Shown here: piece after piece, positions 1 through 64,000 of the stretch | Numbering within the stretch: position 1 is the stretch's first letter | How the letters are laid out: each line of letters starts with the position of its first letter | Assembly: GCA_022711405.1 (NCBI GenBank) | Contig: JAKLFC010000005.1 | Span: 134,278 to 198,277, forward strand | DNA from: Bacteroidota bacterium | GTDB taxonomy: Bacteria > Bacteroidota > Bacteroidia > Bacteroidales > JAGONC01 | DNA: 64,000 nt | Direction of reading: 5' to 3' | Made by a program: the position numbers and the translations under genes | Notes under the pieces: model-generated | What the model was told of the DNA's origin: nothing | Seen by the model: the letters and a program-made list of their open reading frames with translations, nothing else | Databases searched by the model: none

Positions 1-2463
1 GTCCAGATCTGGCAGGGTGTGAGCAATAACGGATGCACGAATAACTTCGTTTTCACCACCGATGCTTTCGACGGACAGCATACGCAGGGTCAATGGCAGA
101 TTTATTTCACCGACAGCTACGGCGATGGAGGAGGAACAGCATTTGGTCTTAAGATCACCGTGGGTTACACGTATACGATCAGCGGCACATGGATGAACAT
201 TCCCGGTGCAACCGCAGCGACCTATCAACCGCCTGTTCTGACCGATACCACCATGTACAGACTGCATGTCAATGATTTCTGTGGTGAGATCTTCACCGAT
301 GAAGTGACCATCGACGTTACTCCGTTACCAACGGCAAATGCCGGCGAAGACGATGGATTCTGCGAAAATGGCACTTATACGCTGAATGGTACAGCCACCA
401 ACTACGGTTCGGTTGTATGGACAACGGCAGGTGACGGCACCTTTAACGATGCAGCCATCCTAAACGCCACTTATACCCCCGGCGAGGAGGATATTGCAGC
501 GGGTGATGTGGTGCTGACACTGACGGCTCATGCACTCAATGAGTGCCCGGATATTGCCACAGACCAGGTAACCCTCGAAATCGGGTTGTTGCCCACTGTG
601 AATGCCGGCGATGACGGAGCTGCCTGCGAAGACGGATACTACGTGACCCTCGGATGGACCACCAATGCATGGACCACAATGTGGACCACGAGTGGTGATG
701 GCTATTTCGAAGATCCGACATCCACTTTCACCAAGTACTGGCCGGGCGATGGCGATCTGGCAACTGGTCAGGCCATCCTGACGCTGACCGCTACCGCCGT
801 TCCGCCATGTACCACACCGGTGAGCGACAACGTAGTGGTGACATTCATCCAGAAGCCCACTGCCAACGCCGGACCGGATGCAACCATCTGCGGCACGGGC
901 ACGCACACGCTCAATGGCGCAGCTGCCCACTACGCAACGATCACATGGACAACATCCGGGGATGGAACGTTCAGCAATGTCCATATCCTCAACCCGGTGT
1001 ATACACCAGGTGTGAATGACATCACTACGGGCAGCGCAGTTCTGACACTTACTGCCACTGCGATCGCGCCCTGTGAAGGCAATGCCACCGACGCGATGAC
1101 CCTGACCATCATTGGTTTACCACAGGCCCTTGCAGGACCTGACGGAGCCGTATGTGCAGGAAACTCATTCGTGCTCACAGGAGCCACTGCCTCTCACTAC
1201 GGATCCCTCGTCTGGACAACCAGCGGTTCTGGTACCTTTGTCAATCCGAACGTTGTCAATGCAACTTACAACCCGAGCCCGGGTGACATTGCTGACGGTA
1301 CGGTCGTTCTGACACTGACAGCCTACGCCACACCTCCGTGCGGCGGCCTGGCTACCGACGCCATGGTTCTGACGATCACCACTCCGCCAACCGCTTTTGC
1401 AGGCGATGATTTCTCGGTTTGCTCGAACCTGACAGTGGTTCTTGACGGTACCGCAGATAATTATGCCTCTGTGAAATGGACAACTGCTGGAGATGGTACG
1501 TTCAGCAATTCCAACATTCTGGATCCTGTCTATACGCCCGGTACACTTGATTACCTGGCTGGTAGCGTACATCTTACGTTAACTGCCTATGCAGAAGCAC
1601 CCTGCGGTGAGAATGCTGTGGATGAGGTCGTGGTTACGATCGTTCCCAGCGCTTTCGCCAATGCGGGCCCTGATGATAAGATCTGTGCCAATGAACTGTA
1701 TCAGCTCAGCGGCGCGGCAGGCGGTTACTTCTATACGGAATGGACTTCATCGGGCGATGGCAAGTTCAACGACAATACGTTGCTGAACGCGACGTACGAA
1801 CCCGGTGCCAACGACATCCTGCTGGGTTATGCAAACCTGACCCTGACGGCATGGCCGATCGCACCGTGTCTGACCCCTGCCAGCGACCTGATGGTGCTGC
1901 TCATCGATCCTATGCCAGCTATCCCTGGCATTCCGACGGGTTCAGACACCGTTTGCGTGCTCACATCCGATACAACCTGGTTCTCTACCATCGGAGCTGA
2001 AAATGCCCTGTCGTATGTTTGGGATATCTTCCCGGCAGAAGCAGGTACCATATCCGGAGAAGGTACCATAGGGATTGTCGACTGGAGCGGTGAATATTTC
2101 GGACCGGTCTTCATTAAGGTCAAGGGCGTGAATGATTGCGGCGAGGGTGACTTCAGCGAGCCATTCGTAATTCTGGCAGATCCTTGCCCGGGCGTCCCCG
2201 GACAGCCATCCGCCGAGCTTACGGTACTCGTATACCCCAACCCGTCTGACGCCAGGTATAACCTGAAGATCACCAATATCACAGGTAAAATGGATATGTC
2301 GATCATGGATATTACGGGCCAGATCCTGAGACAGGAAGCTGTCAACAGCGTGAGCGGCCTTTACAAGACCGAGATCGACCTGTCTACCTATCCAAAGGGA
2401 GTGTACTTCCTGAGACTGCAGGGGGACAACATTTCCAAAGTGGAACGTCTGATCCTGCGCTAA
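1..2463 (+). CDS. Secreted T9SS cargo protein, 5' end cut by the window edge. It has six tandem ~88-aa Cys-containing repeats, one PKD-like domain and a T9SS C-terminal sorting domain.
   Basis: Frame 1 is open from nt 1; the ORF-track start at 19 is only the first GTG. Six repeats span nt 319-1908 with consensus ANAG-x-D..C..L.G.A.NY..V.WTTSGDGTF..Y.PG..DI..G.V.LTLTA..PC. The PKD-like segment carries the VNDCGEG motif (1909-2190). The tail VYPNPS...GVYFLRL...RLILR is typical of a type-A T9SS CTD. Confidence 0.8.
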   Translation, partial: VQIWQGVSNNGCTNNFVFTTDAFDGQHTQGQWQIYFTDSYGDGGGTAFGLKITVGYTYTISGTWMNIPGATAATYQPPVLTDTTMYRLHVNDFCGEIFTDEVTIDVTPLPTANAGEDDGFCENGTYTLNGTATNYGSVVWTTAGDGTFNDAAILNATYTPGEEDIAAGDVVLTLTAHALNECPDIATDQVTLEIGLLPTVNAGDDGAACEDGYYVTLGWTTNAWTTMWTTSGDGYFEDPTSTFTKYWPGDGDLATGQAILTLTATAVPPCTTPVSDNVVVTFIQKPTANAGPDATICGTGTHTLNGAAAHYATITWTTSGDGTFSNVHILNPVYTPGVNDITTGSAVLTLTATAIAPCEGNATDAMTLTIIGLPQALAGPDGAVCAGNSFVLTGATASHYGSLVWTTSGSGTFVNPNVVNATYNPSPGDIADGTVVLTLTAYATPPCGGLATDAMVLTITTPPTAFAGDDFSVCSNLTVVLDGTADNYASVKWTTAGDGTFSNSNILDPVYTPGTLDYLAGSVHLTLTAYAEAPCGENAVDEVVVTIVPSAFANAGPDDKICANELYQLSGAAGGYFYTEWTSSGDGKFNDNTLLNATYEPGANDILLGYANLTLTAWPIAPCLTPASDLMVLLIDPMPAIPGIPTGSDTVCVLTSDTTWFSTIGAENALSYVWDIFPAEAGTISGEGTIGIVDWSGEYFGPVFIKVKGVNDCGEGDFSEPFVILADPCPGVPGQPSAELTVLVYPNPSDARYNLKITNITGKMDMSIMDITGQILRQEAVNSVSGLYKTEIDLSTYPKGVYFLRLQGDNISKVERLILR

Positions 2464-2485
2464 TGTGACGCAGCGATGAAAAAAA

Positions 2486-2518
2486 GAAGGCATCCGCGAG
2501 GATGCCTTCTTTTTTTTT
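2486..2518. terminator. Bidirectional rho-independent terminator between the repeat-protein gene and tRNA-Lys
   Basis: Perfect 10-bp stem GAAGGCATCC / GGATGCCTTC with a GCGA loop. It is flanked by an A-run (2479-2485) and a T-run (2510-2518), so it reads as hairpin plus U-tract on both strands. Confidence 0.7.
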
Positions 2519-2519
2519 G

Positions 2520-2592
2520 TGATCCAGCCGGGATTCGAACCCGGGACCCACGGCTTAAAAGGCCGTTGCTCTACCTGCTGAGCTACTGAATC
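2520..2592 (-). tRNA. tRNA-Lys (anticodon UUU), 73 nt
   Basis: The reverse complement folds by hand into a cloverleaf. Acceptor GATTCAG/CTGGATC has one G-U pair. D arm is GCTC-AGCAGGTA-GAGC. Anticodon stem is ACGGC/GCCGT with loop CTTTTAA. T arm is CCGGG-TTCGAAT-CCCGG, with discriminator A. No encoded CCA. Confidence 0.9.
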
Positions 2593-2611
2593 TCCTTTTC
2601 AAAAAGGACTG

Positions 2612-2619
2612 CAAAAGTA
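2612..2619 (-). promoter_or_regulatory. Bacteroidota -7 box (TACTTTTG) upstream of tRNA-Lys
   Basis: The minus strand reads TACTTTTG, matching TAnnTTTG, about 20 nt upstream of the mature tRNA 5' end. Confidence 0.4.
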
Positions 2620-2684
2620 TAATTTATTCCATTAATTAACAACTTTGAAAGGGGAACTAATTTGATTTATGGCTGACCGGCTGT

Positions 2685-2771
2685 AAGCTTCAGGCTTCAA
2701 GCTTCAAGAATTAACAATTGAGGAATTGAATTGACAATTAAAGAGTTTAACAATTTAACAATTTGACAATT
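2685..2771. repeat. Simple-sequence spacer of AACAATT/GACAATT-type words
   Basis: The sequence reads ...caagcttcaagaattaacaattgaggaattgaattgacaattaaagagtttaacaatttaacaatttgacaatta. The same word family occurs at 22141-22185, 38101-38135 and 58068-58133. Confidence 0.7.
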
Positions 2772-3378
2772 ATATTTCCCCTTTCCCTTCCCTGATCACA
2801 AAGATCTCTTCCCCGGTACAATCCAGGATGGTGGAGGGCTCATTATCGCCATAACCTCCATCAATCACGATATCGACCAGGTCCTTGAACTTTTCATGGA
2901 TCAGCTCAGGATCGGTCGAGTATTCAAGGATCTCATCCTCATCGTACACCGAGGTCGTCATGATCGGATGACCGAGTTCCTTCACGATCTCGATGGGGAT
3001 CTTGTTATCAGGCACTCGAATACCAACGGTCTTCTTCCTGCTCTGGAAGATCTTGGGCACGTTGCTGTTGGCATTCAGGATGAAGGTATACGGACCGGGG
3101 AGAGACGCTTTCATCAACTTGTAGACAGAATTGTTCAACGGACGCGTATAATCCGCCAGATGACTGAGGTCGTGACAGATGAATGAGAAATTTGCCTTTT
3201 CCTTTTTGATGCCCTTAATTCGTGCGATCCTTTCAATTGCCTTACCCTGGTAAATGTCACAGCCAAGTCCGTAAACAGTATCGGTGGGAAATATGATCAC
3301 ACCGCCATCGTTCAGGCATTCTACTACCGTTTTGATCTGCCGTTCTCCCGGAGTTTCAGGATGGATTCGAAGCAACAT
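2770..3378 (-). CDS. tsaC: L-threonylcarbamoyladenylate synthase (Sua5/YrdC/TsaC family)
   Basis: 202 aa. The N-terminal motif FPTDTVYGLGCD and the overall YrdC-domain length and pattern match the family. Confidence 0.8.
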   Translation of the reverse strand: MLLRIHPETPGERQIKTVVECLNDGGVIIFPTDTVYGLGCDIYQGKAIERIARIKGIKKEKANFSFICHDLSHLADYTRPLNNSVYKLMKASLPGPYTFILNANSNVPKIFQSRKKTVGIRVPDNKIPIEIVKELGHPIMTTSVYDEDEILEYSTDPELIHEKFKDLVDIVIDGGYGDNEPSTILDCTGEEIFVIREGKGEI

Positions 3379-3398
3379 GGATTGATAACGTTAAAAAA

Positions 3399-3494
3399 GG
3401 GTAAGCTCCTTATATCGCACCGCTCAACCACCTACCCTTGCTTCCTTCCGAACCTGGGGGAGTTCAGCGGGAGCTGGTCGTATAAGACTTACCC
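3399..3494 (-). ncRNA. ffs: Small (4.5S-type) signal recognition particle RNA
   Basis: The minus strand reads GGGTAAG...CCAGGTTCGGAAGGAAGCAAGGGTAGG...CTTACCC followed by TTTTTT. The central block matches the conserved SRP helix-8 sequence CAGGUCCGGAAGGAAGCAGCC. The terminal helix is GGGTAAG/CTTACCC. A TATCTTTG -7 box sits 4 nt upstream. Confidence 0.8.
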
Positions 3495-3498
3495 TGTG

Positions 3499-3506
3499 CA
3501 AAGATA
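3499..3506 (-). promoter_or_regulatory. -7 box (TATCTTTG) for the SRP RNA
   Basis: TAnnTTTG match on the minus strand, 4 nt before the predicted RNA 5' end. Confidence 0.5.
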
Positions 3507-3544
3507 CGATTCCCGGAGGTTATTTTATTATTGAAAAGGAAATT

Positions 3545-3574
3545 TTTGATATGCATGGAAGTTTTTTACCTTTG
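3545..3574 (+). promoter_or_regulatory. Bacteroidota promoter (-33 TTTG, -7 TACCTTTG) for the DUF4199/glycosyltransferase/heptose cluster
   Basis: TTTG at 3545-3548 and TACCTTTG at 3567-3574 are 18 nt apart. The first ATG of the cluster is at 3642. Confidence 0.5.
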
Positions 3575-3641
3575 TTCATAAATACATCGAACGATAAAGA
3601 TCCCTAAAATAGTGAACAGTATAAATCTAAATACAGGAAAT

Positions 3642-4181
3642 ATGGAAACAAAACCACGCTCCCTATTTATGCATTCTCTGATCTACGGCCTCATTCTGGG
3701 TGCGGCCCTGATCGTTGTCAGCCTGATCTATTATATTCTGGATGTGAATATGTTCAGTATCGGATTCAGCATCCTCTCACTCGTGATTTCCCTTACCATT
3801 GTTATCATTGTCCTTGCCTTAGGGATGAATTCCTACCGGGACCGCAGCCTTTCTGGGAAGATCGATTTTAAACGATGTTTCCTGATCGGATTGATCATTG
3901 GCCTGGTCGGCTTTATCATTTCATCTGCCTACAGTCTGATCTTCATGACCTATATTGAACCTGGCGCCATGGAGGAAGGGATCAACGAGTTCATCGAAAA
4001 ATGGGGTGACAGGATGACGGCGGAGCAATTGGATGATACCATCAGCAAGATGCAGAAAAGAATGACGCCGTCAGCGCAGGTACGAACCAGCCTGATCAGC
4101 GGCGCCATCATTTCCATCCTCCTTTCCCTGATCGTTTCTGCCTTCATCAAGAAAGATAAATCCGCATCGGAGGGTATTTAA
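3642..4181 (+). CDS. DUF4199-like multi-pass membrane protein
   Basis: Four predicted hydrophobic helices. The N-terminus METKPRSLFMHSLIYGLILGAALIV resembles DUF4199 proteins that commonly sit beside a GT2 gene in Bacteroidota. I prefer ATG 3642 over the in-frame GTG at 3612. Confidence 0.55.
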   Translation: METKPRSLFMHSLIYGLILGAALIVVSLIYYILDVNMFSIGFSILSLVISLTIVIIVLALGMNSYRDRSLSGKIDFKRCFLIGLIIGLVGFIISSAYSLIFMTYIEPGAMEEGINEFIEKWGDRMTAEQLDDTISKMQKRMTPSAQVRTSLISGAIISILLSLIVSAFIKKDKSASEGI

Positions 4182-4194
4182 CAGGATTCCGCTT

Positions 4195-5154
4195 ATGGAT
4201 CTTTCCATCATCATACCCCTCTTCAACGAAGAAGAGTCACTGAATGAGCTGGCATCATGGATCGCTCGGGTTGTTGATAAAGAGGGTCTTTCGTACGAAA
4301 TCATTTTTGTGGATGATGGCAGCACGGACCGGTCATGGGCTGCCATTGAGAGACTGTGTTCAGAAAACAAATGCATCAGGGGCGTCCGTTTCCGGCGGAA
4401 TTACGGAAAATCAGCGGCGCTTGGCCATGGCTTTCAGGTGTGCTCGGGAAATGTGGTGATCACGATGGATGCCGATCTGCAGGATTCTCCGGATGAGATC
4501 CCTGCCCTGTACCGGATGATTATCCACGAAGGGTATGACCTGGTGTCGGGCTGGAAGAAGAAACGATACGATCCATTCATCAAGAACAGCACATCCAAAC
4601 TCTATAACTGGACCACCCGGCGCATGTCGGGCCTGAAGCTGCATGATATGAACTGCGGCCTGAAGGCCTATCGCCAGGAAGTGGTAAAAAGCATCGAAGT
4701 ACGGGGTGAGATGCACCGCTATATTCCGGTCATCGCTTACTGGGCCGGATTCCGTAAGATCGGGGAGAAGGTGGTTGTCCACCGCAGGCGGAAATACGGT
4801 GTCACCAAGTTTGGTATGGACCGTTTCATGAAAGGCTACCTGGACCTGCTGTCCATCACCTTTGTGTCGCGGTTTGGCAGGCGCCCCATGCATTTATTCG
4901 GTTCGGCAGGAACGGTCATCTTCATGGTGGGCCTCGTTGCCGCCGTTTACCTGGGCGCACAGAAGATTTATGATCTCAACCATGGCATCAGGGCAAGGCT
5001 GATCGCCGACAGCCCCTATTTCTACATCGCCCTTGTGGCCATGATCATAGGAACCCAGCTCTTCCTCACAGGCTTCCTGGCTGAGATGATCTCCCGGGCA
5101 GTCAGTGACAAGCCCCCTTATCAGGTTGCCGGGGAGACGGGTTTCGGGGAATGA
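4195..5154 (+). CDS. Family 2 glycosyltransferase, polyprenyl-phosphate glycosyltransferase type (Dpm1/GtrB/ArnC-like), with C-terminal TM helices
   Basis: The sequence reads LSIIIPLFNEEESL...VDDGSTD...DADLQD (DxD). Two C-terminal hydrophobic helices give the GtrB-like architecture. Confidence 0.8.
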   Translation: MDLSIIIPLFNEEESLNELASWIARVVDKEGLSYEIIFVDDGSTDRSWAAIERLCSENKCIRGVRFRRNYGKSAALGHGFQVCSGNVVITMDADLQDSPDEIPALYRMIIHEGYDLVSGWKKKRYDPFIKNSTSKLYNWTTRRMSGLKLHDMNCGLKAYRQEVVKSIEVRGEMHRYIPVIAYWAGFRKIGEKVVVHRRRKYGVTKFGMDRFMKGYLDLLSITFVSRFGRRPMHLFGSAGTVIFMVGLVAAVYLGAQKIYDLNHGIRARLIADSPYFYIALVAMIIGTQLFLTGFLAEMISRAVSDKPPYQVAGETGFGE

Positions 5155-5186
5155 CAGGTATTGCTGCCTGTAAAACCAACTAACGG

Positions 5187-6344
5187 ATGACGGGTAAGAA
5201 AAAGATAGTCATTATAGGACCTGCTTATCCGCTTAGAGGTGGCCTGGCCACCTACGATGAACGCCTGGCCAGGGAGTTCACCGACCAGGGCCATGAGGCC
5301 ATTCTTTATACCTTTCGTCTTCAATATCCGGGATTCCTGTTCCCGGGTAAAACACAGTACTCGACCGATCCTGCTCCTGCAGGTCTTGATGTCCGCGTCA
5401 GGATCAATTCCATTCATCCACTGAACTGGATCAGGGTGGGCAGGGAGATCAGCCGCCTGCGACCCGGCATCGTCATCATCCGCTACTGGCTGCCCTTCAT
5501 GGGCCCCAGCCTGGGAACCATTGCTCGCATCATCAAAAGGAACGGCATCTCCAGGATCATCACCATCGCGGATAACATCATCCCCCATGAGCGGCGGTTC
5601 TATGACCGGTGGCTTACATGCTTCTACCTGAAAAGCTCCGACGGATTCCTGTTCATGTCACGTTCGGTCATGAAGGACCTTGACAGGTTCCCGGTCACAG
5701 GTCCCCGCAGGTATTGTCCGCACCCCCTTTACGACACCTATGGTGACATCATCGACAAGGTTACTGCCAGGCAACAGTTAGGTCTGGATCAAAAATGCCT
5801 TTATTTGCTATTTTTTGGCTTTATACGCGATTATAAAGGGCTGGACATACTTCTGATCACTCTGGCGCAAGACCGCCTTAAATCCCTTCCTATTCGCCTG
5901 ATCATCGCCGGCGAGTATTATACCGACAGCAGACCTTACCAGGAGCTGATCGAAAGGCTCAGGATCGGCGACAGGGTGATCGCCTTCAATGATTTCATTC
6001 CCAATTCGGCTGTTTTCCTGTTCTTCTGCGCGGCCGACCTGGTGGTCCAGCCTTACAGGGATGCCACCCAGAGCGGCGTGACCCAGATCGCTTATCATTT
6101 CAACAAGCCGATGATCATCACCAACGTGGGAGGGCTGGCCGAGATGGTGCCCGATGGTAAAGCCGGCTATGTGGTTGAACCTGATCCCATGGAGCTGGCG
6201 GATGCAGTGGCTGATTATTTTGAACAAGACCGGGAAGCTGCATTCGTTTCCTTTATCCGTGAAGAAAAGAAGAAATATTCATGGAATAATATGATTGTTA
6301 ATATTTTTGCCGTTGAAGAAGAAATAGGTAAACTGAAGTACTAG
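5187..6344 (+). CDS. Family 4 (GT-B, Glycos_transf_1) glycosyltransferase
   Basis: 385 aa. The N-terminus reads GPAYPLRGG. The C-terminal half contains FFGFIRDYKGLD...E(x7)E-like region typical of GT4. The stop lies 3 nt before hddA. Confidence 0.7.
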   Translation: MTGKKKIVIIGPAYPLRGGLATYDERLAREFTDQGHEAILYTFRLQYPGFLFPGKTQYSTDPAPAGLDVRVRINSIHPLNWIRVGREISRLRPGIVIIRYWLPFMGPSLGTIARIIKRNGISRIITIADNIIPHERRFYDRWLTCFYLKSSDGFLFMSRSVMKDLDRFPVTGPRRYCPHPLYDTYGDIIDKVTARQQLGLDQKCLYLLFFGFIRDYKGLDILLITLAQDRLKSLPIRLIIAGEYYTDSRPYQELIERLRIGDRVIAFNDFIPNSAVFLFFCAADLVVQPYRDATQSGVTQIAYHFNKPMIITNVGGLAEMVPDGKAGYVVEPDPMELADAVADYFEQDREAAFVSFIREEKKKYSWNNMIVNIFAVEEEIGKLKY

Positions 6345-6347
6345 ATC

Positions 6348-7370
6348 ATGATCATCCGGAGTAAGGCACCCTTAAGGATTGGACTGGCAGGCGGCGGCAC
6401 CGACCTCGAAACGTACTCGGACCGCTATGGCGGCGCCGTTCTCAATGCCACGATCAGCATGTATGCGTACGCCACTATTCAGCCGCGCGAAGACGGGCTC
6501 ATTGTGATCAACGCGGTCGACCGGGGCATCGGGCTACGAACGCCGGTGGCAGTGGATATTCCCATGAAAGAGGGCCTTTACCTGCATGCCGGCGTTTATC
6601 ACAGGATCGTGAAGGAATTCACAGGTAAACCACTTTCGTTCGAACTGACCACCCTTGTCGATGCACCGCCGGGTTCCGGGCTGGGATCTTCCTCCACACT
6701 GGTGGTTGCCATCCTGGGTGCCTTTACCGAGTGGCTGGGGCTGCCCCTGGGAGAATATGACATCGCCCGCCTGGCCTATGAGATCGAGCGGATCGATCTG
6801 AAAATGGCCGGGGGAAAACAGGATCAGTATGCTGCCACGTTCGGGGGAGTGAACTTTATGGAGTTCTATAATGACGACAAAGTGATCGTCAATCCCCTGC
6901 GCATCAATGCATCGTACCTGAACGAGCTGTCGTACAATCTTATCCTCTATCATACCGAGGTATCCCGTTTATCCACCCAGATCATCGAGATGCAGCAAAA
7001 GAGCGTGCTGCAGCAGCATGCATCCTCCATAGAGGCCATGCACGGGATCAAGGAACAGGCGGTGATGATGAAGGAAGCACTGCTCAGGGGTGAGTTTGAA
7101 AAGATAGGTGCCATCCTGGATTTCGGGTGGCAGCACAAGAAGAAAATGGCAGAAGGGATAACGAACTCTTACCTTGATGAGATCTATGCGACCGCCATGC
7201 AGAACGGCGCTACCGGAGGCAAGATCTCGGGTGCAGGGGGCGGGGGATTCATGGTACTTTACTGTCCAAACAACACCCGAGGGGATGTTATCCGGGCGCT
7301 CCACCGCTTTGGCGGACAGGTGAAACGCTATGAATTTACGACGACGGGACTGACGACATGGAGAATTTGA
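6348..7370 (+). CDS. hddA: D-glycero-alpha-D-manno-heptose 7-phosphate kinase (GHMP kinase)
   Basis: The N-terminus RSKAPLRIGLAGGGTD and the GHMP motif PPGSGLGSSS are present. Its context with gmhA, hddC and gmhB supports the call. Confidence 0.8.
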   Translation: MIIRSKAPLRIGLAGGGTDLETYSDRYGGAVLNATISMYAYATIQPREDGLIVINAVDRGIGLRTPVAVDIPMKEGLYLHAGVYHRIVKEFTGKPLSFELTTLVDAPPGSGLGSSSTLVVAILGAFTEWLGLPLGEYDIARLAYEIERIDLKMAGGKQDQYAATFGGVNFMEFYNDDKVIVNPLRINASYLNELSYNLILYHTEVSRLSTQIIEMQQKSVLQQHASSIEAMHGIKEQAVMMKEALLRGEFEKIGAILDFGWQHKKKMAEGITNSYLDEIYATAMQNGATGGKISGAGGGGFMVLYCPNNTRGDVIRALHRFGGQVKRYEFTTTGLTTWRI

Positions 7371-7373
7371 AAC

Positions 7374-7526
7374 GAGGAGTTGTATCATACGAACTTAACC
7401 ACTAAGGAACACGAATGTCTACACGAAGGAACACAAAGTGTTTTTATTGGTTATCAACAACTTAGTGTTCCTTTGTGAAGTACTTTGAGTACCTTTGTGT
7501 TTAAATTGAATTTTTAATACAGCTTC
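7374..7526 (-). mobile_element. MITE-like non-coding repeat, copy A (inverted relative to copy B at 21035-21186)
   Basis: The reverse complement aligns by eye along its length with 21035-21186. For example, ttaaacacaaaggtactcaaagtacttcacaaaggaacactaagtt aligns with ttaaacacaaaggtactcaaagtactttacaaaggaacactaagtt. The ends are GA(A/G)G(C/G)TGTAT(T/C)AAA ... TGATACAAC(T/C)C. There is no ORF. It fills the hddA-gmhA spacer. Confidence 0.75.
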
Positions 7527-7550
7527 ACAAAAACAATAAATCAAGACATT

Positions 7551-8123
7551 ATGCTGATCAGTGGCATCATAAAGGAATCGATACAGGTGAAGGAGCAGAT
7601 CCTGTTGGACACCCATCTGCTCAACACTATTGAGCAAGTGGCTGCCCTGTGCATCCGCTCGTACCGTCAGGGAAATAAAGTGCTCTTCTGCGGTAATGGT
7701 GGCAGCGCCGCTGATGCACAACACCTGGCAGCCGAACTCTCGGGAAGGTTCTATTACGACCGGCCGCCTCTCCCGGCGGAGGCCCTGCATGCGAATACTT
7801 CCTACCTGACCGCCGTTGCCAATGATTATTCGTTTGATGAAGTATTTTCCCGGATCGTGAAAGGATCAGGAAAAGAAGGCGATGTTCTTATCGCTCTTTC
7901 CACATCCGGCAACTCCGGGAATGTGATCCTTGCCCTGCAGGCAGCACGGGAAAAAGGCATCGCCACCGTGGGCCTGACCGGTGAATCAGGAGGCCTGATG
8001 AAACCGCTGTGTGATCATCTGATCAACATACCTTCCAGCGATACACCCCGCATCCAGGAAGCTCACATCCTCATCGGGCATATTATCTGCCAGCTGGTCG
8101 AATCCAGTCTTTTCCCGCGATGA
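7551..8123 (+). CDS. gmhA: Phosphoheptose (sedoheptulose-7-phosphate) isomerase, SIS domain
   Basis: 190 aa. The sequence contains FCGNGGSAADAQHLAAEL and LSTSGNS. Confidence 0.85.
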   Translation: MLISGIIKESIQVKEQILLDTHLLNTIEQVAALCIRSYRQGNKVLFCGNGGSAADAQHLAAELSGRFYYDRPPLPAEALHANTSYLTAVANDYSFDEVFSRIVKGSGKEGDVLIALSTSGNSGNVILALQAAREKGIATVGLTGESGGLMKPLCDHLINIPSSDTPRIQEAHILIGHIICQLVESSLFPR

Positions 8124-8830
8124 GAACAACCGAGGCCATCATACTGGCGGGTGGCATGGGGAAACGGCTTCAACCTGTCGTTGCAGGGATCCCGAAACCC
8201 ATGGCTCCGGTCAACGGAAAGCCCTTCCTGTCGTACCTGATCGCTTATGTCCGCCAGTGGGGCATTACCCGTATCATTCTTTCCGTTGGTCATAAATACC
8301 AGGAAATCCTGTCCTTTTTTGGAGAGAAGCATCAGGATGCAGATCTTTTTTATTCCATTGAGGAAGAGCCGCTGGGGACCGGTGGGGGAATTCTCAGGGC
8401 CATGGAACATGTACTTACCGATGAGGTGCTGGTCCTGAACGGCGACACCATGTACAGGATCGGACTGGATGCGTTTGAGGATTTTCACCGGTCAAGGGAT
8501 TCAATGCTAAGCATCGCCCTGCGGTTTCAGGAACGAACGGGCCGGTATGGGCTGGTGGAGACCGACCTGCAGCATCGGATCACAGGATTCACCGAAAAAC
8601 CAGACAGGAGTGGCGGCGGATGGATCAATGGTGGCATCTATCTGATCAACACTGCATTCTATCGGAAGAACAGCCACGCTGAGCGGTTCTCCTTCGAAAC
8701 GGACCTTCTGCCCGGCTGCCTTCCCACCGGACGTCTCTACGGATACCAGACGGGGGGATATTTCATTGATATTGGCACTCCTGAATCTTACCTGAGGGCA
8801 CAGCATGAGCTTAAAGGATCTGAATATTGA
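8120..8830 (+). CDS. hddC: D-glycero-alpha-D-manno-heptose 1-phosphate guanylyltransferase (nucleotidyltransferase)
   Basis: AIILAGGMGKRLQP is the sugar-nucleotidyltransferase signature. There is a 4-nt ATGA overlap with gmhA. The context is an hddA pathway. Confidence 0.75.
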   Translation: MRTTEAIILAGGMGKRLQPVVAGIPKPMAPVNGKPFLSYLIAYVRQWGITRIILSVGHKYQEILSFFGEKHQDADLFYSIEEEPLGTGGGILRAMEHVLTDEVLVLNGDTMYRIGLDAFEDFHRSRDSMLSIALRFQERTGRYGLVETDLQHRITGFTEKPDRSGGGWINGGIYLINTAFYRKNSHAERFSFETDLLPGCLPTGRLYGYQTGGYFIDIGTPESYLRAQHELKGSEY

Positions 8831-9374
8831 CAGCCGGTGGACCCTGTTCCTTGACAGGGACGGGATCATTAACCGTCTCAGGGTGAATGATTATGTGAAA
8901 AACTGGGATGAGTTTGAATTCCTGCCGGGTGTGCCGGAATCCTTTCCGGTCCTGAACCGGATCTTTGGAAGGCTGATCATTGTGACCAACCAGCAGGGGA
9001 TCGGTAAAGGGATCATGGAGCCGGGCTTGGTGGAAGAGGTTCATCGCCGGATGCTGGAAGCTATCCGGCAAAAGGGAGGGGATATTCAGGGGATCTATTA
9101 CTGTCCTGCCCTGGAAAAAGATCGCGATCCCTGCCGGAAACCCGGTACAGGAATGGCTCACCAGGCCCGCAGGGATTTCCCGCAGATCGAGTTTTCCAGA
9201 TCGGTGATGGCCGGCGACTCGGCAGGTGATATGGAGTTTGGCCGGCGCCTGGGGATGGTCAACGTACTGATCACCGCAGAGCCGCACAAAAAGAACCTGA
9301 AAGAAGTTCCATACGACTTCCAATTTTGCGATCTGCCTGCTTTTACTGCCGAGTTGAAAAAATGCTACCTTTGA
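8805..9374 (+). CDS. gmhB: D,D-heptose 1,7-bisphosphate phosphatase (HAD-IIIA)
   Basis: The HAD motif I LFLDRDGIIN, then VTNQQGIGKG, then CRKPGTGM are present. Confidence 0.8.
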   Translation: MSLKDLNIDSRWTLFLDRDGIINRLRVNDYVKNWDEFEFLPGVPESFPVLNRIFGRLIIVTNQQGIGKGIMEPGLVEEVHRRMLEAIRQKGGDIQGIYYCPALEKDRDPCRKPGTGMAHQARRDFPQIEFSRSVMAGDSAGDMEFGRRLGMVNVLITAEPHKKNLKEVPYDFQFCDLPAFTAELKKCYL

Positions 9375-9411
9375 CCCGGGATCCATTGAACTGTAATCTC
9401 CCCGCTGCGGC

Positions 9412-10878
9412 TTGAAACCTGTTGTCATACTGCTGATATTCCTGGCCTATACGGCCCTGTTGTTCTTTGTCACCTGGCTCACCGCAAGGCGTGCCACCAA
9501 CCGTGCCTTCTACATTGGGAACAAGGAATCACCCTGGATCGTAGTCGCCTACGGTATGATCGGAGCTTCCCTGTCGGGAGTGACATTCATGTCGATCCCC
9601 GGCTGGGTGGGGGATACGCAGTTATCTTACATGATGGTGGTGTTCGGATACCTCATCGGCTATTTTGTCATCGCCACGGTGCTGCTGCCCCTCTATTACA
9701 GGCTCAACCTGACCTCCATCTATGCATACCTTGAAAAACGTTTCGGTTTCTGGTCGTACAAGACCGGCGCTTTTTATTTCATGTTGTCGCGGACGATTGG
9801 CGCCTCTTTTCGTATGTTTCTGGTTGTTAATGTGTTGCAGATATTTGTATTTGATACCTGGGGCATTCCTTTCATCGTGACCACCTCCATCTTTATCCTG
9901 CTCATTCTTTTATATACGTTCAAGGGAGGTATAAAGACCATCATCTGGACGGATACGGTACAGACGACGTTCATGCTCCTGGCTTTGATCGTTTCCATTT
10001 ACCTGATCATGAAGAACATGAACCTGGATTTGGGAAGCATGATCAAGACAGTAGCCAACAGTGACTATAGCCGGATGATCTTCGGGGACTGGCACGACCG
10101 CCGCAATTTCATCAAGCAGTTCCTCAGCGGGATCTTCATAGCCATTGCCATGACGGGTCTCGACCAGGAAATGATGCAGAAGAACCTCAGCTGCCGTTCA
10201 CTGAAGGAGGCTCAGAAAAATATGTTCTCCTTCAGTTTTTCGGTAGTCTTCATCAACCTCATCTTCTTAACGCTGGGAGCTTCTCTTTACCTGTTTGCCA
10301 CCTACAAGGGGATATCACTGCCGGTGCGTTCCGATGATCTGTTCCCTGTCATTGCCATTCAACACCTTGGCCCGCTGGCTGGTCTGGTGTTTATCATCGG
10401 GCTGATCTCTGCCGCGTATCCCAGTGCCGACGGAGCGCTGACATCGCTGACTACTTCGTTCAGCATTGATATCCTGGGATTGCCAGGGAACCATCGGTTG
10501 TCAGAGAAACAAAAAGAGAACATACGGTACCGGGTCCATTTCTGTTTTGCCCTTCTGTTGCTGATGGTCATTGTGGTTTTCAGGGCGATCAACGACCGGG
10601 CCGTGATCGACAAGCTCTTCACCATTGCGGGATACACCTATGGGCCACTGCTGGGCCTTTTTGCCTTTGGACTGTTCACACGGTTTTCGGTCAGGGATCG
10701 CTGGGTTCCGTGGATCGCCCTGGCATCGCCGGTCATCTGTTATGTACTGAGCACTCATTCTGAGGAGTGGTTCAGTGGGTATAAATTTGGTTTTGAGCTA
10801 CTTATCCTCAACGGGCTGATCACTTTTGGTGGTTTATTTCTTGTTAATAAAGGCAAAAGACCGGCAGAACAATCCTGA
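9412..10878 (+). CDS. Sodium:solute symporter family (SSF) transporter
   Basis: 488 aa with about 13 hydrophobic segments. The N-terminal region RRATNRAFYIGNKESPWIVVAYGMIGASLSGVTF is typical of SSF. The apparent start is TTG, with no nearby in-frame ATG. Confidence 0.7.
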   Translation: MKPVVILLIFLAYTALLFFVTWLTARRATNRAFYIGNKESPWIVVAYGMIGASLSGVTFMSIPGWVGDTQLSYMMVVFGYLIGYFVIATVLLPLYYRLNLTSIYAYLEKRFGFWSYKTGAFYFMLSRTIGASFRMFLVVNVLQIFVFDTWGIPFIVTTSIFILLILLYTFKGGIKTIIWTDTVQTTFMLLALIVSIYLIMKNMNLDLGSMIKTVANSDYSRMIFGDWHDRRNFIKQFLSGIFIAIAMTGLDQEMMQKNLSCRSLKEAQKNMFSFSFSVVFINLIFLTLGASLYLFATYKGISLPVRSDDLFPVIAIQHLGPLAGLVFIIGLISAAYPSADGALTSLTTSFSIDILGLPGNHRLSEKQKENIRYRVHFCFALLLLMVIVVFRAINDRAVIDKLFTIAGYTYGPLLGLFAFGLFTRFSVRDRWVPWIALASPVICYVLSTHSEEWFSGYKFGFELLILNGLITFGGLFLVNKGKRPAEQS

Positions 10879-10907
10879 TCTTTTGGATATATCTTTACCG
10901 GGAAAAT

Positions 10908-10978
10908 GACCCCTCTCCTTGCCCCTCCCCTTGGTCCCCGCGTAAGCGGGGATTAGGGGAGGGATTGGGGAGAGGTAC
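10908..10978. repeat. GC-rich compound palindrome, copy 1
   Basis: The sequence reads gacccctctcc-ttgc-ccctcccc-ttgg-tccccgcgtaagcgggga-tt-aggggaggg-attg-gggagaggtac. Nested arms surround an inner GNRA-loop hairpin. It is related to 33887, 38757 and 21019/21187. Confidence 0.75.
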
Positions 10979-10991
10979 TAAAAACCATCCC

Positions 10992-13181
10992 ATGAGCAAT
11001 TCCCGTTTTACAGCGTTGGACTATATTCTGAAAAGGGAGCGTCAGACCTTTTCGTTCCCTGAAGGCAAGATATCCGATTTTTTTGCCGAGATGACCTTCA
11101 ATGATGCGGCCATGCGTGATTTCCTGACCCAGGAAGCGTATTCGGCGGTCAGGGAGGCCATGGAAAGCGGCAAGAAGATCGACCGCCGGATGGCGGATCA
11201 GATCGCTGCGGGCTTGAAGGCATGGGCGATGAGCAAGGGAGCCACGCATTACACGCACTGGTTCCATCCCCTGACAGGGGGAACAGCCGAAAAGCACGAT
11301 GCCTTTGTCATTCCGGTTGCAGATGGTAAGGCCCTTGAAAATTTCAGGGGAACGGAGCTGGTCCAGCAGGAGCCGGACGCATCGAGCTTTCCAAGCGGCG
11401 GCATCCGCAACACGTTTGAGGCGCGTGGTTACACTGCCTGGGATCCCTCTTCCCCGGCCTTTCTGATGGACAGAACCCTATGCCTTCCCACTATTTTTGT
11501 GTCCTACACCGGTGAGGCCCTGGATTACAAGACACCTCTGCTGAAAGCACTTGCGGCTCTGGACAAAGCCGCCACCCAGGTATGTCATTATTTCGACAGG
11601 GGAGTGACAAAGGTATCTGCCACCCTGGGTTGGGAACAGGAGTATTTCCTGGTGGATACCGCCCTTTACCAGGCGCGGCCCGACCTGATGCTGACCGGGA
11701 GGACCCTGTTCGGCCACGCTGCGGCAAAGGATCAGCAGCTGGAAGATCATTATTTCGGTACCATTCATGAGCGGGTGATGGATTTCATGAAGGATTTTGA
11801 GCACGAGGCCTACCGGCTGGGCATCCCCATCAAAACCCGCCACAATGAGGTTGCTCCGGGGCAGTTCGAATGTGCCCCTGTGTACCAGGAGGTCAATGTA
11901 GCGGTCGACTCCAACCAGCTGCTGATGCCTCTGATGGAAAGGATCGCCAAACGCCATCACCTTACGGTACTGCTTCATGAAAAACCCTATAAAGGCGTCA
12001 ATGGCTCAGGGAAGCATAACAACTGGTCGATGATGACCGACCGGGGAGAGAACCTGCTGACACCTGGCAGGACAGCCTCCACCAATCTTCGTTTTCTTGT
12101 CTTTCTTGTCAATATTCTCAAGGCGGTTGACGAACATGCCGGTCTTCTCAGGGCCTGTATCGCTTCGGCTTCCAACGACCTCCGGCTGGGGGCACACGAA
12201 GCTCCCCCGGCCATTATCTCGGTGTTCCTTGGCTCTCAGCTCACAAAAACCCTGGACGAAATTGAGCACAGGCACAAAAAAGGAGTGGTCAGGGCGGGCA
12301 ACGACTATGAACTGCCGCTCGACATTCCCAAGATCCCTGAGATACTGCCCGATAACACCGACCGGAACCGGACCTCCCCGTTCGCATTCACCGGTAACAA
12401 GTTCGAGTTCCGGGCCGTTGGATCATCGGCCAGCTGCGCCCATCCCATGATCATACTGAACACGATCGTGGCCGACCGGCTTACGAAATTCAGTGAGGAA
12501 GTGGATGAGCTGGTGCGTGGCCATGTGAAAAAGGGGGATGCCATTTTTCAGGTGCTCAAGCGCTACATCACGGAGTCAAAGCGAATCCGGTTTGAGGGAA
12601 ACAGTTACAGCGAGGCATGGGTGGAGGAGGCATCAAAACGGGGACTGCCTAACATCCTTTCGACACCCCGGGCGTTGGAAGCTATGATCACACCAGCGTC
12701 CATATCCCTGCTGGAGCGCAACCATGTGCTGACCGAACGTGAATCCAGGGCTCGGCATGAGATCTACCTGGAAAACTACACCAAAAAGATCCAGATCGAG
12801 GGCAGGGTTCTCGGCGATCTTGCACGGAACCACATCATTCCGGTTGCCATCAAGTACCAGAATATTCTGATCGAGAACGTGAAAGGACTCAAGGAAGTCC
12901 TTGACATGGAGTCGTACGAAGCAGCTTCTGCCTTCCAGGTGAAACTGATCCGGGAGATATCACACCATATCGAGCAAATCCAGGAACAGGTGGACATCAT
13001 GATCGGGCAACGCAAGGTCGCCAACAGGATCGAGGGTGCCGAAGAAAAGGCGCTGGCCTACCACCAGAACGTGTTACCCTGTTTCGATATTATCCGCAGG
13101 CACGTGGATAAGCTTGAATTAAAGGTAGATGATGAACTCTGGCCATTGCCCAAATACAGGGAGTTATTGTTCCTGCGCTAA
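10992..13181 (+). CDS. glnN: Type III glutamine synthetase (GSIII, ~730 aa)
   Basis: The length and the N-terminal region FAEMTFNDAAMRDFL...ATHYTHWFHPLTGGTAEKHDAF are characteristic of GSIII. I chose ATG 10992 because the ORF-track start at 10965 lies inside the palindromic repeat. Confidence 0.85.
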   Translation: MSNSRFTALDYILKRERQTFSFPEGKISDFFAEMTFNDAAMRDFLTQEAYSAVREAMESGKKIDRRMADQIAAGLKAWAMSKGATHYTHWFHPLTGGTAEKHDAFVIPVADGKALENFRGTELVQQEPDASSFPSGGIRNTFEARGYTAWDPSSPAFLMDRTLCLPTIFVSYTGEALDYKTPLLKALAALDKAATQVCHYFDRGVTKVSATLGWEQEYFLVDTALYQARPDLMLTGRTLFGHAAAKDQQLEDHYFGTIHERVMDFMKDFEHEAYRLGIPIKTRHNEVAPGQFECAPVYQEVNVAVDSNQLLMPLMERIAKRHHLTVLLHEKPYKGVNGSGKHNNWSMMTDRGENLLTPGRTASTNLRFLVFLVNILKAVDEHAGLLRACIASASNDLRLGAHEAPPAIISVFLGSQLTKTLDEIEHRHKKGVVRAGNDYELPLDIPKIPEILPDNTDRNRTSPFAFTGNKFEFRAVGSSASCAHPMIILNTIVADRLTKFSEEVDELVRGHVKKGDAIFQVLKRYITESKRIRFEGNSYSEAWVEEASKRGLPNILSTPRALEAMITPASISLLERNHVLTERESRARHEIYLENYTKKIQIEGRVLGDLARNHIIPVAIKYQNILIENVKGLKEVLDMESYEAASAFQVKLIREISHHIEQIQEQVDIMIGQRKVANRIEGAEEKALAYHQNVLPCFDIIRRHVDKLELKVDDELWPLPKYRELLFLR

Positions 13182-13195
13182 CAGGAAACGTCACA

Positions 13196-14479
13196 TTACA
13201 TTTTCAGCAGGGTAGGCTTGAGAGTGATCATCAGGTACGCCCAGTGCGAGAAATCCTTCGCGTGTCCGCCGATATCATTGATGACCGCCATTGTTTCGGT
13301 GGGCTTCATGAAGGAATATCCCAGGTCACAGCTCAGGAATTCGTTGACCGTCCACCGGTAAAGAAAATCCACTTCTGACCCCAGCGGCTTATCCGGATCG
13401 GCTTTGACGTTCTGTGCCAGTGAGAAATAATGATAATCCAGCTGGAGGTTGTGTTTCTCAGCGATTTTGAGCCTGGTATTCAGATAGATGTCCATCAATC
13501 CACCATTGTCGGTACTTTTGGGTATATTGGTGAAGATATCCATCAGGCCGTAATAGCTGTGCCTCATCCCATAGAACAAATCGAACAGATGGTCTTTATC
13601 CACGTAAGATCCTGTCTCATTCCAGCTGTCCTGTCCTGAAATATAATCAATACCGGGTCCCACGGTAAATTTATCGAACGTATAGGCCCCCACCACGGAG
13701 AAACAGTAAGCCTGAACCGGTTTTCCGGTTTTATTGGTGCCATTCTGATAATATACCGTGCCTCTAAGTTTCAGGTCATTCTTCTTATAATCGAGATTTA
13801 CTCCATACGTGCCTCTGGTATAGATAATACGGTAGTTATTGGCTTTGGTATAACCTATTGCCGCAGCCATCACGGATACGTTCAACGTCTTATCCAGCAA
13901 CGGTTTGTGAAAATGTAAAAAGCCGATCATCTTGATTTTGTCGGAAGTGTATTGTTCATTGAAATAACTCTTATCCAATGAATTGTTCCAGGATCCTCCC
14001 AGATCAAGATCCCATTTCTTTTCCCTGTCATATTTCAATACCACCGCATCATAGGTCAGGGCAGCCTGGCCCCAGTTGCGGGTGGAGAAGAGCCGCTCAT
14101 CGTCGTAAGCAAGGAACTGTCTCCCGGCCCTTACCGTAAGGGAAGGTGTGATGTACAGGTCCAGCCATCCTTCCGACAGGTTAAGGGAAGCAGTATTCCC
14201 TGCAGTTCCAGTGGAGGTGAACACATCATCGCTGCCCCACACACGTGCATCCTGGATGCACACACCAATTCCGAACACCTTGTGAGTATAAACCGCTTTG
14301 AGCCGTGTACGCTGAGAAATGATGTAGATGGGATCGGTGGTATCATTGGCCAGGTTCCCGTAACCATTCCGCATCTCAAACCGTGGACGCAGTTCTGCCG
14401 ACAGGGTGAGCTGCCCGAACACCTGGTTGCCGGATAAAAGCAGCAAACAAATACCCGTTAGCAAGTAGATTTTTCTCAT
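13196..14479 (-). CDS. Outer-membrane beta-barrel porin (alginate-export-like family), last gene of the pst operon
   Basis: It has a signal peptide, alternating beta-strand pattern and a C-terminal aromatic residue region. The N-terminus LSAELRPRFEMRNGYG resembles the Alginate_exp porin family. It lies 40 nt downstream of pstB on the same strand. Confidence 0.55.
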   Translation of the reverse strand: MRKIYLLTGICLLLLSGNQVFGQLTLSAELRPRFEMRNGYGNLANDTTDPIYIISQRTRLKAVYTHKVFGIGVCIQDARVWGSDDVFTSTGTAGNTASLNLSEGWLDLYITPSLTVRAGRQFLAYDDERLFSTRNWGQAALTYDAVVLKYDREKKWDLDLGGSWNNSLDKSYFNEQYTSDKIKMIGFLHFHKPLLDKTLNVSVMAAAIGYTKANNYRIIYTRGTYGVNLDYKKNDLKLRGTVYYQNGTNKTGKPVQAYCFSVVGAYTFDKFTVGPGIDYISGQDSWNETGSYVDKDHLFDLFYGMRHSYYGLMDIFTNIPKSTDNGGLMDIYLNTRLKIAEKHNLQLDYHYFSLAQNVKADPDKPLGSEVDFLYRWTVNEFLSCDLGYSFMKPTETMAVINDIGGHAKDFSHWAYLMITLKPTLLKM

Positions 14480-14480
14480 A

Positions 14481-14520
14481 ATCTTTGATTTTTAGTCTTT
14501 GATCTTTGATTTTTTAATTT
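14481..14520. repeat. Simple-sequence spacer (CAAAGAT words on the minus, coding strand) between pstB and the porin gene
   Basis: The minus strand reads aaattaaaaaatcaaagatcaaagactaaaaatcaaagatt immediately before the porin ATG. The same CAAAGAT word array occurs at 58032-58067. Confidence 0.6.
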
Positions 14521-15281
14521 TAGTACAGTCCTCCCTTCAGATAGGCTTTGGTCTTCTCTTCCTGTGGATTGTTCAGGACTTCATCGGCGGGTCCCTGTTC
14601 GATGACTTCTCCCAGGTACATGAAGACAATGTTGTCGGCGATGCGTTTGGCCTGTCTCAGGATATGGGTTACTACGACAATGGTATAATGTTCTTTCAGT
14701 TCGACGAATTTTTGTTCGATGATCTGTGAGGAAAGTGGATCGAGTGCGGAGGTTGGCTCGTCGGCCAGGATGATCTGCGGATCGACGGCCAGGCCCCTTG
14801 CCAGGCAGAGGCGCTGCTGCTGGCCGATGGACAGGGTGGATGCCGGGTCTTTGAGTCTGTCTTTGACCTCGTCCCAGAGGCCTACCATTTGCAGGTAACG
14901 TTCCACTCGCTTATCAATTCCTTTACGTCTTTTCCTGCCGCTGATCCGAAGTCCGTAGGCCACATTTTTCTGAATGTTCATGGGCAGGGGATAAGGACGC
15001 TGGGAGAGAAGTCCCATTTTTTGTCTTATCATAGTGATGTCTTCAATGGGGTGAAAGACATCCTCGCCGTCGATCAGGATCATCCCGGTGACTTTCATCT
15101 CCGGATACAGATCGGTCAGGCGGTTGAGGCTCTTCAGAAGCGTTGTTTTACCGCACCCGGAAGGTCCCATGATCACCGTGATCTTGTTGGAAGGGATGCT
15201 CACGTTGATATCTTTCAGGATATGCTGCTTCCCGATGTACAGGTTCAGGTTTTTCACTTCTATCTTGGTATCCTGCTGCAT
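14520..15281 (-). CDS. pstB: Phosphate ABC transporter ATP-binding protein
   Basis: Walker A GPSGCGKTT, the ABC signature LSIGQQQR and Walker B ILADEPTSALD are present. PstB-typical length of 253 aa. Confidence 0.9.
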   Translation of the reverse strand: MQQDTKIEVKNLNLYIGKQHILKDINVSIPSNKITVIMGPSGCGKTTLLKSLNRLTDLYPEMKVTGMILIDGEDVFHPIEDITMIRQKMGLLSQRPYPLPMNIQKNVAYGLRISGRKRRKGIDKRVERYLQMVGLWDEVKDRLKDPASTLSIGQQQRLCLARGLAVDPQIILADEPTSALDPLSSQIIEQKFVELKEHYTIVVVTHILRQAKRIADNIVFMYLGEVIEQGPADEVLNNPQEEKTKAYLKGGLY

Positions 15282-15282
15282 A

Positions 15283-16143
15283 TCATTTGATTTGATTTTT
15301 CTGAAATTTCCTGGCGAAAATCCGTGATAGAATACTGATGATCAATATGATAAAGACAAGGATCGCAGCGGAAGCATAGGCGCGGTTCTGTACCTCCCTG
15401 ATGGGTACGGAGAGCTGGAAAAAGATAGCAAGAGGAAGAGTAGCCGTGGGCTGCGTCAGGGAGGTGGGCATGTGATCAGTATATCCCGTTGTGAAAAGGA
15501 CTGATGCTGCGTCGCCGATAGCACGGCCGAAGGAGAGCAGGATGGCGGTGACGATACCGGGGATGGTTTGCCGGAAAAAGATCCGGTAGGCTGTTTCTGA
15601 TTTGGTGGAACCCAGGGAGTAAGAAGCTTCCAGCAGGCCGATGGGGATGGTTTTGATCACCTCGTCCATGGCACGGACCATGATGGGCAGTATGAACAGG
15701 GTGACGGTGATGATACCTGCCAGAAGGGAGGTTTTCAGTCCGAGGTAGATCATGAGGGTGAAGCCGAAGGCTCCGTAGACGATGGAGGGGATCCCCCAGA
15801 GCAGGTCAAGGAAAAAGCGGATGGCGTTGACCAGCCGTTTCTTTGACACGATGTTGATGTTAAGGAACAGTGCCAGGGGGAGGCCGATGGCAAGGGACAG
15901 GAGGGTGGAGCCCCCGGCCAGGTAGATCGAGCCGACGATTGCATTGAGAATACCCCCTTCCTTCCCGAAATAGAATCCTCCTTTGGGCGTCTGAGAGACC
16001 ATGTCCCATGACAGCGAAGGAAGTCCTTTGTAGAAGATGCTGAAGATGATCAGGAAAAGCGTGGCGGCAATGATCATGGATGAAAGGAACATGATCACCC
16101 GGAAGAAGACCTCCTCTGCTTTTATGAGTGTTTGTCGCTTCAT
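15283..16143 (-). CDS. pstA: Phosphate ABC transporter permease PstA
   Basis: Six-TM permease with an EAA-type loop (EASYSLGSTKSETAYRIFFRQ). Position is between pstC and pstB. Confidence 0.85.
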   Translation of the reverse strand: MKRQTLIKAEEVFFRVIMFLSSMIIAATLFLIIFSIFYKGLPSLSWDMVSQTPKGGFYFGKEGGILNAIVGSIYLAGGSTLLSLAIGLPLALFLNINIVSKKRLVNAIRFFLDLLWGIPSIVYGAFGFTLMIYLGLKTSLLAGIITVTLFILPIMVRAMDEVIKTIPIGLLEASYSLGSTKSETAYRIFFRQTIPGIVTAILLSFGRAIGDAASVLFTTGYTDHMPTSLTQPTATLPLAIFFQLSVPIREVQNRAYASAAILVFIILIISILSRIFARKFQKNQIK

Positions 16144-16144
16144 A

Positions 16145-17044
16145 TTATCGATATCGTTCGGTTCTGATGATCAGTATCCTGGATGCGAGGTTGAACAGCA
16201 ACACCACGATAAGCAGAACAAAAGCGGCCAGCATGAGCGCCGAGTCGTACAGAGGTATCGACAGCATCTCTCCGTAGTTGTTGGCAATCAGTGCGGGCAG
16301 GGGGTATCCGGGTTCAAACACTCCTCCCGGGATCTTGGATACATTGCCCACCACCATCAAAACGGCAATGGTTTCGCCAAAGGAACGGCTCAGGCCCAGA
16401 CCAAACGCTGAGATGATCCCAGGGAAAGCTTTCCGGATGTGCACGAGTTTTATGGTCTGCCACTTGCTTGCGCCCACCGATAAGGATGCTTCCGTCAGCT
16501 CGATCGGGATGGTTTTGAATACCTCAATGAGGATATTCAGGACGAAGGGGATGATCATGACCGCGAGCACCACACCGCCGGCCAGGATGCTGTAGCCTGA
16601 TGTATCGGTGTGGAAAAGGGGAGCAATATGGTTGGAGATCAGCGGTACGATGACGAGGGTTCCCCAGACGCCATAGATCACCGATGGAATTCCTGCCAGG
16701 ATGTCGATCACCGGATGCATGATCTTTAGTACCCAGTTGTCGGCATACTGTGTCAGGTGAATGGCTGTCAGCAGGCAGATGGGACCGGCAATGATCAGGG
16801 AAAGGACCGTTACCCAGAGGGAGCTGACAATGAACGGGAAAAAGCCGAATTTCCCTGAGAGCGGTCTCCATTCCGATGAAAACAGCAATTCCCATAGCGA
16901 AACATCCTGGAGGATAAGTCGGGATTTGAGGAACAGACCGATACCGATGACAAAGGGCAATATGATCACTAATACCAGAGCGACCCGCATCCAGGATTCG
17001 TGAAGCTGGTTTCTGAACTGGCGTGTTATGGATAGCCCTCTCAC
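16145..17044 (-). CDS. pstC: Phosphate ABC transporter permease PstC
   Basis: Six-TM permease with EAA loop (EASLSVGASKWQTIKLVHIRKAFPG). It is the first permease after pstS. Confidence 0.85.
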   Translation of the reverse strand: MRGLSITRQFRNQLHESWMRVALVLVIILPFVIGIGLFLKSRLILQDVSLWELLFSSEWRPLSGKFGFFPFIVSSLWVTVLSLIIAGPICLLTAIHLTQYADNWVLKIMHPVIDILAGIPSVIYGVWGTLVIVPLISNHIAPLFHTDTSGYSILAGGVVLAVMIIPFVLNILIEVFKTIPIELTEASLSVGASKWQTIKLVHIRKAFPGIISAFGLGLSRSFGETIAVLMVVGNVSKIPGGVFEPGYPLPALIANNYGEMLSIPLYDSALMLAAFVLLIVVLLFNLASRILIIRTERYR

Positions 17045-17056
17045 AGAATGTACCCG

Positions 17057-18043
17057 TTATAGTTTGGCGAGTTCCGACTGTATCTTTTCACCCGACAGTT
17101 CCACATAGCCTGATTCGTTCACAATCTTCTGTCCATCGGTGAGGATCCATTTTAAGAAGGCGACAGCGGCCTCATTGGCTGGTTTTCCTTTGGAAACAAA
17201 GTACAGGTCCCTGGCGGGAGGCGAAGGATAAAGATTGTTCTTAATGGCAGTGATGATGTCATCCTGGGTTTCATAGAAATTCTCCTCAGGATCAATGATC
17301 TCGTTGGCATTCAGATCGATGGGTACGACCTCCAATCCCTCATATTTTTTCCGGGTTGACATATCATATGCATAGTTAATATTGTTGAATCCGATGCCCA
17401 CGGGGTCATTTTTGATGGCTTCTGCCATTCCCGGATCGCCATAGACGCCCACACCGTTCAGGCTTTCCTGGTCTTTACCAAGGTACTCTCCCCACATCTG
17501 AGCTGCCCCGCAGGCGTCAGATCGTGTGTAAACGTTGATTTTCCTGCCTCCTGTCGGGAAATCCGGGTAGATATCCCAGCTCTGCAATTCTTGTGTGAGG
17601 TAGATCTTCATGAATTGTTCACGTGACAGTCCCCTGGTTTTAACGGCCTGGATCACAGGATTACCGGCGTTGATAGTAGGTACCACGGCGTCCTTCACCA
17701 CAGCGATGTACCAGGCGCCCTTATCGATCTCGGCCTGGGTGACACCGCGGGAGAACATCCCCAGGTCGACCATGCCCGAGAGGGCATCGGTCATACCCTT
17801 GCCGGCACCACCGGCGGATATGTCGATACGTACCTTAGGATTCAGGTTCATGAACATTTCAGCCCATTTCACCGTCATAGGATACAGGGCAAAAGCACCT
17901 GAAATTGAAATAGTGCCTTTCAGCTTGCTTTTGGCACCTTCTTCCTGTGTTTTTTCCTGACGCGGCTGGCAACCCGGGAAGAATAGCATGATGCACGCTA
18001 ATCCCAGGCAACAGGCAGGGGATAAGATCTTTTTTGTTTTCAT
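17057..18043 (-). CDS. pstS: Phosphate-binding lipoprotein PstS (PBP-like-2)
   Basis: Lipobox LFFPGC, then SISGAFALYP and ISAGGAGKGMTD...DLGMFSRG, which are typical of PstS-family binding proteins. Confidence 0.8.
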   Translation of the reverse strand: MKTKKILSPACCLGLACIMLFFPGCQPRQEKTQEEGAKSKLKGTISISGAFALYPMTVKWAEMFMNLNPKVRIDISAGGAGKGMTDALSGMVDLGMFSRGVTQAEIDKGAWYIAVVKDAVVPTINAGNPVIQAVKTRGLSREQFMKIYLTQELQSWDIYPDFPTGGRKINVYTRSDACGAAQMWGEYLGKDQESLNGVGVYGDPGMAEAIKNDPVGIGFNNINYAYDMSTRKKYEGLEVVPIDLNANEIIDPEENFYETQDDIITAIKNNLYPSPPARDLYFVSKGKPANEAAVAFLKWILTDGQKIVNESGYVELSGEKIQSELAKL

Positions 18044-19044
18044 GGCAGTTGATTAAAGTCGTTGATTCGTGTGATATTCTTATTTATAATATTTTCATCC
18101 GGAGCGACATATCCGGCATCCTCGATCGTTTGCCGGCCATTTTCAAAGATCCAGATGATGAATTCGTTGACCAGTTTGTTGACAGGCGGCCTGCCGAAGA
18201 TAATGAAGAGTGTCCGGGCTGGCGGTGATGGATAGGAGCCGCGTTTGATGGCGTATGACAGATCCTCCAGGTTGTTAAAGAAGTTCTCGTATATGTCGAT
18301 CTTTCCATTCTTATCCAGGTCGATAGGGATCACGGCCAGGTCTCCCATGGGCTCAAATGTTTTCCGGTCGTAAATATACCGCATGCTTGCATAGCCGATG
18401 CTGTATGTATTCTTCCGGACTGCCATGACCATCCCGGCTTCACCGTAAACGCCCGTGCCGGTGAGGTGGCTCTGATCCGTACCGAGGAAGCTTGACCAGA
18501 TTTCACCGGATTCACAAAGGTCGGTGCGCGTGAATGGATTGATCTGGTATGAGGAATCTGCTTTTGTAAGTTGTCCCCAGTGATCCAGTGTCGCATCAAG
18601 AAAGATGTACCTGAACTGATTCTGCGTGATACCGCTGGATTTCAGCTTCTCCAGGTAAGGATTGGTTTTGTTGCCAAAAGGCAGAATGGCATCGTATGCC
18701 AGTGGCATCGAAATCAGGCTGGTATCCCACGAACCTTCCTTGATGGTATTGGCAGGATTCTCTGAATCCATCATCCTGAAACAAATATCCGGCTGGTTGT
18801 GTATGGAACTACCGGGTGTAACATCAATCCTGACATCCGGATAGATCCTGTTGAATTCGAAGGCCAGCTGGGACAGCAAGGGGTAAAGTTCCAGCGAACC
18901 GGTAATCGTGATATACGGGATTATTTTACGCGGCCGGTGTTTCTCGTCCTGGCTGCCTCTGTTCGAACAGCTGCCGGTCACCAGATACAGACCGAGCAAT
19001 CCAATGCAGATGACTGAAAATAAACGGAGTAACCTTTTCTGCAT
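18040..19044 (-). CDS. Divergent PstS-like substrate-binding lipoprotein (paralog, ligand uncertain)
   Basis: Lipobox VTGSC. It has the same length and C-terminal half as pstS (YPSPPAR...KWI(L/F)..GQ). The GG-x-GKG...SR region is not conserved. It has a 4-nt overlap with pstS. Confidence 0.6.
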   Translation of the reverse strand: MQKRLLRLFSVICIGLLGLYLVTGSCSNRGSQDEKHRPRKIIPYITITGSLELYPLLSQLAFEFNRIYPDVRIDVTPGSSIHNQPDICFRMMDSENPANTIKEGSWDTSLISMPLAYDAILPFGNKTNPYLEKLKSSGITQNQFRYIFLDATLDHWGQLTKADSSYQINPFTRTDLCESGEIWSSFLGTDQSHLTGTGVYGEAGMVMAVRKNTYSIGYASMRYIYDRKTFEPMGDLAVIPIDLDKNGKIDIYENFFNNLEDLSYAIKRGSYPSPPARTLFIIFGRPPVNKLVNEFIIWIFENGRQTIEDAGYVAPDENIINKNITRINDFNQLP

Positions 19045-19070
19045 TAAAACAGGTATGAGATTTTAACGAG

Positions 19071-19078
19071 CAAAGTTA
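19071..19078 (-). promoter_or_regulatory. -7 box (TAACTTTG) upstream of the pst operon
   Basis: TAnnTTTG on the minus strand, about 27 nt upstream of the ATG at 19044. Confidence 0.35.
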
Positions 19079-19088
19079 AAAAAACCAT

Positions 19089-19119
19089 TTTGTTATTCCT
19101 TCAAAGTTTAATACTTTTG
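19089..19119 (+). promoter_or_regulatory. Promoter (-33 TTTG, -7 TACTTTTG) for the 19137 gene
   Basis: TTTG at 19089-19092 and TACTTTTG at 19112-19119 are 19 nt apart. The ATG is at 19137. Confidence 0.5.
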
Positions 19120-19136
19120 ATACATAATCGTATTTT

Positions 19137-20324
19137 ATGATGAAAGGAAAACACTTCATCCTGACGGCTGCACTGTCCATCGTACTGATCTTACAATCGG
19201 AAGCACAGGTAAACGTTTCAATGGTTACCGACCCTGCTGCTTTTGAGGGTAAGGAAGGCAGCTTCTATTACCTGCCCGGGACCTATCTTGAGCTGGAGGT
19301 TTGCTTTGATCTTGTTGAAAAGATCAGGGGACCGTATGCGGATTATGCCTATAAGTTCCTCGGGCTGGATTCTGTGATCACGATCAATGAGCGATTTTAC
19401 GAATTGAAGGGCATCCGCTGTGACACCCGTACAGGTCCGGATCCCGGACAGCTGTATTTTGTGGAGTTCTTGCAGAAGCAGAGCAAAGATCCCCTGGAGC
19501 TTCACATGGTGTTTTCAGAGGAGGGATTTCTCACGGAGGCTGCCATGGGGATGGACATGACTTCCGTGCCCGTTACGGTTCAGCCGGAGAACGGGCCCGG
19601 GGTGATGCCCTGCAATAAGGTGGATCGAGAGGGCTTGTTCCGGTACTATGCCACCAGCAACCAGGTACTGAAGATAGACACCATCATTAAAATGGTCACC
19701 ATCGATACCTCCACTTTCAAAGACATCAGTTACAAGAGATCCATGATCTACAAGACCATGGAAGAAAGGGCAGGAGAAGCTGCTGAGCTCATCTCTTCCA
19801 TTCGGGAAGACCGGCTGAAGCTGCTCACCGGCTATCAGGAGGTTGGTTACAGCCAGGGAACCATGGAGTATATGGATGCCAGGCTACTGGGAATGGAAGA
19901 TGCCTACCTGTCGCTTTTTAAAGGTTATGTCAGCCGTGAAGGATACAAGGTGCGTCTGGTCTATTTCCCCTCTTCGGAAAAAGTTGGACAGGCTGATGAG
20001 ATCTGCCGTTTTTCTTCAACCGCAGGGATATCAGGATCGCATGATCCGCAGGGTGAGCCGGTACTGATCAGAATTGAACCTGTGGGAGCCTCCGGAGCTG
20101 TCCCATCGCAGGTATCAGGCTCTCCATCCGCCGCGGGCCAGGGCTTCGTATTCAGGACGCCGGGATTATGCCGTGTGAGCATCCAATGGAAGGAAAACGA
20201 AATGCTGAACAAGGAAATTCCCATTCATCAGCTGGGAATCCTGAGTCATTATCCCGCCACATCCAGATTTCATGTACAGATGCATCCGGCAGGCGGTTCT
20301 GTAAGGCAGGTAAGCGTACGATAG
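19137..20324 (+). CDS. Hypothetical secreted protein (signal peptide); family not recognised with confidence
   Basis: 395 aa. The N-terminal signal is KHFILTAALSIVLILQSEAQ. No catalytic motif was recognised. Confidence 0.5.
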   Translation: MMKGKHFILTAALSIVLILQSEAQVNVSMVTDPAAFEGKEGSFYYLPGTYLELEVCFDLVEKIRGPYADYAYKFLGLDSVITINERFYELKGIRCDTRTGPDPGQLYFVEFLQKQSKDPLELHMVFSEEGFLTEAAMGMDMTSVPVTVQPENGPGVMPCNKVDREGLFRYYATSNQVLKIDTIIKMVTIDTSTFKDISYKRSMIYKTMEERAGEAAELISSIREDRLKLLTGYQEVGYSQGTMEYMDARLLGMEDAYLSLFKGYVSREGYKVRLVYFPSSEKVGQADEICRFSSTAGISGSHDPQGEPVLIRIEPVGASGAVPSQVSGSPSAAGQGFVFRTPGLCRVSIQWKENEMLNKEIPIHQLGILSHYPATSRFHVQMHPAGGSVRQVSVR

Positions 20325-20383
20325 GAGCTTCATTTTCATTTATAGAGCAGTTACCGTATTTCTAACCTTAAACACACAAAACC

Positions 20384-20989
20384 ATGAACCTAATTGAACG
20401 TGCAAAAAACATTCTGTTCAAACCGAAGGATGAATGGAAGGTGATCGCAGCAGAAGAGCCGAACACACAATCACTCATCTTTAGCTATGTATTGCCTCTT
20501 GCCCTGATACCTGCCGTGGCGCGGTTCATCGGGTTCGGGGTGTTCGGATTCCATGTAGGCCGCTTTGCAGGGATGACGGGAATAGGATGGGGTCTGTCAT
20601 CAGGTATCATCTCTCTGGTCACCACCATACTGGCCCTCTTTGTTGCGGCTTTCATCATTGATATCCTTGCTCCCTCCTTCAAATCAGAGAAAAACTTCGG
20701 CCGTTCGATGCAGCTTGTGGCGTATTCGTATACACCGGTATGGGTCGCCGGAATATTGTACCTGATCCCCATCCTTGGCATCGTGGCTTCGCTGGTGGGT
20801 CTGTATGGTATCTATATCATGTACCTCGGCATGGGCGACATCAAGAAGACGCCCGACGACAGCAAGGTGGGGTATATGGTGGTCAGCGCTATTGTCGCCA
20901 TTGTGATCATGTGGATCATTTCGGCCATTCTCATGGCGATCGCCACTTCGATGTTCTTTGCCGGAGCCGGAACGCTCAGGTTCTTCTAA
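20384..20989 (+). CDS. Yip1-domain membrane protein
   Basis: 201 aa. The N-terminus IERAKNILFKPKDEWKVI is followed by five hydrophobic helices, the typical Yip1/DUF1282 layout. Confidence 0.6.
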   Translation: MNLIERAKNILFKPKDEWKVIAAEEPNTQSLIFSYVLPLALIPAVARFIGFGVFGFHVGRFAGMTGIGWGLSSGIISLVTTILALFVAAFIIDILAPSFKSEKNFGRSMQLVAYSYTPVWVAGILYLIPILGIVASLVGLYGIYIMYLGMGDIKKTPDDSKVGYMVVSAIVAIVIMWIISAILMAIATSMFFAGAGTLRFF

Positions 20990-21018
20990 TTAGGTAGGAT
21001 AGAGGTAATATATTTAAT

Positions 21019-21240
21019 GTACCCTACCCCTGCAGAGGGTGTATCAAAATGCTTTTCTTAAACACAAAGGTACTCAAAGTACTTTACAAAGGAACACTAA
21101 GTTATTCATAATCAATGATAATGCTTTGGGCACCTTTGTGAAAACCTTCGTGTTCCTTTGTGGTTAAATACATTTGATACAACCTCGACGGGGGAGGGGT
21201 AAGATAGAAAAAATCCCCCTGCTTGCACCCGAATCAGGTT
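21019..21240. repeat. GC-rich compound palindrome, copy 4, whose outer arms enclose MITE copy B
   Basis: The left arm gtaccctacccctgca (21019-21034) and right arm gacgggggaggggtaa (21187-21202) match the outer arms of the intact copy at 38757-38812. The downstream module ...ccccctgcttgcacccgaat resembles ccggtgcttgcaccggaat. Confidence 0.65.
21035..21186 (+). mobile_element. MITE-like non-coding repeat, copy B
   Basis: 152 bp. The terminal inverted repeats are GAGGGTGTATCAAA / TTTGATACAACCTC (13 of 14 match). The interior aligns with the reverse complement of 7374-7526. Confidence 0.75.
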
Positions 21241-21295
21241 GTAGCACTGCTTTTCAGCGGGATTCCGCTCAATTGCGTTTTGGTCAACCTGTAGC

Positions 21296-22111
21296 CTAAA
21301 TAATCGCTTCCCGTATTCTCAGCAATTTGACCAGCAGCGCCTCCAGCTGGTTCAGCGCTAACATGTTGGCACCGTCGGACCGGGCTGAAGCGGGATCGGG
21401 ATGGGTTTCCAGGAATATTCCGTCCACACCGGCTGCAATACCTGCTTTGGCAAGCGTTCCGATCATTTCCGGCAGGCCTCCGGTGACACCAGTGGGCTGG
21501 TTGGGCTGCTGAAGAGAGTGGGTCACGTCGAGGACCACCGTGACCCCGAATCGCTTCATCTGCGGAATCCCCCTGAAATCCACCACCAGATCCTGGTAGC
21601 CGAATGTGGTTCCTCTTTCCGTGACCATGATGTGATCGTTGCCGGAATCCCGGACTTTTTCAATGGCGAACCGGATGGCATCCGGGGAGAGAAATTGCCC
21701 TTTCTTGATATTTATGCATTTTTCCGTTTTTGCAGCAGCTACCAGGATATCGGTTTGCCGGCACAGGAAAGCCGGAATTTGGAGTATGTCGACATAGCGT
21801 GCGACGAGTTTTGCCTCATCAGCCGAGTGAAAATCAGTGAGTGTCGGAATGTCGAATTCCCTGCCCACTGCCTGAATGGTCTCCAGTCCTTTTATATCAC
21901 CTATTCCGGTAAAGGAATCCAGCCGCGAGCGGTTCGCCTTCCGGTAGGATGCTTTGAAAATATAAGGTATACCGAGCTTGTCTGAGATTTCTTTTACCTG
22001 CTGTGCTATCGTGAAGGGCATAATGCCATCTTCAACAACACAGGGCCCGGCGATAAGGAAGAAGGAATTCTTCTCTGTATGTTTGATTTTAGGTACCAAT
22101 TGCAAATTCAT
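21296..22111 (-). CDS. kdsA: 3-deoxy-8-phosphooctulonate (KDO-8-P) synthase
   Basis: 271 aa. The sequence contains FFLIAGPCVVE...FKASYRKANRS...DVTHSLQ. Confidence 0.9.
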   Translation of the reverse strand: MNLQLVPKIKHTEKNSFFLIAGPCVVEDGIMPFTIAQQVKEISDKLGIPYIFKASYRKANRSRLDSFTGIGDIKGLETIQAVGREFDIPTLTDFHSADEAKLVARYVDILQIPAFLCRQTDILVAAAKTEKCINIKKGQFLSPDAIRFAIEKVRDSGNDHIMVTERGTTFGYQDLVVDFRGIPQMKRFGVTVVLDVTHSLQQPNQPTGVTGGLPEMIGTLAKAGIAAGVDGIFLETHPDPASARSDGANMLALNQLEALLVKLLRIREAII

Positions 22112-22140
22112 GGTAATTCTTAGAAATAATGGTTATTCAT

Positions 22141-22240
22141 TGTTCTGTTGTTCTATTGTCAAATTGTTAAATTGTTAAATTGTTATTTACCCTTTACCAA
22201 ATACCGTTTACTGTCAACCGTCAACCGTCAACCGTCAACC
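22141..22240. repeat. Simple-sequence spacer: AACAATT-type words (as TTGTTAA on the + strand) plus a 4x perfect GTCAACC heptamer array
   Basis: Positions 22141-22185 read tgttctgttgttctattgtcaaattgttaaattgttaaattgtta. Positions 22213-22240 read gtcaaccgtcaaccgtcaaccgtcaacc. It lies between the rarA stop and the kdsA start. Confidence 0.8.
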
Positions 22241-22243
22241 ACT

Positions 22244-23518
22244 TCAGTACCCATACTTCCCCTTCCACAGTGCTCTGAGCCATTTCCTCAGGTCATTTTC
22301 CCGTGGATTATCCTGTGGATCGTAGATCTTTGTTCCTTTGATCTTATCCGGCAGGAATTCCTGTTCCACGAAGTTACCTGAATAATCATGGGCGTATTTA
22401 TAGTTTTTTCCATAACCGATCTCCTTCATCAGGCTGGTGGGTGCGTTACGGATGTGCAGGGGAATGGCAAGGTCGCCTGCCTGATGGACCAGCCCGATGG
22501 CTTTCTCGATGGCCAGGTATGAAGCATTGCTTTTTGGAGAAGAAGCCAGGTAGATGGCGGTCTGGGATAGGATGATCCTGCATTCGGGATAGCCGGTCTT
22601 CCGGACAGCCTCGAAACAGGCATTGGCCAGTAAAAGTGCGTTGGGATTCGCGTTGCCGATGTCTTCCGATGCCAGGATGACCATCCGGCGGGCGATGAAT
22701 TCGGGATCCTCACCGGCCTCCACCATTCGGGCCAGCCAGTAAACGGCTCCGTTGGGATCGCTTCCCCGCATGGATTTGATGAACGCAGAGATGATATCGT
22801 AATGCATTTCCCCCTGCTTGTCGTACAGGGCAAGGTTCTGCTGGATCACTCCGATGGTCTTTTCATTAGTAATACCGACCTCTTTTTGCCCTGGCTTCTC
22901 TGCGTTGAGGATCAGTTCGACGGCATTGAGCAGTTTTCTTGCGTCTCCTCCAGAGATGCGCATCAGTGCCTCATCTTCCGTGATGGTCACCGTAATGCCG
23001 GACTGCTTTTTGATATAGGAGCAGGCTCTCTGCAGCAATACGCGGAGATCTGCCGCGTCGAAAGCTTTCAGGATGTATACCTGGCACCGGGAGAGGAGAG
23101 GGGAGATGACCTCGAAGGAGGGGTTTTCGGTTGTGGCTCCGATCAGGGTGATGATACCCTTTTCCACTGCACTGAGCAGGGAATCCTGCTGTGATTTGCT
23201 GAAACGGTGTATCTCGTCGATGAAAAGGATAGGACGCTGTTCACTCCCCGTCGCCTCATCGATCACCTGTCTGACCTCCCTGACACCGGAGTTCACTGCG
23301 CTCAGGGTATAGAACGGCCGGCTCAGCTGCCTGGATATAATGTAGGCCAGCGTAGTTTTGCCCACTCCCGGAGGACCCCACAGGATCATGGAGGGGATAT
23401 TGCCCGTCCGGATGGCTTTTCTCAGGATCGAATGCTCCCCTGTAAGATGCCCCTGTCCAAGGAAATCCTCCAGCGTCGAAGGCCTCAGTTGTTCTGCCAG
23501 CGGGGGTAAGGTGCCCAT
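22244..23518 (-). CDS. rarA: Replication-associated recombination protein A (AAA+ ATPase)
   Basis: LRPSTLEDFLGQGHL, Walker A GPPGVGKTT, Walker B LFIDEIHRF and the MgsA C-terminal region are present. Confidence 0.9.
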   Translation of the reverse strand: MGTLPPLAEQLRPSTLEDFLGQGHLTGEHSILRKAIRTGNIPSMILWGPPGVGKTTLAYIISRQLSRPFYTLSAVNSGVREVRQVIDEATGSEQRPILFIDEIHRFSKSQQDSLLSAVEKGIITLIGATTENPSFEVISPLLSRCQVYILKAFDAADLRVLLQRACSYIKKQSGITVTITEDEALMRISGGDARKLLNAVELILNAEKPGQKEVGITNEKTIGVIQQNLALYDKQGEMHYDIISAFIKSMRGSDPNGAVYWLARMVEAGEDPEFIARRMVILASEDIGNANPNALLLANACFEAVRKTGYPECRIILSQTAIYLASSPKSNASYLAIEKAIGLVHQAGDLAIPLHIRNAPTSLMKEIGYGKNYKYAHDYSGNFVEQEFLPDKIKGTKIYDPQDNPRENDLRKWLRALWKGKYGY

Positions 23519-23524
23519 GGATCA

Positions 23525-23848
23525 TTAAATTAAATCGAGCATCCAGCGGTCGATCTCTTTTGCCCAGGCATAAATGCCGTCCTCAAGGGTGTATATGTTC
23601 CGCATTCCATGGTCAATTTCCAGGGCGGTAGTGACTGGAGGGGTTTTGGTCCCGTATCTGCAATACATCACCACAGGGATTTCCCGGGCGACCTGATTCA
23701 GATGATCAAAGATCTCTTTTTTAGGAATACACACCGCTCCCGGGATGTGACAGACCCCGAAGTCAGACTGCTCCCTGATGTCGACGATCTGGATGTGTTC
23801 CCCTTCATCGATCTTTCTCTTAAGCTCAAAAACCGTTATCTTTTTCAT
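23525..23848 (-). CDS. Rhodanese-like domain protein
   Basis: 107 aa. The active-site loop is YCRYGTK, and IVDIRE...HIPGA is typical of single-domain rhodaneses. Confidence 0.75.
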   Translation of the reverse strand: MKKITVFELKRKIDEGEHIQIVDIREQSDFGVCHIPGAVCIPKKEIFDHLNQVAREIPVVMYCRYGTKTPPVTTALEIDHGMRNIYTLEDGIYAWAKEIDRWMLDLI

Positions 23849-23872
23849 AACCGCTTATTAACCTAATACAGG

Positions 23873-23880
23873 CAAAGATA
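23873..23880 (-). promoter_or_regulatory. -7 box (TATCTTTG) upstream of the rhodanese/rarA genes
   Basis: TAnnTTTG on the minus strand, about 25 nt upstream of the ATG at 23848. Confidence 0.4.
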
Positions 23881-23925
23881 CGCATATCGGCAGATCAAAT
23901 ATAGGGTGTAATTTTATTCGCTGGC

Positions 23926-24723
23926 ATGCTCCGTACATATAAAGCCCTATTTTTGCAGGGATTTCTCATCGAATCCATCGCTAAATCCGGTTGCATGCCT
24001 GTTATCCATGATTCGGTTGAACTCCTGCCGATATTTGCCGTTACTGCATTCACGGCAGGCTACCTGCTTTATTCATTTATCGCTGGATCCCGGATCTTAA
24101 AGAGTAAGATGGAGGTACGCCTTGGTACGGAGAAAACCAACGTGTACTGGATCCTTCTGCAAAAACTGGCCGGATTTCTGTTCCTGGGGCTCCTGCCAGC
24201 CCTCGCGATGCTCATGATGCCGGTGACCCTCAGGCAGGTTGGTGTTTCCTTTGTCAACATTCCCCAGAGCCTGTTATGGATTGGCGGAATGGGAGCAGTG
24301 ATCGTTCTGGTCAATTTGATGGCCGCGCGAAAGCCGGGAAATCTTGCCATGTATCCACAGATGAGGATCACCCGCTGGACTCCGAAAATACTGGCCATCA
24401 GTTCCATGGGCTGGATGCTGTATCTGCTGGGGTATGAATTCATCTTCAGGGGGGTGCTGTTATTCTTATGCATCCCCGTCATGGGGGTCTGGCCTTCCAT
24501 CGTACTGAATGTTTCCCTTTATGCCCTGGTGCATCTTCCCAAGGGCCCGCGGGAAACCATTGCAAGTATCCCCATGGGATTGATCCTGTGCCTTCTTACC
24601 CTGAAAACAGGTACGATCTGGGTGGCGTATTTTTCGCATGTGATCCTTGCCCTGTCCAATGAATACCTTTCCATCCATTTTCACCCGGAAATGAAGTTGG
24701 AGATCAAAAGCAAAGGATCATGA
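23926..24723 (+). CDS. CPBP-family intramembrane metalloprotease (CAAX protease/Abi)
   Basis: Multi-TM protein with motif 1 EFIFRGVLL and later ALVHLPKG and FSHVILALSNE, the CPBP His/Glu motifs. The start codon is uncertain. Confidence 0.65.
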   Translation: MLRTYKALFLQGFLIESIAKSGCMPVIHDSVELLPIFAVTAFTAGYLLYSFIAGSRILKSKMEVRLGTEKTNVYWILLQKLAGFLFLGLLPALAMLMMPVTLRQVGVSFVNIPQSLLWIGGMGAVIVLVNLMAARKPGNLAMYPQMRITRWTPKILAISSMGWMLYLLGYEFIFRGVLLFLCIPVMGVWPSIVLNVSLYALVHLPKGPRETIASIPMGLILCLLTLKTGTIWVAYFSHVILALSNEYLSIHFHPEMKLEIKSKGS

Positions 24724-25709
24724 ACGTATTTGTCACCGGAGCGACCGGATTCATTGGTGTATCGCTGTGTCATGCCCTGGCTCAGAGGGGTCATACGGTT
24801 CACGCCCTGGTTCGCGATCCGGCGAAGGCCGGTCAGATCCTGCATGACCGGATCCGCGTAGTCAGCGGGCATGTTCTTGATCCGGAATGCCTTGCACAGG
24901 GAATGGAATCGTGTGATGCCGTCATTCATATGGCGGCGTTGGCAAGGGTATGGTCCCGGGATCCGGATGAGTTTCATGCTGTCAATGTCCATGGTACGGT
25001 AAATGTCATGGATGCGGCCGTGCGGGCAGGCGTGAAGCGGGTCCTGGTCACTTCCACGGCGGGAGTGTATGGCCCTTCCACCGATGGCAAGCCTGTCAGC
25101 GAGAAAACGACGGCAGGAATGGATCATTTCACACCCTATGAGCATACCAAGGCCATCGCTGACCAGGAGGCCGGAAAATATTCCGCCATCGGGATGGATG
25201 TTGTCTTTCTTCATCCCACCAGGGTGTTCGGGCCAGGCCAGCTCAGTGAGAGCAATACCGTGACTGCCATGATCGATGGCTACCTGAAAGGCAAATGGCG
25301 TATTATTCCGGGAAATGGAAAAAGCATGGGGAATTATGTTTATGTGGATGATGTGGTGCAGGGTCATCTCCTGGCCCTGGAGAAAGGGACCGGAGGCGAA
25401 CACTATATCCTTGGAGGAGAAAATGTTACCTATCATGAGTTTTTTGATATCCTGAAAGAGCAATCAGGGATCTACCACAGGTTGTTTCACATACCTTACT
25501 GTGCCATGTTATCTGCCTCCACGCTCATGGGCATTTTTGCCCGTTTTGGATTCAAACCTCTGATAACCAATGGTTTTGTCAGGAAATATAATTACCACTG
25601 GATCAACGATAGCCGAAAAGCGATGAACGAACTGGGATACCGCCCCATTTCGCTGAGAGAGGGGATGGACAAAACCATCAGCTGGATCCGGGACATGAAT
25701 GCAATATAA
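24720..25709 (+). CDS. NAD-dependent epimerase/dehydratase family (extended SDR)
   Basis: The Rossmann motif GATGFIG and catalytic YEHTK (YxxxK) are present. 4-nt overlap with the CPBP gene. Confidence 0.75.
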   Translation: MNVFVTGATGFIGVSLCHALAQRGHTVHALVRDPAKAGQILHDRIRVVSGHVLDPECLAQGMESCDAVIHMAALARVWSRDPDEFHAVNVHGTVNVMDAAVRAGVKRVLVTSTAGVYGPSTDGKPVSEKTTAGMDHFTPYEHTKAIADQEAGKYSAIGMDVVFLHPTRVFGPGQLSESNTVTAMIDGYLKGKWRIIPGNGKSMGNYVYVDDVVQGHLLALEKGTGGEHYILGGENVTYHEFFDILKEQSGIYHRLFHIPYCAMLSASTLMGIFARFGFKPLITNGFVRKYNYHWINDSRKAMNELGYRPISLREGMDKTISWIRDMNAI

Positions 25710-25734
25710 ATGAATAATCATAAACTTCCAATAA

Positions 25735-27723
25735 ATGTTACAAAGAATCTGTCTTTCGATCGTTGTTTGTCTGGCAGTGATACCATTTCTCACTGCTCAG
25801 ACAAAGTACGGTAGCGGTGGGGAGTACTGCTCCCATGCCAAGTCATCCCGCCACCATGTGCTCCAGCCACGGGGTCCTAATTCTCCAAGTCATCCGTATG
25901 ATGTGCTGGAATATAAGCTGGATCTCGACCTGTATTCCAATTTTGTCAGCCCTTACCCGAAGTCCTTTTCCGGTTCGGCAACGATTCATATCCGGGTGGA
26001 TTCCATCCTGAACAGCATCGACTTCAATGCAGGTAATTATTCTTTACAGATCGATTCGGTCGGTATGTCAGGTTTGTATTTTGAACATGCTAACGATACG
26101 CTCAGGGTGGACCTTGACAATATCTATTATCCGGGTGATTCGCTTTATGTGCAGATTTTTTATCAGCATAGGAATGTGACCGATAATAACTTCAATGTCG
26201 GCGGCGGGATGGTTTTCACCGATAGTGAACCACAGGGGGCGAGAAACTGGTTCCCCTGCTGGGACCAGCCTTCGGATAAAGCCAGGCTGGATCTGACAGC
26301 CAAGGTCCCTGCGACGGCTAAGCTTGGTTCCAACGGCAGGCTGGCCGACTCGACCCATGTTGCAGATACGATATGGTACCATTGGATCTCAAAGGATCCC
26401 GTGGCTACGTACCTGATCGTCATGGCCGGCCGCAACAATTACAACCTGGATATCGTCTACTGGCCCCGCTTATCCAATCCGCAGGACACCCTGCCCATCC
26501 GTTTCTATTCTAACCCGGGAGAAAATCCCACCGCCATCAAGAACATGATCGGATCATTGGCCGATTTTTTCGCTCAGACCTATTGTGATCATCCTTTTGA
26601 AAAGGATGGATTTGCCACGCTGAACAACCTGTTTCAGTGGGGTGGCATGGAAAACCAGACACTGACCTGCCTGTGCCCGAACTGCTGGGATGAGATGCTG
26701 ATCGTCCATGAATTCAGCCATCAGTGGTTTGGCGACATGATCACCTGTGGCACCTGGGCCGACCTGTGGCTCAACGAAGGATTTGCCAATTTCAGTGAAG
26801 CGCTCTGGCTTGAGGAAAAAGAGGGGTATGGAGCCTACAAGGATGAAATTGAGTCCAATGCCTCCAGTTATCTCTATGGCAATCCCGGCTGGCCCATCTA
26901 TAACCCCTCATGGGCCGTCACCCCTCCAGGGGATAACATTCTTTTCAATTATGCCATCACATACGCCAAATCAGCATGTGTCCTGCATCTTTTTCGCTAT
27001 GTTGCCGGCGATTCCCTCTTTTTTGAATGCATCCATCAATATGCAGGCGACAGCGTCCGTTTCAGGTACCAATCGGTAGTTACGCAGGATTTTATTGATA
27101 AAATGAACGAAGTGACGGGTAAGGATTATGCATGGTTCTTCCATCAATGGCTTACGTACCCCGACCATCCTGTGTATGCCAACACCTACAATTTTACAAA
27201 GATCCATGATCAGCTATGGGATGTATGGTTCAGGGCCAGCCAGGTGCAGTCTGACGGGCAGTTCTTTGCCATGCCCCTGGAACTGCAAATTGGATTCAGC
27301 GACGGATCCGATACCCTGGTAAAGGTATTCCATTCAGCTAATAATCAGGAATTTATGTTCGCATTTGCGAAAGAGCCCGTATCACTGGTTTTTGACCCTG
27401 ACAACCAGATCGTACTGAAACAGGGCACCACTGTGGTAGGAACCGGTGAAGGCTCCTTACCGGGCCAGAGGCTTGAATACACGCTTCATCCCAATCCTTT
27501 GGATCAATCGGCACAGGTGATGATTAGAACCACTGAAGAAGCCCCGCTGATGGTAACATTGCTTGACGGAACCGGGATGACCGTTGCAGTTCTGATGAAT
27601 GAGAACAAGCCTGCCGGAGAATATTACCTGATGATCGAAAGGGATGGACTGCCCGGTGGTATCTATTTTCTGAGGATGGAATCGGGGATTGCCAGGGCTA
27701 CCGCAAAGCTGGTCATACGATGA
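25735..27723 (+). CDS. M1-family zinc aminopeptidase with T9SS C-terminal sorting domain
   Basis: It has a signal peptide, HEFSHQWFGD (HExxH), WLNEGFANF (the distal Glu) and the tail HPNPLD...GIYFLRM...KLVIR. Confidence 0.85.
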   Translation: MLQRICLSIVVCLAVIPFLTAQTKYGSGGEYCSHAKSSRHHVLQPRGPNSPSHPYDVLEYKLDLDLYSNFVSPYPKSFSGSATIHIRVDSILNSIDFNAGNYSLQIDSVGMSGLYFEHANDTLRVDLDNIYYPGDSLYVQIFYQHRNVTDNNFNVGGGMVFTDSEPQGARNWFPCWDQPSDKARLDLTAKVPATAKLGSNGRLADSTHVADTIWYHWISKDPVATYLIVMAGRNNYNLDIVYWPRLSNPQDTLPIRFYSNPGENPTAIKNMIGSLADFFAQTYCDHPFEKDGFATLNNLFQWGGMENQTLTCLCPNCWDEMLIVHEFSHQWFGDMITCGTWADLWLNEGFANFSEALWLEEKEGYGAYKDEIESNASSYLYGNPGWPIYNPSWAVTPPGDNILFNYAITYAKSACVLHLFRYVAGDSLFFECIHQYAGDSVRFRYQSVVTQDFIDKMNEVTGKDYAWFFHQWLTYPDHPVYANTYNFTKIHDQLWDVWFRASQVQSDGQFFAMPLELQIGFSDGSDTLVKVFHSANNQEFMFAFAKEPVSLVFDPDNQIVLKQGTTVVGTGEGSLPGQRLEYTLHPNPLDQSAQVMIRTTEEAPLMVTLLDGTGMTVAVLMNENKPAGEYYLMIERDGLPGGIYFLRMESGIARATAKLVIR

Positions 27724-28705
27724 ACAGTCGCACGAGGGCGTAAATTCCTGCCGCTACAGCCATGCTGCCGGGAATGGTAAGGATCCATGCGATCACGATA
27801 TTACCGGCAATTCCCCACCTGACCGATGACAAGCGTTTGGTCATCCCCACCCCTATGATAGAGCCTGTGATGGTATGTGTCGTGCTTACAGGGATCCCGC
27901 CGAGGGAACTGCCGATGATCGTTATGGCTCCTGCCGTTTCTGCACAGAAACCCTGGAAAGGCTTCAGGTTGGTGAGTGACAGACCCAGCGTTTTGATGAC
28001 CTTCCATCCACCGGCCAGGGTACCAAGAGATATGGACGAATAGGCTGCAATGATTACCCATGTGGGGATGTGAAATTCAGACCCAAGATGCCCTGTTGTG
28101 TATAACAGTACAGCAATAATTCCCATCGTTTTCTGCGCATCGTTGGTTCCATGGCCGAGGCTGAAGACTGCTGAGGAGAAAAGCTGCATTACCCTGAAAA
28201 GGGAATCCACCCGGCGTGGAGAAGACTTTCGGAATATGAACAGCGTAGCAATGGAGATAAGGTACGATAGAACCATCCCGATCAGGGGAGATAGCACAAT
28301 GAAGAGGGCTACCTTTAAAACCCCGGAGGAGATGATGGCATCGGAACCGCCAACGATGAGCGCCGGTCCGATCAGGCCTCCTATCAGGGCATGCGACACA
28401 CTGATCGGTAACCCGATGTGGGTACAGGTATAGGTCCAGATGATCGCACCCACCAGGGCGGAAAAGATGATGTACTTGTCGATCATATCCGGATCAACGA
28501 TTCCCTTGCCAATGGTTGTGGCAACGTGAACCCCAAAAATGAAGACGGCTGCAAAGTTGAAGAAGGCAGCCCATGCCACTCCCATAAGGGGTGTGAGGAC
28601 CTTGGTGGACACAACGGTGGCAATGGAATTGGCAGCGTCGTTCATGCCGTTCAGGAAATCGAACAGTAACGCCAGCGTAATGGTAATGATGACAAGGATA
28701 TCCAT
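27713..28705 (-). CDS. Inorganic phosphate transporter, PiT family
   Basis: 330 aa. The sequence contains GMNDAANSIATVVST and a repeated GTNDAQKTMG-type signature. About 10 TM segments. Confidence 0.85.
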   Translation of the reverse strand: MDILVIITITLALLFDFLNGMNDAANSIATVVSTKVLTPLMGVAWAAFFNFAAVFIFGVHVATTIGKGIVDPDMIDKYIIFSALVGAIIWTYTCTHIGLPISVSHALIGGLIGPALIVGGSDAIISSGVLKVALFIVLSPLIGMVLSYLISIATLFIFRKSSPRRVDSLFRVMQLFSSAVFSLGHGTNDAQKTMGIIAVLLYTTGHLGSEFHIPTWVIIAAYSSISLGTLAGGWKVIKTLGLSLTNLKPFQGFCAETAGAITIIGSSLGGIPVSTTHTITGSIIGVGMTKRLSSVRWGIAGNIVIAWILTIPGSMAVAAGIYALVRLFIV

Positions 28706-28720
28706 CGGAAGAATTTATGG

Positions 28721-29368
28721 TCAGGCAACCTTGATGATAATGGTCTTCAGCACGTCAGAAACGTCCTCAAGCCTGTCTGCAGCCCGTTCCATAGTCATGA
28801 TGATCTCTCTTTTCTTGATCAGCTCAATCGCGTCTTTCTCATTGTCGAAAAGATCTGAAAGAAAGATATGATACAGATCGTCGGACGCATTTTCGATCTC
28901 GTTGATCCGGATGCAGGCCTTGGATATTTTTTCAGGTCTTTTCAGGTTCTTCAGCTCCTTGACTGCATTATTGAGTTCAGTGATGCCTTCAATGAGCAGA
29001 TCTGTAAATTTCACGAATTCGGGAGGAAATTTTTTAGGCTTGAACAACCGGATCCGCTGGCTCGAGCCGTTGATGAAATCCAGCACGTCGTCGGAAGTGG
29101 AAGCCAGTTTGTGGACATCCTCCCTGTCGAACGGAGTGATAAAGGTCTTGTCCAGCTCATCGAAGATCCGGTGCGCGATCTCATCCCCCTGGGTCTCCAG
29201 GTCTTTGATATGGGTGAAAAGGATTTCTCTTTCTTCCTGTAATTCTGTAAGGAACACTTTACGCAGTGCTACTGCGGCTTCAAGGGTCAGGGCAGCCGAT
29301 TCTTCAAATAAAGGAAAGAATTTTTTTTCCCTGGGAACCAGTTTTCTGAAAAACGTTTGAAAACCCAT
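28721..29368 (-). CDS. DUF47/TIGR00153 PhoU-like protein associated with PiT
   Basis: 215 aa helical protein immediately upstream of PiT. The N-terminus LVPREKKFFPLFEE is typical of the family. Confidence 0.75.
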   Translation of the reverse strand: MGFQTFFRKLVPREKKFFPLFEESAALTLEAAVALRKVFLTELQEEREILFTHIKDLETQGDEIAHRIFDELDKTFITPFDREDVHKLASTSDDVLDFINGSSQRIRLFKPKKFPPEFVKFTDLLIEGITELNNAVKELKNLKRPEKISKACIRINEIENASDDLYHIFLSDLFDNEKDAIELIKKREIIMTMERAADRLEDVSDVLKTIIIKVA

Positions 29369-29426
29369 GGTCAGATCGAAATTAGAAAATGAATACTCCG
29401 GAAAGTGATCTATTGATTGCGGGCTT

Positions 29427-29434
29427 CAAATATA
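29427..29434 (-). promoter_or_regulatory. -7 box (TATATTTG) upstream of the DUF47-PiT pair
   Basis: TAnnTTTG on the minus strand, about 58 nt upstream of the ATG at 29368. Confidence 0.35.
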
Positions 29435-29502
29435 AAGAGAGGAGTTCATTCCATCCCTGAATTCGCAAATAACTTATTCACAAATTAGGAACAGTTTTCC
29501 TT

Positions 29503-32500
29503 TTACCGTACCATGATCTTCCTGACCAGCGTGGTGCTGCTGTTTTCCAGGTAAAGAACATAAGTGCCGGAAGAAACATCTTTCAATCCGATCTCCATCT
29601 CCTGTGTCCCTGTCCAGGTAACGTTCTTTTTCTCATAAACAACACTATTCAGGGCATTGAGGACTTTCAGGTCAAAGATGTCTTCGCGTGTCGTTGTCAT
29701 CCGCAGCGTGAAGGTACCGTTGCTGGGATTCGGAAACAGGGTGATCTGGTCGATCGTGGTCTTTTCTTCCAGTCCGCCGCAGATATCCAGGATTACCTGG
29801 ATGGATTCCGACCACGCGCCTTCGCCACAGTCATTCACTCCCCTGACAGTGACATGGGCAATACCTGTCCATTGTTGATTCCAGGCTATTATGCCTGTGG
29901 TGTCACTGCCGGTGATGACTCCTGCCTCCGGCGGGTTGATGGACCATTCATACAATGAAGCAAATTCAGTTACGGACGTGACATAATATGATGTATCGAC
30001 AAAATTGATGCAGACATAGGTTTCTCCCACGGGTGCCGCTGGTTGCAGGGGCAACGGTTCAAGGGTTACCTGCAGGGGCTCAGAGACGGGACCTTCACCG
30101 CAGTCGTTGACTCCGAGTACCGAAAGTTCCGCCGTTCCCCAGAATTCAGGGGTCCACACCACGGAAAGGGATGTGCCATCGGCAGTGAGGACACCTGCTT
30201 CCTCCGGATTCAGGTTCCACAGGTACGATGACGCACCAGCGATGGAGGTAACAGAGTAGGTTGTTGTTCCGGCATTCTGGCAGAGCATTTCCGGGCCAGC
30301 GGGCGTCGAGGCCGGAGCAGGGAGCGGTGTGACCGTGACAGTCATGGAACCGGAGACGTCCCCGCAGGGATAAAGCCCTGTGAGAACCAGTGTGAGCCCG
30401 AAGGAGCCGTTCGCGATATCACCGGGCCCTGGCGTGTATGCAGCCGACAGGAGGGTGTTATCATCAAAGGTTCCATCGCCTGATGTTGTCCATGTCAGGG
30501 AGGCATAATTCTCCGCAATGGTCCCCTCTGTGGAGAAAATCTCACCGGCACAAATCGTAAAGTTTTCTTCCATTTCAAGGAATGGCGTTCCCTGGATGGA
30601 AAGCTGCATGTCGTCGCTCACCTGGTCGGTTTCATCAAAGGCGGTAAGCGTCAGGGTGACGTCGCCGTTCTGGATATCGCCTGGTCCGGGCGTGTAATCC
30701 GGTTTGAGGATGGCCGGATTGCTGAAGGTGCCATCTCCGGAGGTGGTCCACAAAACCGATGTCTGGTTGTTGGCAGTGCCCGAAAGCGTAAAGGGGCTTC
30801 CCTCGCAGATCGTTGCATTGGGGCCGGCATTTGCCAGGAGCTGCTCCAGCAGCGGGAAGGTAACATAATCTATCCAGACCCGGTCTTCGCCGCCCGTACT
30901 GCCTCCATCCTTGGTGTATCTCCACTCAAACGTATGGATGCCTCCTGTGGTGATAATGAAGGATTCTTCAGACCAGTCCGTTTCCCCCGACCATTCGCCC
31001 AGAACAGTCCCATCCATGAGGAATTGGAGGATATCCGCACCCGGCTGGGTGCTGGTCTTTTTCCAGAAACTCATGGATGTGGCAAAAGGAGAAAATTTGA
31101 CCTCCAGGTCTATCATGAGGGAGGAAGACTGGCTATGTCCAATCTGTCCTGATGCTGCAGAATAGGTGCCGTTTCTTTTTTCCTCTGTATTGATCACCCA
31201 GTTGGCGTTACCGCTGAAGGACCATTCGTTTTTGGAAAAATTTCCTGTTTCAAAATCTTCATCAGGCCGTGCCTCCGTTGAAAATGACCATATTGGGCTT
31301 AGCGCTGATCCGAATGAATTGATTGATTTCACTCTCCAGAAGTACTGTTCCTGAAAGTTGAAATCGGCCTGGGGGATATAGAACGTATCCTGCACAGTGG
31401 CGCCATTGACAATATTTGTCGGCGGATTGTCGGTTCCCAGGTACAGCCTGAAGGAGGAAGAGCGGTTATTGAAATCCTTCCAGTGCAGGGCAGCAAACGG
31501 TTCGACGTTGTTGGCCCCGTTGGATGGTATTGGATCTGAGGCGGGGTTGGGTGTGGTGGGTGTGGTGAAGGGAGACACATAAGTCATGGCGGCTCCGGTA
31601 CGGTTGTCCGTCCAGCATGGAACGACCACACCACCCCTGGCAGAGATGCCCAGGTAATCGCCGAAATAACCGCTGGCTGTTCCGGGGATCGGGGTGGGTG
31701 AGAAGGCTACATCGCTTACCCTGAAGTCATCCCAGGTCTGCCCGCCATCCATTGAGTTGGCAACCCAGGTCTCCACCTGATTGCTTGACACATTGCGGTC
31801 ATCATAAAAAATGACACTCAGTGTCCCGGTCACCGGATCACAGGCGATCCAGGGGAAATAATGTTTCTTACCGGTACTCATGGGATCCTGGTTTACTTTG
31901 ATGGGTGTTGACCATGTAGTGCCGCCATCGGTGGATCTGATCATGTACACATAAATGTCAGGACCCTGGTTGGTGCCGGGGACGCCCACATTGGGCCATA
32001 CGACATAGATGTTTCCTGAGTAGGAGCTGTTGCTGATGTCAACCGCCATGGAGGGAAAGGAGTTCACACGGTGGTTCTTACCGGCAGTTGTATTCCGTAT
32101 CCCCTTGATGTTTTGAATAATCCGCTGTGCGGGCTGGAAGGTGGCACCCCCGTCCAGAGAAGCGGCAAATCCCAGTGCATTTTCATCGCCAGGCCAGTTG
32201 TCATAGATGGCCCATACCGCATAGACCTCACCCGCCGGGCCGGTCTGCAGGTTCACTCCCTGGTTGTGGCTTCCGGCATTGATTGCTTCGCTGATCATGA
32301 TCTTTTGCTGCCAGCTCAGTCCCCCATCGGTGGACCTTGCCACTTCGATCTCATTGTCGCTGGAACCGCCAAAGGATGTCCAACCGGAATACAGATTGCC
32401 CTCGTACGGGCTGCTGGTACTGTTATCAATCGTCAGATGGTTCTTGTCGAGCAGGCTGCTGAAACCGGAGGGTTTGGGAGCAATGGTCACCGAAATCCAC

Positions 32501-33069
32501 GTCTGTCCCTGGTCGGAAGAGTAGGAGCAGCTCTGCCCGCTTCCACTGTTAATGAATCCGTTATAGAACCATCCGTTGGTGCCAATGGCTACGGACGGGT
32601 CCCCTGAATTGGTTCCGCCTGTGCCATAGATCGTTCCTTCCCAGGATTCACCCGTGTCGAACGAGTAAAGTCCGTCGGCGCCATACAGCGTGCCTCCGGA
32701 TGAGGAGAGTGAATTATTGGAGTTCAGGATCGTTTCCACTTCTCCCGGATCAATGAACACAGAATTTTCGCTCTGCGTCGAGCCTGCATCCGTCACAGCT
32801 ACATCAGGCGAGTCCTCAATGGTCACGCTTCTGGACTTAATGGATGAACCCTTATACTGTGCCGGTTCAGAGATCACATTGGGATTCAGCCTGGTGAGCC
32901 CAAGACGGGCCATCCGCAGCCAGTACCCCTGGTTGTCAATGTAGGTCTGAACCTGGTAGCCCTCTGGCACGTTCTCGTCATCAGCGGATGAACCGGCATT
33001 TTGTGCGGAAAGGGTGAAAGGGATGATGAAAAACAAACAGAAGGAACCAATAAGGAATGATGTACGCAT
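29503..33069 (-). CDS. Large secreted T9SS cargo protein. It has a BNR/sialidase-like beta-propeller, FN3-like and jelly-roll-like domains, two copies of the 88-aa ANAG/WTTSGDGTF repeat, two PKD-like domains and a CTD.
   Basis: Six S-x-D-x-G-x-(T/S)-(W/F) motifs are present: SFDTGESW, SSDQGQTW, STDGGLSW, SLDGGATF, STDGGTTW, SMDGGQTW. The repeats span nt ~30335-30845, the VNDCGEG PKD-like units ~29790-30335, and the tail LFPNPSNGTF...GTYVLYL...KIMVR closes the protein. Confidence 0.8.
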   Translation of the reverse strand: MRTSFLIGSFCLFFIIPFTLSAQNAGSSADDENVPEGYQVQTYIDNQGYWLRMARLGLTRLNPNVISEPAQYKGSSIKSRSVTIEDSPDVAVTDAGSTQSENSVFIDPGEVETILNSNNSLSSSGGTLYGADGLYSFDTGESWEGTIYGTGGTNSGDPSVAIGTNGWFYNGFINSGSGQSCSYSSDQGQTWISVTIAPKPSGFSSLLDKNHLTIDNSTSSPYEGNLYSGWTSFGGSSDNEIEVARSTDGGLSWQQKIMISEAINAGSHNQGVNLQTGPAGEVYAVWAIYDNWPGDENALGFAASLDGGATFQPAQRIIQNIKGIRNTTAGKNHRVNSFPSMAVDISNSSYSGNIYVVWPNVGVPGTNQGPDIYVYMIRSTDGGTTWSTPIKVNQDPMSTGKKHYFPWIACDPVTGTLSVIFYDDRNVSSNQVETWVANSMDGGQTWDDFRVSDVAFSPTPIPGTASGYFGDYLGISARGGVVVPCWTDNRTGAAMTYVSPFTTPTTPNPASDPIPSNGANNVEPFAALHWKDFNNRSSSFRLYLGTDNPPTNIVNGATVQDTFYIPQADFNFQEQYFWRVKSINSFGSALSPIWSFSTEARPDEDFETGNFSKNEWSFSGNANWVINTEEKRNGTYSAASGQIGHSQSSSLMIDLEVKFSPFATSMSFWKKTSTQPGADILQFLMDGTVLGEWSGETDWSEESFIITTGGIHTFEWRYTKDGGSTGGEDRVWIDYVTFPLLEQLLANAGPNATICEGSPFTLSGTANNQTSVLWTTSGDGTFSNPAILKPDYTPGPGDIQNGDVTLTLTAFDETDQVSDDMQLSIQGTPFLEMEENFTICAGEIFSTEGTIAENYASLTWTTSGDGTFDDNTLLSAAYTPGPGDIANGSFGLTLVLTGLYPCGDVSGSMTVTVTPLPAPASTPAGPEMLCQNAGTTTYSVTSIAGASSYLWNLNPEEAGVLTADGTSLSVVWTPEFWGTAELSVLGVNDCGEGPVSEPLQVTLEPLPLQPAAPVGETYVCINFVDTSYYVTSVTEFASLYEWSINPPEAGVITGSDTTGIIAWNQQWTGIAHVTVRGVNDCGEGAWSESIQVILDICGGLEEKTTIDQITLFPNPSNGTFTLRMTTTREDIFDLKVLNALNSVVYEKKNVTWTGTQEMEIGLKDVSSGTYVLYLENSSTTLVRKIMVR

Positions 33070-33116
33070 AATTTGTGAATTTAATGACTCTCTGAAGCAC
33101 TCATTGAAATTGGGTG

Positions 33117-33124
33117 CAAAGATA
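33117..33124 (-). promoter_or_regulatory. -7 box (TATCTTTG) upstream of the BNR-propeller gene
   Basis: TAnnTTTG on the minus strand, about 48 nt upstream of the ATG at 33069. Confidence 0.4.
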
Positions 33125-33163
33125 ATCTTTTAATAATTATGTCCGTGAAAAGTAGAGTGGATC

Positions 33164-33853
33164 CTATGAGGGTTTGCCTAAGAAAAGGATATTGTTCTGA
33201 AGGTTCTTCCCTGCGCCGGACAGGCAGAATGCGATGCTCTCTGCAATGTGGACAGGCGAGACCCACCTTGCGAAATCGGCCTGTGGCATGGCTTTTCTGT
33301 TGGCCGGAGTGTCAATGGTCGTGGGTACGATGACCGATGCGGTGATGTTCTTATCCGCCCCTTCCGCATTGATGTATCCAGCCAGCCCGACCACCATGGC
33401 TTTGCTGAGGGAATAGCCAAAAAAAGCGGTTCCCTCATGAGGGATAAGCGCAGGTCGTGAACCAGTGAGAATGAATTGCCCTCCTGCGTTGCTTTTCTCA
33501 AACCAGGAAAACAAGGGCCTGACCATGTGAAACGCCGTAAAGAAATTCAACCGGATCATATGCTCCAGCATCTCATCGCTGGTTTGCTGAAGTCTCCCCA
33601 TGGCAAATCCCCCGACAAGCAATACCGCGGCCTTTATGTCAGGATACTGGTCAGCCAGTGATGTGACCAGTTCATCCGTTTTATGTTCATTGCCAAGATC
33701 CGCTTCCTTAGTGATCAGGCTGGAATGTCGTGGCAGCTGACCGGCCCCTCCGGGCCCTGTTATCGCAATGATCCGATAGCCGACTGACAGGAGATGCTCC
33801 GTGACAACCAGCCCCAGGTTTCCGTTGGCACCTGTGATAATGACCGTTGACAT
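33164..33853 (-). CDS. Short-chain dehydrogenase/reductase (classical SDR)
   Basis: ITGANGNLG (TGxxxGxG) and YSLSK (YxxxK) are present. 229 aa. Confidence 0.75.
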   Translation of the reverse strand: MSTVIITGANGNLGLVVTEHLLSVGYRIIAITGPGGAGQLPRHSSLITKEADLGNEHKTDELVTSLADQYPDIKAAVLLVGGFAMGRLQQTSDEMLEHMIRLNFFTAFHMVRPLFSWFEKSNAGGQFILTGSRPALIPHEGTAFFGYSLSKAMVVGLAGYINAEGADKNITASVIVPTTIDTPANRKAMPQADFARWVSPVHIAESIAFCLSGAGKNLQNNILFLGKPS

Positions 33854-33886
33854 ATCATGATGAATTTATGTTTATTTAATAGTAAT

Positions 33887-34000
33887 GACCCCGCCCCCTT
33901 CACCCCCTCCCCTTCAGGGGAGGGGGACAGGGGGAGAGGTCATCAAGGGTAAATTCCCCGGTGCTTGCACCGGAATTAGAGACCAGGGCTTGCCCTGGGG
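33887..34000. repeat. GC-rich compound palindrome, copy 2, with two downstream hairpin modules
   Basis: The sequence reads gaccccgccccc-ttca-ccccctcccc-ttca-ggggaggggg-acag-ggggagaggtc, then aagggtaaattccccggtgcttgcaccggaatt, then ccagggcttgccctgg. Confidence 0.75.
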
Positions 34001-34013
34001 TTCGTACGTGCGA

Positions 34014-34901
34014 TCATATTCCTCCCGGAAATGCCCATAGCTTCAATCCGTATTTTCCGGTCTTTGTATTGAACACGATCTCATTGGTACCGGTTTCCTC
34101 AATGTAGGCAAGGGTTTTCAGATACTGATCCGTACCCTTTCGCAACCATTCCGGGAGATCCGTATCCTGTTCGATCTGCATCAGCGCTTTCATTTCTTCC
34201 ACCAGTTCGTCCAGTTTTTCCACAGGGGTCTTGATCCCCAGCAGGTCCTTTGTCCGCATGGATGCCACAACGGAGAACGTGAGCTCTTTCACGGATCGGG
34301 TGATCGCCTGTCCGATCAGGTCCATTTTCGCAAGATGCTCGATCCTGTGCTTTCGCAGGATGATCTCTTCCTCCGAAAAGATGAAACTCAGCAAGTCCCC
34401 GTAGTAGGCCAGGCTGATGATGACCATATCCCGGAGTTCGGGAAGTTCGTTGCCCAGCACCAGGTCCCTGACCCTGGATTTAATTTCCCTGATCTCCCGG
34501 TCGTCGGCTACAGGATATTTTTTTGATGCATATCCGAGGAAGATGTGCTGTTTACTTACTTTAAGTATTTTTTTGTGCAGGAGGCCCTCGAGGACAGACT
34601 TTCTGATATGTTCGGCCCGTTCGGTTATTCTTCTGATCCAGTACGTGATCGTTTCCTGCCTCGGAGCGTGAAAGATCCAATCCAGCACCTCATCCAGCAG
34701 TTCATCACCGGTGGGAGTTTCCTGTTCAGGGATGATATGCTCCATGTCGGTGTCGATGCGATGCCGGAGTGCCAGATCCATCAGGATGGAGGCAGCCAGT
34801 GTGATCTCGAATTTTTTATGCTTGAAGTCGATCTTCTGGCCCCCTCTTTTATGGATTGGCAACAGGTAGATTTCTTCAGGGATCGAAAGAAGGAGTTCCA
34901 T
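34014..34901 (-). CDS. GPP34/GOLPH3-like family protein (tentative)
   Basis: The N-terminal pattern LSIPEEIYLLPIHKRGG...ITLAASILMDLALRHRI resembles bacterial GPP34 proteins (LAEELLLLA...LAGALLAELAL). The C-terminal ~100 aa are unassigned. Confidence 0.4.
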   Translation of the reverse strand: MELLLSIPEEIYLLPIHKRGGQKIDFKHKKFEITLAASILMDLALRHRIDTDMEHIIPEQETPTGDELLDEVLDWIFHAPRQETITYWIRRITERAEHIRKSVLEGLLHKKILKVSKQHIFLGYASKKYPVADDREIREIKSRVRDLVLGNELPELRDMVIISLAYYGDLLSFIFSEEEIILRKHRIEHLAKMDLIGQAITRSVKELTFSVVASMRTKDLLGIKTPVEKLDELVEEMKALMQIEQDTDLPEWLRKGTDQYLKTLAYIEETGTNEIVFNTKTGKYGLKLWAFPGGI

Positions 34902-34956
34902 ATCTTGATGGTTTTATGATCGTAATGACAGGGATGACTTCATTTGTATCTCGTTG

Positions 34957-36789
34957 TTAATCAGGATATTTCTTTGGTGTCAGCCGCTGTTCTCTTGCGG
35001 CACGTATCCAGATGGGCAATGAATCCCACACGATCACCACCAGACAGCCCATAATGATGGTTGTGAGCAGCAGGTTGATCAGGCCCTGGACAAACTGGTC
35101 GGGCTGTGAGAGCATGGGTATATAGATTCCAGTCACGTTCTTGATCCCGGCCACACAGGTGGTGATTCCGACAAAAACCATGGGGATCAGGGTCACCCAT
35201 GCATAGCGTATCTTTCCCCGGTTGGCGATGTAGGTGGTGCCAACTGCCAGTGCGATGGTTGCCAGCAGCTGGTTGGCGCTGCCAAACATAGGCCAGATGG
35301 TGGCTACACTTCCGGTATAGATGAAATACCCCCAGCAAAAGACCACCGCGCCGCTGGCGATCAGGTTACCGGGCAGCCAGTCGGTGCGGCTGAAGGGTTT
35401 ATAGAACTTGCCAAGGGTTTCCTGAAGAATGAAGCGTGCGATACGGGTTCCTGCATCAATGGTCGTCAGGATGAATAGTGCCTCGAACATGATGGCAAAG
35501 TGATACCAGTACGACATGAGCCCCCGCAGCCCGGGGATGGAGGAGAATATCTGGGCCATGCCGACCGCCAGTGAGACCGCTCCACCGGTGCGGCCTGCCA
35601 CATTCTCGCCCACCTCAGCAGACAGCGTCGCCAGATCCGATTCAACAAATCCCATGGCCTGGAGTTGCGGCAGGATCTGCTGAAATTTTTCGGGAGTGAC
35701 ATTGATCTGGAAATAGTCGAGCGGATAAAGGCTCGCGGCAGCAATCAGCGCAAGGATACTGACCACCCCCTCCGAGAGCATGGCTCCCACAGCGATGGGC
35801 CGGATATGCGACTCCTTCATGATCATCTTGGGAGTGGTACCTGAACTGACCAGGGCATGAAAGCCTGAAATGGCACCGCAGGCAATGGTAATGAACAGAT
35901 ACGGGAACAGTGTTCCGGGGATGACGGGTCCGTTTCCTTTGATGAACTCCGTGAATGCAGGCATTTTCATGTCCGGCATCACTACAATGATACCGACGGC
36001 CAGCATGGCCACCACCCCCAGCTTCATGATCGAGCTCAGGTAATCCCTGGGTGACAGCAGGAGCCATACAGGAAGTACGGAGGCAATGAATCCGTATGCA
36101 GCAATGAGAATGGTCAGCGTTTTATGGTCGAAAGAGAACCAGTGGGCAATGGAAGACTCAGGGATATGTTTGCCGAAAATGACGGCCAGCGAAAGCAGGA
36201 TGACCCCGATCACCGTGGCTTCGACTGTTTTTCCTTTCCTGAACCGGAACATCCAGAGACCCATAAAAATGGCAATGGGGATGGTGGATGCGATCGTAAA
36301 GGTGCCCCAGGAACTTTCCGACAACGCATTGACCACGACCAGTCCCAGGCCGGCCAACGCAACAATGATGATCAGCAGGGTGGCGATCGAGGCCGTAATC
36401 CCGCTGGACGCTTTTTTGATCTCATCCCTGGCGATCTCAGCAAGTGAACGGCCGTCATGCCTGATGGAAGCTGTCAGGATCACGATATCATGGACAGAGC
36501 CTGCCATGACTGCCCCGATGAGCATCCATAAAAAGCCGGGGAAATAACCAAACTGGCAGGCCAGCACCGGCCCAACCAGGGGCCCTGCACCGGCAATGGC
36601 TGCAAAATGATGCCCGAATAGGATCCACTTGCTCATCGGGTAGTAGTTCTGCCCGTCATAGAGCCTTCCGGAAGGTGTGATCCGTTTGTCGTCAAGCGAC
36701 AGGACTTTTGCGGTGATGAACCCGAAGTAAAAGCGGTAGGCGAGTGCAAACAGGGCCAGCGCAGCAATTACCAACGGCATCGCATTCAT
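34957..36789 (-). CDS. cstA: Carbon starvation protein A (CstA peptide/pyruvate transporter family)
   Basis: 610 aa. The N-terminus [13 protein letters not shown]...[23 protein letters not shown] is diagnostic of CstA. Confidence 0.9.
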
Positions 36790-36866
36790 GGGCAGACATT
36801 TTAAGCCATCAAATGTATGGTTTTTTGGAAAAATTTCGATACTCCGACCAACTATCCGCCGAATAA

Positions 36867-36899
36867 TTTGAATATGACAGGTCGAGTTTCATACATTTG
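36867..36899 (+). promoter_or_regulatory. Promoter (-33 TTTG, -7 TACATTTG) for the acetyltransferase/rubrerythrin genes
   Basis: TTTG at 36867-36870 and TACATTTG at 36892-36899 are 21 nt apart. The ATG is at 36970. Confidence 0.45.
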
Positions 36900-36969
36900 T
36901 GCGGTATAAGGCACAATGCCGGAAGATAACACGATCCTGATCTTTCTTCATCCCTAACAAAATACCACC

Positions 36970-38106
36970 ATGAGCATTGAAATTCTGCCAGTCACTACCC
37001 GGAAGGAACTACGTACATTCATTCACCTGCCTTTTATACTTCATAAAAACGATCTTCTCTGGGTTCCGCCGCTTTTTACGGATGAGTGGCAGTTTTTCAG
37101 TGCCGGTAAGAATCCAGCATTTCAAAAGAACGATACGATCCTCCTGTTAGCCATAAAAGATAAAAAGGTCGCCGGAAGGATCATGGGGATTGTGAACAGG
37201 GAGCGGAACCGGATGTTTCATGAGCAGAATGCCCGGTTCGGTTTTCTGGAAAGCATCGAAGATGAAGAGGTGGTGAATGCCCTTCTCAGCGGAGTTGAGC
37301 AATGGGCGCGCGATCTTGGAATGGTCAAGCTGGTGGGACCCATGGGATTCAGTGACCAGGATCCGGAAGCTTTCCTGATCGAAGGATTTGAATATGAACC
37401 AACCCTTTCAACGATCTATAATTTTCCCTATATACCCCGGCTGGTGGAAGCATGCGGTTATTCAAAGGAGATTGATTATGTATGTTATGTAATGGATATC
37501 TCTCATCCCATCCCTGAATTCTATCAGAAGGTAATTGATAAAATTATTGCCAGGGGTGAGTTCACCTTTAAGAACATGAAGAAACGAAAGGAGCTGGAAC
37601 CTTACGTGAAACCGGTGCTGGAGCTGCTGAGCGAGACGTATATCGACCTGTATGGCTTTGTCCCTTTGACGAACGAAGAAATTGAGGCGCTGGGTAAGAA
37701 ATATGTCCCCATCCTGGATCCAAGGCTGGTCAAGATCGGTTTGAAGGGTGACCAGCTGATCGGCTTCCTGATCGGAATGCCTAACATGAACAGGGGATTC
37801 CGCAAGGCAAAAGGCAGGTTGTTTCCCTTTGGTATCTTCTATCTGCTGCGGGAATCGAAACGCTCCAAACAGCTGGATCTGTTGCTGGGAGGAATCAAGA
37901 AGGAATACAGGAACATCGGGCTGGATGCCCTGGGGATGAAATGGATGATCCAGACTGCCAGGGAGATGGGATTCACTACTATCGACAGCCACAATGAGCT
38001 GGAAAATAATCTGGCTGTCCGGTCGGAAATGGAGCGGCTGGGCGGAAAACTGTGCAAACGGCGGAGGATTTATCAGAAGGGGCTCCAGGAGAACTTTAAA
38101 CAATAG
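36970..38106 (+). CDS. GNAT-like N-acetyltransferase family protein (tentative)
   Basis: 378 aa. The N-terminus ELRTFIHLPFILHKNDLLWVPPL and the motif-A-like YRNIGLDALG resemble a widespread uncharacterised GNAT-fold family. Confidence 0.5.
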   Translation: MSIEILPVTTRKELRTFIHLPFILHKNDLLWVPPLFTDEWQFFSAGKNPAFQKNDTILLLAIKDKKVAGRIMGIVNRERNRMFHEQNARFGFLESIEDEEVVNALLSGVEQWARDLGMVKLVGPMGFSDQDPEAFLIEGFEYEPTLSTIYNFPYIPRLVEACGYSKEIDYVCYVMDISHPIPEFYQKVIDKIIARGEFTFKNMKKRKELEPYVKPVLELLSETYIDLYGFVPLTNEEIEALGKKYVPILDPRLVKIGLKGDQLIGFLIGMPNMNRGFRKAKGRLFPFGIFYLLRESKRSKQLDLLLGGIKKEYRNIGLDALGMKWMIQTAREMGFTTIDSHNELENNLAVRSEMERLGGKLCKRRRIYQKGLQENFKQ

Positions 38107-38135
38107 AACAATAGAACAGTAGAACAATTGAATAC
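38101..38135. repeat. Simple-sequence spacer (AATAGAAC/AACAATT words)
   Basis: The sequence caatagaacaatagaacagtagaacaattgaatac overlaps the acetyltransferase stop and precedes rbr. Confidence 0.6.
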
Positions 38136-38161
38136 CAACGGTTAACCAAGAATATCGAATT

Positions 38162-38740
38162 ATGGAGAAAAGCATCAAAGGGACCCGGACTGAACAAAAC
38201 CTGCTGAAAGCATTTGCAGGCGAATCCCAGGCACGCAACCGGTATGAATTCTTTGCCAAAGTGGCCATTGAAGAGGGCTATCAACAGATCAGCGCCATTT
38301 TCCTGCTGACTGCCTCTCAGGAAAAAGCCCATGCCAAGCGGTTTTTCAGATTCCTCGAAGGAGGGGAGGTTGAGATCACGGCCATGTACCCGGCCGGCAG
38401 GATCGGGACAACTTCGGAGAACCTCAGGGCATCCGCCATGGGTGAGCATGAGGAATGGACCACACTGTACCCTGAATTTGCTGAAGTGGCTAAACAGGAG
38501 GGATTTGTTCAGGTTGCTTCTGCATTCAAGGTGATCGCCAGAGCAGAAGCCGAACATGAAAAACGGTACCTTCAGTTACTGAAGAACATTGAGGAAGGCA
38601 CCGTCTTCGAAAAGAAGGAGAAGGTCCGCTGGGTGTGCCGTCACTGCGGGTATGTCCATGAGGGTCAGAAACCACCCGAAAACTGCCCGGCATGCCTGCA
38701 CCCAAAGGCGTACTTTGAAGTCTTTGACGAAAACTATTGA
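38162..38740 (+). CDS. rbr: Rubrerythrin
   Basis: The N-terminal ferritin-like domain reads GTRTEQNLLKAFAGESQARNRY...EKAHA. The C-terminal rubredoxin-like motif is CRHCG...CPAC. Confidence 0.9.
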   Translation: MEKSIKGTRTEQNLLKAFAGESQARNRYEFFAKVAIEEGYQQISAIFLLTASQEKAHAKRFFRFLEGGEVEITAMYPAGRIGTTSENLRASAMGEHEEWTTLYPEFAEVAKQEGFVQVASAFKVIARAEAEHEKRYLQLLKNIEEGTVFEKKEKVRWVCRHCGYVHEGQKPPENCPACLHPKAYFEVFDENY

Positions 38741-38756
38741 GCTTCAATGCTTTAAT

Positions 38757-38847
38757 GTACCCCACCCCTGCACCCCTCCCCTGCTAGCAGGGGAGGGGAC
38801 GGGGGAGGGGTAAAAGGGTAAATTTTCCGGTACTTGCACCGGAATTT
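38757..38847. repeat. GC-rich compound palindrome, copy 3, with downstream hairpin module
   Basis: The sequence reads gtaccccacccc-tgca-cccctcccc-tgctagca-ggggagggg-acg-ggggaggggta, then aaagggtaaattttccggtacttgcaccggaattt. It starts 17 nt after the rbr stop. Confidence 0.75.
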
Positions 38848-39113
38848 GGGTCCAGTCCCGATAGCCATCCTGATACCACGAAACTCGTACCGGTATTTTT
38901 TTGCTGATTATGCAAACGGAGGAATATATGATTGCATTTTTTGCAGGAAATATGTACTTGCCGTGGCTGGTTTGTCAAATAATTCACAAAAAAGTCCTGA
39001 TGATTCACATTATTTCGCATCTATTCCTTTAACCGTAATCACCCATTCGCTTTTCCGTTTTTTAGCTGGATCGCCCCTGCTTACTTTTAACCGGGAAATC
39101 AAAAAGCAGGAAA

Positions 39114-40538
39114 ATGCGAATCCTATTGATCTATCCTCCGAATAATCCGCACGTTCTGGCTCCTTCCAATTTTGAACCGCTTGCCCTGGAGATCCTGGCA
39201 GCACTTGTTCCGGATCACGATGTCCTGATCCTCGACATGCGCTATGAATCCTATCCTTCGCTGAAACATACGCTGGACCATTTCCGGCCTGATATAACTG
39301 GACTGAGTTGCAACAATACCGTACAGGTCTCCAGGTCGGTCGAGGTCATGAACTTTATCCGTTCCCATGATCAGGCCTGCGTCAACATCGTAGGGGGGCA
39401 CCATGTCACGCTGATCCCCCGGGATTTTTACCTGCCCTCGGTCGATTTTATTTTTACCGGCTGGGCTGAACGTTCATTCCCTGAATTCATTGACGCGGTG
39501 GTCAGGGGAGATTCTACTGACACGATCCAGGGGATCATCACCCTGCAGAATGGTCGGCCTGTCAGGGAAATGGAAAACCTTTTTGATCTTCAGGCTGGTG
39601 AAATTCCTTTTCCTGACAGGAATGTCACCCAAAAGTACTGGAACCAGTACCGGAATGAGATCAGGTATCCTACGGCACTGGTCAACACTTCCCGCGGATG
39701 CCCGTTTCGCTGTACCTTCTGCTCCAACTGGAAAGCCACCCATGGCCATTACCTCACCAGGCCTGCTGAAGATGTTTTTTACGAAATATGCGGACTGCCT
39801 CGCAAGGTCAGCCGTATCTTTTTTGCAGACGACAATTCTTTTATGGATACAGTCAATGCGGAGAAGTTATGTGACTTGATCCGGATGAGTGGTATAAGAT
39901 ACAAATATTCAGGTTATTGCAGGTCAGATACCATTGTAAGACATCCGGCGCTTCTAAAAAAATGGAAAGAGATCGGACTTGAAAATCTATGTGTGGGTTT
40001 TGAAGGGATTGATGAAGAAGGGCTGAAGAAGGTGAACAAGGCTACCAGGGAATCGACCAATGCCGGTGCAATAAAGGTACTTCACGAGGTGGGCGTCCCT
40101 TTCAGGTCATATTTTCTGATCGATCCTGATTTTGAACCTCAGCAATTCAACCGGATCCTTGCCTATGTGAAAAAACACCACCTGGTCAACCCGATGTTCA
40201 CCATCATGACTCCCCTTCCGGGTACCGATTATTACAATCAGGTCAGTGACAGGATCCATAGGAGCTTTGATTATTTCGACAACATGCATGCAGTCGTACC
40301 CACCCGCATGAATCCAAGGGAGTTTTACCTGAGTACGGTAAAATTGTTTCTGACATCCTATTCTTTCCCGAGACATCTCAGCATGAGGCTGTTAAAATTA
40401 ATGAACTGGATTACCGGGCAGAAGGAGAAGAACCGTTACCTGCAGCTGATGCCTCTGATGCGTCTGGTGTTGCTCAGACTCTATGCCATCTTTCTCATTC
40501 GCAGGCTGCGGAGTTTCGCCCGTAAAAATGAGGATTAA
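39114..40538 (+). CDS. Class B (B12-binding domain) radical SAM enzyme, substrate unknown
   Basis: The N-terminal Rossmann-like B12-binding region is MRILLIYPP...GLSC. The radical SAM cluster motif is CPFRCTFC. The C-terminal tail LMPLMRLVLLRLYAIFLIRRL is hydrophobic/amphipathic. Confidence 0.75.
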   Translation: MRILLIYPPNNPHVLAPSNFEPLALEILAALVPDHDVLILDMRYESYPSLKHTLDHFRPDITGLSCNNTVQVSRSVEVMNFIRSHDQACVNIVGGHHVTLIPRDFYLPSVDFIFTGWAERSFPEFIDAVVRGDSTDTIQGIITLQNGRPVREMENLFDLQAGEIPFPDRNVTQKYWNQYRNEIRYPTALVNTSRGCPFRCTFCSNWKATHGHYLTRPAEDVFYEICGLPRKVSRIFFADDNSFMDTVNAEKLCDLIRMSGIRYKYSGYCRSDTIVRHPALLKKWKEIGLENLCVGFEGIDEEGLKKVNKATRESTNAGAIKVLHEVGVPFRSYFLIDPDFEPQQFNRILAYVKKHHLVNPMFTIMTPLPGTDYYNQVSDRIHRSFDYFDNMHAVVPTRMNPREFYLSTVKLFLTSYSFPRHLSMRLLKLMNWITGQKEKNRYLQLMPLMRLVLLRLYAIFLIRRLRSFARKNED

Positions 40539-40621
40539 AAATTCTGAATGATCGAAGCATCTATATATAAAAACTTATCCTTATTTTCGCCGTGTTGTTC
40601 CATCCATAAATAATTATTCCA

Positions 40622-41971
40622 TTGCCAAAAATTACCGATGTTTCCGAATTCCGCAAGGGCGACAAAAAAGTGATCAGGGGCTGGGTGATGTACGACTGGG
40701 CCAATTCCGTGTACCAGCTGACCATCTCTTCCGCCATTTTTCCGATCTATTATAATACCGTTACCCGGTCGGGGAATGATTTTACGGTTTCCTTTTTTGG
40801 AGCCAGGGTCATCAACACCGTACTTTTCTCGTGGGCCATTGCCGCTGCATATCTCCTTGTCGCCGTCTTCTCCCCGCTTTTTTCCTCCATAGCGGATTAT
40901 ACGGGCCGCAGGAAGGCTTTCATGCAGGTGTTTACATGGATCGGCGCCCTTTCCTGCGGGACGCTGTTCTTCTTTAACTCATCCAATGTGGAGCTGGGGA
41001 TCATTGCCTTTGCGCTGGGAACCCTTGGCTATGGCGGCAGCATTGTCTTTTACAACTCTTTTCTGCCTGTCATTGCCGAGCCAAAGGACCAGGACCGCAT
41101 CAGTGCCAGGGGCTATTCGTTCGGATACCTGGGAGGAGTGGTGCTTCTGCTCTTTAACCTTCTGATGATCATGAAGCCTGGCCTGTTTGGCATTGAGGGC
41201 GATTCCAGCCTCCCGGCCCGGATATCCTTTGTGACAGTCTTTTTATGGTGGATCGGTTTTTCAATGATCACTTTCTACCATTTACCCAAATATACATACC
41301 GGAAACGGACGGGGCAGGCCAATGTGTGGACCAACGGCTACAAAGAACTGCGCGCGGTGTTTCATTATGTCAGGAAATCCTACAAGCTGAGCATGTACCT
41401 CATCGGCTTCTTTTTTATGATGATGGGACTGCTGACGGTCATGTTCATGGCAGCCACCTATGGTGAAAAGGAATTGGGACTCAAGGAGGATGTCCTGATA
41501 CCCACTATTTTACTGATCCAGCTGGTCGGAATGTTCGGCGCCTGGCTGTTTGCACGGCTGTCGGGCAGGTTTGGGAACCTGAATGCCCTGATCCTGTCTG
41601 TGGGTTCATGGATCATCATCTGTATTGGCGCTTATTTCATTACTGATTCGATCGGATTTATGATGGTGGCCTTCTTTATTGGTATTGTGATGGGCGGTTC
41701 ACAGGCGCTGGCCAGATCCACCTATTCAAAGATGCTTCCTGAAACAACAGACCACACTTCCTTTTTCAGTTTTTATGATGTGATGGAGAAACTGGCTACC
41801 GTGCTGGGTACCTTCAGCTTCGGGGTCATTGAGGCACTGACGGGCTCAATGCGGAATTCGGTGATGGCCATCACGATCTTTTTTATCATCGGCATGATCT
41901 TCATGTCGCTTCTTCTGATCCGGACCTACCGGGAAAAGAGATCAATGATGTCTCCGCTTTTGCGGGGATGA
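40622..41971 (+). CDS. MFS transporter, UMF1/Atg22-like family
   Basis: GWVMYDWANSVYQLTISSAIFPIYY is typical of UMF1. 12 TM segments. The apparent start is TTG. Confidence 0.7.
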   Translation: MPKITDVSEFRKGDKKVIRGWVMYDWANSVYQLTISSAIFPIYYNTVTRSGNDFTVSFFGARVINTVLFSWAIAAAYLLVAVFSPLFSSIADYTGRRKAFMQVFTWIGALSCGTLFFFNSSNVELGIIAFALGTLGYGGSIVFYNSFLPVIAEPKDQDRISARGYSFGYLGGVVLLLFNLLMIMKPGLFGIEGDSSLPARISFVTVFLWWIGFSMITFYHLPKYTYRKRTGQANVWTNGYKELRAVFHYVRKSYKLSMYLIGFFFMMMGLLTVMFMAATYGEKELGLKEDVLIPTILLIQLVGMFGAWLFARLSGRFGNLNALILSVGSWIIICIGAYFITDSIGFMMVAFFIGIVMGGSQALARSTYSKMLPETTDHTSFFSFYDVMEKLATVLGTFSFGVIEALTGSMRNSVMAITIFFIIGMIFMSLLLIRTYREKRSMMSPLLRG

Positions 41972-42102
41972 CGATGACAATTTATTCCTCTCCCGGCTAA
42001 GCGTTATTCCTGAGCATTTATTGTCAATTAGCGTAATTCCGGAAAAATTGTTTTTTTAAATCATCATAATTTTATAATATTGCAGGTTGAAATCTACAAT
42101 AT

Positions 42103-43293
42103 ATGGAAAAATTGCAGGTTAAATCAACAAGAATAATTCAATCCGTCAGCCAGTATTTCTACCGTTATCTTTTTAATGAAATTGATTGGAACAGCCGGTT
42201 AATACTTATTAAAGGAGCCAGAGGAGTCGGCAAAACGACCCTGTTACTTCAATACATCCGGAAGAAACTTAAAATATCCCCTGAAACGCTTTATATTTCT
42301 CTTGATGATCTTTATTTTTCGCAAATTACTTTATCCGACCTAGCTGAGCTTTTTGTGATCAGAGGTGGGAAGCATCTTTTTATCGATGAAGTTCATAAAT
42401 ATCCGGGCTGGTCACGGGAGTTGAAGAATATATATGATTTCTACCCTGAATTACAAATGGTGGTGACCGGTTCTTCAATGCTGGAAATTTTCAAGGGGGA
42501 AGCAGATCTTAGCCGGAGAGCATCTGTCTATATAATGAATGAACTCTCATTCCGTGAATACCTTCATTTGATGCATAAAATCAAAGTGCCGGTTGTAGCA
42601 TTGAAGGATATTCTTCAGAATCATATCCATTATGAGATAGAGATCAATCAGAAGATCAAACCGTTGAAGTATTTTGGAGAATACCTTAAGCAGGGGGTAT
42701 ATCCGTTTATTGTTACCGATAAGGCGTTGTTTTATGAAAAACTTGAGAATATTATCCATTTGATTGTGGAAAATGATCTGCCTGCTTCGACGAGCATATC
42801 CTATGAAACCGTGACCAAGATTAAAAAGCTGCTTTATCTGATCTCCACATCCGTACCTTTCAAGCCCAATATTACGGAGTTGAGCAGAAAATTGCAGACG
42901 AGCAGGGATCAATTATTGAAGTATCTATTTCTTCTCGAAAATGCTGGTTTGATCCATGCCCTTCATCGCCCTGGCATTGCAACTTCCATGTTAACCAAAC
43001 CTGATAAAATTTATCTTAACAACACAGCGTTAATGTATGCACTGGATGAAAGAGTTAATCCTGGTACGCTCAGAGAAACTTTTTTTTTGAACCAGGTATC
43101 AGCTAAGCATAACGTCGCTTATTCTGTCCAAGGTGATTTTTTGGTTGATAATATCCACACCATTGAAGTCGGAGGGCAAAACAAAACATTCCGTCAGATA
43201 GCAGGTATGAAGGATTCTTATATTGCAGCCGATGATATGGAGTACGGGTATCAGAATAAGATACCTCTATGGCTTTTTGGATGTACGTATTAA
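42103..43293 (+). CDS. AAA-family ATPase with DUF4143-type C-terminal domain
   Basis: Walker A GARGVGKTT and Walker B LFIDEVHKY are present. The ~390 aa length is typical of the AAA_14/DUF4143 family. The gene and its flanks look visibly AT-richer than their neighbours. Confidence 0.7.
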   Translation: MEKLQVKSTRIIQSVSQYFYRYLFNEIDWNSRLILIKGARGVGKTTLLLQYIRKKLKISPETLYISLDDLYFSQITLSDLAELFVIRGGKHLFIDEVHKYPGWSRELKNIYDFYPELQMVVTGSSMLEIFKGEADLSRRASVYIMNELSFREYLHLMHKIKVPVVALKDILQNHIHYEIEINQKIKPLKYFGEYLKQGVYPFIVTDKALFYEKLENIIHLIVENDLPASTSISYETVTKIKKLLYLISTSVPFKPNITELSRKLQTSRDQLLKYLFLLENAGLIHALHRPGIATSMLTKPDKIYLNNTALMYALDERVNPGTLRETFFLNQVSAKHNVAYSVQGDFLVDNIHTIEVGGQNKTFRQIAGMKDSYIAADDMEYGYQNKIPLWLFGCTY

Positions 43294-43381
43294 GATTGCG
43301 CGATTGCCGGTAGCATGAATTTCGACGTTGGATATCGGATATAGACATTTGTTCAACCGACAATCGTTTAATCTTAATTTG

Positions 43382-43389
43382 TAGGTTTG
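43382..43389 (+). promoter_or_regulatory. -7 box (TAGGTTTG) upstream of the GH53 gene
   Basis: TAnnTTTG, 24 nt upstream of the ATG at 43413. Confidence 0.35.
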
Positions 43390-43412
43390 TAAAAAGAATA
43401 GAATGATTTTAC

Positions 43413-44852
43413 ATGCTTAACAATATCATAAAACGTTACGCTCAATATGTATTGCTTCTGACTATCTTGAGCTTCAGCAACAGGGTCCAGTCCCAGCAGT
43501 TCTACTTCGGCGCCGATCTGTCTTATGTGAATGAAATGGAAGACTGCGGGGTGGTGTACACCGAAAATTCATCCGCCAAGGATCCATTCCGGCTCTTTGC
43601 CGATCATAACTGCAACCTCGTACGGCTGAGACTATGGCACACGCCTTCTTGGTATGACGGTCTGAATGCGGGCATGCGCTATTCTGACCTGCAGGATGTG
43701 AAGAAGGGCATACAGCGGGCCAGGGAGAAGAATATGAAGGTGCTGCTGGATTATCACCTTTCAGATGACTGGGCGGATGCCAGCCATCAGCTTGTCCCTG
43801 ATGCATGGCTCAGCGTTGTGGATAATCTGCCGCTCCTGAAGGATTCCCTTTACAACTATATTTTCGGTACACTTCTGCAACTCGATGAGGAAGGACTTCT
43901 CCCTGAAATGGTCCAGATCGGCAACGAGACCAACAAAGGCATCCTGCTTTCGCCGCAGGATGACCAGTCGGGCTGGGTACTGGACTGGAACCGCAACAGC
44001 CAGCTGTTCAACACGGCCATACAGGCAGTCAGGGATGTGGAGTCGCAGACAGGAAAACAGGTCCTGGTTGCCGTGCATTTTGCGGATCCTGCCGATGTGG
44101 CCTGGTACGTTTCACAGTTCGTCGCCAACGGCGTGACCGGTTTTGATGTCATTGGCATTTCCTACTACTGGCAGTATCACCAGCCTTATACCATTGACCT
44201 CACAGGCAATGTCATCGCAGCGCTGATCTCGGCCTACCCGCCCTACAAGGTGATGATCTTCGAAACCGGAGCCATCTGGACCACTCAGAGCCACGATAAT
44301 GCGAACAATGTCCTGAACACGGTTGATCCTTCCTATTCACCGGCCAGTACCGAAAACCAGCAGAAGTGGATGATAGATCTCACGCAGAAGGTAATCAATA
44401 GTGGCGGCAGCGGGGTGATCTACTGGGAACCGGCATGGATGTCGTCCGACTGTTATACACAGTGGGGGAAGGGATCGCATTACGAGAATGCCACTTTTTT
44501 TGATTTTGACAACAACCTGATCACTGCCGGCGGCATTGGTTTCATGCAGCATGATTACGAGAATCTTTCCGCGGAAACTGTGGCCATTCCGGATTACGGC
44601 ATACGGGTCATCCCCGACAGCAGCCGGCGGAGAATTATTTTGCAGTTTGGCGACGGCGCCCCGCAGGGAATCTACGGGCTGATGCTCGTGGATCAGGGTG
44701 GGAGAGAGGTGTTTTCCGGCGAAATTAAAAAGCAGGACGTGGCATCCTTACAAAGTTCCATTGACATGCCTCTGCTGCCGGCCGGGATATATGTGTTGGC
44801 GGTGTGGCATGGGAATACCGTTATTGCGAGAGAAAAGATCTTCCTTCATTAG
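43413..44852 (+). CDS. GH53 arabinogalactan endo-beta-1,4-galactanase with a probable T9SS-type C-terminal domain
   Basis: GADLSYVNEME, VRLRLW, QIGNETN (acid/base Glu) and MIFETG (nucleophile Glu) are present. The C-terminal ~80 aa beta-sandwich-like tail reads GIYVLAVWHG...KIFLH. Confidence 0.8.
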   Translation: MLNNIIKRYAQYVLLLTILSFSNRVQSQQFYFGADLSYVNEMEDCGVVYTENSSAKDPFRLFADHNCNLVRLRLWHTPSWYDGLNAGMRYSDLQDVKKGIQRAREKNMKVLLDYHLSDDWADASHQLVPDAWLSVVDNLPLLKDSLYNYIFGTLLQLDEEGLLPEMVQIGNETNKGILLSPQDDQSGWVLDWNRNSQLFNTAIQAVRDVESQTGKQVLVAVHFADPADVAWYVSQFVANGVTGFDVIGISYYWQYHQPYTIDLTGNVIAALISAYPPYKVMIFETGAIWTTQSHDNANNVLNTVDPSYSPASTENQQKWMIDLTQKVINSGGSGVIYWEPAWMSSDCYTQWGKGSHYENATFFDFDNNLITAGGIGFMQHDYENLSAETVAIPDYGIRVIPDSSRRRIILQFGDGAPQGIYGLMLVDQGGREVFSGEIKKQDVASLQSSIDMPLLPAGIYVLAVWHGNTVIAREKIFLH

Positions 44853-44886
44853 AATCCTTTCTTATTCCCTGATGACCCAACCGGCA

Positions 44887-47800
44887 TCACTCCACTTCCC
44901 CGCTGCCTGCCGCAATCTCCTGGCTCCCCTCCTTACTGAACCAGACTGGCACTACGATCACCACCCGCGTTCCCGGATTGAAGGTCCCTGGCAAAGCTTC
45001 AGCGATGGATACGGAAGTCTCTATCCGGTACTTCCTTCCGATGATCTCCAGCCGCTTGAGCGTCATGGCCATACCCATGCGCAGGTGTGCCTCGCTGTTG
45101 GAAGTGTAGGTGGCCGCCCGTTTCATGCCGATGCCGTTATCCTCAACGGTGATCTGCAGCACATTTGGCTTTAGAAGCCGGAACAGGATACTGATCCTTC
45201 CCATTTCCTTCAGAGAGGAAAGGCCATGCCATACTGCATTTTCAGCGTACGGCTGAATGATCATGGACGGAATCCTCATCCGGAGCTCCCCAACGGTCTC
45301 ATCCTTTTCAATCACGTAGTCGAATTTGTTGCCCATGCGCAACCGCTCCAGGTCGAGGTAATTTCTGAGCCTTTCGATCTCGTCTTCCAGGCTGACCACC
45401 GGGGCGTTGATCGTGGTAATGTTCTGACGGATCAGCCTGGCAAATTTTAAAAGAAAGGTTCCTGCTTCGGCTGACCTGTTCTGCAGCAGGAAATTCTGGA
45501 TCGATCCCAGCACATTGAAGATGAAGTGGGGATTCATGATGGATTGCAGCGCTTTCTGTTCCAGAATGACCATCTGATGATCCAGTTCCCTGCGTCGTAT
45601 CTGGGCATTTTTTCTGAGAATGACACCAAGGGACAGCAGCCCCCCCCAGCAGGATCACTACGGCCAAAAGGAACAATGGATGACGCCAGAAGGTCGGCCT
45701 GACATGAAATGCAAATTCCACAGGCTCACTCCAGTCAGAAGAAGTCTTACGCACCCTCATCCTGAACGTATAATCCCCCACGGGAAGATTCTGATATAAC
45801 AGATCCGTTTCCTGTCCGGATGACCATTGTTTGTCGGCTCCTTCAAGCATATATGAATAGATCGCCGGGCTGTAGGAATAATTGATGCTACCCGGCTGGA
45901 TCTGGATCCTGCTACGGCCCCGCAGAACGATCCGCGAGTAGTCATGGGTTAGATCCCTGTCATTGATCTGGATCGAACGAAAGTATGGAAGTGGAGGTTG
46001 CGTGATGATGTCCTGTATCCCTGAGCAGGGGATGGCTGTCAGCCCGTCATCGCTGGCCACCCACAACCTGTCGTCATCAATGAGGATATCATGGATGTTC
46101 CGGAATTTAAGATCCAAGGGTTGTATATGAACCGTGTCTCCTGTCAGGATATTGAGTGGATTTTCGCAGGTAAAGATTTGCTGATTGGTTGTCAGAAATA
46201 GGTTCGGATGATGGTATGCCATGTTTCTGATCTGCAGTTCAGCCGTATGACCGAATCCCTTGGTCAGATTGAACAATTTCTTTTGATAAAACAGAAACAG
46301 GCTGTCACCTTCAATATTGAGCAATTCGACTGTATCGTTTAAAATGAGATGATCCGTAATGATCTTATTTTCGAAGCAGGATAATTCATCATAAACAATA
46401 AGACTGTCGTTCCTGTACAAATAATTTCTTTTTGCATTGACAAGTAACTCATCATTCGTGTTATACATGGTATTGTAGATCCTTTCACCCAGATATACCT
46501 GTTGTACTTGATGAAAGGGATCCAAAGGATCAAGAAAAATGATTGAATAGGTAGTATAGGCACTGACTTTATCCTTTGAATGATTTGCAATGATCTCCTT
46601 CATCGGTGAAGGATAGAGGTCAGATTCAAGGTAATTGATTTTTCGTGAAGCAGGATCCAGGCTGATTCCCCTGAGCGCATATTGATAGGCATTTTTCTCA
46701 CCCACGATCAGGGTGTTCATTTTGGTATGCAACAACTGATTGAAGGAGCTTCTGATATTTTGAAAATCAGTTGTATATAATTCATTGTCCTGCAGCAGAA
46801 AGACCGTTCGTCCGTTTGTACACCATATTCCATTCTCCGGATGATCGTCCAGCGTCAGGATCCCCATATCCTGGAACAGGCTGTTTTCGTGATGAGTATG
46901 CTGGTTGACATAGGGACTGATCTTATAAACTCCGTCTTTCAGTGAAGTGACCCAGATATTATTCTCATGGTCCTGTATCCCGGCCTGTCCCTCCCTGATG
47001 TCAATATGGCGGATGAAATTGCCGTTCCTGAAACAAAGAATTCCCTTATCGTAGGTCGAGATCCATAAAATACCATCGGAGGTTTCCCAGATACACATGA
47101 TCAGGAATGATCTTGATATTAAAGGTGTTGTTGCAGGATCGGGAATGAATCCATCCAGAAATTTTCTAATGACCCATGGATTTTGCTCGGTTTCTGTATG
47201 TAACTCACCGGTAATGACCCATGTATTTTGCTGAGAGCCCTGATAGATATTCTTGTAATTGAATGTATCGGTAACAAGAATGGGTTGATCGGCAAGGTTT
47301 TTCAGTGTATAAAGCCCGGCAATGGTCCAGAGATAAAATTCACCTGTGTTGGATTTTTTCATGTACCGGATCACCATTCCTTCACGGGGTATATTTCCTG
47401 GTTTAATATAAACGGTAACGCCCGGGTAGGTATATTTTGTTATTATATTTTGGGAATCAAGGGAATAGATCTCCGGTTGAAAATTGTAATAGAAGTAGAT
47501 CGTTTTATTTTCATCCTCGTAGAAGTCACGAAAAAAATCCTTGCTTCTTAATGAATCCAGAAAGGGCGTATTCTTCTCGTTATAAAGCGAGTCGTTATAT
47601 AAATAGTTCAGGGATGCATTCAGATTAAAGAACCAGATCCGGCCCCGGGAATCTTCTTTGATTTTTATCACATCGTTGCTGCTGAGACCATCCTTTTTGG
47701 TGAAATAATCGAACCTGGATCCATCGAACCGGGCCACGCCGGCATCCGTGGCAAACCAGATGAATTTCCGGCTGTCCTGATACACATGGTAAACAACATT

Positions 47801-47941
47801 TGAAGGCAATCCTTCTGTTGTTGTATAATGCTGAATATAAGGACTTTGCGCAGTGCCTCCAATGCTAAATAGAACCAGCAATACAAATAGTATGGTGAAC
47901 TCCTGTTTGCTGATTTTAAGGAAAGCACTCAATGTTTTCAT
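44887..47941 (-). pseudogene. Sensor histidine kinase (Reg_prop beta-propeller + Y_Y_Y domain + TM + LytS/YehU-type His_kinase + HATPase), reading frame broken at a G8 homopolymer
   Basis: ORF 45308-47941 encodes the propeller, Y_Y_Y (YSYMLEGADKQWS...YTFRMRV) and the TM start. ORF 44887-45573 in another frame encodes QKALQSIMNPHFIFNVL...QPYAENAVWHG. The frames join cleanly if the C8 run at 45640-45647 (G8 on the coding strand) is read as 7, giving LLGGLLSLGVILRKNAQIRRRELDHQMVILEQ. Confidence 0.8.
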
Positions 47942-48049
47942 GAAAGGAATTTACAGGGGTAAAGATAGCATTATTAACCAGCTTTTGATTCCCTTCTGAC
48001 AGGAATCTGTCTATCCTGCCATATGCCATCCCTGAAGGATTGAGATAAA

Positions 48050-48105
48050 TTTTGAATTTTGTAATTTGTAATTTGTTTGGAATTTGGTAATTGTATATTG
48101 GGATT
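48050..48105. repeat. Simple-sequence spacer (reverse complement of CCAAATT/ACAAATT words)
   Basis: The sequence is ttgaattttgtaatttgtaatttgtttggaatttggtaattgtatattgggattt. It is related to the AATTCCAAA spacer that hosts the IS at 55826-57420. Confidence 0.6.
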
Positions 48106-48249
48106 TATCACATTATATTATATCTCAGTGCATTTAAAGATTCCGTGATATTCCGGCATGATTTTTATGTGAAAAATCTCCCCGTTTGATTTTATTTTAC
48201 CTTTACGGGAAGTTACATCGCTTATCCTTTTATTAGATTTAAAATTGTT

Positions 48250-49557
48250 ATGATAATGAAAATGATTGTAAGACTGACTGTTGTATTATGCTTGCTGTTG
48301 GCCGCTCCCGGTATCCATGCCCAGATCAACATCGGGAAAAAGATCACGGATAAGGTCAAGGACCGTACCGTTCAGAAAACGGACCAGGCCATTGATAAAG
48401 GACTTGATGAAGTGGAAAAGGGTATCGAGAATCCCCAGGGTGAAGACCAGCAAAATCAACCCGCCACTACCACCGAAAAGAAGGAACAGCAAAAACCTGC
48501 CGAACAGCAGGCTCAGCCAAAAACAGAACCTGCCCCACAGGAGCAGCCCGCCCTGCAGACCTATTCCAAATACGATTTTATTCCAGGCGAAAAGGTGATC
48601 TTTTATGAAGATTTTAGCCAGGATGCCGTGGGGGATTTCCCTGCACTGTGGAACACCAATGGATCTGCCGAAGTGGTCACCACGAATTTGTTTCCCGGCA
48701 ACTGGATGAAATTCGATGGATGGGAGGCCATTTGGACGGATGCCCTACTTGACCTGCCCGATAATTTCACACTGGAGTTCGATGTGATCCCTGTGAAAGA
48801 TAATGAAGGTCATGTGCATGGATTTATGATGCGGTTGATGCAGGCTAAAAATGTAAAAGCATGGGATGGGGGTACAGCCCCGGGAAAAGGAGGATTTCAG
48901 TTCCATACTGATTATGGCAGGCCTTTTTACAGCACCTGGCTGTATGGTACAGAATGTGAGCAGTTGAAAATAGATGGTTACAAGGATGATGAAATGTACA
49001 AACAAAAAGTTGACCAGAAATATCACATGGCCATCTGGGTGCAGAAGTCCAGGCTTCGCTTATACCAGAATGAGTATAAAGTGTTTGATCTGCCAAAAGC
49101 TTTTCCGACTGGATGTGTAAAGCCCGACAGGATCAGGTTTGAAAATGGTGCCGCCATGGTGACCAACATCCGCGTGGCTGTCGGCGCCCCGGACACCAGG
49201 AACAAGCTTCTTACCGAAGGAAAATTAGTTACCTACGGCATCTATTTCGATGTCAACAAGGACATTGTGAAACCGGAATCCAATGGAACCCTGAAAGAAA
49301 TTGCCACTGTACTGACCGAAAATCCGGATGTAAGGATCAAGATCATCGGCCATACGGATTCCGACGGCGCGGATGCCTCGAATCTCGACCTCTCCAAACA
49401 CCGCGCTGCTTCGGTTAAAAATGAGCTCAGCAAGAACTTCGGCATTGATGCATCGCGTATGGAAACCGATGGCAAGGGAGAGACTGAGCCGGTCGCTCCG
49501 AATGATACTCCTGCTAATAAGGCGCTCAATCGCAGGGTTGAATTTATTAAGCTATAA
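48250..49557 (+). CDS. OmpA-family protein (C-terminal OmpA/peptidoglycan-binding domain)
   Basis: It has a signal peptide and a low-complexity Q/P/E/K linker. The C-terminus reads IIGHTDSDG...NLDLSKHRA..V...L......R....G.GE..P...N......N...NRRVEF. Confidence 0.8.
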   Translation: MIMKMIVRLTVVLCLLLAAPGIHAQINIGKKITDKVKDRTVQKTDQAIDKGLDEVEKGIENPQGEDQQNQPATTTEKKEQQKPAEQQAQPKTEPAPQEQPALQTYSKYDFIPGEKVIFYEDFSQDAVGDFPALWNTNGSAEVVTTNLFPGNWMKFDGWEAIWTDALLDLPDNFTLEFDVIPVKDNEGHVHGFMMRLMQAKNVKAWDGGTAPGKGGFQFHTDYGRPFYSTWLYGTECEQLKIDGYKDDEMYKQKVDQKYHMAIWVQKSRLRLYQNEYKVFDLPKAFPTGCVKPDRIRFENGAAMVTNIRVAVGAPDTRNKLLTEGKLVTYGIYFDVNKDIVKPESNGTLKEIATVLTENPDVRIKIIGHTDSDGADASNLDLSKHRAASVKNELSKNFGIDASRMETDGKGETEPVAPNDTPANKALNRRVEFIKL

Positions 49558-49572
49558 GGAACGTCATCTCTG

Positions 49573-49618
49573 CGCAAGCAGGAATGTCATCCCTGCGTAA
49601 GCAGGGACCTACCACCAC
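49573..49618. repeat. Tandem pair of ~23-nt units, each a short hairpin with a GNRA loop; likely a bidirectional terminator between convergent genes
   Basis: The units are gtcatctctgcGCAAgcaggaat and gtcatccctgcGTAAgcagggac. The stems are ctgc/gcag and cctgc/gcagg. Confidence 0.4.
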
Positions 49619-49637
49619 GATTAATGCATCAATATAC

Positions 49638-52415
49638 TTATTTCACGCACCGCACGCTGAATCCGTTTGTCTTATCGCTTGCAAAACGGCTGACACGTGC
49701 ATCATCGTAGTTCAGGTACCTGCTCCAGGCGGTTTGAGCATCATTCTGCGTGGATGACCAGAAGGTACCCAGTTCACCCATATCAAAGAAGCCCCCGTCA
49801 TAGATGTTCCGGTATCCGCCGGGAAGTCCCGTAAACCCGCTGCTGTTCGTGGCCCCCGTGTTGGGTTCTTCCCAGTGGTCCAGCCCGGCCTCCTTCATAT
49901 GGCCCCCCGCATCCAGGCCACACTTGCCCACTTTGTCCCATTCCGGATGACCTGCCGGATACTGGCTGTCGATGGTGCCTGTGAGCGTTTTCAGCTCACT
50001 GTCGGTGGGGATGTGCCAGTTGGGCGGGCAGATGCCACGGGTACCCTGCTGGGTGACATACTGCATGGCTTCAGGCCATTCGTACAGGGCTCCATAGGTC
50101 TCACACTGCACAGGATCGTTGTTGTAACAGTATTTCTCGATGAGATCGTTGTCCGTCTGCTGGTACCCCTCTTCATCGCTGTTGATCCTGGCTCCGATAT
50201 TGAGGTTCTCCGACATCCAGCACTGAGTTCCGACCTGCACGGTGGAATAGACCTGGCCGTCGCGGAAATCGGTGAGAGGATCCCCGCAGTTGAATACGAA
50301 ACTGATCATCACTGCATCCGTTGAGCTGCTGCAATCTGTGGTGATGGTCCATGTAAGGTGATAGGTGCTGTCGACAAGGCCCTGGAAGGTGCTTGCCGGA
50401 TTCGTGGTGTCCTGGATCGTTCCCCCGGTGCCGTTCACGATATGCCACACTCCGGTACCGTTGATGGGGGTGTTGGCAGCCAGCGTGGTCATGTTTCCCG
50501 GAACGTTAATCTGATCCGGACCGGCGCTGGCAGGAGTGGGCTGTGGTACACAGCCGCGTATGCATCGGATCGAATATCCCGAAGGAGGGTTGGCATAGCT
50601 GTAGCGTAAGATGCTTTTATGCTCAAAGTCGAGCAAACGCAGCACGATATAATTCGTGTCCACCCGCGAGGAAGTCCAGAAAAAGGCCGAACTGTCCTTT
50701 TCGATGAAAGAAGCCGTGGATTTATCCCTTCGTCCGCCGGGCAGGCCGGTAAAACCGTATATGTTGGTTGCGCCTGTATTGGGTGCAGCCCACATCACCG
50801 TGGTGGTATCCTTCAGGTTCCCCCCGGCATCCAGTCCCCGCCACCAGTCGTTATCCCAGACCGGATCGCCGGCAGCATACTGGCTGTCGGTAAATCCTTC
50901 GAGCACTTTCCATTCGAAGTCGGACGGGATGTGCCATCCCAGTGGGCAAATTCCCTGGCTGCTGGGAAGGGTGGCATACTGCATGGCTTCGCCCCACTGG
51001 TAAAGACCTCCGAAAAGGGTACAATTGGCGGTATCATTGTCATAACAAAACTTTTCGATGGTTCCATTGTTCGATTGTTCAATGGTTCCTGCGATCATGG
51101 CGCCCACGTTCAGGTTTTCCTTGAGCCAGCATTGATTGCCGATCTGGACCGTGTTATAGGTACGGCCTTCGAAAACGACTTCCTCGATGTCCTCACAGGG
51201 CAAGCCGAAGAGTTCCGCAAAGCTGATTTGGACAGTGTCGGCTGAGTTGCCGCATACGGTGCTGATGATCCAGGCCAGGGCATACTCGTTGCCCTGGATG
51301 CCCTGAAAGCCGCTAAGCGGATTCAGTGTGTCGGCGATGAATCCTCCGGTACCGGTAATGATACGCCAGACACCTGTGCCGCAATCGGGCGTATTTCCTG
51401 TCAGGAACGTATAGGTGTTCTGTACATCTATCTGGTCGGAGCCTGCGCTGGCCTGGGAAGGCTGCGGCACGCAGTTCTTCAGGCACCTTACCGAGAAGCC
51501 GTTTCCCTTCGGGGAGCTGCTTCGCGTCGCATCGTCGGTGGTATAGTACATATAACGGTCCCAGCCACTGGCAGCGTCGGCAGGGGAGGAGGACCAGAAA
51601 ATGCCATATTGCCCCAGGCCCGTAAACGAACCATCGGTGCTGATGCGGTATCCTCCTGCAAGGGCAGTGAATCCGCTGGAGTTCGTGGCTCCGGTGTTAG
51701 GAGCCTGCCAGTGGGTGAGGCCAGCTTCTTTCATCCTGCCTCCGGCCTCTCCCGCGCCACCGAGGAAGGTTGTCAGTACCGTGTAATCCATGTCGGTGGG
51801 CAGGTGCCATCCGGTGGGGCAGATGCCCTGCGCGCCGGCGGTTCCCTGGTATTTCATGGCTTCAGGCCACTGGTAAAGGCCACCGTAGCTGTTGCAATTA
51901 GCCAGAATATTACCATAGCAGTACTTCTCGATGGTTCCATTGTTCGATTGTTCAATGGTTCCTGCAATCATGTTACCCACGTTCAGGTTCTCCCTGAACC
52001 AGCACTGATCCCCGATCAGCACCGTGCTGTATGTTTTTCCGCCGTAGGAAACTGCAGGCGTGCCCGGGCATTGCATTCCCGGTGTTTGCAGGATGAGACT
52101 GGTGACAGAAATGACATCAAGGATGTTGATGATCCCATCTGCGTTCATATCGGTTGCTTCCAGGTCGAACGGATCGGGGCTGCCACCCATGATATAGCTT
52201 ACCATGGCAATGACATCCAGCACATTGACCTGGCCGTCTTCGTTGGCATCTCCAAAAATGGTGTATTCACATTCAGGAGGGGAGGGTGAGGGTTCAAAGA
52301 GGCTGGCCGCCTCTGAGCCCGGCACATCCAGGCACGACAGTGATCCATATATCCGGGTGGTGTATAGGGATAACACTACTGTCATAAATGCAATGAAAAG
52401 TAGCGAATTTTTCAT
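49638..52415 (-). CDS. Secreted protein with an N-terminal type-I-like dockerin and three Fibrobacter succinogenes major paralogous (FISUMP, TIGR02145-like) domains separated by Ig-like linkers
   Basis: It has a signal peptide. The dockerin duplicated segments are GDANEDGQVNVLDVIAMVSYIMGG and DMNADGIINILDVISVTSLIL (nt 52089-52256). Three units carry Y.TV.IG.QCW..ENLN...CY.N....C..YG.LY.W.EA....CP.GWH.P(T/S)D.E...L. Confidence 0.75.
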   Translation of the reverse strand: MKNSLLFIAFMTVVLSLYTTRIYGSLSCLDVPGSEAASLFEPSPSPPECEYTIFGDANEDGQVNVLDVIAMVSYIMGGSPDPFDLEATDMNADGIINILDVISVTSLILQTPGMQCPGTPAVSYGGKTYSTVLIGDQCWFRENLNVGNMIAGTIEQSNNGTIEKYCYGNILANCNSYGGLYQWPEAMKYQGTAGAQGICPTGWHLPTDMDYTVLTTFLGGAGEAGGRMKEAGLTHWQAPNTGATNSSGFTALAGGYRISTDGSFTGLGQYGIFWSSSPADAASGWDRYMYYTTDDATRSSSPKGNGFSVRCLKNCVPQPSQASAGSDQIDVQNTYTFLTGNTPDCGTGVWRIITGTGGFIADTLNPLSGFQGIQGNEYALAWIISTVCGNSADTVQISFAELFGLPCEDIEEVVFEGRTYNTVQIGNQCWLKENLNVGAMIAGTIEQSNNGTIEKFCYDNDTANCTLFGGLYQWGEAMQYATLPSSQGICPLGWHIPSDFEWKVLEGFTDSQYAAGDPVWDNDWWRGLDAGGNLKDTTTVMWAAPNTGATNIYGFTGLPGGRRDKSTASFIEKDSSAFFWTSSRVDTNYIVLRLLDFEHKSILRYSYANPPSGYSIRCIRGCVPQPTPASAGPDQINVPGNMTTLAANTPINGTGVWHIVNGTGGTIQDTTNPASTFQGLVDSTYHLTWTITTDCSSSTDAVMISFVFNCGDPLTDFRDGQVYSTVQVGTQCWMSENLNIGARINSDEEGYQQTDNDLIEKYCYNNDPVQCETYGALYEWPEAMQYVTQQGTRGICPPNWHIPTDSELKTLTGTIDSQYPAGHPEWDKVGKCGLDAGGHMKEAGLDHWEEPNTGATNSSGFTGLPGGYRNIYDGGFFDMGELGTFWSSTQNDAQTAWSRYLNYDDARVSRFASDKTNGFSVRCVK

Positions 52416-52631
52416 GATGATGATCTTTTTATAAATCGAACCATAAAGATACCGTTTTTTTATACGGAATTCAATTTTTTTGGTTTTTAAGAAATCGGCA
52501 CGCTATTGACCTGCCCTATTATTAATGAGCTTCGTTAAATAACTCCGGAGGTTCATTGATCTTTTGGCGGCCTTCATAAAATAAGTTAAACATCAGCAGG
52601 TTAAACGGTGCATACAGCCATTCGGGCTGGT

Positions 52632-52659
52632 TTTGCTAAATGATAATTACATATATTTG
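52632..52659 (+). promoter_or_regulatory. Promoter (-33 TTTG, -7 TATATTTG) for the kinase/activator pair
   Basis: TTTG at 52632-52635 and TATATTTG at 52652-52659 are 16 nt apart. The ATG is at 52678. Confidence 0.4.
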
Positions 52660-52677
52660 CTGTCATGTGTAGTGGCA

Positions 52678-54444
52678 ATGGAGAAGCACCCAACGGTCAG
52701 CAAATTACAGAAACGGGTAACCCATCTTGAAGAAACCCTGGAGCGGAGAACACAGGAACTGGTAGATGAAATGATCTACTCGGTGAGGTTTATTGAAGAT
52801 ATGGTTGTAAATTCACCCTACCTGGTGGCCATCACGGATGCGGATGGCAGAATCCAATTCGTGAATGAAGTGTTCATCCAAACCATGGGGTATTCGCTGG
52901 AAGAATTGCGGGGAAAGGTCAGGATCTTTCACAAGGGATACCCCGAAGATACGAAGGGCCTTCAGGAGATCAGCGAAGCACTGAGCAGGAACGAAGCCTG
53001 GAAGGGCGCTACGGAGGTGAAGACACGTGACGGAAGGATACTCACCCTCCGGGGGATCATTTTCACTGTGATGTCAGAAACGGGAATGCCCCTCAGGATC
53101 GCCATGTTCTATGATATCACCGGTGAACGGCAACGTGAAAACCTGTTCCGGATCCTTCATGAGATCGATTCCCTCAGCAATGTTTCTGTCACCCTGGATG
53201 CATCGCTCGAACTGGCGGGCAACTACCTGCATCAGATCGAATGGATCGATCTGTTCTCGATCCATTTGATGAACGAGGCGTCAGGTTATCTGGAAATGGT
53301 CTATTCCAGGGGGACATCAAAACAGTTCGAAAACACTGTCATGCAATACCCTGCATCCAGCAGGACCGTGGCTGATGTGATCGGACATAGGGCCACCTAT
53401 ATCGATCACACCCTGTTTGATCAGTTGGTGGATGAGAACTTAAAGGATGGTTTCAGGAAAGAAGGATTGCAATATATTGCCAGCATTCCGTTGATATACC
53501 AGGATAAAGTGATCGGAGCCCTTAATCTCGGATCCAAAAAAGATCACCCTCCTGATGAGCTCACACGCACCGCCCTGGAGGCGATCGCCTCCAAGCTGGC
53601 CACCCTGATCGCCCTGGTCAGGACCCGTCAACAGCTGGAGGAGACTACCATGGAGCTGAAAAAACACATCTATGAGCTGAACACCAAACAGCAGATGCTG
53701 ATCCAGAAATCCCGCCTGGAATCGCTCGGGGAATTGTCGGCCGGCTTCAGCCATGAGATCAACCAGCCGCTGGCCGTCATCTCGCTGGTGATGGAAAATA
53801 TACTCCACAGGGTCAGCGATGGCAAAGCAGGCAAAGTGTATCTGACCCGGAAGCTGAACACCATCAGCCAGAACCTTACTAAAATACAGCAGCTTATTGA
53901 TCATATCCGTATCTTCTCCCGCGACCAGGCCGTGTTGTCGCTCGATCGTCTCGACGTCAACGAACGGATCCACAGTGCCCTTTCGATGATGGGAGCCCAG
54001 CTGCGGAAGCACCAGATCCGCGTGATCACAGACCTGTGGAACGGTGAAGGCTATACGGTCGGCAATCCCTCCCGTTTCGAACAGGTGATCCTCAACCTGC
54101 TCACCAATGCCCGTGATGCCCTGGAAGAGAAAGGAAAGCTTCATTTTGGCAACATTCAGCCCAAAGAGATCCGGATCACCACTCAACCCAACGCGAAAAA
54201 GATCGAACTAAAAGTGTGGGATAATGGAATTGGCATTCAGCATGAAAACATTGACAGGCTCTTTGACCCGTTCTATACGACAAAATCCGGGGGGACAGGC
54301 CTGGGATTGCCCATTATTTATGGCATTGTCACTGAGATGCACGGTGAGATCACTGCCCGGTCAATCCCTGGCGAGTTCACGGAAATGACCGTCTTATTGC
54401 CATTTCATCATTCCAGGATCGAAGAAGGGAGCGCTGTGCCATGA
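52678..54444 (+). CDS. PAS/GAF sensor histidine kinase (HisKA + HATPase_c), cytoplasmic
   Basis: The PAS region is ITDADGRIQFVNEVFIQTMGYSLEEL, followed by a GAF-like middle region. The H-box is FSHEINQPL. The N, G1 and G2 boxes are NLLTNARDA, DNGIGI and GTGLGL. No TM segment. ATG 52678 is preferred over the in-frame TTG at 52633 because of the promoter position. Confidence 0.85.
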   Translation: MEKHPTVSKLQKRVTHLEETLERRTQELVDEMIYSVRFIEDMVVNSPYLVAITDADGRIQFVNEVFIQTMGYSLEELRGKVRIFHKGYPEDTKGLQEISEALSRNEAWKGATEVKTRDGRILTLRGIIFTVMSETGMPLRIAMFYDITGERQRENLFRILHEIDSLSNVSVTLDASLELAGNYLHQIEWIDLFSIHLMNEASGYLEMVYSRGTSKQFENTVMQYPASSRTVADVIGHRATYIDHTLFDQLVDENLKDGFRKEGLQYIASIPLIYQDKVIGALNLGSKKDHPPDELTRTALEAIASKLATLIALVRTRQQLEETTMELKKHIYELNTKQQMLIQKSRLESLGELSAGFSHEINQPLAVISLVMENILHRVSDGKAGKVYLTRKLNTISQNLTKIQQLIDHIRIFSRDQAVLSLDRLDVNERIHSALSMMGAQLRKHQIRVITDLWNGEGYTVGNPSRFEQVILNLLTNARDALEEKGKLHFGNIQPKEIRITTQPNAKKIELKVWDNGIGIQHENIDRLFDPFYTTKSGGTGLGLPIIYGIVTEMHGEITARSIPGEFTEMTVLLPFHHSRIEEGSAVP

Positions 54445-55826
54445 AATCAGTGAAGATCCCTGTGCTGATCCTTGACGATGAGCCTGAAATAGGCCGTGAG
54501 ATAAGGGAGTTCCTCACCGGCAGCAGCTACCGGGTCAACGTGGTACTCACACCATCGGAGGCATTTCGATTCCTGGAGAAGAATCCTGTGGAGATCGCGC
54601 TTCTTGACATCTGCCTGCCGGAGATGAGCGGCCTGGAGGTGCTCAGAAAGATCCGCCAGAAATATCCTTCCACCGAAGTGATCATGATGAGCGGCCATGG
54701 CGATATGGATTCGGTGATCATGTCGCTGCGGCTGGGTGCCGTCGACTTTTTCAAGAAACCGTTCCACATGCCGGAGATGCTGGAAACACTGGATAAGACC
54801 AAAAAACTGATCCACACCGTACGGCAGTCCAATGGCGATCATTTCCGCCATGTCCTGGATGAGGATTTCGGAAAGGAACCTGCCTCGCCGCTGATCGCTG
54901 TCAGCCAGGCCATGCAGGCCGTGGTGGACCAGATGCGGCTTGTCGCCCATTCCTCCGACACCACTGTCCTGATCACCGGCGAAAGCGGCACCGGCAAGGA
55001 GCTCATCGCCCGCGGCATCCATTACCTGAGCAGCCGAAGCGACAAGCCCTTTCATGCCGTCAACTGCTCCTCTGTGCCCGACGAGCTATTCGAAAGCGAA
55101 TTTTTCGGCTACCGGAAGGGTGCGTTCACGGGAGCCCTCACCGACAAGGCCGGGTGGTTCGAGGTCGCACACCAGGGATCTCTTTTCCTGGACGAGATTG
55201 CCGATATGAAACCCGGCCTGCAGGCCAAGCTGCTGCGCATCATGGATGACCGGAAGATCAGCCGGCTGGGTTCCACCACGCTGCAAGCCGTTGATATCCG
55301 TGTGATCGCCGCCACCAACCAGGACATCGAGCGGCTGGCGCGGGAGGGACAGTTCCGCTCCGACCTGTACCACCGGCTGAACGCTTTCTGCATCCACGTC
55401 CCTCCCCTTCGCGAGCGCCGCGAGGGTATCCCGCACCTGCTCCGGCATTTTGTCGAATGGTACTCCAGGAAGCTGAACCACGATGTTCCCCGGCTGGATC
55501 CTTCGATACAGGACGCCATGCTCCGGTACGATTTCCCCGGCAATGTCAGGGAGCTGAAACACATGGTGGAGCGGGCGCTGATCCTTTGCCAGGGCGAGAC
55601 GCTCACCTTCGATCATTTCGACCAGTTGAAGATCAAGCTGCAGGCCACCGGTGCTTTTCCGGCCCATGGCAGCGCCTCCCGGCGCCTGTGCACGACCGAG
55701 AAAGAATCCATCGAGGCCGCGCTGGCCGCCTCCGGCGGCAACAAGTCGAAGGCCGCACGGATGCTGGGGATATCGCGCCAGGCATTGGATAGAAAGATAG
55801 TTAAGCTGAAGATTCAGCTTCCTTAA
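54441..55826 (+). CDS. Sigma-54-dependent response regulator (REC + AAA+ with GAFTGA + Fis-type HTH; NtrC family)
   Basis: REC is LILDDEPEI...LLDICLPEMSG. Walker A is GESGTGKE. The sigma-54 contact loop is GAFTGA. The HTH is KSKAARMLGISRQALDRKI. 4-nt overlap with the kinase gene. Confidence 0.9.
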   Translation: MKSVKIPVLILDDEPEIGREIREFLTGSSYRVNVVLTPSEAFRFLEKNPVEIALLDICLPEMSGLEVLRKIRQKYPSTEVIMMSGHGDMDSVIMSLRLGAVDFFKKPFHMPEMLETLDKTKKLIHTVRQSNGDHFRHVLDEDFGKEPASPLIAVSQAMQAVVDQMRLVAHSSDTTVLITGESGTGKELIARGIHYLSSRSDKPFHAVNCSSVPDELFESEFFGYRKGAFTGALTDKAGWFEVAHQGSLFLDEIADMKPGLQAKLLRIMDDRKISRLGSTTLQAVDIRVIAATNQDIERLAREGQFRSDLYHRLNAFCIHVPPLRERREGIPHLLRHFVEWYSRKLNHDVPRLDPSIQDAMLRYDFPGNVRELKHMVERALILCQGETLTFDHFDQLKIKLQATGAFPAHGSASRRLCTTEKESIEAALAASGGNKSKAARMLGISRQALDRKIVKLKIQLP

Positions 55827-55875
55827 ATTCCAAATCACAAGCACCAAAATCCAAGCAAATTCCAAATTCCAGGAT

Positions 55876-57371
55876 ACGAGTGTTCAAAACATTAAAAACA
55901 AATATTTAAAGCATCCATTATCAATAAATGTTCTTTGACATTTTGAGAATTAAGGTTTAGCGTTGATAGCTATCGAAAAAACGTGTTTGGGTCTCCACCA
56001 CTCTGTTCAATCATGACATCATCGATGATATCGCCTAATTCGATGGCAAATCGTCTTTTAGCTGTTTTATAGCCAAACTCGTTAATTTTTTTGTAAATCA
56101 GGATTAACATCGCAAGAATCAGGGTCATGTAAAGGAGTATTTTAATTCCATTCTCATTGACGCTGATAAGGTGAGAAAAATTTAACTCCTGTTTGATAAA
56201 CCGGAAAAAGACTTCAATATCCCATCGGTGTTTGTATATCAGGATGATCTCCTGGCAGGTCAAATCAAACCGATTGGTCAGAAACCAGTATTGTATTCCT
56301 TTTGCGTTTTGTGTCTGGATTAATCGAAACGGATGTTCCAGCACATGATTTCCGGATCGATACAGGTATACGCACTGATCTTTCAAAACAGTAAGATTCC
56401 TGACAACAAGGCCTGGTGGAAAGGCAATATCATTCAAAACAACATGACGGGCATCTACCTGCAATCGGGTAACAAAGGAACAGTCATGTGTGTCCAGTTC
56501 GTAGAAGACATCACGGCTTGAAACACCCCTGTCAAAGACAAAAACATTGTCTTTGCTTTTATCCATGACCTTGAGGATGACTTTGGGGATGGTCAGGCTC
56601 TCGCAGATATACTTTTGTTGAGTAAAGATCTCTACGCTGCTGGGAAACATGTCTGTTAAACTGATGGTGTACTTGACCTGCTTTTTACCATCTTTTTTCA
56701 CCCCGACACGGATTCCCTGCTCAAGTTTGGCAGCGGTTTGACAAACCATGGTTGAATCAACCCGTGTAATCCTATAGTGTAGAGATAAAGTCGGTTCATC
56801 GTATAAAAGGCTGCATTGCTCATGGATGGCCTCATAAGCCTTCTCGAAATAACTGACATTCATGGTTGCCAACCGGGCAGAAAGAGAATTGTACCTGGCA
56901 TTCGGCGGGGTGCCAGGTAATTTGAACATAGCCTTAAATTTCCGGGAGTTGTAGAAGTCCTCCAGCGACCTTAGTCCCACTCGCTCCCCGGTAAGAAGTC
57001 CATATAACAATAAATTAAACACATTACGGCCATAGAGCTTTTTGACCTGATAATCCACCTTGGTTTCCTTAGCTAAATCAAGCAATAGATCATCCGGGAT
57101 GAGTTTTAACAGATCGCTGACTCCGATGCCATCTTCCTTGAACTTCATTATGGTAAAGAATAGCATCAAAGGTAATGACGAATAGTGTGGTAATCGACTC
57201 AAAATCAACAGATTTTATCAACACAGCATGAAACAAATTGTTGATAACCAGTGATTTAGATAAATATACACAGATAGATAGTTAATATCATCCTATATAT
57301 TGTTAACAACGCCTATTTTCTCAAAATGTCAAAGAACGTTAAGTATGATCTAGAATGTTTTGAACACTCGT
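55876..57371 (-). mobile_element. Complete IS4-family-like insertion sequence, 1496 bp
   Basis: The 18-bp terminal inverted repeats are perfect: ACGAGTGTTCAAAACATT (55876-55893) and AATGTTTTGAACACTCGT (57354-57371). An 11-bp direct repeat AATTCCAGGAT flanks it (55865-55875 and 57372-57382). There is a single transposase ORF. A second internal 20-bp inverted repeat GTTCTTTGACATTTTGAGAA lies at 55930-55949 / 57318-57337. Confidence 0.85.
55970..57208 (-). CDS. IS4-family DDE transposase
   Basis: 412-aa maximal ORF. The likely start is MKFKEDG at 57148. The N-terminal region DLLKLIPDDLLLDLAKETKVDYQVKKL and the C-terminal YKHRWDIEVFFRFIKQ (Y-x2-R-x3-E-x6-K-type signature) are typical of IS4 transposases. 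Confidence 0.8.
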   Translation of the reverse strand: MILSRLPHYSSLPLMLFFTIMKFKEDGIGVSDLLKLIPDDLLLDLAKETKVDYQVKKLYGRNVFNLLLYGLLTGERVGLRSLEDFYNSRKFKAMFKLPGTPPNARYNSLSARLATMNVSYFEKAYEAIHEQCSLLYDEPTLSLHYRITRVDSTMVCQTAAKLEQGIRVGVKKDGKKQVKYTISLTDMFPSSVEIFTQQKYICESLTIPKVILKVMDKSKDNVFVFDRGVSSRDVFYELDTHDCSFVTRLQVDARHVVLNDIAFPPGLVVRNLTVLKDQCVYLYRSGNHVLEHPFRLIQTQNAKGIQYWFLTNRFDLTCQEIILIYKHRWDIEVFFRFIKQELNFSHLISVNENGIKILLYMTLILAMLILIYKKINEFGYKTAKRRFAIELGDIIDDVMIEQSGGDPNTFFR

Positions 57372-57645
57372 AATTCCAGGATCCAAAAGCCAAATAAATT
57401 CCAGGATCCAAATTCCAAACGAAAGTCGCACTCCCATTACTTATCGTGGGAGTGGGATCATTTCATATTTTTTCCCTCCTCTGGTCAATCTCCTTCTCCT
57501 TTCACCTCAACTTCTATCTGGGTAATCAGTAATGGTTATTCCTCCTGCCCGTTTGCCCATTTCCGGGCATAAAAAATCGCCCGCTTCTTTCTCCTCTCTC
57601 CTCTCTCCTCTTTCCTTTCTCCTCTCATTCAACGCTTTACAAGCT

Positions 57646-57662
57646 TCGGCACAGTAATTGAC
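57646..57662 (+). promoter_or_regulatory. Candidate sigma-54 (-24/-12) promoter upstream of the pseudo-receiver/giant-protein genes
   Basis: tcGGCACagtaaTTGAc compares with the consensus TGGCAC-N5-TTGC(A/T). The -24 GG and the spacing are correct, but the -12 reads GA instead of GC. It lies 35 nt upstream of ATG 57696 and downstream of a sigma-54 activator gene. Confidence 0.3.
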
Positions 57663-57695
57663 TTTCCTGACCCCCAATTTTTATCCTTCACCCAT

Positions 57696-58031
57696 ATGAA
57701 AAGATCCCTTCTTTTCATAGGATACGATGCTCAGGTGGAGCAGGAGATCCGAGAGTCGTTATGCGATAAAGTATCCGAGTGTTTCTTTGTCCAGACACCT
57801 GTGGAGGCTATCCGCACGGTGGATGATCACGCGGTGGACTGCGTGGTGCTAAATTTTTCGGCTTTCAGCGACGCGTCGCTGATACGGTACTTCAGCCAGT
57901 ATCATCCGGGCATCCGGTTGGTGTTATCGGCCAGCAGGGAGTTCGACGAGGTGATCTCCATCTTCAGCGAGAGCACCTACTCGCGGTTGCCTCGTCCCTT
58001 CCGGCTGGAACAGCTGCGGGAGATGATTTAA
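57696..58031 (+). CDS. Stand-alone receiver-like protein with degenerate phosphorylation site (pseudo-receiver)
   Basis: 111 aa with a REC-like beta-alpha pattern. The beta-3 position reads CVVLNFS (Asn where the acceptor Asp is expected). The beta-1 end has a single acidic residue (GYD). The beta-5 region reads RPF instead of KPF. Confidence 0.55.
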   Translation: MKRSLLFIGYDAQVEQEIRESLCDKVSECFFVQTPVEAIRTVDDHAVDCVVLNFSAFSDASLIRYFSQYHPGIRLVLSASREFDEVISIFSESTYSRLPRPFRLEQLREMI

Positions 58032-58133
58032 AAATCAAAGATCAAAGAGCAAAGATCAAAGATCAAATAACAATGGAACAATCGAACAATGGATAACAAT
58101 TTAACAATTTAATATTTAACAATTTATAACAAG
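58032..58133. repeat. Simple-sequence spacer: CAAAGAT heptamer array followed by AACAAT(G/T)G/AACAATTT words
   Basis: The sequence is aaatcaaagatcaaagagcaaagatcaaagatcaaataacaatggaacaatcgaacaatggataacaatttaacaatttaatatttaacaatttataacaag. It lies between the pseudo-receiver stop and the giant ORF. Confidence 0.8.
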
Positions 58134-58174
58134 ATATAATCCAATCATTTAGAATCAACCCAAATCTTAGAATT

Positions 58175-61100
58175 ATGAAAAAGAATTTTACTCTTGTTAT
58201 GCTGACAGGTATGTTGATGTTCAGCATATTCAGTATTGCTCAAACTACGTACACATTTCCTGGCGGGACTTTAAGCGGATCCTTCGGAGTTTGGGGGGGT
58301 ACAGGTTATTTTTACCCACCCTCCTTCAATGTGAATGCACCCGGGGGGATTGATATTACATATTTTGATATTGATGTATCCCAATTTACGGAGGCAAATG
58401 TTTGGTCTACAAAAGGTGTCGCAGAACCTGGAATAAGTGGCTCAAATTTCATGAATAGTATTGATCCAGAGAATAATAGCGTATGGTGCAATATTTTAAA
58501 CATGGAAATTGCTTCTGGTGTCGATTGGGACGGTCACTCTTTATCAACTTTGGGTCCTGATGGAATCGTTGGGACATCTGACGATTCAAGACATCAGGGT
58601 ACTCAGGATTGGTACAGGAAAGCCACTGACGGTAAGATTGACGGTCCGGCTGCTGGTCCGTATTATAATAACGAAAGTTATGTAACGCCTAATCCACGCC
58701 ACCCTTCTGCAACGGCATACAGTGCTTCTCAATTGAACAGTTACGATTTTCGTTTACGGGTTTTGCCAACAGGAGGAAACACCTATACGTATGAGATGTG
58801 GTTCAGGATGCATAATTCTGCTGCTGAGGTTGAAGGAGCCTATTGGGCCTACAATACCGCACTTAATAACACAGCAAAACATGGGACCGATGCCTGGAGA
58901 AAATTTGCTCAAGGGCCGACGGATGTATTTCCTATAACAGATATTGATCTATCCTCAGTCTATGTTTTTATGGGTCTGGGGAATTTCGCAGATCCTGCCT
59001 CTCACTCACTAGCCTGGGGTCAGATACAGGTCACGGGCACTTATGCCGCACCTGCGGAGGTTTGGGTAGATGATGGCTATACTTCCAGCGGACCGAATGA
59101 CGGGCACTGGTGGGGATATGACGCATTTGCAACCATACAGGACGGTGTCAACGCGGTGGCCACGGGAGGTACGGTGAATGTGGCAGCGGGGACGTATACT
59201 GAGCAAATAAATGTAATAAAAGCAGTCATTATTAAAGGGAACAATGCCGGAGTAGCCGGTTGCGGAACAACAAGAAATACAGAATCAATCGTTAACGGAG
59301 GATTTTACCTTACCGCTGCAGCCACCATCGACGGATTTCATATTCAGAATGGATACCATTTCGGATCTTTTTATGACGGTCTAGCTGTAAATACCGACGA
59401 TGTAACCCTTCAAAACAACATCATCGAATTATGTGATGATGCTGCACAAGGCAATGGTATAGAGATGGTCAGCGGATCTGACAATCTGGATATCGTCGCG
59501 AATGATATCAGGAACAATTGGAGAGGGATTTATCTCAATCCTGCAACTGGCATTACTATTACTGCTAACTGCATTCACGACAATAACGGTTGCGGGGTTG
59601 GCATCGGTTCCGACGGACAAAACAACCTGACCGTTACCCACAATTTCTTTTACAATCAGACTGTGGAAGGATGGGGTGCCAGTGCAGTTGGAGCCAATGT
59701 GGTTGCGCATAACAACTCTTTCATCCAAAGCGGCACAGCCAAGATGGTTGCCCACTACGGTGGTTCTGCCATAGACGCCTCCTGCAACTGGTGGGGGTCA
59801 GCAAGTCCTGATTTTACAAGCCTGATCACTGGTTTAGTAAATGCTGACCCATGGTTGGTGGATGGGACGGACAACAGTGCTGAAATCGGATTTCAACCTT
59901 TGTATGACGCCTGTTCCGGTACAAATAATCCTGTGACCTATGCCGCCAAGGAAGTCAAGCCTACCGGCAGCATCAGCCTGCCCGTCATGGTGGATAATTT
60001 CAACAATGTGGCTGCTATCTCTTTGTACATGAACTTTGATCCCGCCATACTTACCTTTACAGGATTTACCCCGCATGGTTCCCTGCCGTCACTTACCGCC
60101 ACAAATCCTTCTTCAGGCCTGATCATTATCGGTTGGAACAATGGCGCCGCTGGGGTGACCATACCGGGCAGCAAAGTGGAAATTGTCATGCTCCATTTTA
60201 CTTTCGCCGGAGGCACTTCCCTGCTTGCGTGGGATGACACCGACGATTGGCCTTGCGAGTATGCCTATCCGGTCAGTTCCTGGGAAACAGCAGTGTATCC
60301 CGATGATCCTGCCTCCACTTATTACATTCCGGGCTGGGTGACCAACCTGGGGGTGACTTTCACCCGGACTTACACTCCGGCACCCGGGACCATCACGGCG
60401 GTACCCCAGGGAGGTACAAGTCCGTTTACTTATTCCTGGACAGGACCGGGTGGATTCACTGCCGGAAATACGGCAACCATAACCCCCACCAACGAGTATG
60501 GCGACTACGTGGTAACGGTGACCGACGCCCTCGGAGCAACAACAACGGGCACTTATTACTACGGCCCGGTGCATAATATCGATACATATATTGATTATGC
60601 GTTGCTGAATGATGCCATTGATGCTGCTGCCACTCTTGACGGGCACACCATCACCATGGATCCGGGCACTTATGTCGAAATCGGGCAAATTGTCGTGGAC
60701 AAGAATCTGACCATCATCGGTGACAGTAAGACGACAACCATCATCAAACCAAATGCAGATTATACATCATCTACCGACGGATGGATCAAGGTGGTTGGAG
60801 GAAAAACGCTGGATCTTTCCAATGTCCAGCTTGACGGTACAGGCTATAATATTTTTAATGCCATGTATTTCCTTGGAGATGGTAATGTCGATAACTGTAC
60901 CATCACAGACATACAATATCAACCTTCAGGGCCGGCTTACCGCGGGACAGGAATTCTGGTGGAAAATGGCTGCGATGTGGATATTACCGGTTGTGATTTT
61001 ACGTATATCGGACGTGACGGTATTCGCCACAGGGGTACAGGAGCCGTACAGAATAACACTTACACCGGCAAAGGTGCAGGCGATTGGATGGATTATTTTA

Positions 61101-64000
61101 TCCTGGCCGAATACGGCTGCAACATTTTGATCGAAGGCAACACGGTGACTAACTGTGTTGGTGTAGCCACGGTAGATGGATCAGGTTCTGCAGCCATAGC
61201 TGTCTGGGATGAGGAAAATACCACTGCAGTCATCACAAACAATATTCTGACCGGTAATTCAACAGGGATTGGAATAGCAGGAATAAACAGCGCTACACTT
61301 CCCTGGCCATGGCCTGTTGTTACCATTGGCAACGGAAACGTAATTACGGGAGGTGAATTCGGGATCACCATGGACGTCTATTCCGGCTATACCTGCAATC
61401 CCCCTGTCACGTTCGGCACAACAACCATAACAGGACAAACGGTTGCTGCAATCAGCATCGGCGATGCTGTCAGCCCCGGAACCAATTATGATATCAGCAG
61501 CATTACTCTGAGTACGACGGATAACTGCAGCAGGGAAGACCTGGTAATCCATGCCATTGATGCGGGGAACAGGGCCCTCCTGGTTTGGAATCCCAACAAT
61601 GTGTATGTGACTGTTAACAGCTTTGTGGCGCCAGAAACCGTACCAAGCATCCAGCGTGGTATTGATGCCGTGGGAGCCACAGGATGGACAGTGAATGTCT
61701 GCCCGGGTACCTATGGCATTACCACGCAGATACTGGTCAATAAAAGCGTTGACATTGTGGGGGATGTAACCAGCAGGCCTGTCGTGCAGGCTCTGAATGA
61801 TCTGAACGGAGGCACAGCCGGATCCTATATTTTCAGGGTAGACAATGCGGTAAATGCCAACGTGGACATAAGCAATCTGGTTCTGGATGGAAACGGATAT
61901 AATGTGTATGGCGGAATGAAGTATAATTCGAACCATACCGGTGTAGTTAATAATTGCAGGTTCCAGAATATTGTTGCTCCCGGCTATTCAGGATTTGGGA
62001 TCGTCGATTATGGTACCATGACCATCACAAATAACGTGTTTACGAACATCGGCAGGGTCGGTATGTGGATCGGAGGCCCGGGAAATAACGTATCGTACAA
62101 TACCTACACCGGGAAAGGCGCCATTGATTGCCTTGATTACGGTATTGAAGTCGGCTTCGGGGGAGATGCTGACATAACCTTCAATACCATAACGAATTGC
62201 AAAGGGACAGCTTCAGATTTTTCAACTTCAGCTGGGATCATGGCTACCACTTATTTCGGACCCGGAACTGCAGCCATCATTGAAAACAACGTGATAACCG
62301 GAAATACGGAGGGTATTGTGGTTGGTTATGATGAAACTGACGGCAGTACAGTGACCGTTCACAACAATGACATTTCGGGTAATACAAATTATGGGATCAT
62401 CAGCACTGCACCCACCGTTAATGCCACGTGCAACTGGTGGGGAACTGCGGACGGCGACCTTGTGCTGGATGAGACTTCAGGAAATGTCACCTATTGGCCA
62501 TGGCTGGTGAGTGGAACAAATGAAGTTCTGGCCGGGCCCGGTTTTTACCAGGCCAGCCCGATCTGCACCGGCACCCCGGTGGTCGCCTCTGCCGTACCGA
62601 CTCCTGTGTATTGCGGCCCGACACCCGGATCCATCCTGGTCATATGGACAGGAGGAACACCCAATTACACCGTAAGCTGGACCGGAACATCCAGCGGCTC
62701 GGCACCGGGCCTTGCTTCATCACCCTATACGATTGCAGGGCTGACAGCGGGTTCCTTCACGGTTACCGTAACCGACGCCAACGGATCTTCATCCACCGTG
62801 GATCCGGTTGTGGTTCAGTACCTGCCGGTGCACAATGTGACGCAGAATACCTATTATGCTACGATACAGGCGGCCATTGACGCTTTATCTACGGTCGATG
62901 GTGATGTGATCCAGGTATGTGCAGGAACATATAATGAGGCTCTGAACATAAACAAGGCTCTGACAGTACAAGGAGCAGGGTTATCCACAACTACAATTGA
63001 TGCGACAGGTAAGCTTGCCTCAGCTGTGACAATAACAGCCACAGGCAGTGTTAAACTTGATGGATTTAAAATCTTCAATGCAACTACTTCTGATGGAAAC
63101 CATTTTGAAATTACCCTCAGTGGTGGTAGCCTAGGTAGTACAATAGAAATCTCGAATAATAATATTATCGGTGCAGGAGATGCAGATAATGACGACTATG
63201 GATTTTATTCTGGATTATGTTCTTCCAATCTGATCTTCAGAAATAATACGATCAGCAACTGTGCCTCTCATTCCCTTTTCCTTGAAAGACTTCTAGGAAC
63301 CTCTGATATCAAGGACAACACGATCAATTCACGCTCTGATGCAGGTCCGGCAATTGGATTAATGACATATAAGACCTCAGGAGATCCGGTTAGCAATTAC
63401 GAGATAACAGCCAAACAATGGATCCATAATAACACTATTGACGCGAATGGCTCTAGTGGTATTTTATTAATGGCACCTTACGGATCGAGCTATGATCAGT
63501 ATCCTGGAGGTAAATACACCAATATTGAAATATCAGGTAATATAATATCTAATGTCGGTGGTAATGGTAAGGGGATACAACTTGAATCAGACGGTGACGG
63601 TGGCAGTATTGAGAATGCAATAATAACTCAAAACAGTATCAGCGCACAAATTCCTGGATCAGGCACATCACGCGGAATCAGAATGCTTGGGAATGTCATT
63701 AATACGAACATTACTGAAAATACTTTGAATGGTTTTTACAGGGGGGTTTATCAGAGCTATTCCTATGGTCAGCCTGGAATTCCTGGTCCAAGTAATAATC
63801 TGGTCAATAACAACTCAATAACCGGCTGTACCTATGCAGTCGAGAATCAATACACTGACATATTGAATGCCACCTGCAACTGGTACGGCACGGCCGATGG
63901 TGACCTGATTGCCCCGATGATTGCCGGGCCGGTTGATTACGATTCCTGGCTGTCCGATGGTACCGATAACGACGGTGCAACCCCGGGTTTCCAGTCGGTC
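58175..64000 (+). CDS. Giant secreted surface protein, 3' end cut by the window edge (>1942 aa). It has an unknown N-terminal domain, at least four right-handed parallel beta-helix modules, one cohesin-like module and two SprB/HYR-like repeats.
   Basis: It is absent from the ORF track because no stop occurs. I translated the frame from ATG 58175 by hand and it stays open to nt 64000 (exactly 1942 codons). The signal peptide is MKKNFTLVMLTGMLMFSIFSIAQ. The module starts are of the type Y.TIQ.AI.A...GD.I.V..GTY.E (nt ~59040, 60550, 61600, 62830). PbH1-like N-x-I-x-G/N repeats are present. The caps are CNWWG, CNWWG and CNWYG (59782, 62428, 63871). Confidence 0.85.
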   Translation, partial: MKKNFTLVMLTGMLMFSIFSIAQTTYTFPGGTLSGSFGVWGGTGYFYPPSFNVNAPGGIDITYFDIDVSQFTEANVWSTKGVAEPGISGSNFMNSIDPENNSVWCNILNMEIASGVDWDGHSLSTLGPDGIVGTSDDSRHQGTQDWYRKATDGKIDGPAAGPYYNNESYVTPNPRHPSATAYSASQLNSYDFRLRVLPTGGNTYTYEMWFRMHNSAAEVEGAYWAYNTALNNTAKHGTDAWRKFAQGPTDVFPITDIDLSSVYVFMGLGNFADPASHSLAWGQIQVTGTYAAPAEVWVDDGYTSSGPNDGHWWGYDAFATIQDGVNAVATGGTVNVAAGTYTEQINVIKAVIIKGNNAGVAGCGTTRNTESIVNGGFYLTAAATIDGFHIQNGYHFGSFYDGLAVNTDDVTLQNNIIELCDDAAQGNGIEMVSGSDNLDIVANDIRNNWRGIYLNPATGITITANCIHDNNGCGVGIGSDGQNNLTVTHNFFYNQTVEGWGASAVGANVVAHNNSFIQSGTAKMVAHYGGSAIDASCNWWGSASPDFTSLITGLVNADPWLVDGTDNSAEIGFQPLYDACSGTNNPVTYAAKEVKPTGSISLPVMVDNFNNVAAISLYMNFDPAILTFTGFTPHGSLPSLTATNPSSGLIIIGWNNGAAGVTIPGSKVEIVMLHFTFAGGTSLLAWDDTDDWPCEYAYPVSSWETAVYPDDPASTYYIPGWVTNLGVTFTRTYTPAPGTITAVPQGGTSPFTYSWTGPGGFTAGNTATITPTNEYGDYVVTVTDALGATTTGTYYYGPVHNIDTYIDYALLNDAIDAAATLDGHTITMDPGTYVEIGQIVVDKNLTIIGDSKTTTIIKPNADYTSSTDGWIKVVGGKTLDLSNVQLDGTGYNIFNAMYFLGDGNVDNCTITDIQYQPSGPAYRGTGILVENGCDVDITGCDFTYIGRDGIRHRGTGAVQNNTYTGKGAGDWMDYFILAEYGCNILIEGNTVTNCVGVATVDGSGSAAIAVWDEENTTAVITNNILTGNSTGIGIAGINSATLPWPWPVVTIGNGNVITGGEFGITMDVYSGYTCNPPVTFGTTTITGQTVAAISIGDAVSPGTNYDISSITLSTTDNCSREDLVIHAIDAGNRALLVWNPNNVYVTVNSFVAPETVPSIQRGIDAVGATGWTVNVCPGTYGITTQILVNKSVDIVGDVTSRPVVQALNDLNGGTAGSYIFRVDNAVNANVDISNLVLDGNGYNVYGGMKYNSNHTGVVNNCRFQNIVAPGYSGFGIVDYGTMTITNNVFTNIGRVGMWIGGPGNNVSYNTYTGKGAIDCLDYGIEVGFGGDADITFNTITNCKGTASDFSTSAGIMATTYFGPGTAAIIENNVITGNTEGIVVGYDETDGSTVTVHNNDISGNTNYGIISTAPTVNATCNWWGTADGDLVLDETSGNVTYWPWLVSGTNEVLAGPGFYQASPICTGTPVVASAVPTPVYCGPTPGSILVIWTGGTPNYTVSWTGTSSGSAPGLASSPYTIAGLTAGSFTVTVTDANGSSSTVDPVVVQYLPVHNVTQNTYYATIQAAIDALSTVDGDVIQVCAGTYNEALNINKALTVQGAGLSTTTIDATGKLASAVTITATGSVKLDGFKIFNATTSDGNHFEITLSGGSLGSTIEISNNNIIGAGDADNDDYGFYSGLCSSNLIFRNNTISNCASHSLFLERLLGTSDIKDNTINSRSDAGPAIGLMTYKTSGDPVSNYEITAKQWIHNNTIDANGSSGILLMAPYGSSYDQYPGGKYTNIEISGNIISNVGGNGKGIQLESDGDGGSIENAIITQNSISAQIPGSGTSRGIRMLGNVINTNITENTLNGFYRGVYQSYSYGQPGIPGPSNNLVNNNSITGCTYAVENQYTDILNATCNWYGTADGDLIAPMIAGPVDYDSWLSDGTDNDGATPGFQSV

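Follow-up and report, generated by a model that had tools for sequence, protein, structure and literature searches.

Layout of the locus

The window (the whole stretch of DNA analyzed, 64 kb) carries a gene for a protein with FISUMP domains and a dockerin and, on the other strand, the gene for a giant protein in which a cohesin module is embedded. The features, with their positions in the window, are the following.

49638..52415, minus strand: FISUMP-dockerin gene, 925 aa, with a Sec signal, an N-terminal dockerin, and three FISUMP domains with PKD-like spacers
52101..52253, minus strand: dockerin module, aa 55–105; Pfam Dockerin_1 (PF00404), E = 7.4e-10, 39.3 bits vs. 22.9
52633..55826, plus strand: histidine kinase and response regulator (PAS/GAF kinase at 52633–54444, sigma-54-dependent regulator at 54441–55826)
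55875..57372, minus strand: intact IS element between the regulator genes and the giant gene; DDE transposase at 55970–57208 (Pfam DDE_Tnp_1, 7.1e-13)
58175..64000, plus strand: giant ORF, 1,942 aa inside the window, uninterrupted and running past the window end; full protein 3,329 aa
59201..59659, plus strand: beta-helix unit 1, NosD-like, aa 343–495, directly N-terminal to the cohesin; CNWWG cap at 59783
59918..60373, plus strand: cohesin module, aa 582–733 of the giant protein; family HMM domain E = 5e-47
60386..60547, plus strand: SprB-like Ig repeat, aa 738–791, directly C-terminal to the cohesin; weak Pfam SprB match, E = 0.0084

The dockerin gene lies 7.5 kb from the cohesin module. The dockerin and giant genes point away from each other across a gap of 5.8 kb that holds the kinase and regulator genes, the IS element (terminal inverted repeats of 19–23 nt, at 55875–55949 and 57318–57372), and a 111-aa ORF. 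A GH53 gene is also found nearby (43413–44852), and its product lacks a dockerin. An earlier note on this DNA had described the locus as free of any association with glycoside hydrolases, and indeed no dockerin-bearing glycoside hydrolase occurs in the 64-kb window. Three further proteins encoded in the window end in T9SS tails, which, like the Bacteroidetes label of the closest GTDB relative, agrees with a Bacteroidota-like host.

The same note had placed a dockerin gene at 49638–52415, which the Dockerin_1 match at aa 55–105 confirms, together with the three FISUMP domains (Pfam Fib_succ_major, 4.3e-104; NCBIfam TIGR02145, 9.6e-110). In the dockerin, two complete loops of 12 residues for Ca binding (DANEDGQVNVLD and DMNADGIINILD) each lead into a helix, and the two halves are near-symmetrical. 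The loops have D or N at positions 1, 3, 5, and 12, the pattern by which a dockerin was recognized. Among solved sequences, type I dockerins come nearest (6kg9, 3.4e-8; CelS, 1daq, 6e-6), and, judged from its sequence, this dockerin is canonical and type-I-like. The window encodes no second dockerin. The FISUMP protein was also considered as a lipoprotein and rejected, the context of Cys28 (GSLSC, 11 residues past the hydrophobic core) being, on reading, unlike a lipobox; neither Pfam nor NCBIfam reports a T9SS C-terminal domain in it. With a Sec-type signal and neither of these features, the protein is therefore expected to stay in the periplasm.

The giant protein starts with MKKNFTLVML... 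(MKKNFTLVMLTGMLMFSIFSIAQ), recognized as a signal peptide by reading only, and continues with an N-terminal domain of ~300 aa, five right-handed beta-helix units, the first of which is followed by the cohesin, and SprB-like Ig repeats. The beta-helix units are NosD/pectate-lyase-like (Pfam Beta_helix, 1.4e-35; NosD, 4.6e-19) and each is capped by CNW[WY]G (at aa 537, 1419, 1901, 2340, and 2788). Past the window end, the protein has SprB repeats (clear in the full-length protein, Pfam 3.4e-16) and a CarboxypepD_reg-like domain, then a second, weakly cohesin-like module (2.8e-8 with the family HMM, just 0.041 with Pfam), and last the T9SS C-terminal domain. In separately deposited assemblies, the same gene is called with 3,329 aa (ENA) or with a later start and 3,220 aa (NCBI); in the JGI copy, it is cut by the contig end.

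In the full-length copy, the C terminus is a Por_Secre_tail (1.5e-8; 35.3 bits for a cut-off of 27), which marks the giant protein, on sequence grounds, as T9SS cargo with a type A C-terminal domain, probably exported to the cell surface and retained there as a fiber. The earlier suggestion of a surface protein is thus plausible, with a signal peptide at one end and the Por_Secre_tail at the other. Pfam gives no CBM match in the giant protein. A dockerin-like stretch near its C terminus (GDVDNDTWLVTTDAGLIQSYY, picked by eye) was discarded, with support from neither Pfam nor the subfamily dockerin HMM.

The cohesin module and its subfamily

The earlier note proposed an embedded cohesin at 59930–60340. 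The peptide is in frame on translation (its start, VTYAAK, is aa 587 of the giant ORF), and the range holds except that the full module is slightly larger, 59918–60373 by the family HMM. For the isolated 177-aa segment, the sole Pfam match is PF00963 Cohesin (E = 2.1e-5), at 25.2 bits, or 1.1 bits above the gathering threshold of 24.1, with an alignment that spans profile positions 8–100 of 139. When the entire giant protein is scanned with Pfam, PF00963 is not reported for the module, and a cohesin is likewise absent from the precomputed annotations; hence routine annotation misses it.

The relatives of the module carry the assignment much further. Run without filters against 1.84 billion cluster representatives, single-sequence phmmer (E ≤ 1e-3) returns 890 related clusters, and 67 of 69 sampled relatives contain Pfam Cohesin (best E = 7e-70), among them P0002 (4.8e-68 across six copies) and P0003 (1e-33). 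A word-indexed homolog search is far sparser (no match with the segment, two with the family profile, one with the dockerin). The family profile, built from a 66-sequence alignment of the module, has as its best solved match 2xdh, the non-cellulosomal cohesin of Archaeoglobus fulgidus (3.3e-8), followed by 2vn5 and 1g1k of C. cellulolyticum (~4e-7); for 2vn5, 1g1k, 6kgc, and 4ums the E-values run from 1e-7 to 1e-5. Cohesins come first among the 35 profile matches to the PDB, and the non-cohesin entries are all weak (E ≥ 0.4). The profile is needed here: the module segment alone finds no match among PDB sequences by phmmer. The VPV and YDPxxL strand motifs on which the cohesin had been recognized align with the equivalent motifs in 2xdh and 2vn5.

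Predicted structure agrees. With the family alignment, AlphaFold2 gives a model of 12 strands (pLDDT 93, pTM 0.86); a single-sequence run on the module is uninformative (pLDDT 31). In a Foldseek search of the former model against the PDB, the best 50 matches are all cohesins (TM 0.53–0.74, best E = 5.9e-8), mostly type I chains from dockerin complexes. The model has the flattened beta-sandwich (jelly-roll) fold of a cohesin, type-I-like. The Pfam and Foldseek searches that the earlier note had suggested thus bear out the embedded cohesin, as do the relatives and the profile matches: in sequence, in profile, and in predicted fold alike, the module is a genuine cohesin.

The module is one of a large, uncharacterized subfamily of cohesins that occurs in T9SS organisms and numbers no fewer than 890 clusters (50% identity). 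Its last third departs from the Pfam model and corresponds to a subfamily-specific extension with the conserved pattern W-x-D...C-E-Y...D-x-P-x(3)-Y-Y-x-(N/D/P)-G-x-V, in which W686, C694, D710, P712, Y717, and G720 are near-invariant in the 66-sequence alignment. Many relatives hold 4–13 tandem copies of the module, and T9SS C-terminal domains occur in 18 of the 69 sampled. A subfamily dockerin HMM places a dockerin at the extreme C terminus of 16 of 150 representatives of the subfamily; five of these 16 had served to build the HMM. Pfam confirms this dockerin in P0076 (1e-8); in P0021, it falls just below the Pfam cut-off (2.9e-4). The dockerin subtype of the subfamily is GDVNxDG-[IV]-[DTN]-xxD, and against its HMM the FISUMP dockerin reaches only E = 0.22. 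Cohesin modules and T9SS tails abound in five loci of cohesin-subfamily relatives, two of which (L010 and L011) encode beta-helix/SprB giants with an embedded module.

Possible roles of the module

With the family and predicted fold of the module and the architecture and secretion signal of its host established, a role can be proposed for it. A non-cellulosomal type-I-like cohesin sits at the junction between beta-helix unit 1 and an SprB-like Ig repeat. The giant protein would leave by the Sec pathway and then the T9SS, and would probably be held on the cell surface. There, the 8-3-6-5 face of the cohesin beta-sandwich would bind the paired, calcium-loaded helices of a dockerin, and this binding would tether one dockerin-bearing protein to the long surface fiber.

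By analogy with cohesins elsewhere, we think it probable, with moderate confidence, that the module binds a dockerin. Tested non-cellulosomal cohesins, those of Archaeoglobus fulgidus and Clostridium perfringens, do bind dockerins. The strongest argument comes from the subfamily itself, where C-terminal dockerins and tandem arrays copy the layout of adaptor scaffoldins. As to the ligand, the FISUMP-dockerin protein would be one candidate, beside any others in the genome.

A narrower proposal, that of the earlier note, is a specific cognate pair of the cohesin and the neighboring FISUMP dockerin, by which the giant protein would display the lectin-like FISUMP protein at the surface. Both modules are genuine and type-I-like, a single complex (6kgc/6kge) has its two halves among their best solved matches, and no other dockerin is encoded in the window. 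Without the IS element, moreover, the kinase, regulator, and giant genes would form a tighter block on one strand, with a divergent intergenic region common to it and the dockerin gene. As they stand, however, the two genes are on opposite strands, with a gap of 5.8 kb and three unrelated genes between them, and no sigma-54 promoter motif upstream of the giant gene or of the dockerin gene links them. The arrangement of the two genes does recur in three separately deposited assemblies, but these are near-identical and are the only ones. Elsewhere no linkage is seen: the five loci of cohesin relatives have no separate dockerin gene nearby, seven loci of dockerin relatives have no cohesin-subfamily module, and the sole relative of the giant protein among GTDB species genomes (labeled a Bacteroidetes MAG), with an N-terminal domain of 72% identity and shared beta-helices, lacks a cohesin module as far as its locus was retrieved. 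The expected periplasmic location of the FISUMP protein also speaks against its display.

In addition, the family HMM finds at least three more cohesin-subfamily modules within 12 kb of this one, two at the N terminus of the gene directly downstream from the giant gene and the third being the weak module before the C-terminal domain, so that any pairing would not be one-to-one. To our knowledge, cohesin–dockerin specificity is not tied to gene adjacency in the systems studied, which counts further against a pair defined by its neighborhood. A specific pair is, on balance, doubtful.

The cohesin fold could instead serve as a structural or adhesive spacer, or bind a ligand other than a dockerin (a glycan, the surface of a host or of prey, or a further copy of the fiber), with no dockerin partner. 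The surroundings of the module are indeed of adhesin type (beta-helix, SprB, Big_2, and PKD domains), the five relatives' loci combine many cohesin modules with no separate dockerin genes, and the C-terminal third diverges from canonical cohesins. Such a role is nevertheless unlikely: about one in ten proteins of the family ends in a dockerin, the arrays of 4–13 modules mimic scaffoldins, and a genuine dockerin is encoded nearby. Dockerin binding remains the reading that we prefer.

From dockerin binding, a wider picture can be drawn, in which the subfamily builds hierarchical, non-cellulolytic surface assemblies in T9SS bacteria and recruits lectin-like proteins such as the FISUMP proteins. 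Components suited to such assemblies are present: cohesin-bearing beta-helix/SprB giants, T9SS-anchored tandem-cohesin proteins, and adaptor-like proteins with the distinct C-terminal dockerin subtype. Taken to its extreme, the picture would have dockerin proteins with a Sec signal but no T9SS signal carried to the surface by T9SS cargo that bears cohesins. This picture is speculative and, at present, improbable.

Finally, a chance resemblance, in which an unrelated Ig-like fold carries cohesin-like motifs, could appeal to the Pfam score just 1.1 bits over the cut-off and to the silence of Pfam in whole-protein scans, but it is refuted by transitive homology to strong Pfam cohesins, by the match of the family profile to solved cohesins, and by a fold whose best 50 matches are exclusively cohesins, a likeness far in excess of chance.

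Cohesin–dockerin pairing is understood almost wholly from the cellulosomes of Gram-positive bacteria, and we know of no experimental test of its role in diderm bacteria with a T9SS. The locus supplies a clonable pair of modules and a defined subfamily with a recognizable C-terminal motif, both of which lend themselves to testing whether surface structures of several proteins are built in Bacteroidota via cohesin and dockerin. If the module merely binds some dockerin, a known principle is extended to a new cell envelope and nothing is overturned.

Comparison with known systems

The closest structural parallels are the clostridial type I cohesins (Coh2 of C. thermocellum CipA, 1ohz/2ccl; C. acetobutylicum CaCohA2, 6kgc; C. 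cellulolyticum CipC, 2vn5/1g1k), which the predicted fold resembles with TM 0.65–0.73. The VPV and YDPxxL motifs are common to both, with profile homology at E ~1e-7 and identity of ~12%–16%. As in the clostridial systems, the genome region also encodes a dockerin, canonical and type-I-like. Unlike clostridial cohesins, however, the module has the C-terminal extension of its subfamily, with the conserved Cys and the YYxNG motif. Clostridial scaffoldins bear CBMs, whereas here a single module lies within a beta-helix/SprB giant, and no dockerin-bearing glycoside hydrolases are seen. The clostridial hosts are Gram-positive with SLH or sortase anchoring; the host here is diderm with a T9SS.

A cellulosome or cellulosome-like system was considered and rejected: the giant protein has one clear cohesin and no CBM match, the sole dockerin of the window is on a FISUMP protein, and the GH53 enzyme is without one. 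Because neither a CBM in the giant protein nor a dockerin-bearing hydrolase in the window is seen, the system is not a cellulosome. The relatives' loci, rich in cohesins and without separate dockerin genes, even show the reverse of the cellulosome ratio.

Non-cellulosomal cohesins and dockerins have been catalogued across the three domains (Peer et al. 2009, as cited in PMC6487960 and PMC10066038), and dockerins have been reported from rumen Bacteroidetes (PMC6487960). Here too, as with the cohesins of A. fulgidus (2xdh, the best sequence-profile match of the module) and C. perfringens (cohesin-like, 2jh2/2ozn), cohesin and dockerin occur in proteins that have no part in cellulose breakdown. 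Those other proteins are small or linked to enzymes, whereas the host here is a giant beta-helix protein of the T9SS and the subfamily forms tandem arrays.

In Ca. Stygibacter (Cloacimonadota), a T9SS-anchored tandem-cohesin scaffoldin of 3,755 aa has been inferred in silico (PMC8542988). Both cases, known in silico only, have a large secreted cohesin protein with a T9SS C-terminal domain and dockerin proteins in the genome. The Ca. Stygibacter scaffoldin combines tandem cohesins with CBM2/CBM3, and the dockerins are on hydrolases and peptidases (PMC8542988); here, in contrast, one clear and one weak cohesin share the protein with beta-helices, and the FISUMP protein carries the sole dockerin observed.

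The SprB-type adhesins of Bacteroidota, likewise giant T9SS proteins, have in common with the giant protein the SprB repeats, the Por_Secre_tail C-terminal domain, and a repetitive surface-protein architecture of several kilobases. For SprB itself, we know of no described cohesin or beta-helix units. What is particular to the present case is the embedding of the module in a beta-helix giant, its C-terminal signature, and the blind spot in annotation; otherwise, it is of a kind already known.

Architecture of the giant protein and its surroundings

The giant beta-helix/SprB protein (window 58175-64000, continued in L005, the copy of the locus from a separately deposited assembly) contains five beta-helix units, each closed by a CNW[WY]G...W-L cap motif (at aa 537, 1419, 1901, 2340, and 2788), with a SprB-like Ig repeat following most of them. 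The features at its 5′ end and upstream are:

Window 55875-57372: intact IS element, with a DDE transposase at 55970-57208 (-) and terminal inverted repeats of 19-23 nt at both sides
Window 57696-58031: ORF of 111 aa directly 5′ of the giant gene, with a gene call in every assembly
Window 58238-59140: N-terminal domain of the giant protein, about 300 aa (aa 22-322), with its counterpart at L006 10001-10909

Neither the N-terminal domain nor the product of the 111-aa ORF matches any Pfam family. The N-terminal domain shares 72% identity with the first part of an ORF of 1,420 codons in a Lac Pavin Bacteroidetes MAG (L006). That ORF has beta-helices without a cohesin, which suggests module shuffling. 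The site of the IS insertion lies between the giant gene and the gene for the sigma-54 regulator.

T9SS sorting domains and a glycoside hydrolase in the window

Por_Secre_tail T9SS sorting domains occur in three more proteins of the window (19-2463, 25735-27723, and 29503-33069), among them an M1 peptidase and a BNR/PKD protein, and these mark the host as a T9SS organism. One glycoside hydrolase gene lies close to the dockerin gene:

Window 43413-44852: GH53 endo-galactanase-type gene, 5 kb from the dockerin gene

There is no dockerin in the GH53 product. The earlier note had described the cohesin and dockerin as not associated with glycoside hydrolases and, at the level of modules, this holds, with a dockerin-less GH53 nearby.

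Further cohesin modules and C-terminal dockerins

Further cohesin-subfamily or cohesin-like modules lie past the window end:

L005, about 18983-19228: weak second cohesin-like module of the giant protein (aa about 3104-3185), found with the family HMM
L005 19756-23217: gene directly 3′ of the giant gene, product of at least 1,154 aa

The weak module directly precedes the T9SS C-terminal domain; its match to the family HMM is at 2.8e-8, that to Pfam Cohesin at only 0.041. Several relatives (L010, L011, and L007) have similar weak matches near the C-terminus, next to the T9SS tail on its N-terminal side or not far from it. The 3′ gene product starts with two tandem cohesin-subfamily modules (E = 2e-27 and 1.5e-50 with the family HMM), followed by Big_2 repeats; neither module was reported by Pfam Cohesin in the whole-protein scan.

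T9SS tails are present in 18 of 69 sampled relatives. About one-tenth of the subfamily proteins are tandem-cohesin proteins with a C-terminal dockerin (representatives P0021, P0048, P0076, P0112, P0134, P0141, P0102, and P0078, with others). The C-terminal dockerins of the subfamily form a distinct subtype, GDVNxDG-[IV]-[DTN]-xxD. In their layout, the tandem-cohesin proteins ending in a dockerin resemble adaptor scaffoldins.
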